From: Octopus bimaculoides
Lineage: Eukaryota
Assembly: GCF_001194135.2 (NCBI RefSeq)
Contig: NC_069003.1
Span: 21,991,317-22,037,202, forward strand
Length of the DNA: 45,886 nt
Reading direction: 5' to 3'
Shown: piece by piece, positions 1 through 45,886 of the stretch
Layout: the number at the start of each line of letters is the position of its first letter
How positions within the stretch are numbered: the stretch's first letter is position 1
Notes under the pieces: model-generated
Seen by the model: the letters and a program-made list of their open reading frames with translations, nothing else
Databases searched by the model: none
What the model was told of the DNA's origin: nothing
Program-made: the position numbers and the translations under genes

Positions 1-225
1 GGCACATAAAAGACACCATTTCGAGCGTGGCCATTTTCATGCGGGTGACACGTAAAAGCACCCACTACACTCTCTGAGTGGTTGGCGTTAGGAAGGGCAT
101 CCAGCTGTAGAAACTCTGCCAAATCAGACTGGAGCCTGGTGTTGCCATCCGGTTTCACCAGTCCTCAGTCAAATCGTCCAACCCATGCTAGCATGGAAAG
201 CGGACGTTAAACGATGATGATGATG

Positions 226-226
<1 letters not shown>
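1..226 (+). mobile_element. 3' end of an RTE-tailed SINE/LINE family ending in (GAT)n
   Basis: ggcgttaggaagggcatccagctgtagaaac...catggaaagcggacgttaaacgatgatgatg. Homologous copies at about 23950-24055, 27845-28270 (-), 28975-29070 (-), 32025-32235, 35180-35335, 36668-36815 and 40460-40800 (-). Confidence 0.8.
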
Positions 227-265
<39 letters not shown>

Positions 266-317
266 GTATGTACATGTATATATATGTATATATATGTATG
301 TATGTATATATATATAT

Positions 318-1392
318 TTTCGAGAAGGCAGCCCCCTACTACAACAATGCCCAAGCCAATAATGGCTTTAAGGATAAATTAATATATAACCCCTCTAATA
401 TTAATTGGAATAATAATAATAATAATGACAGACCTAAAAATAGATCTGGGAAAATATTTTGATTCACCCCCTGTAAAAACTAACACAGGTAAAAGATTCC
501 TGTTTCTATTAGACAAACATTTTCCAGAAAATCAGATACAGGAAAATATCTAACAGGTGCTTAGAGAAATTATTATATAGCTGTTGCCCCAATATGAAAA
601 GTATCATTACGTCAGACCGACACCAAGAGCCCAGTCTCAGGAACCTGTCCACTCGACCAGCGATATATACTCTTTTACTTGTTTCAGTCATTTGACTGTG
701 GCCATGCTGGAGCACCGCCTTTAGTCGAGCAAATTGACCCCAGGACTTATTCTTTGGAAGCCTAGTACTTATTCTATCATTCCTCTTTTGCCGAACCGCT
801 AAGTTACGGGGATGTAAACACACGGTTGTCAAGCGATGTTGGGGGAGACAAACACAGACACACACACACACATATATACATATATATATATATATATACG
901 ACGGACTTCTTTCAGTTTCCATCTACCAAATCCACTCACAAGGCTTTGGTGGGCCCGAGGCTATAGTAGAAGACACTTGCCCAAGGTGCCATGCAGTAGA
1001 AATGAACCCGGAACCATGTGGTTCGTAAGCAAGTTACTTACCACACAGCCACTCCTGCGCCTATGAATAAATCTGTCATATATGAGATAGAAGTTACAGC
1101 AATGCTAGATAATAATACAACCAATAAGAAGAGCTATATTGGACTATGTGAATCACATGTCTTTCTTCTGACACAGGGACAGAAGTAAAGCTACTAAGCT
1201 GGCTAACCATGTATAGGGTTTGAAATCGAACACCACACCACATACGATAAGTGGAAAATAGTCAAAAAATCCACACCATATGATAAAAAAAATGTAAGCC
1301 ATGCATAGCTGAAAGAACTCAGATTCCTTTTAGATTTAAGAACTGTTGAATTGTAGATCCTAAATTTTCAGCAGTTGCAAGCGTATGCTTAC
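318..1392 (+). mobile_element. Decayed Penelope-like element (RT-EN linker and GIY-YIG), interrupted by a SINE
   Basis: FEKAAPYYNNA...KNRSGKIF*FTP...KTNTGKRFLFLLDKHFP at 318-530. VIYEIEVT...SYIGLCE...KLANHV*...WKIVKKSTPY...CKPCIAE at 1075-1320. Confidence 0.78.
670..1041 (-). mobile_element. tRNA-derived SINE (octopod OK/OR-like) with internal (TA)n/(CA)n
   Basis: Minus strand begins ggcgcaggagtggctgtgtggtaag...ggttc (A/B box-like). Copies at about 5508-5815, 22320-22635, 27220-27535 and 31080-31470 (all -), and 35990-36170, 36880-37020 and 38640-38830 (+). Confidence 0.82.
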
Positions 1393-1762
1393 GTTCCTGT
1401 TGACAAATTGGAAAGCGCCTCCCTGAATAGAATTGACTAACTGTACCATAGGCTCTAAGCCACTGTCTTTACAGCCTTATAATTTATAGTCTAAGGGAAA
1501 TAACTCTTATTCGCCAGTTTGCTTCTTTCGTTTCTCTTTTACATTTTCTGTTTTTTTTTAACTTTCCACCTTTTCTATATACTTCATTCTCACCTTTTTT
1601 CTCTTCCCATCTTTAGTTCGTTATGCCATGTGGGCATAATGATTATTGTGTTGGGACACCAGACATGTTATAAAACACTATTTGGCATGTTCTCAGCACA
1701 TGAAGCTAATTGTAGTGCATAAAAACATATATTGTTTATTAAATAATACACACACACCCACC

Positions 1763-1798
<36 letters not shown>

Positions 1799-2023
1799 NN
1801 NNNNNNNNNNNNNNCATACATATATGTACATACATACATCTATATGTATTCATACGTGCATATATGGGTACAGGACATTAAGAAAAACGTTAAACACAAT
1901 GAGAAATGAAAACAGAAAACGAACTTTTTCGAACAACGAAAAAAACAAACAAACAGAGAAACGAGACATGCAACATAAAGAGTATATCCCTTCGTCAGTT
2001 GTCCCTGTATGTATGCATATTTA

Positions 2024-2258
2024 TATTGTGTTGGTGCATAATTATTGTGGCTTTTTTATTTCAATATATTTTATTCGACAAAGCAATAACAATATTTAAC
2101 AAAAACATCTTTAAATGACAGTCTGACCGTCTGCCAAGCAAATGGGAAGCAGTAATTGAAGTAGATGGTGAATATGCTCTGGAATAATCATTTAAAGATG
2201 TTTTTGTTGAATAAAGTTTATTGAAAAAAAGCCGCAATAATTATGCACCAACCCAATA
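2024..2258. mobile_element. Non-autonomous mariner/Tc1 derivative (MITE)
   Basis: Long TIRs tattgtgttggtgcataattattgtggc / gccgcaataattatgcaccaacccaata in TA context. Interior encodes LPSKWEAVIEVDGEY, a mariner C-terminal motif. Confidence 0.82.
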
Positions 2259-2379
2259 TATATATATACATACACACACACATCTGGCTTTAGAAATTCC
2301 AACCATGGCTAACACATCTTTTTCCAACACGCAGGAATCTAGGACTACATAATCCAATGTTTTATCTTTTTAAAGAATG

Positions 2380-4330
2380 GGTGCAGGTATGACTGTGTGG
2401 TTAAAAAGTTTGCTCTATAGGATGCACTGGGTACATCCCATAGAGTTACTACCTACACCTTTTCTACATATTGAGCAGGGCCATCTACCTGAATGGGTTT
2501 GTGTTTTATCTACCTTCCTACTTATTAGGACTTTGGTTTTTGCTAGGTTGACTGTAAGGTCCTTCAATTCTAGACTTTGCTTCCAGACCTAAAACTTCTC
2601 TAGTTCTGGTAGTGACTCAGCTGTAAGAGTGAGCTCAACAGCATACAGGAGCTCTCAGGGGCAGCTTGTCTTGAATTCCTCTGTTACTGCCTGGAGGAGT
2701 ATGGTAAACAAGAGGCCAAGGACTGATCTTTGGTGAACTACTTCTATCTGGAATTTTTCACTATACTCGTTGCCAACCTTCACTTTACTGACAGCATTGT
2801 GTACATGGCTTGTACAGCTCTCACCAACCACTCATCTATCCCTAATTTTGACATTGACCACCAGATAAGGGATCAGGGGACCTTATCAAAGGCTTTCTCC
2901 AGGTCAACAAAAGCCAAGTACAGAGGTTTATATTTGGCTAGGAATTTCTCCTGCAGCTGTCTTACCAGAAATATAGCATCAGTAGTGCTTCTTCTTAGCA
3001 CAAACCCAAACAGCATCTCATCTAAACTAACTCTCCTGAATTAGTTGGGTTATGATCCTCACCTTGACTGTAATCACCTGATCCAACAATTTGATAGCTC
3101 TGTAATTATTCTTATCTCATGCACCATTTTACTTTTGTAGCAGTTGACTATGGTGTTACTACACCGGTCACTGGGTATGACTCCTTCATGTATCAACTGA
3201 TTGACTAAATGGGTGACTAGACTGCCAGATATTTTAAACATCTCAGCAATGATTCATGATAAGCAGGAAGCTTTCCCTGTCTTCATACCCTTAATTGCTT
3301 TATCTACGAAGGTACCGTCAATTCGAACAACTGGTCCCTCTGTTGGGTTGACATTTGGCAGACTCTCTTTCTCCTATTCATTCAGCAACCTTTCATAGTC
3401 ATGCCTCCAAGCTTCTCTCTTGGCAGAATCATTATATGCAAGTGAGTTATCATCCACACACACACATTTCAAAATACTTCAAGTCTCTGGTCCTTGGCAA
3501 ATTTTTCTTATCTGCCTCAGTAAACCTGTCTCCTGGCTATCTTATACCGTTCCCTGCTACCACCACATTCCCAGTCCTTCCATGCCTGTTTCTTTTCCCC
3601 AATAGCCCTGTCAACTACATTTTCCCACCACCATGTTACCTTAGGTTGAGAGGGTACTTTGCACCAGCCATAGATCTGGTCAGTAGCCCTTAACAGGTTG
3701 TCCCATCCTCCACATTAAGTAATGCTATATCTTCCTCTTTTTCGTCAAAAGCTTCAAGTAATGTCTCTAAATCTGTCCATTCAGAGGATCCTTAAGCTTC
3801 CAGATCCCTCTTTTCCATGCTGGTCATCCATTTAGCCCTGATCCTGAAGTCATTAACTACTAACCTATGTTGTGGGGTGCATTCTTCACCTGGGAAAGTT
3901 TTGGCATTTATAAACAGCCATCTTTCTCGTTTCCTGACGAGAATGCAGTCAATCTGATTAGTGTACCGACCAGACTGGTAAGTGAACAGGTGACTGGCAG
4001 GTTTCCTGAAGTTAGTATTATAAATCATAAGATCATTTGTCTCACAGGACTCCAGCTGCCTGGCTCCCTCCTCATTGCAAGAACCAAATCTATTACCACC
4101 ATGTACACCATGGAAGCTCCCTGAATGTTGTCCAACATGCTCGTTGAAGTCGCCAGCCACAAAGAGAAGGTTCCTTTCATTTGTTGACGATATAGTCTGC
4201 AAGAGGGTGTCATAAAATCTGTTTTCCTGTTCATCAGGTAGCCCTGACTGAGGGGCATAGGCCGAGATAATGGTTGTAAATCCATGTTGCAGCACTAGTC
4301 TAAGCTTAAGTACTCTATCACAGACTGATT
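2380..4330 (-). mobile_element. Decayed RTE-clade LINE (APE endonuclease and downstream ORF)
   Basis: IISAYAPQ...VAGDFNEHVG...NTNFRKPASHLFTYQSG...QIDCILVR (3792-4295), continuing leftward with stops and frameshifts. Confidence 0.82.
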
Positions 4331-5599
4331 ACTTCGATTACCTTATCAGCCCATTTCTTTGCAAGGAGTATACCCACACCCCCAACCCCATCAGTGTTCC
4401 CTACCCAGAAAATCTTATACCTATGTTCTTTGCCTGTGAGGACCTAGAGGAACCTCCTCTCCACCTTACTTCATGGATGCAGCACAGAATCTATACGTTT
4501 CTGCTCAAGCATCTCAACAATTTCACCAGACCTACCTTTCAATGTTCCAGCATTAAGTGTGGAAGGTGTGCGTGGCGAGACCCTGGGGATGGGGGACAGC
4601 AGCATCATGCATCTGAAAAGAAATCTCGCATGAGCGTTTGGCAGATCTCATAAACATACAAATAGGCTTCAACCTGCACACACTTCACCATCATTATTAT
4701 ATTCACTGCATAATCATGATGTTCAACAGGAGAAAGACACTAGATAGGAATGGACTGGGAAGGGAGGGGGAAGTGTTCCGTATAGTAGACAGTTAGAGGT
4801 GCTCAGGAGAAAGACACCCAGTAGAGGTCAGAAGAGAAAGACTTCCAATATAGGTGGCAGGGATGATGTGAGGGCACACCACGAATGGCAAAGAACTGTG
4901 GCTACCCTATTCCCCAACAAAAGCTGATGTGGCATAGCCGCTGACAAAGCAAGCTACTAATTAACAATCAACATGGAAAAAGCAAGTGGTTAACAAAACA
5001 GAGAGAGAGAGAGATAGGGAGGGAGGGAGGGAGAGCGGTGAAATCTTTGAGAATTAGTGCTAGTTGAAGAAACAATGGAGCATTTNNNNNNNNNNNNNNN
5101 NNNNNNNNNNNNNNNNNNNNNNNNNNNNNNNNNNNNNNNNNNNNNNNNNNNNNNNNNNNNNNNNNNNNNNNNNNNNNNNNNNNNNNNNNNNNNNNNNNNN
5201 NNNNNNNNNNNNNNNNNNNNNNNNNNNNNNNNNNNNNNNNNNNNNNNNNNNNNNNNNNNNNNNNNNNNNNNNNNNNNNNNNNNNNNNNNNNNNNNNNNNN
5301 NNNNNNNNNNNNNNNNNNNNNNNNNNNNNNNNNNNNNNNNNNNNNNNNNNNNNNNNNNNNNNNNNNNNNNNNNNNNNNNNNNNNNNNNNNNNNNNNNNNN
5401 NNNNNNNNNNNNNNNNNNNNNNNNNNNNNNNNNNNNNNNNNNNNNNNNNNNNNNNNNNNNNNNNNNNNNNNNNNNNNNNNNNNNNNNNNNNNNNNNNNNN
5501 NNNNNNNAGTACTTATTCTATCGGTCTCTTTTGCCAAATCGCTAAGTTATGGGGACGTAAACACACCAGCATCGGTTGTCAAGCGATGTTGGGGGACAA

Positions 5600-5640
<41 letters not shown>

Positions 5641-6740
5641 CATATACATATATATGACGAGCTTCTTTCAGTTTCCATCTACCAAATCCACTCACAAGGC
5701 TTTGGTCGGCCCAAGGCTATAGTAGAAGACACTTGCCCAAGGTGCCACGCAGTGGAACTGAACCCAGAACCATGTGGTTCGTAAGCAAGCTACTTACCAC
5801 ACAGCCACTCCTACGATATTTATAATGAGTGTTAAAGTGAGAGAGAATTGAATTGAACATGGGGTTTTCTAAGTTTACTATAACATACAGCATGGAATAA
5901 ACAATGGGTCGTGCCTTTGTGTTCCCTCACCACCACCACCACTATTGCTCGACAACTGATGCTGATATGTTTGTCTCCATAACTTTATGGTTTGGCAAAA
6001 GTGACCAATAGAATAAGTCCTGGAGTCAATCTCATCAGCTAAAAAGCCCTTTATGGCCACAGTCAATTAACTGAAACAGGTAAATGAATAAAAGAATATA
6101 ATTCCTAATAATATTTAATTATAAAAATACAACGGGAATTTTTTTTAAACCTTGAATGTCTATGAAGGTCTACCCAAGGAAGATAGGAATCAAAAGGGGT
6201 TCATAGGCAAAATTGGTTGAGAGACACTGCTCTAAAGGAACACTGAAAGCCTTGATTTTACACCATTTTGCTCAGGACTTTGATGAGCATTGCATCAACT
6301 CAAAAGTATTTTTCCTACTAAGTATGAGCTATTGTAATGGTAAGAGAAAATCAAATTTTACAGGAAAATGTCATAGAAACAAGAGAAACAAAATATTTGA
6401 GAGAAACTTTTATTGTTTTTATGAATTTTATTTTAGTACATACACCAAGACTTTTCTACTTTTTGCAGAAAACATTTTCATTTTTTTTTTTTTTTAAAGA
6501 AAAATTAAGTAGATCATGGAAAACCATGCATAAACAAATAGTCAAGGAAAACAAGTATTGTGCGAGAATGACCTCGTATTAATGAAACAAAAAATTCTTA
6601 TTCAACAACAAATTAATTGGGAATTAATTTACCAGTATGCTTGTGCAAAATCATCATTATTATTATTGGTTTTCAAAGCGGAAGCTATGAGTTTTTGGCC
6701 AATTGTCACTGAAAATTTTGTTATATCTATTAATATTTTT

Positions 6741-7841
6741 CAATATTTCTGTAGCCAAGCCGACTAGGTTCTTGCAGAGCTAGTCGGTTAGGCGAAATTT
6801 CCCCCATTTAGGGGCAAAATTTTCATTAGAACTTTTCAATTTTACACTTTTCACATATCTTATTTTTGAAAAAATGTTGTTGAAGAGAGCAGCGAGCTGT
6901 TCTCTTCTCTCTGCTTCACTCCCCGAAAAAAAGAACGACATGTCAAGTCGCATTTCACCCCGCCCAGCTGACGCCATAAAAGGCAAACTTTTGAATGCCG
7001 AGGAACGTTCTGCCACCTGCAGCATTCCTGATTCCAGTCTGTTTAACAGACTTTCTCATATACACTTCCCAGCTCTCACCTCCACCATTGCTCCTACACT
7101 GGAGAAGGAGGAAGAAAAAAACAACACCAAGACCACAACCAGTTGCCATTGTAACGGTTTCGCTTCCGCAGCTAAACAGAGCTCGGAAGAAACCAAAGTT
7201 ACAATGGCAGAAATAAACAATGCTAAGGAGTTGTTAAGAAAAGATGGCAATAATGTCTTTCTTAACACTCCACAAGCATTGATACAAGCAACAAACAGAA
7301 GAACAATAATATACAAGGTGTTCAACACAAGATACCACAAAATGGAGAGTGCTACTCCACAGAGGTTGGAGATAGCTCTAAAACCCATATGGGGCCAGAA
7401 AAGTTTTGTAAACAAAGGGAAGCGCTTTGGAACAGTGGAAGTGCGCTTCCCAACGGAAGAGGATGCCATCCGGCACTCCACAACACCATTGAAGGCGGAC
7501 GATCTATTACTCGTGCCGACATTGAAGAGACTGCCGCTATTCTAGAAGTGCATAGAATGAAAGAGAAAAACTTGTCGGGTATGGGAATGCAGCTCCTTGT
7601 TCAAATTGAACAAAATAGCAGAAATGCCATACCTGACGCAATAAACTTGCCGGATGGCAGTAGGATACACTTTGCTGTAGAGGGCCGCAGACCAAAAGCC
7701 TCCACACCACCATCTCCACCCATCACCAAACCAACACCAAGAACCTCCCACCAAAGAAGAAAATAACAGAGCCAGCAACAACAACAACAGAAATTGCAAA
7801 AGAATTTTCGCCAGACCCTACGGACATTCCCTTCCCAGATC
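6741..7841 (+). mobile_element. Tx1/L1-clade LINE copy 1, 5' UTR and ORF1 (internally deleted), left of the EVE
   Basis: ORF1-like translation (6874-7545) homologous to copies 2 and 3. 5' UTR hairpin gccgactag...ctagtcggt. Deletions at about 7522 and 7696, the second removing the zinc knuckle. Confidence 0.8.
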
Positions 7842-7974
7842 CTACTAAATTTAATTTAATTACAAGAGAGGAGGAGTCCGGACTCCTCAGAGACAGCGAT
7901 GCCGCTGGAGGAAGAGGTGCCCCCTCTAGTTTATACGTTTCTGCAGCGCTTGTGTGTATAGAAAATAAATTGTA

Positions 7975-8036
7975 TGACGTCATCTATCACGTGATATACA
8001 GCATATAACAGGAAGTATACGAGCAGCAGCTCAGTT
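7975..8036 (+). promoter_or_regulatory. Predicted Pol II promoter for VP
   Basis: TGACGTCA (CRE) 7975-7982, CACGTG (E-box) 7988-7993, TATAA 8004-8008, CAGGAAGT (ETS-like) 8009-8016, and TCAGTT initiator 8031-8036 whose A lies 29 nt from the TATA start. Confidence 0.65.
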
Positions 8037-8042
8037 CCTGTT

Positions 8043-9287
8043 ATGCCGCCGAGGAAGAAAGATCGTGAAGCAGACAAAACTATAGAATTTCACGTACCGG
8101 GATATAAATTCTTAGGACCTGGAACTGATCTGAAATACAGACGACATCAGAAACCAGTAAACAAATTAGATGCCATAGCAAAAACACATGACCTCGCTTA
8201 CGAAAATCCTAATAAGGACACCTGGGAATCAGACAAGGAATTCATCAGAAACGCTGTTAAAGAAGGACCCACTGGCATCCTCACAGCTGGAGCTATATCT
8301 CTTAAACATTATAGCGGACTTGATAAGAAGTTCAGAGGCGCCAACAGCAATTCTAATAGCGTTACTCATAGCGATTACGATCTTAAAAATATGGCTGAGG
8401 AATCGACAAGCAACGAAGGCGCAACAGCAGCATCAGCAGGATGGGCTGGAAGTCAAGTTCAAACGGCATCAATCCCTGAAGCCACTGGAAACTTCAGTGG
8501 AGACGTCTGCTTCAAAAGAAGATTCAGACACGGAGTTAAAACAACTCAAATGAACAACGCTAAAGTCAAGTTCACGAAATTTCAGGGCAACGAAGCTGGC
8601 TACCACAACGTGGGACACAGCGCATACGGAGAGGTTACTTCGGAGGACTACATCATCCCTTACTGGTTGACATCATGGGTAAACCCGATACAATTCGAAC
8701 AAACTATGAAAACGGCTACATCCTACAGGATAAAGTCCGTAGGTTTCGAAATATCCAACGTCATGGGTGGCGAATGGACATCTAGAAACAACGAAGAAGT
8801 ATTCTTATACACAGAAGTATCAGACATCAATTACGATCACCAACAACCTATCAAAAAAAAAGACGGAACACATTCTATCAGCAGCGGAAACATGGTAACA
8901 GCCAACAGAACACTGATAAACAAAGTGCTTTACACTTCAGAAGACCCGCCCCAACTCGTTTACATCAACGTACCAGCAGCATGCAGACCCAATGGGACGG
9001 CAGCTCAACTCTACTTCACCTTCGACATAACATACTTCCTGGAGGTGGAATGCTACTTCGAAGCTATGCACCACCCACAAAAAGTAGCAACCATATGCCC
9101 TGAAGTAGCACGACAGTCCACGTACAAAAACTTCAACTACGACCTCTTCTTAGTCACGCCCCCTGGAAGGCACTTGAATCATATCACACCCAAAGGGAAA
9201 AGGCACGGCAGAACAACATTCATCGACGAGGACTCGGCCGGAAACAAAGTACTTCAACATCTGTCAGGCCACTTCGTTAATCGCTAA
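8043..9287 (+). CDS. Parvovirus-like capsid VP1 (414 aa) with N-terminal PLA2 domain; probable VP2 start at Met117 (8391)
   Basis: Ca-binding loop VPGYKFLGPG, catalytic KLDAIAKTHDLAY and downstream SDKEF Asp. Basic N-terminus PPRKK. Ala/Gly/Ser-rich stretch after a strong-context ATG (aaaaatATGg). IPYWLTSWVNPIQFEQTMKTATSYRIKSVGFEISNV resembles the conserved parvoviral capsid core. No stops. Confidence 0.88.
   Translation: MPPRKKDREADKTIEFHVPGYKFLGPGTDLKYRRHQKPVNKLDAIAKTHDLAYENPNKDTWESDKEFIRNAVKEGPTGILTAGAISLKHYSGLDKKFRGANSNSNSVTHSDYDLKNMAEESTSNEGATAASAGWAGSQVQTASIPEATGNFSGDVCFKRRFRHGVKTTQMNNAKVKFTKFQGNEAGYHNVGHSAYGEVTSEDYIIPYWLTSWVNPIQFEQTMKTATSYRIKSVGFEISNVMGGEWTSRNNEEVFLYTEVSDINYDHQQPIKKKDGTHSISSGNMVTANRTLINKVLYTSEDPPQLVYINVPAACRPNGTAAQLYFTFDITYFLEVECYFEAMHHPQKVATICPEVARQSTYKNFNYDLFLVTPPGRHLNHITPKGKRHGRTTFIDEDSAGNKVLQHLSGHFVNR
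8188..8553 (+). CDS. Overprinted +1-frame ORF (121 aa) with one predicted transmembrane helix, X/ARF1/MAAP/SAT-like
   Basis: Stop-free for 121 codons in the +1 frame over the PLA2 C-terminal half and the VP1u/VP2 boundary. Hydrophobic APTAILIALLIAITILKIWL followed by basic RNR and a polar tail. Confidence 0.5.
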   Translation: MTSLTKILIRTPGNQTRNSSETLLKKDPLASSQLELYLLNIIADLIRSSEAPTAILIALLIAITILKIWLRNRQATKAQQQHQQDGLEVKFKRHQSLKPLETSVETSASKEDSDTELKQLK

Positions 9288-9314
9288 TACCAGCGACAGC
9301 GTTTACTAAACACT

Positions 9315-9360
9315 GGGCGGGAAAAAACTATATATATACAACTACGAAAACACGATCACA
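9315..9360 (+). promoter_or_regulatory. Predicted Pol II promoter for NS
   Basis: GGGCGG GC box 9315-9320, TATATATATA 9329-9338, and TCA initiator-like at 9356-9358 (29 nt from the TATA start); ATG at 9378. Confidence 0.6.
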
Positions 9361-9377
9361 CCACACAGCCGCCAGCG

Positions 9378-10181
9378 ATGGAGCCTTCAACATCCAACAC
9401 CGTGTACGCTACTAAAGAATCATTCGACGCCTTCATCAAAAATTCGAATTTGCTGCCGTATACTTGGGTATACAGATGGAATGAGGATAATGAATTCACG
9501 TGGGACGAATCTCCTACAATCGGCAAGGCGCTCGAGACGATAAGATACACACAGTCACCACAAGCGCAATACTTTATGAACATAATATCAAGACACCCTT
9601 CCATTGTAATTTACCACAAAGAGGCGCAAAGTAAGATTAAACACTGCTACGACAGAAAACATTTTCACGTCATTTCGTTCCACAAGGAACATCCGTCCAA
9701 CCAACACAGCTTTCAAATGCTAAAAAACATACTAAAGAACAATATAGCGAGACCATACACAATGGCCGCCATGAAAGTGTTCACACCGTACGGCTTCTGC
9801 AAATACCTCACACAGGACGATTCCTTAAGATGGGTTGTCTGTGCAAACAACATCAACTCCGAACAGACAGCTCTACTGAAAAAACTAACTGATAAAGAAT
9901 ATCACGAAAGCGATAATGATTTATCGGACACCGAATCGGTTAACAAAACAAAGACTGTCAGAGGTGACAAGTACGACTTTATTAAAAAGATGATGCGCCA
10001 ATGCAACAGCACAGACTTGGGAGACATCATCCAGTACTGCAACAACTCACCAAAAATATCTCACAAAACGACATGGCAGAATATATACAGAAATACAGCA
10101 AATATACAAACCATAATATCAGCAGCAGCTACTGAAACAAATATAGAAACGCTGAGCACTTACATTCCCTTCCACGGATAG
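9378..10181 (+). CDS. NS1/Rep-like protein, N-terminal HUH endonuclease domain; truncated before the SF3 helicase, last codons LINE-derived
   Basis: IVIYH...KHFHVISFH (HUH, H95/H97) and FCKYLTQ (candidate catalytic Tyr143). Good start context gccagcgATGg. No Walker A motif. The ORF runs into Tx1 sequence at 10162 and stops at TAG 10179-10181. Confidence 0.75.
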   Translation: MEPSTSNTVYATKESFDAFIKNSNLLPYTWVYRWNEDNEFTWDESPTIGKALETIRYTQSPQAQYFMNIISRHPSIVIYHKEAQSKIKHCYDRKHFHVISFHKEHPSNQHSFQMLKNILKNNIARPYTMAAMKVFTPYGFCKYLTQDDSLRWVVCANNINSEQTALLKKLTDKEYHESDNDLSDTESVNKTKTVRGDKYDFIKKMMRQCNSTDLGDIIQYCNNSPKISHKTTWQNIYRNTANIQTIISAAATETNIETLSTYIPFHG

Positions 10182-10484
10182 TGAGAAAGGGGAGTGGCAC
10201 ACTGTACCACCAAAGAAAAAAACGGAGAAGGAAGACAAAAGAAACAAGTGACAAAGAGGGGAGGCGTGAAAAAGGTGAGCTTCCCAACATCATCAACAAC
10301 ACCTTCTCCACCGCAAACACCAAAAATGAACATCTATTAAACTTTTTAGAAAACAGTACAAATACAAATACCACAAACTTCATTATACCCTTATACAACG
10401 CACCCCCAGCACACATACTCACACTATAGATAACCGAAGAAAACTACAATAAAATAAAAGAAAAGTTTCCGAATGATGTTGGCT
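10162..10484 (+). mobile_element. Tx1 copy 1 ORF1 C-terminal part, right of the EVE
   Basis: Matches 14338-14642 (DSEKGEWHTVPPKKKRRRK...KIKEKFPNDVG), then breaks off into the 5' UTR of copy 2. Confidence 0.85.
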
Positions 10485-13190
10485 TTGAACATTTCTATTT
10501 TCACATTTTAGCGCATAATATTTTTGCAAAATGTCGTTGAAGAGAGCATCGAACTGTTCTCTTCTCCCTGCTTCACTCCCCGACAAAAAGAACGATGTGT
10601 CAAGTCACTTTCTCATATACACTTCCTAGCTCTCACCTCCACCATTGCTCCTACACTGGAGAAGGAGGAAGAAACAAAATAACACCAAGACCACAACCAG
10701 TTGCCATTGAAATGGTTTCGCTTCCGCAGCTAAACAGAGCTCGGAAGAAATCAAAGTTACAATGGCAGAAATAAACAATGCTAAGGAGTTGTTAAGAAAA
10801 GATGGCAATAATGTCTTTCTTAACACTCCACAAGCATTGATACAAGCAACGAACAGAAGAACAATAATATACAAGGTGTTCAACACAAGATACCACAAGA
10901 TGGAGAGTGCTACCCTACAGAGATTGGAGATAGCTCTAAAGCCCATATAGGGCCAGAAAAGTTTTGTAACTAAAGGGAAGTGCTTTGGAACAGTGGAAGT
11001 GCACTTCCCAACAGAAGAGGATGCCATCCGGCACTCCACAACACCACTGAAGGTGGCGATCTATTACTCGTGCCGACATACCTTGGTCGGCGCATGACAA
11101 AAATAAAACTAGATCAAGTGCCGCCAGAACTGAACATCTCCTGGCTAGTGGCAGCTGTGCTCTTTGACATTGAAGAGACTGCCACTATTNNNNNNNNNNN
11201 NNNNNNNNNNNNNNNNNNNNNNNNNNNNNNNNNNNNNNNNNNNNNNNNNNNNNNNNNNNNNNNNNNNNNNNNNNNNNNNNNNNNNNNNNNNNNNNNNNNN
11301 NNNNNNNNNNNNNNNNNNNNNNNNNNNNNNNNNNNNNNNNNNNNNNNNNNNNNNNNNNNNNNNNNNNNNNNNNNNNNNNNNNNNNNNNNNNNNNNNNNNN
11401 NNNNNNNNNNNNNNNNNNNNNNNNNNNNNNNNNNNNNNNNNNNNNNNNNNNNNNNNNNNNNNNNNNNNNNNNNNNNNNNNNNNNNNNNNNNNNNNNNNNN
11501 NNNNNNNNNNNNNNNNNNNNNNNNNNNNNNNNNNNNNNNNNNNNNNNNNNNNNNNNNNNNNNNNNNNNNNNNNNNNNNNNNNNNNNNNNNNNNNNNNNNN
11601 NNNNNNNNNNNNNNNNNNNNNNNNNNNNNNNNNNNNNNNNNNNNNNNNNNNNNNNNNNNNNNNNNNNNNNNNNNNNNNNNNNNNNNNNNNNNNNNNNNNN
11701 NNNNNNNNNNNNNNNNNNNNNNNNNNNNNNNNNNNNNNNNNNNNNNNNNNNNNNNNNNNNNNNNNNNNNNNNNNNAACATCTATTAAACTTTTTAGAAAA
11801 CAGTACAAATACAAATATCTCAAACTTCATTATACCCTTATACAACGCACCCCCAGCACACATACTCACACTAAAAATAACCGAAGAAAACTACAATAAA
11901 ATAAAAGAAAAGTTTCCGAAAGATGTTGGATCGCTACGGAGAAGTTTCTCCCAAAGCCTTTATCAGAATTTAGTGGAAACACCCACACGGAAACATAGGG
12001 GAGCCACCCCACCAGAAAACAATAAGTAGAGCTTTTTCTCCTCTAATACTTTCCTATTTTTTAAAAAGAAACATGGTAATTCTCAGACTCGGAAGTATAA
12101 ACGTGAGAGGCCTCGGGTCGCCTTGGAAGCAAGGTCACCTGTTGAACGACCTGGTCTTACAGTATAGATGTAGTAGCCATTAGCGAAACCAGGCTCTCTG
12201 ACCCGCAGGAACTCGCAGCCCTTTTCGGTGGATACGAGATTTTTCTATCTCTGTGTCGGCCGGGAGCGGGCGGTGGGGGTACTGTGGTGCTATTTCGGAA
12301 AGGCCTGGATTTGAAAATAAAGGCAGTCTTCCTGGATCCAGAAGATAAGTTGGTGGTCCTGGATGTTGATAGTAGTGACGGCGCTGCCTACGCTCCGACA
12401 GGAGCAGGGCAGTCGGATTATTTCAAACGTCTGGAGGTTTTCCTGGGTACTTCTCGCACTTTAGTGCTAGTTGGGGATTGGAACGCTGTCTNNNNNNNNN
12501 NACGTCTGGAGGTTTTCCTGGGTACTTCTCGCACTTTAGTGCTAGTTGGGGATTGGAACGCTGTCTTAGACGAACGTATCGATAGGGTGGGTGCGGGAGC
12601 ATCTGATAGGAGAGTGGGGTGCAAGAGCCTCGCCAACCTGCTCAAACGCTTTCAGCTGTCCGACAGGTATCGACTAGACAACCCGAATGTGCCAATGTGG
12701 ACTTGGACTAATCGCATTGGGTCGTCTAGATTGTACTTAGATAGAGTTTTCTGTAGGCCAGCAGATAAGGATAGCATAGGGTGTCCACAATTCAACTACA
12801 CAGACCACAAATTCGTGATCTGTACGGTCGACTTAGATAGGCTCCATAGACAAGGTCCCGGTTACTGGAAGCTAAACATGTCGTTAACGGAGTGCAAAGC
12901 CTACAGAGACCGGATTAGTTTATTAGTTAAGAGGGCATTAACCGGGGTAATCATCAATAACAACTGGTGGTTCACCCTCAAGCGGGCAATTAGAGCAGAA
13001 TCGATTAGGTGTAGTAAGGCTTTAGCTGTAGAACGTAAGAAAACAGAGTGGGATTTAGTTAACAAACTAGACGAGGCTCTTAGGACAGGCATCAGAACCG
13101 ATGTGCTGGCAGCCAGGTTGGCCCTTGACCAACACTTTGACGCCAAACACGAAGGCTGCATTGTCAGAGCTAAGGCATGTTCGGTAAGCA
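10485..13190 (+). mobile_element. Tx1/L1-clade LINE copy 2: ORF1 (gap inside) and ORF2 APE endonuclease, truncated before RT
   Basis: ORF1 stop at 12027-12029. ORF2 ATG at 12073 (MVILRLGSINVRGL). APE motifs ETR, AAYAP, VGDWNAVLD, WTW, YLDRVF, TDHKFV, then GPGYWKLN typical of L1/Tx1 ORF2. No RT motifs follow. Confidence 0.85.
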
Positions 13191-13227
13191 GCTCGTCTCT
13201 TTAACAGAGCTGCAATCCTGGATCAAA

Positions 13228-13410
13228 CGTAGACCAGCACACATACTCACACTAAAGATAAGCAAAGAAAATTACAATAAAATAAAAGACTGCCACTATT
13301 CTGGAGGTGCATAGAATGAAAGAGAAAAACTGGTCGGGTATGGGAATGCAGCTCCTTGTTCAAATTGAACCAGGTATCATAAATGCCATACCCAACGCAA
13401 TAAACTTGCC
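13228..13410 (+). mobile_element. Mosaic of rejoined Tx1 ORF1 fragments
   Basis: An ORF1 C-terminal piece (ccagcacacatactcacactaaa) is joined to a more 5' piece (gactgccactattctggagg...gcaataaacttgcc), i.e. out of native order. Confidence 0.75.
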
Positions 13411-14827
13411 TGTTTTAATTTTTTATATATTTGTGTAGTCAAGCCAACTAGGTTCTGGAGCTAGTCGGTTAGGCGAAATTTTCGTTTGAACATTTCCATC
13501 TTCACATTTTAGCGCATAATATTTTTGCAAAATGTCGTTGAAGAGAGCAGCGAGCTGTTCTCTTCTCTCTGCTTCACTCCCCGACAAAAAGAACGACATG
13601 TCAAGTCGCATTTCACCCCGCCCAGCTAACACCATAAAAGGCAAAGTTTTGAATGCCGAGGAACGTTCTGCCACGTGCAGTGTTCCTGATTCCAGTCTGT
13701 TTAACAGACTTTCTCATATACACTTCCCAGCTCTCACCTCCACCATTTTCCTACACCGGAGAAGGAGGAAGAAAAAAACAATAATATACAAGGTGTTCAA
13801 CACAAGATACCACAAGATGGTTGGAGATAGCTCTAAAGCCCATATAGGGCCAGAAAAGTTTTGTAACTAAAGGGAAGCGCTTTGGAACAGTGGAAGTGCA
13901 CTNNNNNNNNNNAATAAAACTAGATCAAGTGCCGCCAGAACTGAACATCTCCTGGCTAGTGGCAGCTGTGCTCTTTGACATTGAAGAGACTGCCACTATT
14001 CTGGAGGTGCATAGAATGAAAGAGAAAAACTGGTCGGGTATGGGAATGCATCTCCTTGTTCAAACTGAACAAGATAGCATGCCATACCTGACGCAATAAA
14101 CTTGCCGGATGGCAGTAGGATACACGTTGCTGTAGAGGGCCGCAGACCAAAGTGCTACCTCTGCAGCAGCGAACAACACCTAAAGAAACACTGCCCCATC
14201 TACAAGCAAAGATTGGAGGCACACAAAAGAAGAAAATTCCTGCTGCAACAACAACAACAGCCAAAAGCATCCACACCACCATCTCCACCCATCACCAAAC
14301 CAACAACAGCAACAGAATTTTCGCCAGACCATACAGACATTCCCTTCCCAGATCAGCTCGGATTGTGCGAGCATGGATAGTGAGAAAGGGGAGTGGCACA
14401 CTGTACCACCAAAGAAAAAACGGAGAAGGAAGACAAAAGAAACAAGTGACAAAGAGGGGAGGCGCAAAAAAGGTGAGCTTCCCAACATCATCAACAACAC
14501 CTTCTCCACCGCAAACACCAAATACAAATATCTCAAATTTCATTATACCCTTATGCAACGCACCCCCAGCACACATACTCACACTAAAAATAACCGAAGA
14601 AAACTACAATAAAATAAAAGAAAAGTTTCCGAATGATGTTGGATCGCTACGGAGAAGTTTCTCCCAAAGCCTTTATCAGAATTTAGTGGAAACACCCACA
14701 CGGAAACATAGGGGAGCCACCCCACCAGAAAACAGTAAGTAGAGCTTTTTCTCCTCTAATACTTTCCTATTTTTTAAAAAGAAACATGGTAATTCTCAGA
14801 CTCGGAAGTATAAATGTGAGAGGCCTC
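13411..14827 (+). mobile_element. Tx1 copy 3: 5' UTR, ORF1 with CCHC zinc knuckle, first codons of ORF2 only
   Basis: CYLCSSEQHLKKHC (C-X2-C-X4-H-X4-C) at 14153-14194. ORF2 ATG at 14786; homology ends at gagaggcctc (14827). Confidence 0.85.
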
Positions 14828-17087
14828 TGAAATAGTTGAAGAATGCATTTCACCCTCCTCACACCACTACACTGCTAATATTAATTCATACCGAATAAAG
14901 AATTATAAAGTTAGAATGATTTTTTTTATTTAACTGTAATAAAGTGAGAGCTCAGCTAACATATTTCCATGAACCACATAGATTAATGGTCAAAGAACTG
15001 CATACTGATAGTCAAAGAGCCACCTTGGCTACCCCTGATATATACACCCAGAAAGACCACCCTCCGAGTAGTCTTTATGCTGGTTGCTAAATGATATTTA
15101 CATGTTGACTCCCATTTTGAGTAATTTTTCTGAATCATTACATCTAATTTTCTTTCTTCAATGATTGCTTGGTGTATGTAGGCCTCAGATTTTGAAGGAG
15201 GTTGAGGATAGCCCTTCTACCCCCAGTCATCATCTGGTAGTAGAAAAGGGTATAGCAGCAGAACAAACGGCAATAACCCTAAAAATACTGAAGGCACACA
15301 TAAAAAGGCTTTCTTTACAAAAGTGACTTCCCATATTGAGCTGTACAGTTTCTTGCTGGAGAAGAATTGGGCCTAGCAGGAGCATGCCACCTAATTTAGA
15401 AATTGTGAAGTACTGACAAGTAGTAGAAAGAGCCCTCCAAAATGTACAAGAACACATCCAGTACGTATCCAGGACAAAGCAGTTTAGGTATGGGGATTGA
15501 AGTCTTTATTAAAACTGAAGCCCTTGAACTGAAACACTCTATAGTTCCTTGCTTGCAGTGAAGAGTTCATTTTCCTCTTCATGTATTTAGGAAAAAGAAC
15601 AGTGAGGTTAAGAATAACAGGTGTCCCACTGAGCTGATCTCTGGTGGATTCTAAAAGGGAGTGAAACTGCTGATATCAAAAGGCAATGGCAGAGGTAGTC
15701 CGTGGTCTGGGGCCACACCAAAGATTCTTCAGGTTAAGCAAGAATAAAAAAAAAGGGTCCTTTGCAAGTGCTGCAGAAATTTGTAATTTCAAAAAATTGA
15801 TGGTAGAAAAACACCTTTGGCACCCCTGCATGAAATTCAAGCTAAAATGGCTATCAAAACAATTACAGGATCAACAAATTTCCAGCATCAAATGATCCGT
15901 TCCCTCTTTTAGGAATTTGAAATTTCTGTGGCTGCCAGACTCGTTTCTGGGCAGTCCAGATGGACAAAAAAGGGTGTCCGTGAGTTGCTGGATTATGTAA
16001 AGAATATTACAAGGCCTCCTTGAAGCACATGCACAGAAGAATTCTAGTGTTCTTTGCAAAAATGACGATTGTACCCCCGATTCCAACATACCAGGGCATG
16101 TTAAGTGGAACTAGGAGACAAGCAAGGTGTCTCTGAAAGGCTGGCAGAGAAGGTGAATGTTATGCCACCTCTGTTGTTTACCACCTATCATGTTTTGCCC
16201 CAGATACCAACCCATCAGATTGGAGAATGAGGAAAATAAAAACAGCAGCACCAACAATGACTTTAGTAGCATTACTAACACCACAGAAAATAACAAAACT
16301 GTTGCCTCTGTTATCAAGACTACCGAGAGAGCTAGTTTTGCGAGTGCTGTCAGCATAAGCAAACATATCCTTTGCAAATGCCACCTCACTGTTGTAGGTC
16401 TCACATCTCCAAAGACAAGAAAGCATTTCAAAACAAAAACAAAATAGGAACGCCTATCATATGTGGTATACTAGCACGCTTGCAAGACAATGGTGAGTAA
16501 AAAAACATGTTCATTGTTTCTCTTGCTTCCCACTTCACGGTGCAAATCAGAGTGGTTTCTCAAACTATGACAACACAGCTAAATTTAGCTCTGTTGTGGA
16601 TTAAGTCTACAAAAAAATATTAGCAGCACAGCCTGAAGGTAGGAGAACTTTTGTTTCTGGGGCACAGTGGGAGGGCCTGGGCAACCGAGACTGTAGGTAC
16701 TCGGCCTGCACAAGCAGTCCAATATGGCCTCCGCAGGTGGCTGCAGAGGTAATAGAACATAAAATTATGTCAAGGGTCATAGCGACCTTTGACAAGAAAG
16801 AATTTGCCTTCCTCTTCATGGGCCTCCAACCTGTCAGTACACAGTTGTCTGCAGGCGGCAAGTCAACTTGCTTGGGGGCTCTGATGAGGAGGATTGATTT
16901 TTATGGACTTTTTGATCTCTTTTGATAATTTGTATAATTGATTTTGTGATTTATTTATTGATTGTAAAGGAAACGTTGTGTTCGAGGGCTTGTTGGTCGG
17001 TGGGTGCCAACATCCCTTTCATCTGTATCATCGTTTCCATTTCATCTCATCTTGTGTCCAGCCCACAATCTTCTTCTGTATAAGGCC

Positions 17088-17149
17088 TGTAGTGACGTCA
17101 TATTGGCGTTTTTCTCGCAGACAGTACAAGCACACAACCAAACACAGTA

Positions 17150-17196
<47 letters not shown>

Positions 17197-18345
17197 TGTA
17201 TATCTAACCCACTCTCCTAAAGTAGGGACCCCTTGTTTCTCCCTACAAAGGACCCTATAGTGTGTTTTTCAAGGTCAACGCTAATGGTCGTACAGAAATT
17301 GTGTCTGTTGACCGTCTGAAAATAGCGTATCTTGACAAACCTTCAACTCCCGTGGACGACGTGCTCGTGTTTCAAATGCCGCACACACCACTATCACCAC
17401 ACGCATTGTCAACGCCTTTACCAATGCATACACCAACATCAGCACCATCACAATTACACCACCTTCGTCGTTGCAAAGGAAGCCTAGCGAACCTTATGTC
17501 ACTAGGTTTGGCAGGACGGTGCATTGGCCCACGAAATTGGAAAAAACTATTTACGTTTGATTTATTGTGTTTTTTACTGGACAATTTCAGCTTTTTTTAT
17601 TGAACATTTTTCTTCCATTCAGAGAAAAAAAAACTATGTATCCGGTTCGTAAAAAAGTTACACAAGGAAATTTGGAATGTCCATACGCGGGAGGTTGTGG
17701 AGCTGCGGTGGTGGTGAAGTTGACAGTGGTAATGATGTCCTGTTTAAACTTGGCGACGTCGGGGGAATGCCTGGTACTAGGTATCTTAGTCGGTTGGCTC
17801 TTGCTATTTTTCCATGAGGGGATGTTCCACTCTACAGTGAAGATAAAACCAAGTGTTTGATAAATATTTGTGCCGCATTTTCTGCGTGGTTTCGGTGGCC
17901 ATCTCGCCTCAGATGTCCCTCCAAAATTTTTTTAATTTCGTGTTCCACACTCAAGGGGGAGCCATTGTAGTGACGTCATATTGGCACCAAAAGGCATAGT
18001 CGCCATTGCTGAATCCTTAACCACGCATGCGTGGGTTTCAACATCGAAGCGTTCCCGCTATTAGTCTGCCTCTTTTACCCGCAGACAGCGACCAAGCGAG
18101 ATGTCTAAGCAGGCTCTCTCATTTGAGTGTGGTTGAATGAAGTTGTCTCTACAACGACACCAGCTCGAGGAACATCTACTTTTCAGGCTACTCGGATACC
18201 GGACAATTGGAAGCTGTTTTATTTTCCACCATACAATAAATATTTGTTGTTGTTGATCAGTTTGGAGTTTCTGCGTTCAGTTCACTTCTAATTTAATATA
18301 GGAAAGTTAGGTGTATATCTAATGATATATAACCCACTCTCTTAA
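17088..18345 (+). mobile_element. Internally deleted Gypsy LTR element with 5-bp TSD (AGGCC)
   Basis: Both LTRs start tgtagtgacgtcatattggc (17088 and 17966) and end aacccactctc(c/t)taa. PPT-like aaggggga before 17966. Integrase tail PYKGPY...EIVSVDRLKIAYLD and PYVTRFGRTVHWP. aggcc at 17083-17087 and 18346-18350. Confidence 0.8.
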
Positions 18346-19789
18346 AGGCCTATATGGCCAATCTTGATGAAATAAAGAAGAGCATTAGTTGCAAATCTAC
18401 AAAAGTGGACAGTGCTCAGCCAACACAAGCAGAAAAATGTTGAAGTACAGAAGCACCATACTGCATGTGAACAAAGACAAAAGATTTGGCCCTGTTCTGG
18501 CATTACAGACCAGAGGAAGAGTTACTGAACCAACATGTACAATTTGAATGAACCATGTCAGTTAATAAAAAAAATTATGACTATTTTTAGATTGCTTTTG
18601 GGATATGCCTCATCAGTAAAGAAGAGGCTATGAGATTATCAACAATTTTATATGCACTTTCCATGATTATCTTCTACGAAGACATATGAAGAAATGTGTG
18701 ACATGACAAAGGTCAGGGTTTATGATATTTTACTTCACACACTTCCAGTACACAGAAATGCTGGAGAAATATGGAGAGATAATAGAAACAAAATTCTCAA
18801 CTCTCTTGAACTGGTTGGAAGTCCAGCTAAAGCTTCAAATGTTACTCAACCTTATAAGCCTTGAAACAGTCCCTGACTGCTTTAGTCTAATCTAATAACT
18901 GGAGAACAAATGAGAGTTGTGGTAGAAAGCAGAAGGCCCAGGAGTCAAACTGCAGTGAATTGATAAATGCTCTAGCATAAGTTATTCCTAAGAAGTTCTT
19001 CCAAAAACAATGAAGTCAAGATGCCTCTTTACCAAAAGAAATGACGAAGAAACCAAAAGGTTTTGTGGCCAGCAGCAAATAAGAAGGCCTGTTACATAAC
19101 TTTTGCAGAGAAAGTATACAAGAAGATCTGCAAAATGAAGGGATCAACAAGACAACCTGAAAAAGCTAGCAAGCATAATCTATGAGATAGGCATTGAGTC
19201 CTCTTGAGTAAATGAAGCAGGGTAAAAAGCAGCGAGCTGCTAAGTCCAGCAAAAGCAGGCAAGGAGATTTTATTGGAACCAGACTTTAAGACGTAAAGGA
19301 TGGCTGTTATCAATCAGTGTGAATCATCATCAAGCTAATACTGTCTTGAAAGAAATGGATATGACTGAAAACCTGGTTAGAGAAGAAATACAAGCAGAAG
19401 GCAGGTACCTGTTTGCTTATTTGGCAAATCAGACCTGCATGGTGCTGCTGATCCTGAGATGACGGACTTAAGATTAAATGTCAATGGTCAAATACTACAC
19501 AGGCAGTCAGTCAATCCATAACAAAAGAGAGGAGAGGAGAAGGCCCCTTAATATGTTGCTGATGCCACTGCTACAGCACAACCCAAAAGGACAGCACTGT
19601 TGACACCTCCCAACAACCGATGATGTCCACTAGAACCCAATCACACATGCATACCCCTCCCTTACACTTTGAAACCACATTAACCTTAATAAATAGCCAT
19701 TGTAATTGTTCCTTTCCTTAATCTTTTCTCCCACACATTGACATTTCATCCAATGAATCTTCACATTTAATCATTGTTACACAGTGAAA

Positions 19790-21012
19790 AAAGATGATTT
19801 TTCAGGACTGTAATGATACTGAGCCTCTATTACATAGAGCAGGTATGGAAAAACTCTTCTCCTGGCAATTGGAGACTTTTCTCAATAGTTCAAAGCAAAG
19901 TCTATGTTCTCCACAATGTGAATGAATTTGGTTTGATGTCAGTAGCTCACTCAATGAGAGCAAAAGAGAAACTTATGAAAGTGAAACAGGTTTTGAATTT
20001 AATGTCCTACAATCAACAAGAGTAGATCATGTGTAGATCTGAAGATGGTTTGTTTCCTCCTTGGGCAAGAGAGTGGGTACGTGAAATACCTGTGCGTTCT
20101 TTGCTTGTGAGATAGTAGAGTAAAATCTGAACATTAGCATAGAAAGGAGTGACCAATAAGACATCATATGAATGTTGAGGAAAAAAAGAAGAAAAAAAAG
20201 GCATTTTGACAGGAATTCTCACCACCTCAGATTAAGATGAGTTTTATGAAGCAATCTGTGAGAGCCATAGACAAGGAAGGGGACTGCTTTGGCTGTATTC
20301 ATAGATCCTTTCAAGGGCTTAGTGGAGAAAAACTGAAAGCATGTCAGGGATCCAAATTTTGTACTTTCTATGAATGAAAGTTGAAGCAACAGCCCAGAAT
20401 GCATTTGTAAAGGTTATAATCAAAATTCCCTTGAAATGTAAAGAATGGCAGCTGCATTGAAATAGTTAACCAGTTAATTCATGGTTTTAATAACCTTGGT
20501 TATATAACAAGAGTATTAAAGTACATTTTTTTCTGCTCAACACCTGGTAAGCTTTCCTGAAAATCTGGGTAGTGTAAGCAATGAACAATATAAATGTTTC
20601 TACCTGGGTCTTAAAACAATCAAGGAATGTTACCAGGGATAGCGTAACGATGGCAGATTTTCATTGAAATGGGACTGTAACAAAATTTCCCACTGAGAAA
20701 GATTAAATGAAAGAACATTTTTACCATAGTAAATGAGTTAACTCAGAAGTTTTCATCAATTGTATTACAACTTTGTTTTTGCAAAACTAATCGTTAATTT
20801 TTCATGACTTTGTATTCTTGTAAACAGGTTCAACCAGAGTTTCTTACTGGGGCATAAATAGCATTTTTCAAAATACTGTCGGTTTCTGTAGCAAAACAAT
20901 CAGATGTGCAGAGCAAAAAGGAATGGGCTTTTTTGAAATCAGTACCTTGAAATTGGTAAAAAAAAAAAGTTAAAATGTCTCATGAACAAGACTTTTTTTT
21001 TTCAGGCCAGTG
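19790..21012 (+). mobile_element. Decayed DNA transposase, probably Chapaev3/CMC type
   Basis: Frameshifted motifs WRLF..SS, LHN.N, DLKMVCFLLGQESGYVKYLCVLC and IKVHF...FPENLGSVSNEQ...CYQG; terminus ...ccagtg at about 21012. Confidence 0.68.
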
Positions 21013-21913
21013 TTGAAATATATCAGGGGGAACCCTTGCTACTTAACCCAAGGCATGCAACTTTAAAATGAAAGCCATATAATTGATGGTAAGGTATATA
21101 TATCATCTTCCCAGCTGTCTCCATAAAAGAATAAGATTTTTTTAAATACTTTCATTTAAATATCATGGCAAACAGTGCATGCAGGAACTGCATCATGTAT
21201 ATATATGTAATGCACATAGAATCATGTACACATATATAAATTTAAGTGTATGGAAATGTAAAAAAAAAAAAAAAAAAAAAAAAANNNNNNNNNNNNNNNN
21301 NNNNNNNNNNNNNNNNNNNNNNNNNNNNNNNNNNNNNNNNNNNNNNNNNNNNNNNNNNNNNNNNNNNNNNNNNNNNNNNNNNNNNNNNNNNNNNNNNAAA
21401 AAAAAAAAAAAAAAAAAAAAAAACACACACACACATACATACACACGTGTGTGTATTAAATGTTTTAGCACAGGTGTTTTGGTGCCATTTATTTAGGCTT
21501 CAGAAGTTTTCATGTTTCTCTCATTCTCTCCCTCATTCTCTCTGCTTTTGCAATGTTAGCATATTGCTCTGTGTGTATGAGGAATGGAAATGTGTTCACA
21601 TGAGTTGGGTTCTAAATAAATAAATTGCAATGCCCCTACACACACACTCCTTTCTCTGAACTTGCCTCCGGTGCCAAAACAGCTTCAATATCCAGTCAGC
21701 TGTGCCGAATCTTCATCTAAAGAGCTGTGCCATTTATAAATGAAACAAGGACACATGTATAAATACATGCATACTCAAACGCATGTATGATCTTTTTTTT
21801 TTTTTACTGTGTTGAAGAGACAAGTTACCAATTTCTGCTACTTTGCATAGACAAGACACCATCAACCAACCATTGCAGAAGATGCACATCTACCATGCAG
21901 CAGGACAAGCCAG

Positions 21914-21978
21914 TCAATTTTTGTTGAAACCATACAGACAATAATGGTAGACCTGTTGCAGCTGGCTGGTGTTGGAAG
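21914..21978 (-). CDS. ITFG2: Probable ITFG2 terminal coding exon (P)[20 protein letters not shown]
   Basis: Polypyrimidine tract plus cag acceptor, phase 1 fits the previous exon; loosely resembles human LLHQTLYH. Candidate AATAAA on the minus strand at 21488-21493. Confidence 0.7.
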
Positions 21979-24900
21979 CTGAAGAAAAAGACACAAAACA
22001 TGTATCAACCTAAATGCATTAACATGCGTACAAATGAATGCATGCATTCTAATACATACGCTAGTGCAGAATTTCTGAAACTGGTCCCGGAGAACACCAG
22101 GGCCTGTGAAAATATTACAGGGTTCTGCCAGATAAAATGTTCTTTAAATAGAATTTAATAAAAATTGCATGGCACCTTGTTCAAGTGTGTTCTACAACAG
22201 CGCTAGACCAACCAAAGTTTTGTGAATGGATTTATAAATGGAAACTGAAAGAAGCCCATGTGTGTGAACATGTATGTCTTGCCAAGCTAATTCTTTTATT
22301 TTTTTTACTTATTTTACTCATTAGACTGCCACCATGCTGGAGCAACATCTTGAATTTTAGTAAAATGAATCAACCCCAAAACTTATTTATAAAGCCTGGT
22401 ACTTATTCTATCAGTCTCTTTGTTGAACTGCAAAGTTATAAGGACATAAACACACCAACAGACACACACATATATATACACAATTATCTTTCAGTTTCTG
22501 TATAATATATCCACTCACAAGGCTTTTGTTGGCCCAAAAGCTATAACAGAAGACACTCACCCAAGGTGACACACAGTGGGACTGAACCTGTAACCATGTG
22601 GTTGGGAAGCAAATTTCTTACCACACAGCCACACCTGAACGAACATCATACAGAATAGAGTAAATTATACCTTTCCATAGAAAACTCTGCCCCATTGTAG
22701 TTTTGTTGGACGCATAAAAAGCATGGAAAAGGTAGACGTTAAGATGACAGTATGATTTTTATACAAACAGTTCCTAAAGCAACTAGGTTTCAAAGTTTTA
22801 TTAAAATTAGAATGTTGGAAGTTATCCTTAGCATGTAGGCATAGATTCTGCAACTAAAGTTTAGAAGTTATTCTAGTCTGTTGCTAAACAGAAATACACT
22901 AATTCTGTTCTATTTACTATGAGTTTCATATTTTAAATTGAATTTAGCTGAAAATTTTAGAATTTAAATCTTAATATTTTGTGTTGAAATTATATTTGTT
23001 TTAAAGAATTTAAAATTATCTCTATATAAAATTATATATGTAAACATTGGTTGATTTCTCCCGTCATGTTTACATTGCAGAGAGAGACAACATAAGAGGT
23101 ACATGATGAGTGCACATACTAGGCTTGGTGACAGGAAATGTGGCAAGAGAGGGAGTAAATAACAATAGTTATGGGAATAGTGATACAAATGAGAATTTTT
23201 TGTTTTATTTTAAGGCAAATATTTTTTCTTTTGAAAATTAATATTCATTCATTATCATTCAAGCACAAAGAATTTTGACAACAGTCAAATTATAATTATT
23301 GGTTTCAAATTTTAGTACAATGCCTGTTACTTCGGAGGAGGTGGTAAGTCGATTATACTGACCCAGTTCTCAACTGGTACTTATTTTATTGACCAGAATG
23401 GACGAAAGGCAAAGTTGACCTGGGCACAATCTGAACTCAGAACATGAAATGTCGCAAACCATTTTCTCTTTTGCATCTTTCATTATTTTCTCCAAGACTT
23501 TTTCCGGAGGTTTCTCCTTTCTTTGTTCCTTCCCATTCCTTGTCATACTTAACATCAATCTTTTTGCCTTTCCTCTTCCTCCTTCACTATTTTCTGTTTC
23601 TTTATCATTCACCTCATATTGCACCTTTCATCCAATTCTGCCACCTCGCCCCCTTATATGATTATTACCGTATTTCCTGACATTACTCACGGGGAACAAG
23701 TATACTTTTAAAGTTACCTGTCATATGATGAGTAGCAATATTTACAATACAAAATTAAATGAAAACGTTTGCTTGACATAATTACTTCCCTTAGATATTG
23801 TAACCTGTACTTTTTTCTTCAGTAATTTCACTACACACGTGCAAGACAGTCACACACAAACACTTGTACATACATCAACACACAAACTAAGACAGACCAC
23901 TTTCTGTGATATGGTCAATTATTGGGAATTGACTATTCTAATAATAATTGCCAGATCAGATTGGAGCCTGGTACAGCCTCCTGGTTTGCCAGTCCTCAGT
24001 CAAACCTTCCAACCCATGCCAGCATGGAAAGCAAACATTAAACAATGATGATGACATTCAATTGCAAATTAAAAGCTGTGCTAGTGTTGTAAACATTATT
24101 GACCATACATACTCTATGTATTTTGCTTGTTTGCTGCGGTATAGTGCTTTGGGGATGACACCATTCATAACAGTGGATGTTAAAACCCCTTTTTCTATGA
24201 CTTTCAGGTGTTTTAACACCCAGTACTATGAAGGAGGTGTCTCCAAAGTGCTATCCTGTAATGAACAAACAAGTAAAACGCATGCAATTTATGCAGTTGG
24301 TTTTACCTATGACATATGTGGGAAATTTTGTCTGTGGGTGTGTATGTGGAGTTGTTAGCTAACTCCCCCTACATCGTTTTATCGATTTTGATAAAACTTG
24401 ACACGTGAGTAGAACTCATGTCTGGAAACCTCATGGCATACTCAGATTGTACTCAGACTTTACAATTTGAGTATTCATAACTGATTGGGTATTCCTAAAA
24501 ACAAGATCCTGTGTAAGACAGTTTGGTATTCTGTGTAAATGCACAAAAACTGTTTTAAGGGTTACATACTTTGTATTGCTGTCATTAGGTTAGTGAAAAA
24601 ATTATGAGAATGGAACCAAGGGATAAGCCCCGCTTTCCCGGGAATAACCAAGTACATCAGCTAGTGTATATATATATACATATATATAGTAATAATATTA
24701 GGGAACAAAAACTTATTCCAACCTTACAGGCAAAAATCGGTATAATATTACACCGGGTTTCGTAATATATAATATATATGTATATAACTAATTTAGAGAC
24801 GAACCACCACTCTACAACTCAGTCAACTAAGAACCCATCCAAAACCAATCTGTGAGGCATATACTATATCAATATTTATCTAAGATTTTAATCTCAAATT

Positions 24901-26532
24901 TTAATAATATATAATATATCATATAAAGAAACATTCATCATAAAAATATTAATTTAAAAATCAAATAAATTATAAATAGGACAGCAAAAATTAATACAAT
25001 AATATAATGTGTGAAAGTATGAATGTATAAAAGTCAACAAGGTTAAATCATTATGGAAGTAAATAATAGTAAAAAAATGTGTTAGTGTATAAAGTTAATA
25101 AAAGACGTAAGTCAATATTGTTTAGAAAATTAAAATTAGAAAACATGACTTATCTGCCGGCGAGTTACTGTAGATTAAACCAAAATGAGTATACTATAGA
25201 ATTTATACTAAAAGGTCAAGTGATAAATATGGCGTCTATTACCCAGGGGTAAATGCGTATTATAATAACGAAAATATCGAAAGAGAAAATCTACCTAAAA
25301 TAGAAAGTTTATTGAGGATTAAAAATACTAAAATTCTTAAAACTCAGATTTACGCAGAATAATAACTATACCACATACGAAGATTATATATTACGTAAAT
25401 AATGCTATGAAACATTGTAAAAGACTGCTCATATTATCGTTGAATACTTTATAGTCAAAGGTAGTTATATGTTCTGATTTTGTATAATATTGTGATGATT
25501 AAAGTGTATTCTAAAGCTAATTTGATGTATTTAATGCTACTGATCATAACTATAAGTTGGTACCTTAATCTGGGTTTAAATAAATAAATTAGTTATCTAA
25601 ACTTATTATATAAGTAATTTATGTCTGCATTTAACATGATGTTCATCGTGGGAGTTAATCAATTTTTTATTGGCTAATAATATCTCTTTAAATTTGTTAG
25701 TAAGTACATAATAAGCAGAATTGCAAACTATTTCCCATTTTAACTCGTATTCTATTCTTTTTGATTTACGTTCCCAAATGTATTTACTAAGGCCCATAGA
25801 GTTCATTAAATTTCTGTTCTTAAAAGAATTCATATGTTGAGCCACCCTGGATTTAATTTTATTGGAAGTTGATCCAATGTAAGTAGTATTTATGTTATCA
25901 TTATTACTACAGTTATTATCCTTCAAAATCACTATACATTTATATACTATGTCCTCAACATTACATCTATTATTAAATTTACATTTAGTCTTATTGCTAC
26001 AATTACAATCAATTGTATTTTGGACTCCAATGGAGGTATTACTTAATTTATTATTGTAAAACTTATTTAATTTAAATTTATTAAAGGATGAAATGATGTT
26101 GCCAACATTATTAGTGGTAGAGTAACCAACTCCATATTTATTGCTAGAATTCGACCTGAAGAGTGACTGATTTTGGGAGTAAAATCATTTCCCCATTCTA
26201 ATGAACTTGGATAGAATTTGCTTATGATTTTATATAGTCCTATTTCAGTCATGAAACGCATGTAGTCTATGAACTAGCACTGACTTTTATACATTTATAC
26301 TTTCACACATTATATTATTGTATTAATTTTTACTGTCCTATTCATAATTTATTCGATTTTTTAATTAATATTTTTATGATGAATGTTTCTTTATATGATA
26401 TATTATATATATTATTAAAATTTTAGATTAAAATCTTAGATAAATATTGATATGGTATATGCCTCACAGCATGGTTTTGGATGGGTTCTTAGTTGACCAA
26501 GTTGTAGAGTGGTGGTTCATCTCTAAATTAGT

Positions 26533-26572
<40 letters not shown>

Positions 26573-29500
26573 AACCTGGAACCAATAGATGTGATCTATG
26601 GTTAGAAGAATTTTACAGGATTTTAACATCTAAGGGTAATGTAATTGTAGACAGGAGCAAGCACTGAAATGCTTGCACATGAGGAAATTCACATTTGCCA
26701 AGTATCAATGAATAATAATCATTTAAACTATACAAGGTTTTGAAATGACGGACTGAGAATGATTATCCAATAAAAAATTGAAATAGAGATTGTTTGCATC
26801 TAACTTAACAGATAGCTCTACATTATACAACGCAGAGTTTATAAAAGAAAATCATTAAACGGCCATACTGAGGGATATCAAGTTAAGACCCTGAAGAGAC
26901 TGCACTGTTTTATAGTAGGGTTGCAATTGCAACAATTACTAATGGGTGTAATTTAAACGTGTTGGTCTTAAAAGGCGATATATAATTATGAAATTAAAGG
27001 TAAGGCAATTGCTACTTCAGAGTAATCATTTTTGATATTGTCATAGACAAAGGTCTTTTAACACCCAGTGCTAGAAAGGGAACAATAAACTCCCTTGCTC
27101 ACAACACATGGACACAGACCATGTGTAGGTAGCCAGCTGGAAAAGAGGTTTTCCTGGGGTTAAAAAGTAGTAACATCATCCTACATAGGACTGCCATGTA
27201 GACTTTATATATATATATAATTTGACTGTGGCCATGCTAAAGCACCATCTTTAGTCGAACAAAGCCTAGTACTTATTCTAATGGTCTCTTTTGCTGAACC
27301 TCTGAGTTACAGGGACAAACTAAAATCGGTTGTCAAGCAATGGTGCAGGGACAAACACAGACCCACAAATACGTATGGGCTTCTTTCAGTTTCCATCTAC
27401 CAAATCCACTCGCAAGGCTTTGGTCGGCCTGAAGCTATAGCAGAAGACACTTGCCCAAGGTTCCACGCAGTGGAACTGAACTCTGAACCATATGGTTGGG
27501 AAGCAAGCTTCTTACCACACATCCACTCCTGTGCCATATTCTTTTATTCTTTTAGTTGTTTCAGTCATCTGACTGTGGTCATACTAGAGCACTGCCTATA
27601 TATTATTTTATGTTATAATAAAAACCACAAATTTTGTTAAATACAGCTACCCAGGGTTTTCTGATTGAAATAATAATTTATTTTATTTTTCGAGTTGAGA
27701 ACAAGACCGTTTGTCAGTTGGCTTTTTTTATTATTTCAACCAGGAAGCACCAGGTAGCTGTATTTAAACAAGATTGGTGGATTTTATTGTAACTTATCTT
27801 TACTCTCTTAGCTGATTGAGGGTTTTCTATTAGCTGAAGCCTTACCACATCATCATCATTTAGCATCTATTGTCCATGCTGGCATGGGTTGGACAGTTTA
27901 ACCAGAGCTGGCAAGCTGATTTGGCACAGTTTCTATGGCTTGATGCCCTTCTTAACACCAACCACTGAGAGTGTAATGGGTGCTTTTACGTGCCATTTGC
28001 ATGATACCAGTATCTGCCACAACAGCTTGGTGGGTTTTCTCAAGCACAAAATGACAAAGGTCTCAGTCGTTGCCTCCATGAGGCCCAACACTCAAAAGGT
28101 GCTTTTTATGTGCCACCAGCATCAGCCACAACTATAATTTCACTTGACTTGACGAATCTTCTCAAGCACAGCATATCACCAATGGTCTCAGTCACTAGTC
28201 ATTGCTTCTGTGCTTCACCACCACATCCCATGTCTTCCTGGGTCTACCGCTACCACAGGTTCTCTCAACAGTTAGAGATCGGCACTTCTTTACACAGCTG
28301 TCCTCATCCATATGCATCACATATCAGCACAGTCGTCTCTCTTGCACACCACATCTGATGCCTCTTATGCCCAACTTTTCTCTCAAGATGCTTAAACATT
28401 ACACACACACAAACACGAGTATCTTTCAGTTTCCATCTGTCAAATCCAGAACAAAAAAAAGCCTTTGGTTGGCCTGAACCCGAAACTATGTAGTTTGGAA
28501 GCAAACTTCTTAATCACACAGCTGTGTGGAAAAACAGTGGGAAGAGAAGGCATTTGCTTACGGTCAATACTCAGCTTCTTGAGAATTTCCTTTGTCTCCG
28601 GTTGTTTAGCCATAACTTCAATGAGGTCAGTGGCAGCAACTTGAGGCAGGCGGATGTTATGATAAAGATAGATGTGCCTATTGAATGTCGCATACACAAA
28701 GCATGGAACGTTACTCTGTGGGTTGATAGCATAGAAACCTGCAATAAACAAACAAATGGTGTCATGAATAGGTAGTCAAGTATCTTGCTCAATGGCTTAA
28801 CAACACAATATTCAACAAGGATTTTAAACTACAACAACAGAGAGTAGAGCAAATAGACTCAGCCTTTATACTGCTATCATTAGTAATAATTGGTTGTTTA
28901 ACTTTGGTTTTCATGCTCGCATGGTATATAGGGGAAAGGAACATTTGGACGTAGGATTCTTATCTTTTTAAAATTCACTTGTCCATGCTTGCAGGAGTCA
29001 GATGGAATTTGTTGAAGGGTTTTCTGTGGCTGGATGCCCTTCCTGTTGCCAACCCTCACTTGTTTTCAAACAAAGTAATATTTACTCCATGACTAGATGC
29101 GTTTCCAAAGAAGTGACACATACACATGCTGGGTTTCTTTCAGGTTTCATCAACCAAACCTACTCACAAGGTTTTGGTTGATGGAAATGGAAACTAGAGC
29201 AGAAGGCACGAGAATGTGACTATCGTTAACTCAGATAGCTGGTCCATCTGTTGGGTCTACATTAGGAAACCTCCTCCTATGCATTCTCCATATTTAGCAG
29301 CCTCTCAGAATGGCCCGCTTCTTTTGCAGAATCGCTAAGTGCAAGTGTACCATCATCCATCTGAACATACTTCTCTCCTTCAGCATCACAGTCTTCTCTG
29401 ACACACACTCTTTGAATCTGGAACAGCTAATGCCTCAGATACTCACATCACAGAACATTGGAAAACTTCTTCCTTTTTGCTTCTCCTCTAACTCTACCTG

Positions 29501-32500
29501 TTGCCTAGCTTCCCTTCTAGCTATTTGGTATAGTTTTCTGCTACTAATACTCTTCCAGTCCTGTTTTTTCATTTATGATATGGAGGGGCTGGTACAGGAT
29601 GGCCAGCAATGCAGAGTACTGGTGGACCTGGTCAGCTCTATGCAGGATGTCTCTGTGACCACTAACTTGGGATGACCACGGCCCCATCAAGCAAGCAATA
29701 TTTAGTTCCAAGCCAACCACATGGTTGTAAAGCAGTCACAAATGTAATATGAAAAATGTCACCATGTCCCACTAAATTTGGTTGGGACTTTGCTCCTGCC
29801 ACAAATTTGGTATTTGTCCCCCAGTAAGTTATCCCACAAGCATTTCCAGTTGTTCACTACATTATACATCACTATCTCCTTCTTCTCATCACATACTTCA
29901 ATTAGGATGTCTCTAAATTTCTGACTATTCAAAGGACCCTTAAGCTTCCAAATCTTCCTTTTCCAAACTGGTTGATTTTTGGAATCTTTCTGGCCCAAAA
30001 TCTGAAGTTACTACTTTTATAATTCACTGGTTCAATGTTGATGGGTACAAGTATGCTTATCCACATAAAAAATAAGCAGCCTTGCAGCATGAGGATGCAA
30101 ACATAAGCAATAATCAAAGCATTTTGGGTGATTGTTGGGAAATGTCTTTGCAATCTGAACAGAATAATTATTGACACTTGTTATAATAGATAAATTTGTG
30201 ATAAGTGCAACATAGTTCACATTTAGGATACTGTATTGTCCTAGATAAATGAATTAGGGATAAGCAAGGACAGATGTATTTATTCTAGGAATGCTTGATG
30301 AGATGAGAAGTAAACTCTATGCTATCAGGTCTTGAACTCGCAACACTAGCAATACATCAATCATTCACAGATCAATGTGTTATTTATCGATAAGAGACAT
30401 ACAAATAGTGAAATTTACCAGCAGCAAAGGCAGCAACGTTTTCTTCAAACTGGAATCGAACAGCTTCCCGATCATGGTTCACAATATATGTTTGACCGTC
30501 CCATGAACAGCAGACCACTTCTTCAGTTCCATCACCTGTAACATCCAGTTTACTGAGAGAGAACAACTGGTGATCCACCTGTAAACTCCACTGGGGTTTG
30601 TTCTGGTCAAATAACATTAAAGAACCTAAAGAAGAAAAAAAAAATACATATATAAAACACATGGTTGTGCAGTTAACCTTTTTGTTACTATAGTTCTGTT
30701 AAAATAAACTGTCTTTCTTTCAATTAATTTTCTAAATAACAAAAAATTTAGTATAATAGCATTCAGATAACTCCATCAAAGGAAATGCTTATTTTATCCA
30801 TTGTTTTGAATTAATCATTTAATATCTTGTGGCTTTGCAATTTTGATGATGTTACTCTATATTCTTAGAATGACATTGTTAGGTGGGTGTGAGAGGCCTG
30901 GTCTGTTTAGTTTGAACCTAAAACAAGCAGAATATTTGGGCCAGGATAGGACCAGTTTAAATGCTAAAGGCTTAAGATGGTGTTTGGAACATACATTTTG
31001 ATGGAAGGGTTTAATTTAAATCATTTTAAAACAAGTTGGTTTCATAGAACCAGGGCCAGTCCCAGGAGGGGTCGGTAAAAGAAAGGTCTTTTATCTTTTA
31101 CTCGTTTCAGTCATTGGACTGCGGCAATGCTAGGACACAACTTAGAAGGATTTTAGTCAAACAAATTGACACCAGAACATATTTTCTAAGCCTAGTGCTT
31201 AAGCTATCGGTCTCTTTTTGCCAAACCGCTAATTTACATGGACATAAACACTGGTTGTCAAGCAGTGATGAGGGGGACAAAACACTAAGACACAAACAGA
31301 TACATATATAAACATATATAACAAGCTTCTTTCAGCTTCCTTCTACCAAATCTACTCACAAGGCTTTGGTTGGCCCAAGGCTATAGTAAAAGACATTTGC
31401 CCAAGATGCCACACAGTGGGACTGAACCAGGAACCAGGTAGTTGGAAAGCAAGCTTTCTTATCACACAGCCATGCCTGTGTCTATAAAGTGAAGAAGTTT
31501 GCTTCACAGCCATGTGGGTTGGGTAGAAAACCCTCACCCAAGAAGTTGTGGATTTCTCAGGCAAATGTCTTCCACCATAACCCCAAGCCAACCAATGCCT
31601 TGTGAGGGAATTTAGTAGATGGAAACTGTTAAAGAGTTTGTGTATTTGCAAAACAACATTCTAGACAAACATCTAGATCTGGCCTCTCACACCTAGCCTA
31701 CATTGTTTGTCATTCTAAAAATAATCACATCATCAAAAAGATGAAGCTACAAGATAATGAAAGATAAATCCAAAACAATGTGAATAAATAAGCATTACAT
31801 TTGACAGAATGATCTGAATACTAAAAGGTTAAATAAATTTAACCGTTTAGTATTTAAATCAGCCATATCAGACCAAAATATTCTGTTTTATGTTCAAACC
31901 AGCCAGATCTGGCTTCTCATGTCTACCCTACAATGTTATTCTAAAAATAAACAATTACATCAAAAAGCTACAAGATGATACATGATTAATTCAAAACAAT
32001 GTGAATATATAAGTATTACATTTGACATGCCAGTACCGCCTTTGTGCGGGTGACATGTAAAAGCACCCACTACACTCTCTGAGTGGTTGGCGGTAGGAAG
32101 GGCATCCAGCTGTAGAAACTCTGCCAAAACAGATTGGAGCCTGGTGTTGTCATCTGGTTTCACCAGTCCTCAGTCAAATCGTCCAACCCATGCTAGCATA
32201 GAAAGCGACGTTAAACGAGGATGATGATGATGATGAAAGTAATCTAAATGCATGGAACACTTAGGTCTGCTCAGTCAAGGCTGGCTTGGAGCTAAATATA
32301 CTTGGTTGTTTCATGTTCTTGCTTGATGGGCCTGGGGTCATCCCAAGTTAGTGGTCCCAGAAATGTCATCATGCATAGTGCCAACCACATCCACCATTGC
32401 TTTTCATTACTGGCGGTCCCATACCAGCCCCTCTGCATCCTCCAAGGTAACATCAAGACTCTGGAGATCTTCCCCAATCACGTCCAGCCATCTGGTGCAG

Positions 32501-35500
32501 CTGCAGCATCAAATGATCAAACAGGAAATGGAGGATATGTCCATACCAGCACATACAACGGATAACTGAGGTAGGAGGCTGCAGGATGATGCCTGCACAC
32601 ACGCACACAGTTCTTTATTGGAAACGTGATGGTTCCATCCGATGTTCTTGATGGTTCTCAGTGCTCTGCTATCAAACTCTTGGCCCCTCTGGCAAAGAGG
32701 AGCTAAATATAAACAACAACAACAAATTACTTATTTACAAGCATAAATCTCAAAGTTACATACCATTCAGTGTTGATAAGGCAAAGTAAGTGCCTTTGGA
32801 GACTTCTCCGAACTTTGATGGACATATACCACCCAACATTTCAGTGTAGACATTCATATTTCCAGTCTGGGATGTGCCAAGTGATTGATAGATCACATCT
32901 TTACTACAAATAAAACATTTTTTAAATATGTATAAATTTTAAACAGTCATCATTGTTTAGTGTACACTTTTCCAATGCCTACATGGGTCAGACAGAATTT
33001 GTTGAGGCAGATTTTCTATGGCTGGATACCCTTCCTGTCACCAACCCTCACCTGTTTCCAAGTAAGGTAACATTTTCTCAAGGCAAGACATTTGCACCGA
33101 CACCTGGAAACAAATGGCTCCGTTTGTATCACAGTGGCACTCTTTCACAACTATCATGTGATGTCAAGACTGGACATTAACACTCTACTGTCCATGTTTG
33201 GCTTCTTTCAGTTTCCTTTTACCATATCCACTCACATGTGGAGACACATGGCTTAGTGGTTAGGGTGTTGGACTCGTGATCAAGAGATTGCTGTGTTGAT
33301 TCCTGGACCAAGTGATACATTGTGTTCTTGAGCAAATTACTTCATTTTAAGTTGCTCCAGTCAACTCAGCAAAAATGAATAATCTTGTGACAGACTGGCA
33401 TCCCATTCAGGGAGGAATATATATGCCAGAGAAACATGAAAACTGGCTCTATGCTTCTTATAGGGTAATGTGAACAAACCATATCCATTCTCAAGGCTTT
33501 GGTTGGCCCAGGGATATAGTACAAAGACGCTTGCCCAAGGTGCTATGCAGTGCAACTGACCCCAGGATCACATGGTTGGAAAGTGTTCCCAAATGTAATG
33601 TGAAAAATTTTTTTTGCTTGTTCTATTAATTTTTTTTTTTGTAATATTATCTTACTTGGAAACCAGCAAGGGTTGGTAATCAGGAAGAGTATCTACCTCA
33701 ACAAATTCCATCCAAACCAGAGGCCATGGAAAGTGGATATTAAAATCATAAACAAAGCCATGCATATAATGCCAATCAACAGCAGGGAAAGTGGAGGCAA
33801 CGACGATTGGTTAATGTGTATTACTTGAACACAAGAGCAGGCTTCAGGAAAGGCATCTAGTTGTAGGATATTATGTTTCATCCAACTAGTACCAACATAG
33901 TATAAGGACATGTAAAGACTCTCTCTCTCTCTCTCTCTGATACATTTTTTCCTAATAAAGATCTACTCACATTCTTTCATGAGGATTACTTGTGAGGTTG
34001 GTGTTGGGCTGCAGGTAAAGGCGGGCATAAGTGCCACCAGGCTGTGCCACTAGCAGTTCTGGCTGGTTGTCTACGGACATGTTCACTGTGATGGAACCAA
34101 TCTGAAGAAAGTAAAGATGTTTAAAAGAAATTTTTTTAAAAGTCTTTTAAAGATAAGGTAAAAAGATACAAATTCCTGAAAATAGGTAGGTCTAATGTGA
34201 TTGTAGAGATGCTTGAACAGAGGTGTTGATGTATGCTGCATACAAGAGGTAAGGTGGAGATGAGCTTCAACCAGGGTCCTCACTGGCAAGGCACATAAGT
34301 ATAAAATCTTCTGGGAAGCCGACAGTGACAGAGTAGGGGGTGTAGGCATACTCCTCACAGAGAAATGGGTGGATATGGTCATAGAGGGCTTAAGCTCAGG
34401 CTAGTCTTGCAGAATAGTATAGCTACAATTATCTCTGCCCACACCGCACAAGCGGACCTTCCAAATGATCAGAAGGACCACTTTTATGATATCTTTCTAC
34501 AGGCTATCTCAAAGATGAGTGGCGATGACCTCATCTTTGTGGCTGGAGATTTTAATGGGCATGTCGGACAGCAATCTGGTTTCTTCCATGGTGTTCATGG
34601 AGGCCATGGAAATGGTTTCCAAAACGAAGAGGGAACAAGGCAATTGGAGTTCTGTGATGCAAATAACCTATCAATCTGCAACACCAACTTCAGGAAGCCA
34701 ACCAGCCACCTGATAACCTATCATATTGATTTCATCCTCACCAGACAGTGAGATGCATGGTTCCTCTTAAATTCTTAAATACAAAGACGCTCCCTGGTGA
34801 AGAATGTACCCCGCAGCATTGACTAGTCAATAGTGAATTTAGACTTGAGACCAGAAGGATACCAAGAAGCAGACCAATCCAAAAAAGGATTTGGAAGCTT
34901 AAGAACCCTTCACATGGTCAGACATTTAGGGATATCCACATAGAGAAATTTGATGAGAGGGAAGAGGAGCTACAGACTTGTGGCATAGAGGGTAACTGGA
35001 AATTACCCTCTATGCCACTGAGCTTACTGAGCACCTTTACAGACTTAGGGTAACGTGGTGGTGGGATAATACTGTAGAAAGGGTCATTAGAGCAAAGAAA
35101 CAGGCCTGGAAAACCTGGAAGAGTGGGGGCAGCAGGGAACGGTACTAGATAGCCAGACGGGAGGCTAGTAGACAGGTATATATAGCCATGAGTGGTTGGC
35201 ATTAGGAAGGACATCCAGCTGTAGAAACCTTGCCAGATCAGATTGGAGCCTGGTGCATCCTCCTGGCTTGCCAGTCCCCAGTCAAACTGTCCAACCCATG
35301 CCAGCATGGAAAACAGACATTAAACGATGATGATAGGAAAACCATAAACAAATGAGAAGGGGGAGAGAAGGATGGAGAGGAAGAGAAAAGCAAGAAAAAA
35401 AAAGAGAAAAGAGGAAAAGCTATTTCATTAAATTGTAAACTAGCATTCCATTGGTTACGATGATGAGGGTCCCAGTTGATGCAATCAACAGAACAGCATG

Positions 35501-38500
35501 CTTTTGAAGTGGCCGAGCACTCCACAGACACACGTACCCTTAACGTAGTTCTCAGAGAGATTCAGCATAACACAGAATGTGACAGAGCTGGCCCTTTGAA
35601 TTACAGGTACAATTCATTTTTGCTATGCAAGTGGACTGGAGCAATATGAAATAAAAGGTCTTGCTCAAGGTCAAAACACGACACCCGGAATTGAATGCTG
35701 ACCTTGAGATCATGAACCGAATCAGCCACATATGCCTTCACAGTTGAAAAATGGTAAAAGAAAGAAGAAAGGCCAGGGTGGAATCTGTTCTGGAAAGTTA
35801 GACATAAAGAATATACTGACCTGTCCATTTAGCTGCCATTTACCAATTTGCTCCAAACGTCCAGCCGAATCATCTACTGTATCTGTTTCCCTCCATCGAA
35901 ACAGTCGCACAGTACGATCAGAATAACCAACAGCCACTTCAATACGTCCATCTGAATCTGCAACATAACAGAGACATAAAATTAACATGCAGCAACACAT
36001 ATAGGCACTAGTATGGTTGTGTGGAAAGAAGTTTGCTTCCCAACCACATGATTTCAAGTTCAATCCTGTTGTGTGACATTTTGGCCAAGTGCCTTCTACC
36101 ATACCCTCAATCCCCTTGTTGACCACAAGCCTTGCAAGTAGATTCGATAGACAGAAAAAGAAAGAAGTCCATCACACACACACATATATGGGTGGGTGTG
36201 TGTGTGTGTGTGTGTGTGATTGGGAAGCAAACTCCATACCACACCTTATATATATACATTATATATAATTATATATATATTAGAGAGAGAGAGAGAGAAA
36301 TGCAATTGACAATCTAACAATTTATTTACATTATAATATAATATTTATTACTTTTGATCAAACTGCAAACATCTCCACTTTTAGATCCACACATTCAGTT
36401 GCCAACCGATAATAATGGAAAATCGGTGGACAACGGAGTGCGTGGATCTAATAGTGGAGATGTGAGCATTTTGATCAACTGTTATGTTATTATATTATAA
36501 TGTAAATAAATTGTTAGATTGTCAATTGTTTTTCTCTAATTCATTATTTGTAATTAGTATTTATACCCCTATTTCTGTGGTATCCGACTGCTGTACCATT
36601 GGACGTTTTAGAACCCTTAGAAGGGATTGCTTTTTCCTTCGTTTGTTTTATATATATATATATATTGGTGTTAGGAAGGGCATCCAGCTGTAGAAACTCT
36701 GCCAAATCAGATTGGAGCCTGGTGTAGCCATCTGGTTTCACCAGTCCTCAGTCAAATCATCCAACCCATGCTAGCATGGAAAGCGGACATTAAACAATGA
36801 TGATGACGATGATGATATATATATATAACACACACAAGAGAGAGAGGGATAAAATACGCACATACGTGTGATCAGATATGGCTGCATGGTTAAGGAGTTC
36901 ACTCTCAACTAGATTATTTCAGGTTCAATTCCAATGTGGAACATCTTGAGCAAGTGCTTTTTTTTTTTTTTTTACTATAGATCTGAGATAACTAAAGCCT
37001 TGTGAGGAATTTAACAGGCAGATCTATGTGCATGCATGCGTTTTTGCTTACATTTGCTGCAATCACTCTGCTGATATTGCCCTTGAACGGGTCATCCACT
37101 GCCTTTGCACATTGGAAGACATGAAGTAAGATGTGAAATAAGAGAGTGTGTATGTGAAAGATAGATACACAGGCAGAGTGATGTCACCATAGTAACTAAT
37201 GATACTTTCATTATGTAACAGTCTACTATTAAAAGAAGGTACATGCATGAATTAAATATTTTTACCGGCAGCATAGCAATGGGTAAAGACTTAGTAGATA
37301 TTATACATGCCCCCTTGTTTTATAGGAAAGGGTTAAACGCCATCCTACCCACTACAGAAGGGTCAGACATACTCACCAACATCAGCCAGCAACATTAATT
37401 TACTATTGGCAGGGAGATATTCAGTAAACGTTGGCTTTAAGAAGCTTCTGGAATTTTCATCACTTTCAAAACTACTCTGAAATTAAAAAAAAACAAATTT
37501 GTTTTTGTTCTTACATATTTATTAATTTGTTATTGTTCTTACATATAAATTAATTTGTTATTGTTCTTACATATATATATAAATTTGTTATTGTTCTTAC
37601 ATATAAATTATTTTGTTATTGTTCTTACATATATATTATTTTGTTATTGTTCTTACATATATTATTTTGTTATTGTTCTTACATATATATATTAATTTGT
37701 CATTGTTCTTACATATAAATTTGTTATTGTTCTTACATATAAATTTGTTATTGTTCTTACATATAAATTTGTTATTGTTCTTACATATAAATTTGTTATT
37801 GTTCTTACATATATATTATTTTGTTATTGTTCTTACATATATATTATTTTGTTATTGTTCTTACATATATATTATTTTGTTATTGTTCTTACATATATAT
37901 TATTTTGTTATTGTTCTTACATATATATTATTTTGTTATTGTTCTTACATATATATTATTTTGTTATTGTTCTTACATATATATTATTTTGTTATTGTTC
38001 TTAACTATATATTATTTTGTTATTGTTCTTACATATAAATTTGTTATTGTTCTTACATATATTATTTTGTTATTGTTCTTACATATATATTATTTTGTTA
38101 TTGTTCTTACATATATATTATTTTGTTATTGTTCTTACATATATATTAATTTGTCATTGTTCTTACATATAAATTAATTTGTCATTGTTCTTACATATAA
38201 ATTTGTCATTGTTCTTACATATATATATTAATTTGTCATTGTTCTTACATATATATTAATTTCTGAATGTAAGAACAATAACAAAATAATATATATGTAA
38301 GAACAATAACAAAATAATATATATGTAAGAACAATAACAAATTAATGTTGACAGACATGCAGAAACATACAAGCAGTGCTGGTGCGTTTACATCCCTATA
38401 ACTTAGCAGTTCAGCATAAGAGATCAATAGAATACTAGGGTCAAGAAATAAGTCCTAGGGTTGATTTGTTTGACTAAAAACACTTCAAGGTGGTGCTCCA

Positions 38501-40213
38501 GCATGGCCACAGTCAAATGACTAAAACAAGTAGAAAAGTAAAAGAATGGCTTTCACAAAAAAAGTGTTAAATGGAGGGGAGTGGCCAAAGTAGTAATGGT
38601 AAGAAGTCAATGAGGGCTTTGGAAAAAACCCCGACAAGAGTGGCTGTGTGGTTAAGCTTGCAACCCAACCATGCAGTCTTGGGTTCAATCACACAGCACA
38701 GTATCTTAAGCAAGTGCCTTCTACTATAGCCTTGAGTTGACCTAAGTCTTATGAGTGAATTTGGTAGATGGGACTGAAAGAAGCCCAACTGATAAAAGGC
38801 AGTGCTCCAGCATGGCTGCAGTCAAATGACTGAAACAAATAAAAGAATAAAGAGTGTGTGTGTGTGTGTTTCAAATTTTGTCTTACCTGCTCAACTACGG
38901 AAAAACGGATGCTAAATGATGATGGTGATGATCCAAGAATTACTAGCAGAGAAAGGATAAGCAGTCAAAGAAAATAACACTGCCATGTAACAGGTAGCTT
39001 CTATATGAAATATCCAAGAATTAAACAAGGCTGTCAGAAATGCCAAGGGGTAAAATAATCCAAAGGACTCACCTCTGTTGATTCCACTTCAACATCAAAT
39101 ATATAGCACCAGCCCTTGGCAGTTAAACAAACCAAGGAATTCTGAAATTAGTAAAAGAAAAAAAAAATGGTTTCAAATTTTAGCACAAAGCCAGCAATCT
39201 TAAGTGGTTTGTCAATCACATTAACCTCAGTGGTCAACATGTACTTATTGTATCAAACCTGAAAGGATTAACCCTCCAGCATTCAAATTATTCTGCCTAA
39301 TGTAATGCCTATTTATTCACTTTATTTTGAATTAATCATGCATTATCTTGTAGCTTCAAGATTTCAGTGATGTAATTATTTATTTTTAGAATGACATTGT
39401 AAGGGGGGTGTGAAAAGCCAGATCTGGCTGGTTTAAGGAACCTCAGCAGAATTTAAACTCAGCTAGTAAGAGTAATCCTGCAACAGACCAGTGCCCTGTC
39501 CCAAGAGGAATATATACACCAAAGAAACCGGTCCTATGCTTCTTATGGAGTAATGTGGACGGGAAGAAATACAACGAAGCATTTTGCCTGACACATTAAC
39601 AATTATATATTAGTGACAGAGGCAGGATTAATATTGAGAGGTAGTATTTATTCCCACTTGTCGCTGGCAAGGAGACAAGTGGCTGTTATCTCTAGCAGTT
39701 GAGCATCTATCATTGACAAGACCAAGGAAGGTCAAAATCTGATGGCCTCAGCACTGGAGGTGGCAGGGATTTATCTCCCTGCTAACAATATAAACAAGAG
39801 TGCATTTTGCACCAAGAACCAAATGAGAGTTTCTCTCATGGTAATTGCAGTACAGATTGTTCTAAAAGAACATCCACTTTTAAGTGGGGGTTAAAAAACA
39901 ATCACATCATCAAAGCTACAAGAGTATGCATGATTAAATTAAAACAATGTGCATAAATAAGCATTACATTTTTATCAGAGTAATTTGAATGCTAAAGAGT
40001 TAAGCTGTCTGGAATGAAAACATGAAATTTAGATGGAAGAAGCCTTTAGTTTCGATCACTTTAAACCAGGAGGAAATATCAAGCAAGTTGGAACTAAGAA
40101 AGTTAAAGGCCGATCTAGGTTAAAAACAACATTATGTATCTTTATTGTGTAACTTCATATACGTACCTTACCACAATTACGAATGTCACCCACTTTTACA
40201 CAGGTTATCTATG

Positions 40214-40252
<39 letters not shown>

Positions 40253-41052
40253 GAAAGTAATACAAAAACAGCTCAATCCTAAATAATCAGTTTCTTAAAC
40301 TGGAATCAGGATGAAGAGGTTAAGAGGGAGTCATTGTATGTGACTGTGTCAAAACAAATGAAGATAAGATGAGGAAGGCAGAGCATTGGATTAAGTGAAG
40401 TAATTAGTGCAAGATCTAAGGGAGTAGGTGATGGACGAGGAAGTAAATGACATCACCACCATCAAAATCATCCTCCTTTAATGTCAGTTTTCCATGCTGG
40501 CATGAGCTGGATAGTTTGACCAGAGATGGCAAGATGGAGAGCTGCACCAGGCTCCAGTCTGATTTGACTTGGTTTCTACAGCTGGATGCCCTTCCTAATG
40601 CCAACCACTTTACAGTGTGTGATGGGTGCTTTTTACATGACACTGGCATGGGAGGCTTTCTATGCAGCACGGGCTCTCTTTATGTGACAATGGCATGGCC
40701 ACTCCTTGCATGATGCCAGCATGGGCACTCTTTATGTGGCACCAACACAGGCTCTTTTTACAGGACTCCAGCACAGGGCACTTGCAAGGCAAAAACCCCT
40801 TTCAGCTGGGAGAGAATTAACAATTCTGCTGTGGTGGACAGGGCTTCTTGAGTACAGCAAGGTACCAGAAGATATATTTTTTTTTAACCCCCAAAGTTTT
40901 ATGATTTCTACAACTCTGTTGCTTTTACAATCAACAAGAACAAAAACATCACTTACCATTCCTAAATCTGAACATTTTTTCCAGGGGCTCGACTTTTTAC
41001 CTTTAAATATGGACAAACTGCCTTCAATATTACCCACAGCCAATTCATTTCC
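21914..41052 (-). CDS. ITFG2: ITFG2 (integrin-alpha FG-GAP repeat protein 2, KICSTOR subunit), 10 coding exons located; first coding exon missing
   Basis: Exons 40957-41052, 40167-40208, 39073-39141, 37377-37476, 35821-35957, 33971-34101, 32764-32903, 30419-30625, 28562-28738 and 21914-21978 all have GT-AG boundaries and compatible phases (1164 nt, 387 aa plus stop). Peptides match recalled human ITFG2, e.g. [36 protein letters not shown]. Confidence 0.93.
24772..26546 (-). mobile_element. Penelope-like element 3' fragment (GIY-YIG) bounded by ~265-bp inverted repeats
   Basis: [17 protein letters not shown]...LSKYIWE...WEIV...KCRH (25606-25932) and [17 protein letters not shown] (about 26080-26140). 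Arms 24772-25036 and 26281-26546 are reverse complements. Confidence 0.82.
27611..27795. mobile_element. Palindromic MITE
   Basis: gttaaatacagctacc ... ggtagctgtatttaaac and flanking arms pair. Confidence 0.65.
28562..28738 (-). CDS. ITFG2: ITFG2 exon [26 protein letters not shown]...LSID
   Basis: ttgcag acceptor, gtaagc donor, 177 nt; compare human SPCLVYVTFNQKIYVY. Confidence 0.92.
29200..30050 (-). mobile_element. Decayed RTE LINE fragment
   Basis: [13 protein letters not shown]...ERLLNMENA and WKRKIWKLK, homologous to the 3300-3900 region. Confidence 0.7.
30419..30625 (-). CDS. ITFG2: ITFG2 exon [22 protein letters not shown]...ENVAAFAAG
   Basis: ctttag acceptor, gtaaat donor, 207 nt; strongest match to ITFG2. 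Confidence 0.95.
30755..32010. repeat. Short interspersed MITE-like family (several copies)
   Basis: agcattcaga...ttttgaattaatcat...tagaatgacattgt...ggtgtgagaggc at about 30755-30970; reverse copies at 31655-31830 and 31840-32010; others at 39290-39430 and 39890-40010. Confidence 0.65.
32764..32903 (-). CDS. ITFG2: ITFG2 exon KDVIYQSLG...[10 protein letters not shown]
   Basis: ttgtag acceptor, gtatgt donor, 140 nt; compare human GLFALCTLDG. Confidence 0.88.
33971..34101 (-). CDS. ITFG2: ITFG2 exon IGSITVN...[13 protein letters not shown]...
   Basis: cttcag acceptor, gtgagt donor, 131 nt; compare human PELMVSQPGCAYA. Confidence 0.9.
34150..35165 (+). mobile_element. Decayed RTE LINE endonuclease fragment
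   Basis: IISAHTAQ...[10 protein letters not shown]...[24 protein letters not shown], same family as 3792-4295. Confidence 0.82.
35821..35957 (-). CDS. ITFG2: ITFG2 exon [22 protein letters not shown]...KWQLNGQ
   Basis: ttgcag acceptor, gtcagt donor, 137 nt, FG-GAP-like motif. Confidence 0.93.
36293..36538. mobile_element. ~245-bp near-perfect foldback element (MITE)
   Basis: caattgacaatctaacaatttatttacattataatataat pairs with attatattataatgtaaataaattgttagattgtcaattg; pairing continues inward to a short loop near 36410-36425. Confidence 0.8.
37377..37476 (-). CDS. ITFG2: ITFG2 exon SSFESD...[20 protein letters not shown]
   Basis: tttcag acceptor, gtgagt donor, 100 nt; compare human [20 protein letters not shown]. 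Confidence 0.9.
37495..38345. repeat. Minisatellite, ~24-30-bp unit ttgttattgttcttacatata(ta)n, terminal units inverted
   Basis: Roughly 30 direct units at 37495-38260, then reverse-complement units (gtaagaacaataacaaa) at 38265-38345. Confidence 0.92.
39073..39141 (-). CDS. ITFG2: ITFG2 exon [23 protein letters not shown]
   Basis: tttcag acceptor, gtgagt donor, 69 nt; compare human NLLVAVSAEGWFHLFD. Confidence 0.9.
40167..40208 (-). CDS. ITFG2: ITFG2 exon [14 protein letters not shown]
   Basis: catag acceptor after a T-run, gtacgt donor, 42 nt; compare human LTCVGVGDVCNKGK. Confidence 0.92.
40957..41052 (-). CDS. ITFG2: ITFG2 exon [32 protein letters not shown]
   Basis: ttttag acceptor, gtaagt donor, 96 nt, phase 0/0. 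Confidence 0.92.
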
Positions 41053-43045
41053 CTAAAACAAAAATTACTATCAATGATTTCTAACAGACACAAGGTCACA
41101 TATTTTACAGGAAAATACATTTGATGACATCAACCTCAATGTATGACTGGTACTTTATCTTTTTCTCTTTATCAATATCCAGAGTTTACCTTGGTGCAAT
41201 TTGAAATTCAATTTATACTGACAACTAGAAAGCATGAAGTATTTCGCTAGAAGCCTCTATAAATTCTATCACATGGCAGTTTATTACCAATTATTTACAA
41301 CTTGGTTACTTGACCTACAAGAGACAACAGCCAAATCTCCTTCAAATAACATCCGTAACAAAACGGAAAGAGCACAGATGAATGTGTGTGTGTGTGCATG
41401 CGCATATAAAAGCTTGTTTCTGCATTTTTGTTTCATTAGTATAGAGCAGGGACTGTTAAAGTGGTGAATATTGAACACTGAAAGGTTAAATAAGGCTATC
41501 TAAAATGTCAATAAACACCTGAAACAACTGAGGATTAAGAATGTTGAATTATTTAAACTGAACCTAGAAGAATGTGGGTAAGACTCCCTATTTTCCAGCC
41601 AAAAATCAATACAGTAACTAACATTTACTAAACATGTTTCATGTTAAATATTCTATTTCGATATAAAGAACACTGAAATCTGTGATAAATACTTATTCTA
41701 TCAAACAAAAGAATGTTACTATGAACGACAGATACCGAGATAGTTCAAAGCTTATAGTTCTTGGACTAGGTATCATAGTCACAGTCATCAAGGAACTGAT
41801 GTTAGCTGATCATTATGTGTTGTGGTCACCATCTGTCCATTGTTTTTAAGTTGTCACAGCACACTGGTCTGCTGCTGGTTCTGCTACTGTCTGCTGACAG
41901 TTGTCTTGTGTCTGATCCACTTTCTTGCTATCTGCCAGTAGTGGCTCAAATGTGCTGAGTGGTGGTATAGCTCAGAAAAAGTGTGTCAAAAATGAAATTG
42001 TCACATATGGTTTCACACAAAAGTGAATGCTTAGATTTTTAAAAATGATAAAAGTTTTGCTGACCCTGCCCCCTGATACAGAATAATAGTCAATTCCTGC
42101 TATCATATTCATGATAGACTATGTTCTCTATCAGAGAGAGATAAAGCAGAGGGAGAGAGAGAGAGAAAGGAAATCTCAACAGGAACTTCAATGTCCAAAA
42201 CTAAAATCATTAAACTATATTAAAAGGAGAGAGAAGGAGAAGAACAGAGTGATAGAGAGATAAAGTAAAGAGGAAAATAAAGCAGAAGATAGAGAGATAA
42301 AGCATAGGGAGAAAGTAGATAAAGTGATAGAAATTAAGTAGATCTAAACAATATTCTAATTTGTTTGTGGGGAAATGATTATTTAACATTTATAAAAACA
42401 GTACATGGGCAACAATATAAGATCAATTGCTCCATGTTAATGGCAACAGAAGAAAATATTCACCTACAGAGGCATTTTTTTAAGGATAAACATTTAGAAT
42501 CAGGTGAGCTCTAGACATGCAAATTTATGATTAAGGCTTTCCAGTCATGACCATTCCAACTATTTCAAGCAGTATGGCCAAGATTGTTATCTGAGTTTTT
42601 CTTTCAAAAAAAAAAAAAAAAAAAATGGAGTTTAGCTGCTATTACTAGCGAGGCGAACGACCATGTAAAGACCTCATTGGCTTGTCACACTTCTGTTTCA
42701 TATTGACTCAGTGGTGGTTCTCTCCTCTTTCTAATAGGGCAAGAAAAAGTAAAACAAATAATTAGAATGATTTTAGAGAAAGAATACTTGATAAAATACC
42801 AGTGTTTTACCTACTAAAATATAGAAAAAGGTCCAAGGAATGTGTTGGTGTACAATGGCAAAAATTATAGTGACAGCCAGATAAGACTAGCTATCCCTAA
42901 CTTCATGTAAAAGGAAAAGGTTAAGGTTAAGAAATTGGGTGGCATTTGTTTTAGTATTCTTGTGTTTCAGACAAGGGAAATTACAATTCTAAAAACATTT
43001 TCCCCAAGACATTCAATTTCTGAATTTTTATCTCTTATAATTCCA

Positions 43046-43246
43046 GGCCAACACAGCAAGTTACGAAGTTTCATCAATGAACAAGTACGACATTTCAAAA
43101 GTTATTGCGCTTCCATCAACACCACATCCAACCTATCAACTATCCATGAACACACTGAAAAATCCGTATAAACCCATTTTTATCTTAGACCACATTGTTT
43201 ACATAGACGTAATAATTTACAAAACGTCGTAACTTGCTGTGCTGGC
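43046..43246. mobile_element. Small MITE
   Basis: ggccaacacagcaagttacga / tcgtaacttgctgtgctggct terminal inverted repeats. Confidence 0.6.
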
Positions 43247-43329
43247 TCTAAATTCTATAGAAAATGTGCAGAGGTAAACCATTAAGCAAAAAAAGCACAT
43301 GCTTAGGGCATCAAGGGACAGGACCACAG

Positions 43330-43680
43330 AAATGGTAAATGGTTTATGGCACAAAAGAAATCACTTTAAACTTGCAAAAATAATATTCAGGATGCCATTA
43401 TCTCTACTAAGTATAGATGCAGATGTGTTACCTCAGATTACTTTTGAGGATCTGATCAAAGACTTTGTGATTCAAAAACATAGGAGGAAACTTTTCAAAT
43501 ATAAAATGGAAGTATACAAAAATAGACATTATTTTACCTATTACTGTTTTCTTTCGTTTTGAAAAATAAAAATTTATTTTATGGTTTGTTATTGTTTATA
43601 TTTTGAATTACATAATCTTTTATGGGGGCACCAAAATCATTTAAGTGCTTAGGGCCTCGATGGGTCTTAATGCAGGCATG
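43330..43680 (+). mobile_element. hAT transposase C-terminal remnant and 3' terminus
   Basis: LSLLSIDADVLPQITFEDLIKDFVIQKHRRKLF resembles the hAT dimerisation tail; terminus ...gggtcttaatgcaggcatg. Confidence 0.68.
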
Positions 43681-43865
43681 CTCTTAACACAAGGCAAGAA
43701 CACAATATTGACTTGTAAACCTGTAATATACTTGGTAGTATATTATGGTTGCAAAACGAAATACTGTGTCCCTGCCAGCAATTAATATCTAAATAGTTAG
43801 GTTAAAATACTTTTATGAATTTGTTTCACAAGATTCTTGATGTGAAACCATGTGTTAAAACAGAT

Positions 43866-44155
43866 GTTATATTTCGGGACGGTCATTTTCTTTTCCAAAT
43901 AAATACATGCACTATATATTCGTTCCTCACTCGTTTATTATTGTTCTTATCTTATGTCCCATTGTCCAGAAATCTTTCGTCACATATGTGACCTCTTCAG
44001 TGACTCCACCATGTCTCCTGTTCTGATGAAAGATTTCCAGTCAGTGGACATCTAATAAAATAAGAATAATAAACGAGTGAAGAACAAATATACATAGTGT
44101 GTGTGTGTGTGTTTATTTGGTAAGAAAAACAATGACAATCCCGAAATATAACAAT
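43866..44155. mobile_element. Palindromic Penelope pLTR-like remnant
   Basis: Arms ttatatttcggga...ttcctcactcgtttattatt and aataataaacgagtgaagaac...tcccgaaatataa are inverted; both carry gaaagatttc..ggaca. Confidence 0.65.
43964..44004 (-). ncRNA. Minimal type I hammerhead ribozyme-like motif
   Basis: gtca CTGAAGA g GTCAC atat GTGAC GAAA gat TTC tggac: conserved core, perfect 5-bp stem II, very short stem III and bulged stem I. Confidence 0.55.
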
Positions 44156-44220
44156 GTAAGTAAAAGTAATTGTGAATATATTGTTATATAGAATGGGTAA
44201 CAGGACCTAATTACATTTAT

Positions 44221-44612
44221 TTGGTAATCTTTCAGTATAAGGTGCTTAAAAAAGTAAATAAAAAATAAAGGGGAAATAAATAAGTCAACTTACTGTTAAC
44301 GTAGAGTGGCCATAGCTACTAAGAAGTGACAAAAAGTCTTTATCTTTGGTACAGAATCCCTCCATATAAACTCGTGTAAATATGAAACGAATAAATTGTC
44401 TGACGTTCCAAATTGACGTCGTAACTTTCTTTTTACCCACATCCATATATTCTCCACATTTTGTGTATGGACGTCTTTATTTGTTGGATCTACTAAGTTC
44501 TGATGCAGAACCACTTGTGAGTGTACATACCATTATTTAGGTATGAGAACCTAATTATTTCCCTTTTAATCTTTATTTTATTTTTAAAAACCCTATACTG
44601 AAAGATTAACCA
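44221..44612 (-). mobile_element. Merlin (ISXO2/IS1016-like) transposase fragment between inverted repeats
   Basis: VHTQNVENIWMWVKRKLRRQFGTS...SYLHEFIWR. Inverted repeats ttggtaatctttcagtataagg (44221) / ccctatactgaaagattaacc (44591). Confidence 0.78.
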
Positions 44613-45886
44613 AAAAATAAAGTATGTTTAAAAATGGTCAAAGACAGAGAGTCGTTACTAAAAACCATTCCTCCTACCTATGCTCACCTTGAAGTCAGTG
44701 TGTCGGTATTTGTAAAATAGGGATGTAGTGGAATCACCAAAATGTGGTGGAGTAATGTTGTATGTTTGTGTTATCGTGTCAGGGTGCGATAGGCATGTGT
44801 TTGCCTGTGAAATAACAAAGTGATAACTATGTTCAACTATAACACATTTTATTTGCTGCATTGAACTCTGGTGTTAGTAAATATTCTTCACCACTACATT
44901 AAATTTTGGCAACTTACTTCGAGTTGCTAGGAAAAATGGAACCAAGGTACATATGTTGAGTTGATGTATCCGAAGACTAAATATGTTCGTGCGTGTGTGT
45001 GTTTGTTCTTTCATCTTCGGTAGTTCTCTCTCTCATTAGCGTGGCACGGCAAATCTCTGTGTGATCGTCGCGGAGCACTGGGTCAGTCTGTGTCGAATCA
45101 CAGTCTCCGTCTCTCCCTCCTCCCTGCTAAATTCTCCAATTTATAAAAATCAGGGGCAGCTAGAAGGATGGACATGCTGCAGCAGGTTTAGTACCTAAGT
45201 AGGTCAGTCGCTGTCCAGTTGAACTTCGCTTGACATCTATGAGGTTATAAGGTCGAGGGGAGGCTATCCACCATTTTTTTGACAGGACAAAGTAAACCTG
45301 ATTTCGCGCCTGTTGCTCACAGTAAATCCGACGAGGGAGAATTCTTAGATTCGGATTCGAATCTGAGCTTGGAGAAGGGAAATGTTAGTTTTTACAGGGA
45401 CATTGCAGTAATTTACAAGGTTCATGGGACCAAAAGTCTCCTCGATGTTAACAACATATACTCGTACGTGTGTGTGTGTATACGCACTGATATCTGGGGC
45501 TATAGAAATTTTTCAAAACCTGAAGATTTATAGGATGATGGTTAAAACAACCTTGCTACCAAATAGGTAACCAGTCAAAATTTTGTCTAAATTAAAACGA
45601 GATAGAGGCATACATATCAAATTTGATATCATGCAGGAGGACTGTAAAATATAGCTACAAAAATTACGAATTCAATTCCTTAAATAGATGAGTTAACAGA
45701 AATAACTTAAGTAGGAATGAATTGACAAAGTTGAAGATGGCTAAAACGAATGTCTTGAACATTCACAAGATCAGAGTTTTTCTCTCATAACTTTTAGGAA
45801 AATGGGGTTTTTTCAATGAAATTTTATAGAAATACCTTTGAAACGGCATACATTATGATCATAAAGTAATTTGTGGGGAAAATCTT

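Follow-up and report, generated by a model that had tools for sequence, protein, structure and literature searches.

The segment at positions 7842 to 10161 of the window, by which we mean the whole 45,886-nucleotide stretch of DNA that was analyzed, is a fragment of a parvovirus-like genome integrated into a host repeat. It spans 2320 nt on the forward strand, roughly half the length of its 4.4–4.5 kb full-length relatives, and is the sole parvo-like segment of the window. The element is very probably an endogenous viral element (EVE) that entered the chromosome at a break within a LINE-like host repeat, through non-homologous or microhomology-mediated end joining, and that is dead with respect to replication. 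Its features are collected in Table 1. The parvoviral derivation put forward in the original prediction is borne out by the phospholipase A2 (PLA2) domain of the insert itself, by the capsid fold of its relatives, which matches only parvovirus capsids, and by the NS1 proteins of those relatives, which carry a Parvo_NS1 helicase.

Table 1. Features of the insert and of the host DNA around it
Feature	Position	Strand	Basis or remark
Left flank, host repeat copy 1 (multi-copy, LINE-like)	6730..7841	+	Self-BLAST; alignment A4
Host 12-mer, copy one	7824..7835	+	6 nt left of the left junction
Upstream noncoding region of the element	7842..8042	+	BLASTN to L006; alignment A6
VP (capsid) gene, 414-aa open frame	8043..9287	+	No stops, no frameshifts
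Phospholipase A2 (VP1u) domain, VP residues 15–69	8085..8249	+	Pfam PF08398
VP–NS spacer, 90 nt, with TATA-like run	9288..9377	+	Alignment A8
NS1-like gene, N-terminal half only, 267-aa frame	9378..10181	+	One 3′ truncation, at the integration junction
HUH motif HFHVI, NS residues 95–99	9660..9674	+	20-sequence alignment A7
Tyr143, candidate catalytic tyrosine (RCR motif III)	9804..9806	+	Invariant, 20 sequences
Host 12-mer, copy two, at the right junction	10162..10173	+	Alignments and occurrence count
Right flank, rest of host repeat copy 1	10174..10482	+	Alignment A5
Uninterrupted paralogous repeat copy 3, empty site	13415..14827	+	Self-BLAST; alignments A4/A5

Integration site

The bounds of the insert were set by alignments A4 and A5 against the uninterrupted repeat copy at 13415–14827. 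Similarity to the host repeat stops at 7841 and restarts at 10173 (self-BLAST and the same alignments), in exact agreement with the bounds 7842–10161 that had been predicted. The repeat has further copies at 10484–12114 and 13415–14827. To the left of the insert, the segment 6730–7696 matches 13415–14151 at 79–85% and 10484–11079 at 84–96%, while to the right 10173–10482 matches 14372–14642 at 84.5% and 11776–11929 at 97% (self-BLAST). Repeat copy 2 is followed by an open reading frame for an APE-type endonuclease (12284–13204; PF03372, E=6.9e-9).

In repeat copy 3, the two flanks of the insert adjoin one another. In addition, the 12-mer ACATTCCCTTCC occurs three times in the window, at 7824, 10162, and 14337, against a chance expectation of 0. 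The adjacency of the flanks in this paralogous empty site, together with the duplication of the 12-nt host motif at the junctions, shows that the insert truly integrated into host DNA and did not arise as a chimera during assembly. The viral sequence is thus contiguous with host DNA on both sides and has an identifiable pre-integration site, as is expected of an EVE, with the site at 13415–14827 being a paralogue rather than the orthologous allele. The earlier claim of an endogenous element running without a gap into host repeat on either side accordingly stands. The first 3–5 nt of the 12-mer at 10162 can also be read as the final viral codons, constituting a microhomology, and the codon aligned at this junction encodes an isoleucine that is kept in the relatives. 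About 24 nt that follow the 12-mer at 14337–14348 are missing from the right side of copy 1, a small host deletion.

The sequence from 5508 to 11189 is free of N, and the nearest N gap lies >2.3 kb to the left and >1 kb to the right of the insert. The surrounding assembly contains six N gaps and unmerged overlaps. That exogenous-virus reads were wrongly fused to the host repeat during assembly is highly improbable. Such a chimera would be in keeping with a short-read-like scaffold that has six gaps and, beside them, unmerged 100% overlaps (12427–12491 = 12502–12566; 11102–11189 = 13913–14000), and with the lack of stops in either frame. However, a single host repeat borders the insert at both ends, at sites that lie next to each other in the uninterrupted copy of that repeat, and at the junctions 12 nt are duplicated and a little host sequence has been lost. 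The element is, moreover, half a genome and rearranged, having a single internal deletion and a truncation that falls exactly at a junction, and relatives of it demonstrably reside in the chromosomes of Octopus vulgaris and Acanthosepion pharaonis. We also rejected LINE-mediated retro-insertion of a viral mRNA, as there is no poly(A) and the truncation is 3′ and not 5′.

The VP gene and capsid

The 414-aa VP frame exceeds the Pfam gathering cut-off (23.9 bits) for Phospholip_A2_4 (PF08398), scoring 41.9 bits with E=1.3e-10. It aligns with the VP1u regions of AAV and goose parvovirus, and both the YxGxG loop and the HD dyad are conserved; a phmmer search of the PDB returned parvoviral VP1 N termini only. 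The window copy therefore displays a PLA2 in the VP1 unique region, a trait of Parvovirinae and Densovirinae.

Relative to the 606–621-aa proteins of its relatives, VP carries a single in-frame internal deletion of ∼190 codons. The deletion is unique to the window copy, being found in none of the seven relatives that span the region. It removes about a third of VP, including much of the jelly-roll core; the missing part corresponds to ∼6 of the 15 β-strands predicted in a full-length relative.

The capsid fold was assessed with an AF2 model of the full-length relative P0001. In the PDB, the 50 best Foldseek matches of this model are without exception parvovirus capsids (best E=3.8e-8, with 171 matches at E≤1e-3), and in BFVD nearly every top match is a Parvoviridae capsid (best E=3e-14). 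The model is of low confidence (mean pLDDT 49.8; TM 0.22–0.41), and the match rests on its better-predicted core. From this model, full-length members of the lineage are predicted to have a parvoviral jelly-roll capsid. The jelly roll anticipated in the original prediction is thus recovered by Foldseek in a full-length relative, whereas the window copy is missing around a third of the protein.

The NS1-like gene

The NS copy in the window ends before the SF3 helicase, and its last few codons and stop are host sequence. Its frame shares 42–76% identity with proteins in which a Parvo_NS1 helicase follows. The NS proteins of the relatives are 517–565+ aa long and match Parvo_NS1 (PF01057), with E=4.8e-17 for L007, 2.7e-14 for L008, and 2.1e-11 for L001; the L007 helicase also matches AAV Rep40/68 at E of about 3e-8 (Rep40, E=2.9e-8). 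The SF3 helicase of NS1 serves as a taxonomic marker across Parvoviridae. Judged by these sequence matches, the lineage qualifies on that marker, which the window copy has lost.

In Parvoviridae, the rolling-circle HUH nuclease at the NS1 N terminus is marked by motif II (HuHuuu) and by the tyrosine of motif III. The N-terminal half that remains contains a candidate HUH motif, in which H95 and H97 are nearly invariant across the 20 sequences of alignment A7 and lie on a predicted strand of a low-confidence model (pLDDT 44.9). The candidate catalytic tyrosine sits 46 residues past this motif. Searches of Pfam and the PDB with the 267-aa frame, both as a single sequence and as a 7-sequence profile, returned nothing relevant, and Foldseek with the unusably poor AF2 model of the NS frame (pLDDT 44.9) gave no match, with E≥0.37. 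A profile HMM of the NS N-terminal domain, searched against 1.84 billion representatives, recovered a closed family of 62 proteins, mostly short fragments, with no bridge to known nucleases. One match to the NS profile, P0083, is a 6660-aa cadherin-like repeat protein and was set aside as spurious.

The "intact capsid and nuclease ORFs" of the original prediction are therefore correct insofar as the 414-aa and 267-aa frames have neither stops nor frameshifts, but VP lacks ∼190 codons and NS consists of its N-terminal half, with no helicase. An uninterrupted ORF is not an intact gene.

Gene order and noncoding regions

Wherever a locus has both genes, they share a strand, with VP upstream of NS. 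Such loci comprise the window, L001–L003, L007, L008, L009–L011, L013, and L014, and likewise L004, L005, and L006. In the Parvoviridae layouts recognized by the ICTV, NS precedes VP on a single strand or the two genes occupy opposite strands; PMC13426907 describes these same layouts. Neither is matched by the window or its relatives, in which VP comes first, on the same strand as NS and 37–158 nt from it (spacer range in relatives from the ORF coordinates of L001, L007, and L008). A head-to-tail concatemer as the source of the VP–NS order was rejected because a spacer of 37–158 nt is too short to contain two genome ends. Our search of the literature for a VP-first parvovirus layout, a cephalopod parvovirus, or the accessions of the sequencing runs that contain relatives yielded nothing beyond the 2016 survey of Francois et al. 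(PMC5013282). The position of VP upstream of NS, the most unusual feature of the element, was absent from the original prediction.

The VP and NS ORFs share one frame of the insert, which has 4 stops in 2320 nt versus 34–60 in the other five. In the upstream noncoding region, positions 7894–7931 are conserved with the O. vulgaris copy L006 (84% over 38 nt; BLASTN), and a GGTGCC...TA-rich block aligns with the TATAA block of the relatives (alignment A6). The predicted DNA fold of this region (z=−3.7) shows several small hairpins, none of them terminal. Genomes of Parvoviridae are linear ssDNA of 4–6 kb with hairpins at their termini. We found no inverted terminal repeats (ITRs) and no large or terminal hairpins in the insert, nor any ITRs, terminal hairpins, or circular end overlap in the 4.4–4.5 kb relatives; assemblies often lack termini. 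Rfam and tRNA scans of the window gave no matches; a scan for bacterial promoters and terminators, irrelevant for a eukaryotic element, gave hits at chance level.

Age and fate of the insert

There are 302 single-nucleotide changes that could make a stop in the two frames, and the probability that no stop has arisen is 0.05 at 3% divergence and lower when indels are counted. The open frames imply a young insertion (∼2–3% neutral divergence or less) or, less likely, selection. Comparison of the window copy with its nearest relatives gives a dN/dS of 0.06 for NS and 0.24 for the N-terminal part of VP, which indicates divergence as working genes.

It is quite unlikely that the host has domesticated the insert, with purifying selection preserving the PLA2-bearing VP remnant, the NS N-terminal domain, or both, for instance in an antiviral or regulatory role. 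The two open frames, 2 kb in total, would fit such a role, as would the fact that the only large deletion is in frame and the narrow limit of ∼2–3% divergence or less that neutral decay permits. Yet the collections searched hold no orthologous or near-identical copy, the nearest having ∼75% nucleotide identity, and the exact proteins of the window are absent from protein records. Furthermore, the NS frame runs a few codons into host repeat, the insert lies within a repeat array rather than a gene-like setting, and the low dN/dS is accounted for by divergence before integration.

We instead favor end joining of a viral fragment. A chromosomal break would have opened within the LINE-like host repeat, and a fragment made up of the upstream noncoding region, VP, the short spacer, and the 5′ half of NS1 would have been joined there by a non-homologous or microhomology-mediated route. 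Both frames would then be open through the youth of the insertion and not through host use. As the element has no SF3 helicase, no terminal hairpins, and no 3′ region, and its VP is missing about a third, it can neither replicate nor be packaged.

Relatives and lineage

Our searches recovered 43 proteins of the VP family and 62 of the NS family. Among their sources only O. vulgaris and A. pharaonis are named, the others being several sequencing runs, which include ERR14857108, ERR3431203, ERR12921338/40/41, SRR8281665/75/78, SRR29271462, and SRR11869384-94. The window has dispersed repeats in common with one O. vulgaris locus, and in view of this and of the named sources the host is probably a cephalopod, as had been proposed, and one of octopod type. 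The relatives consist of a full VP followed by a full NS1 matching Pfam Parvo_NS1, with both genes complete in L007 and L008. Many diverged copies are present per species or run, two of them lie head to tail on one contig (L014), and the copy nearest to that in the window, ∼75% identical at the nucleotide level, belongs to another locus. IMG/VR contains no relative of NS, and no named virus is among the sequence matches, which upholds the proposed divergence of the lineage. On these comparisons, the source would be a divergent, cephalopod-associated, and apparently undescribed branch of parvovirus-like viruses.

The many diverged copies per species or run, the head-to-tail pair, the target-site-like duplication, and the copies with both genes complete (L007, L008) might also suggest a mobile element of parvoviral origin that multiplies within the genomes of cephalopods through insertion driven by its HUH nuclease and not through infection. 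We regard this as quite unlikely. The copies have no defined ends in common, as that in the window stops inside NS and its upstream match extends over only 38 nt; no terminal repeats were found; and the host deletion at the junction fits end joining. A capsid gene with PLA2 in every copy, in turn, points to a function in an extracellular phase. Returning to a viral source, we tentatively entertain, at somewhat less than even likelihood, the broader view that cephalopods, at minimum octopods and cuttlefish, harbor a deep-branching, undescribed, VP-first parvovirus-like lineage that may still infect them, and of which the complete copies (L001, L007, and L008) would reflect recent or current activity and not fossils.

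Comparison with known parvoviruses

The insert resembles the sequences related to parvoviruses that Francois et al. 2016 (PMC5013282) surveyed and the IHHNV-derived EVE of Penaeus monodon (PMC8982415) in being a rearranged, truncated fragment of a small ssDNA virus in host repeat DNA, with NS and VP frames. It differs from animal parvovirus EVEs in that both frames are open and in its VP-then-NS order. The O. bimaculoides helicase fragment in PMC5013282 is only 26% identical to the helicase of the present lineage and so belongs to another lineage. The recently described "megaparvovirus" group with its beetle EVEs (PMC13426907) sets a precedent, being a deep-branching lineage represented by metagenomic contigs and EVEs and non-canonical in organization, but its members place NS1 before VP and carry PLA2 as a cassette of its own, in contrast to the mere two genes, PLA2 within VP, and VP-first order described here. 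Densovirinae, the parvoviruses of invertebrates with monosense or ambisense genomes, share invertebrate hosts, including molluscs, PLA2 in VP, and varied genome layouts (PMC13426907). Ambisense densoviruses have VP and NS on opposite strands, whereas here both are on the same strand with VP first, and no densovirus protein is among the sequence matches.

The best sequence matches with solved structures come from Dependoparvovirus (AAV and goose parvovirus), for VP1u PLA2 at E of about 2e-4 and for the SF3 helicase of the relatives (Rep40/68) at E of about 3e-8, in a PDB so rich in AAV that "closest" is a weak term. As in that genus, VP has an N-terminal PLA2 and then a predicted jelly roll, and NS1 a candidate nuclease and then a helicase. 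Unlike that genus, with which capsid identity is 10–15%, the present lineage has a reversed gene order, an NS N-terminal domain without detectable sequence similarity, and no ITRs that we could see.

Parvovirus-derived insertions are common in animal genomes, and the insert would be ordinary if taken alone. It points, however, to a coherent family, represented by dozens of divergent copies across cephalopod assemblies and sequencing runs, that combines a parvoviral PLA2, capsid fold, and SF3 helicase with genes in reversed order and an N-terminal NS domain that lacks detectable sequence relatives. To our knowledge, almost no DNA viruses of cephalopods have been described, and the taxonomy of Parvoviridae was enlarged as recently as 2025. 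If NS1 phylogeny confirms the placement, a cephalopod-associated branch would be added to Parvoviridae, the range of genome layouts in the family would widen, and the insertions would provide dated markers for the history of cephalopods and their viruses. The family also accounts for "hypothetical PLA2-like" proteins in the gene sets of O. vulgaris and A. pharaonis.

Integration of the element into a host repeat

Window 7842-10161 is a genuine endogenous viral element (EVE), and its flanks belong to a single host repeat of which the window holds three copies. When copy 1, which carries the insert, is aligned with copy 3, host similarity stops at 7841 and restarts at 10173, so that the bounds proposed in the original prediction prove exact. 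A host 12-mer beside the left junction occurs again at the right junction; copy 3 contains it once, and there is no further occurrence in the window (0 expected by chance). To the right of the insert, ~24 nt of copy 3 are absent from copy 1, and the right-hand 12-mer shows a microhomology, its initial 3-5 nt being equally readable as the final codons of the virus. The two ends fall on adjacent host positions, a short host motif is duplicated and a little host DNA is lost, the pattern characteristic of a chromosomal break sealed by end joining. Mis-assembly would not give this combination of adjacent host ends, 12-mer duplication and small deletion, and we regard a chimeric assembly as very improbable.

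Describing the host repeat as LINE-like is reasonable, since the ORF after copy 2 encodes an endonuclease domain of the APE type (PF03372); APE-endonuclease ORFs are found at two places in the window. The three copies, all 5′ parts in the same orientation, lie almost end to end, an unusual arrangement for a LINE. LINEs are normally 5′-truncated and dispersed. Two pairs of identical stretches near N gaps appear to be scaffolding artefacts, or overlaps left unmerged, within the repeat array. How many copies the array has, and what the 586-N gap of copy 2 contains, is therefore uncertain; a second insert could lie in that gap.

Features of the window, with positions in nucleotides
Feature	Position	Strand	Remarks
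VP ORF	8043-9287	+	414 aa, open frame
NS ORF	9378-10181	+	267 aa, open frame
Palindrome GGAGTCCGGACTCC	7871-7888		perfect, 14 nt
Host repeat array	6730-14827		three copies
Host repeat copy 1	6730-10482		interrupted by insert
Host repeat copy 2	10484-12114		N gap 11190-11775 covers relevant site
Host repeat copy 3	13415-14827		uninterrupted
12-mer ACATTCCCTTCC, left	7824-7835		6 nt left of left junction
12-mer ACATTCCCTTCC, right	10162-10173		at right junction
12-mer ACATTCCCTTCC, copy 3	14337-14348		single occurrence
APE-endonuclease ORF	12284-13204	+	
APE-endonuclease ORF	3792-4295	-	
Identical stretches	12427-12491 = 12502-12566		100%, across 10-N gap
Identical stretches	11102-11189 = 13913-14000		100%, beside N gaps
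Inverted repeat pair	24765-25036 / 26281-26555		272 nt, 94.5% identical, about 1.2 kb apart
28-nt satellite	37496-38262		about 28 copies, 92% identity
Inverted satellite copies	38267-38346		about 3, directly after main array

Coding content and defects of the insert

The capsid (VP) and replication (NS) ORFs share one frame of the insert, with 4 stops in 2320 nt compared with 34-60 in the other five frames, and the window is free of N runs from 5508 to 11189. ORF calls, Pfam and this check for gaps bear out the predicted pair of uninterrupted ORFs, one PLA2/capsid and one with an HUH motif, running without a gap into the flanks. Residues 15-69 of the VP ORF match Pfam Phospholip_A2_4 (E=1.3e-10, above the gathering score). 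The only solved structures that it matches are VP1 N-termini, from AAVs and goose parvovirus; its calcium-loop YxGxG and HD dyad align with theirs. The NS ORF contains the motif HFHVI and has no match in Pfam or the PDB.

The further claim that these ORFs are intact does not hold when defects are counted relative to full-length relatives. The VP gene has no stops or frameshifts and a single in-frame internal deletion of ~190 codons, which is seen in none of the seven relatives spanning that part and would take out roughly 6 of the 15 strands predicted in a relative's model. The one break in the NS gene is the loss of its 3′ part where the insert meets host DNA, which leaves ~262 of 517-565 codons; the helicase is absent, and the frame enters host DNA for a few codons before reaching a stop. 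The insert also lacks the downstream non-coding region (0.5-0.8 kb in relatives), neither a terminal hairpin nor an inverted terminal repeat was found in it, and it amounts to about half of the 4.4-4.5 kb unit. It is a defective half-genome, not an intact virus. Within its first 50 nt lies a perfect palindrome, in a part unmatched in relatives that is either viral end sequence or filler DNA.

Relatives and parvoviral identity

Protein searches returned a family without any named virus. Just two species are named as sources, Octopus vulgaris and Acanthosepion pharaonis, in both cases for ‘hypothetical’ proteins; the other relatives were recovered from public sequencing runs and a single ENA assembly. 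The loci comprise sequencing-run contigs (L001-3, L004/5, L007, L008, L009-12 and L015-20), an O. vulgaris chromosome (L006), an A. pharaonis scaffold (L013) and an ENA contig (L014). Complete VP genes in relatives encode 606-621 aa with PLA2, and the NS genes (517-565+ aa) start 37-158 nt after VP on the same strand. In Pfam, the C-terminal half of these NS proteins matches Parvo_NS1 (E down to 4.8e-17); it also matches AAV Rep40/68 (E about 3e-8).

The parvoviral jelly roll, on which the predicted identity depended, is matched by the AlphaFold model of a full-length relative VP (P0001), itself of low overall confidence (pLDDT 49.8). In Foldseek searches with this model, the top 50 PDB matches are all parvovirus capsids (best E=3.8e-8; 171 at E<=1e-3), as are nearly all top matches in BFVD (best E=3e-14), at 10-15% sequence identity.

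The nearest relatives of the window copy, at about 75% nucleotide identity, are those in runs SRR11869384-94 (L004, L005, L015-L020). These runs contain several mutually diverged copies, most with interrupted frames, apparently the endogenous copies of a single species. Both genes are complete in L008 and in L007. L008 ends in an A-rich run (4389-4405), possibly the poly(A) tail of a transcript, and L007 starts with a GAA microsatellite (1-40), possibly host flank; the ‘intact’ contigs may therefore be transcripts or EVEs, not virion genomes. Outside the insert, eight dispersed-repeat matches, about 75% identical, connect the window with the O. vulgaris locus, whereas the A. pharaonis and L014 loci have no such match to it. 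Taken with the insert's named relatives, all of them cephalopod, this indicates with moderate confidence that the host is an octopod distinct from O. vulgaris.

A VP-first gene order

In all loci with both genes, VP and NS share a strand and VP comes first; these loci were drawn from several runs and from four genome assemblies independent of one another. Known parvovirus genomes are monosense with NS first, or ambisense. The same two layouts are given in a 2026 overview (PMC13426907). This order cannot stem from head-to-tail joining of conventional NS-VP genomes, as the spacer between VP and NS has no room for two genome ends; in L014, which does have two copies in head-to-tail tandem, the NS-to-VP interval is about 1.1 kb. 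This tandem (ENA ERZ21867824 ctg104858l, 117-10778), with a reverse-transcriptase ORF just downstream, may reflect concatemeric integration or local duplication. A TATA-like run in the VP-NS spacer of the window, L001, L004 and L008, together with a conserved GGTGCC...TATAA block upstream of VP in relatives, suggests separate promoters for VP and NS.

Our literature search found no paper on a VP-first layout or a cephalopod parvovirus. The survey of Francois et al. 2016 (PMC5013282) lists a parvovirus-related sequence from Octopus bimaculoides and reports sequences from molluscs that fall into none of the known genera; the helicase fragment that it prints shares just 26% identity with the insert's lineage.

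The putative nuclease of NS

When 20 sequences of the NS N-terminal domain are aligned, both histidines of HxH are nearly invariant and a tyrosine 46 residues after it is invariant, a pattern that fits rolling-circle motifs II and III. In a poor model of NS, the histidine pair is predicted on a strand and the tyrosine on a later helix. An HMM of the domain searched against 1.84 billion representatives found 62 family members only, plus one spurious repeat protein. The latter (P0083, 6660 aa, cadherin-like, with very regular repeats) reached E=3e-15 via 21 short stretches, a repeat-driven false positive. The profile found nothing in the PDB or Pfam, nor did Foldseek with the poor model. The domain is an orphan, without detectable sequence relatives outside the family. 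The predicted HUH ORF is thus a putative HUH nuclease at the level of motifs, backed by its position before a parvoviral helicase in relatives.

An EVE as such is of an already known kind. The source lineage, with its reversed gene order and orphan NS N-terminal domain and with both genes complete in some copies elsewhere, appears undescribed and is the part worth pursuing.

Age of the insertion

Across both frames, 302 single-nucleotide changes would create a stop. With 2% neutral divergence, both frames would stay free of stops with a probability of 0.13, and with 3% the figure drops to 0.05; it is much lower with indels at an assumed rate, so that open frames are unlikely under long neutral decay and the insertion is either young or under selection. 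Domestication, in which the host retains one or both frames under selection, would account for their remaining open despite the odds at 3%. Against it, no orthologous or near-identical copy was found in the searched collections (nearest about 75% nucleotide identity), NS ends by accident in host DNA, and the setting is a repeat array; these same points favour youth. dN/dS to the nearest copies is low (0.06 for NS, 0.24 for the N-part of VP), and reflects divergence of working genes before integration, which is silent on host function. We consider both domestication and a genome-resident mobile-element lifestyle quite improbable, and favour a young insertion as the best reading of the open frames.

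Other repeats in the window

Elsewhere the window contains a pair of inverted repeats, possibly the two ends of a DNA transposon, and a 28-nt satellite array followed directly by a few inverted copies.

Follow-up and report, generated by a model that had tools for sequence, protein, structure and literature searches.

Does a capsid gene (VP) that precedes the replication gene (NS) on the same strand of an endogenous parvovirus record the native order of a viral genome, or the damage done when that genome entered its host? To our knowledge, the described single-strand-sense parvoviruses all have the replication gene first. The question is raised by a stretch of 45,886 nucleotides of the Octopus bimaculoides genome (contig NC_069003.1, positions 21,991,317 to 22,037,202; hereafter the window, whose own numbering we use). 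Both genes are open reading frames there, and the coordinates of the original prediction were confirmed: VP ends with a TAA at 9285-9287, NS starts with an ATG at 9378 on the same strand, and 90 nt lie between them. That prediction offered two explanations, namely that a circularised genome had opened inside NS upon integration, or that the virus came from a lineage with a native VP-NS order, possibly one with a circular single-stranded DNA genome. We conclude, at a probability of roughly 75%, that the window holds an element derived from a cephalopod-associated parvovirus lineage in whose native, monosense genome the capsid gene comes first. The parts of the locus are as follows.

6827..7841, + strand: left part of copy 1 of a host repeat, R, interrupted by the viral insert (direct-repeat families)
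7824..7835, + strand: left copy of a 12-nt target duplication, ACATTCCCTTCC (exact 12-mer)
7842..10166, + strand: endogenous parvoviral element, whole insert, made of the left non-coding region, VP, the spacer and the 5' half of NS
7842..8042, + strand: left non-coding region of the viral genome, homologous to the pre-VP region of L013 and L006
8043..9287, + strand: VP (capsid) gene with N-terminal PLA2 domain, an ORF of 414 codons (Pfam PF08398)
9288..9377, + strand: VP-NS spacer of 90 nt, the predicted NS core promoter
9378..10181, + strand: 5' part of the NS gene, ATG at 9378, 267 open codons
10162..10173, + strand: right copy of the target duplication (exact 12-mer)
10174..10482, + strand: right part of R copy 1 (repeat families D3, D10 and D19)
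14309..14420, + strand: empty-site paralog in R copy 3, target uninterrupted (repeat families, blastn)

Repeat R bounds the insert on both sides. Its copy 1 is split at 7841 and ~10173, and the same sequence is contiguous in copy 3 (14354 to 14372), an uninterrupted paralog 6.5 kb from the insert. On the left, 6827-7841 matches 10484-11189 and 13485-14354 with 73-99% identity (direct-repeat families), and its last nucleotides, 7796-7841, equal 14309-14354 (blastn); on the right, 10173-10335 corresponds to 14372-14533 with 95% identity (blastn), and the next copy of R begins at 10484. The exact 12-mer that flanks the insert is also present once in the empty paralog (14337-14348), of which ~24 nt (within 14349-14372) are missing at the filled site. 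The first 5 nt of the right duplication double as the last viral codons, i.e., they form a microhomology. The surroundings of the viral copy in the window are repeat-rich, repeats of the window also occur in O. vulgaris, and an ORF near the insert (12284-13204) encodes a LINE-type endonuclease domain (Exo_endo_phos). No meaningful Pfam match was found for the left part of R (6827-7841).

The sequence from 7842 to ~10166 is an endogenous parvoviral element (EPV), a dead virus copy inside this host repeat: host DNA is contiguous with viral sequence on both flanks, as an EPV requires, 7842-10181 contains no N gaps, and the insert is single-copy within the window (blastn against the window). Its right limit was set by the protein alignment of NS, in which homology stops at '...STYI'. 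We propose that 2.3 kb from the left end of a parvovirus genome would have been copied as DNA into a break in the repeat, the capture taking place at the DNA level, probably via end-joining with microhomology. The copy is incomplete compared with a viral genome, having an internal deletion in VP, a truncated NS and no right end. The lesions are few. VP carries a single in-frame internal deletion of ~185 codons of the capsid core, without stops or frameshifts, and shares 41-42% identity with P0001, a relative of 611 aa, over two stop-free blocks of the same frame (tblastn E 2e-58 and 2e-35). NS carries a single truncation at the right boundary of the insert, its last 4 codons and stop being supplied by R; it ends at this boundary and is therefore without the whole SF3 helicase, and the missing part, which includes the C-terminus, amounts to ~300 codons. 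Such a copy presumably cannot replicate, and could express at most a shortened capsid protein and an NS fragment restricted to the nuclease domain.

What remains of NS covers the HUH nuclease/origin-binding domain, with H95, H97 and Y143; at the level of the motif (H-x-H plus Tyr), these residues are invariant in 8 aligned sequences. The window ORF has no Pfam match of its own, and the nuclease domain yielded neither a fold nor a PDB match by sequence. Its assignment comes from relatives: it is 41-46% identical to the full-length NS1 of L001 and L014 (tblastn E ~1e-62 to 1e-65), and in the alignment the relatives' NS extends past the window truncation into a Walker A motif, GVSNSGKS, which belongs to the helicase domain that the window copy lacks. 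Full-length relatives match PF01057 (E 2e-11 for the NS of L001, 4e-16 for P0010) and the helicase of AAV Rep40/68 (E 1e-8 with P0010 alone, 1e-12 with an NS profile). Judged by these matches, the NS1 of the relatives is of the parvovirus type with an SF3 helicase.

VP matches the parvovirus PLA2 domain (PF08398, E 1.3e-10), and by sequence this part of the upstream ORF is the only one with a Pfam match. A search for sequences identical to the VP of the window found none. The capsid core matched nothing in Pfam (16 family members searched) or in the PDB (with a single sequence or a profile), and sequence-level matches outside the lineage were found neither for the core nor for the NS nuclease domain. 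The capsid fold was therefore assessed on an AlphaFold2 model of the full-length relative P0001, built from a curated alignment of 45 sequences; a 95-sequence MAFFT alignment of VP fragments was misaligned and not used, and an earlier model from 16 sequences was discarded (pLDDT 38.8). The quality of the retained model is moderate, with a mean pLDDT of 52 (70-89 in the core blocks) and TM scores of 0.3-0.4 against its matches. The best 50 of its 184 significant PDB matches are all parvovirus capsids (E 1.6e-9 to 8e-8, probability 1.00), with whose cores it aligns over ~450-520 columns; the PDB capsid chains are without the PLA2 region. In the BFVD, Parvoviridae capsid or structural proteins make up the ten best matches and nearly all of the best 50. 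The full-length relative of the window VP is thus predicted to have the parvovirus jelly-roll capsid fold.

If the order of the genes had arisen in the octopus, the trace of the event should be sought between them. The prediction that neither a palindrome nor AATAAA lies there proved correct: AATAAA and ATTAAA are both absent from 9288-9377, and the spacer, folded as single-stranded DNA, forms no hairpin (z -0.59). With 50 of 200 shuffles equally stable, the spacer does not exceed shuffled sequence in stability and therefore contains no telomere-like palindrome. The spacer is not featureless, which corrects the earlier picture of it. It has a TATA element at 9329-9339 and an initiator-like TCACA at 9356, the positions of which are conserved in relatives, with the TATA box 45-53 nt 5' of the NS ATG in the window, L001, L007 and L015. 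The length of the spacer varies between 75 and 95 nt in the window, L001, L007 and L014, and a TATA-bearing spacer of 75-130 nt is found in the VP-NS relatives, the O. vulgaris copy excepted. Together with the 3' end of VP and with NS, it forms one collinear block with L013 (73% over 1.3 kb), L015 and L004. By these alignments, the spacer is homologous across the lineage and is not a rearrangement junction; a local breakpoint within 9287-9378, which would have spoken for damage, was not found, because the interval consists of conserved sequence of the predicted promoter. From the positions of the motifs, the spacer would act as a TATA/initiator promoter of NS, and with two such modules VP and NS would each be transcribed from a promoter of its own. 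The VP message probably continues across the spacer, in which a poly(A) signal is absent. We also considered whether the A15 end of L014, which is preceded by ATTAAA, could be the poly(A) tail of a VP-NS read-through transcript, and rejected it: L018, 98.6% identical to L014, continues past the same A-run, which is genomic.

The gene order recurs outside the window. VP precedes NS on the same strand in L001-3, L007-11, L013, L014, L015, L016, L017, L018 and L006, the last being O. vulgaris chromosome OX597831.1. These relatives represent at least seven diverged loci from at least four run series, all from host-derived data (Logan contigs, those of L001-3 from runs ERR12921338-41, and the one octopus chromosome), and the proteins of the copies have diverged by 40-60%. 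Some have intact genes: L001 encodes an intact VP of 611 aa, followed after a 95-nt gap by an NS that is open over at least 565 aa, and other full-length open relatives include P0019 (608 aa) and P0010 (568 aa). The arrangement in L018 is complex: a partial NS follows VP and precedes another NS, which is full and divergent. The canonical arrangements (NS before VP on one strand, or ambisense) were seen neither in the window nor in these relatives. In L014/L018, L015, L016 and L017, there is no VP within 200-630 nt downstream of NS and no ORF downstream of NS, and in the window, L006 and L018 the sequence that precedes VP contains no NS. The VP-first layout is a trait of the lineage and not local damage, because at least seven related copies share it; the order and the short hairpin-free spacer recur across the lineage, and would therefore have been inherited from the virus rather than made at the window locus.

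The host/virus boundary in the window lies 201 nt 5' of the VP ATG, and the region between them contains the following elements.

7871-7888: perfect palindrome of 18 nt
7913-7931: conserved motif
7975-7982: TGACGTCA
7988-7993: CACGTG
~38 nt 5' of the VP ATG: TATA-like ATATAA
8031: TCAGT

The original prediction had asked whether 7844-7961 aligns with the C-terminus of full-length NS. Comparison of 7842-8042 with NS gave only noise (E at least 0.04), and the region aligns instead with the non-coding sequence upstream of VP in L013 and in the O. vulgaris copy, L006. Folded as single-stranded DNA, it has a z of -2.74, and its counterpart in L006 one of -4.84. The contigs L001-3 and L013 start, and homology to L006 and L018 sets in, ~170-230 nt 5' of VP; the coincidence of the left ends of several copies fits a discrete left end of the genome. 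An 11-mer core of the conserved motif recurs in L006 on the + strand and, inverted, 3' of NS in L017. There, the left motif (AGAGGTGCCCC..TCTAGTT) is found reverse-complemented ~400 nt past the NS stop (z 4.2; 0 of 200 shuffles), adjoining an inverted repeat with 36-nt arms (fold z -3.9). The evidence for inverted terminal repeats thus consists of one ~20-nt motif at one locus; direct similarity between post-NS and pre-VP regions was not found, nor, among the relatives, a free viral genome with both termini. We infer that the source genome was probably linear with terminal, and probably inverted, repeats, and L001, L017 and L018 suggest a length of ~4.5 kb for the viral unit.

The order of the genes might instead be the trait of an endogenous family, if a rearranged genome (e.g., one with a telomere-less concatemer junction) had integrated once, long ago, and had then been multiplied in cephalopod genomes by duplication or mobile elements. 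We regard this as unlikely. It would agree with the provenance of the copies, which all come from host-derived assemblies and are for the most part short broken fragments (133 VP-family matches), with the lack of free viral relatives in IMG/VR and the JGI metagenomes, and with the position of the window copy in a repeat-rich region beside an ORF for a LINE-type endonuclease. However, full-length open genes (L001, P0019, P0010) persist despite the 40-60% protein divergence, over which neutral decay would have destroyed the frames; the flanks differ among loci, being R in the window and unrelated sequence at L006 and L018; the shared left limit fits the capture of a genome terminus each time; and the TATA/initiator modules are conserved. 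Head-to-tail concatemers and circular episomes of the AAV type also place the end of VP before the start of NS/Rep on the same strand, with an ITR of at least 100 nt at the junction. A concatemer of this kind has no support as the source of the window copy: unlike such a junction, the spacer measures 90 nt, is hairpin-free and without ITR sequence, resembles a promoter, and is conserved over copies that have diverged by 40-60%, and the reciprocal NS-VP junction was seen in 0 of 4 loci.

That a circular or permuted source opened inside NS, so that an NS-VP genome now reads NS-C, VP, NS-N, is highly improbable in our judgement. It would account for an NS cut short where the insert ends on the right and for the 201 nt of other sequence ahead of VP, and circular parvoviral DNA forms have been reported from shrimp (PMC8507497). 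Yet the ~300 NS codons are gone altogether and not relocated, since 7842-8042 resembles no NS C-terminus and is homologous to the relatives' pre-VP region; complete NS genes follow VP in the intact relatives, and VP-like sequence follows NS in 0 of 4 loci. Coincident left ends would not be expected from a randomly opened circle, and the terminal redundancy that the prediction had pointed to was found in none of L001, L002 and L018. Its second explanation fared better: a native VP-NS lineage agrees with the order in at least seven other loci, and the circular single-stranded DNA virus is not supported. The megaparvoviruses (PMC13426907), with a PLA2 ORF 5' of NS1 and a PLA2-less VP1 downstream, set a precedent for yet another explanation, in which the upstream ORF encodes a separate PLA2 protein and the true VP, downstream of NS, is missing here. 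The match of the PLA2 part alone in Pfam and the lack of PDB matches by sequence or profile would suit it; we hold it to be very unlikely, given that the modelled 611-aa protein matches capsid cores in the PDB (best 50, ~450-520 columns) and the BFVD, that no ORF follows NS in L014/L018, L015, L016 and L017, and that an inverted left-end motif lies ~400 nt after the NS of L017. Hardly credible, finally, is a LINE-made retrocopy or a chimera of viral mRNAs in which template switching by the reverse transcriptase placed VP before NS. The 12-nt flanking duplication has a size typical of LINE endonucleases and the insert lies in a repeat beside the Exo_endo_phos ORF (12284-13204), but poly(A) is absent at both junctions, and the insert includes a non-transcribed pre-VP region (with hairpins and TATA) as well as an intergenic promoter. 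Moreover, the same VP-spacer-NS block is found in loci without R, so local chimerism is unnecessary.

How far does a native capsid-first genome depart from known parvoviruses? Known monosense members carry NS then VP, and ambisense members carry them on opposite strands (PMC11357303, PMC13426907); the ICTV criteria are based on NS1, and gene arrangement is a shared habit and not a criterion (PMC11357303). The window lineage resembles the PLA2-bearing Parvovirinae and Densovirinae in the NS1 of the Parvo_NS1 type (PF01057) with HUH and Tyr motifs and an AAV Rep-related SF3 helicase (E 1e-8 to 1e-12), in the VP1 with N-terminal PLA2 (PF08398), glycine-rich linker and predicted capsid fold, in the estimated unit of ~4.5 kb, in the hairpin-prone non-coding ends, and in the short TATA/initiator core promoters; it differs from them in having VP then NS on one strand. 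The SwaBA-MePV-1-like megaparvoviruses of beetles (Virus Evol 2026, PMC13426907), known partly from complete EVEs, have genomes of ~6.4 kb that are likely homotelomeric with ITRs and carry four large ORFs, i.e., the PLA2 ORF, an ORF of unknown function, NS1 and VP1. They share with the cephalopod lineage a PLA2-encoding ORF 5' of NS1 on the same strand. Unlike in these viruses, where the PLA2-less VP1 stands 3' of NS1, the PLA2 ORF of the window lineage is, according to the model, the capsid protein itself, and nothing follows NS. Among animal EPVs, such as those of vertebrates (PMC9707805) and the IHHNV-derived EVEs of shrimp (PMC9357335), the window copy is ordinary in being part of a parvovirus genome that became fixed among the repeats of its host, truncated and non-replicative, sometimes with ORFs. 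It stands apart in its host and in its gene order, which has not been seen elsewhere among EPVs: in the literature searched, we found no relevant paper linking parvoviruses or densoviruses to octopus, squid or cephalopods, no description of a VP-first lineage, and no mention of the run accessions.

We conclude that the element is real and that its genome architecture is a new variant within Parvoviridae. The native genome would have comprised 1) a left non-coding region of ~200 nt with small hairpins; 2) a TATA/initiator promoter; 3) VP1, of ~610 aa, with PLA2 and a jelly-roll core; 4) a spacer of ~90 nt, itself a TATA/initiator promoter; 5) NS1, of ~570-640 aa, with HUH nuclease and SF3 helicase; and 6) a right non-coding region of ~450 nt. 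It is fairly probable that a parvovirus lineage not yet described, and ranking as a genus or higher, is present in cephalopods and may still infect them; it would be linear and capsid-first monosense, with its own TATA/initiator promoter for each gene and inverted terminal repeats. If so, this would be a third basic architecture of Parvoviridae beside the NS-VP monosense and the ambisense ones, and L001 and other intact copies would represent virus still in circulation or else very recent insertions. Models of parvovirus transcription build on the NS-first order: NS has an early promoter at the left end, the capsid promoter becomes active later on, and the 3' ends are shared. A capsid-first lineage kept over 40-60% protein divergence would mean that this order is no constraint on the family, and would provide a natural point of comparison for the means of temporal control. 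Cephalopods join the hosts with a parvovirus fossil record, and the cleanly bounded insertion, with its filled and empty paralogs, is usable for dating. More generally, endogenous elements that look rearranged should be compared with their relatives before their order is put down to integration damage.

A host repeat (R) in the window is interrupted by 2.3 kb from the left-hand part of a VP-first parvovirus genome, and this follows from the analysis of these features:

7842 to about 10166, + strand: viral element, with bounds set by the R copies and the junctions
8043-9287, + strand: VP (capsid) ORF, 414 codons, open; one in-frame internal deletion of ~185 capsid-core codons, sized relative to a 611-aa relative; no stops, no frameshifts
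9378-10181, + strand: NS (replication gene) ORF, 267 codons, open; truncated once, where the insert ends on the right; no internal stops, no frameshifts

As the original prediction had it, VP and NS follow each other on one strand, both open, across a gap of exactly 90 nt. VP carries a parvovirus PLA2 domain (Pfam PF08398, E 1.3e-10). The NS ORF has no Pfam match; it is 41-46% identical to full-length, PF01057-bearing NS1 proteins (E about 1e-62 to 1e-65) and in the alignment retains the invariant H-x-H and Tyr of the HUH nuclease. About 300 codons are missing from it, comprising the linker, the entire SF3 helicase and the C-terminus; its final four codons and stop are R sequence, and tblastn found no further parvoviral sequence elsewhere in the window. 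Because the helicase is absent, the element is unable to replicate, and the fact that both frames are open means either recent insertion or selection. NS homology ends at the nuclease/helicase boundary (~residues 270-305) in several independent copies: the window, the relatives' loci L007 and L012, and copy A of L018. Helicase-less copies may be better tolerated by the host, or the boundary region may be breakage-prone.

The insertion can be read from R itself, a ~1.3-kb host repeat present in at least three copies on this eukaryotic scaffold, which contains N gaps. Copy 3 is unbroken, 14354 continuing directly to 14372, and the same two points in copy 1 lie at 7841 and about 10173, separated by 2.3 kb that are single-copy within the window. 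The 12-mer ACATTCCCTTCC flanks the insert (7824-7835 and 10162-10173) and is found as a single copy in the empty paralog. In its right copy, the first 5 nt double as the closing viral codons; R lacks about 24 nt adjoining that copy, and neither junction has a poly(A). Such a pattern is characteristic of DNA captured at a staggered break by way of microhomology. The ORF at 12284-13204, between R copies, encodes an Exo_endo_phos domain (PF03372, E 7e-9) and is a LINE-type endonuclease fragment; R has no recognisable domain of its own and may represent the 5' portion of a LINE. Exact duplicates of 65 nt (12427-12491 / 12502-12566) and 88 nt (11102-11189 / 13913-14000) adjoin N gaps (12492-12501, 11190-11775 and 13903-13912). 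They resemble artefacts of scaffolding or gap closure within the R array, which makes the copy number and order of R untrustworthy here.

Megaparvoviruses have a PLA2 ORF separate from the capsid and upstream of NS1, with a PLA2-less VP1 downstream (PMC13426907, 2026), and for this reason the capsid identity of the upstream gene was put to the test. Sequence methods detected nothing in it beyond the PLA2 part. A curated alignment of 45 sequences gave an AlphaFold model of a VP relative with pLDDT 70-89 across the core blocks. In Foldseek the best 50 of 184 significant PDB matches were all parvovirus capsids, with alignments spanning about 450-520 columns although the PDB capsid chains are without the PLA2 region, and the best BFVD matches were nearly all parvovirus VP or structural proteins. 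On this modelled fold, the product of the upstream gene is a capsid protein of the VP1 type.

The relatives form a small protein family, with one member in Octopus vulgaris (chromosome OX597831.1; L006) and the remainder in Logan assemblies of sequencing runs. When VP and NS were located on the encoding contigs by tblastn, VP preceded NS on the same strand in L001-L003, L007-L011, L013-L018 and L006. In L001 an intact VP of 611 aa is followed, after a spacer of 95 nt, by an NS that stays open for 565 codons until the contig ends and has the HUH and Walker A motifs; P0010 is a complete 568-aa NS immediately 3' of a VP end. In nucleotide alignments, the stretch of the window from the VP 3' end through the spacer into NS is collinear with L013, L015 and L004 (73% over 1.3 kb against L013). 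The recurrence of order and strand upholds the proposal of an undescribed lineage with native VP-NS order: this order is a property of the lineage. L006 (10001-12653) is a degraded copy whose full-length VP, annotated as a 268-aa hypothetical protein, is broken by two in-frame stops; a short NS fragment follows about 600-700 nt past VP, the order being as elsewhere and the interval larger, and something may have been inserted there. It also has several interspersed repeats in common with window 23345-44132, at 70-81% identity, and these are the sole direct pointer to the host of the window: an octopod distinct from O. vulgaris. L018:1-5245 (Logan SRR8281668) carries a VP with a break, a partial NS N-terminus (about aa 10-294) and a second, full-length NS that shares just ~42% identity with the partial copy and 99% with L014; it is either two sub-lineages' elements abutting or recombined, or a chimeric contig. 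A poly(A) tail at the end of L014 was rejected, L018 showing the A-run to be genomic.

The lack of a palindrome or AATAAA between the genes was confirmed by motif check and folding (ssDNA fold z -0.59 vs shuffled), and ATTAAA is also missing from the spacer. In the spacer alignment most loci have a TATA box 45-53 nt 5' of the NS ATG, with an initiator-like element about 25 nt 3' of it. The VP ATG, too, has a comparable TATA element 34-41 nt ahead of it in L001, L018 and L006; the window has ATATAA at about -38 and TCAGT at -12 as counterparts, with TGACGTCA and CACGTG 5' of them. Because the collinear block and the TATA/initiator placement are conserved, the short hairpin-free spacer is predicted to be a conserved promoter rather than a scar. 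Between the VP stop and the NS TATA, a dyad aligns in the window (9290-9317; weak, 4 bp), L007, L013, L015 and L016, of the type GCCAG...CTGGC (GCCAT...ATGGC in L016); its sequence varies with complementarity kept, and it may serve to bind a protein. A perfect 10-nt inverted repeat (8005-8014 / 8035-8044; ATAACAGGAA / TTCCTGTTAT) flanks the predicted VP transcription start and overlaps the VP ATG; in the mRNA leader it could fold into a stem.

A circular or circularised source, opened within NS, had also been proposed. The stretch before VP (7842-8042) resembles no NS C-terminus and is homologous to the pre-VP region of L013 and L006, with which it shares a conserved motif (7913-7931); small pre-VP hairpins match in position and differ in sequence (an 18-nt perfect palindrome in the window, a 7-bp stem in L006). 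No terminal overlap occurs in the contigs, and the circle found no support. A discrete left terminus is indicated by several limits that coincide about 170-230 nt upstream of VP: the host/virus boundary of the window, the points where contigs L001-L003 and L013 begin, and those where homology sets in for L006 and L018. No VP sequence follows NS within 200-630 nt at four loci. Downstream of NS, L017 has an inverted repeat with 36-nt arms (fold z -3.9), beyond which the left-end motif recurs as its reverse complement (19/20 nt; 0/200 shuffles match the score). Together, the coinciding left limits, the absence of VP after NS, the inverted L017 motif and the lack of overlap favour a linear genome, VP then NS, with inverted terminal sequences, the right-end evidence being thin.

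In the source genome, two transcription units would have stood in tandem, both with their own TATA/initiator promoter and very short leader, and the VP message would probably read through the spacer, which in the window copy has no poly(A) signal. Integration would have proceeded by end-joining of a linear double-stranded form, already truncated or broken. All evidence for the lineage comes from host-derived assemblies, as it would if a single ancient rearranged integration had been multiplied later; this is nevertheless unlikely, because genes are intact despite 40-60% divergence among copies, the flanks differ between copies and the ends of the copies coincide.

NS1 and VP1 place the lineage in Parvoviridae; the window locus is in kind an ordinary endogenous parvoviral element (EPV). 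IMG/VR and the JGI metagenomes yielded no relatives, and in the literature searched no paper connects cephalopods with parvoviruses or EPVs. It is the monosense VP-NS order that sets the lineage apart from every described Parvoviridae member found.
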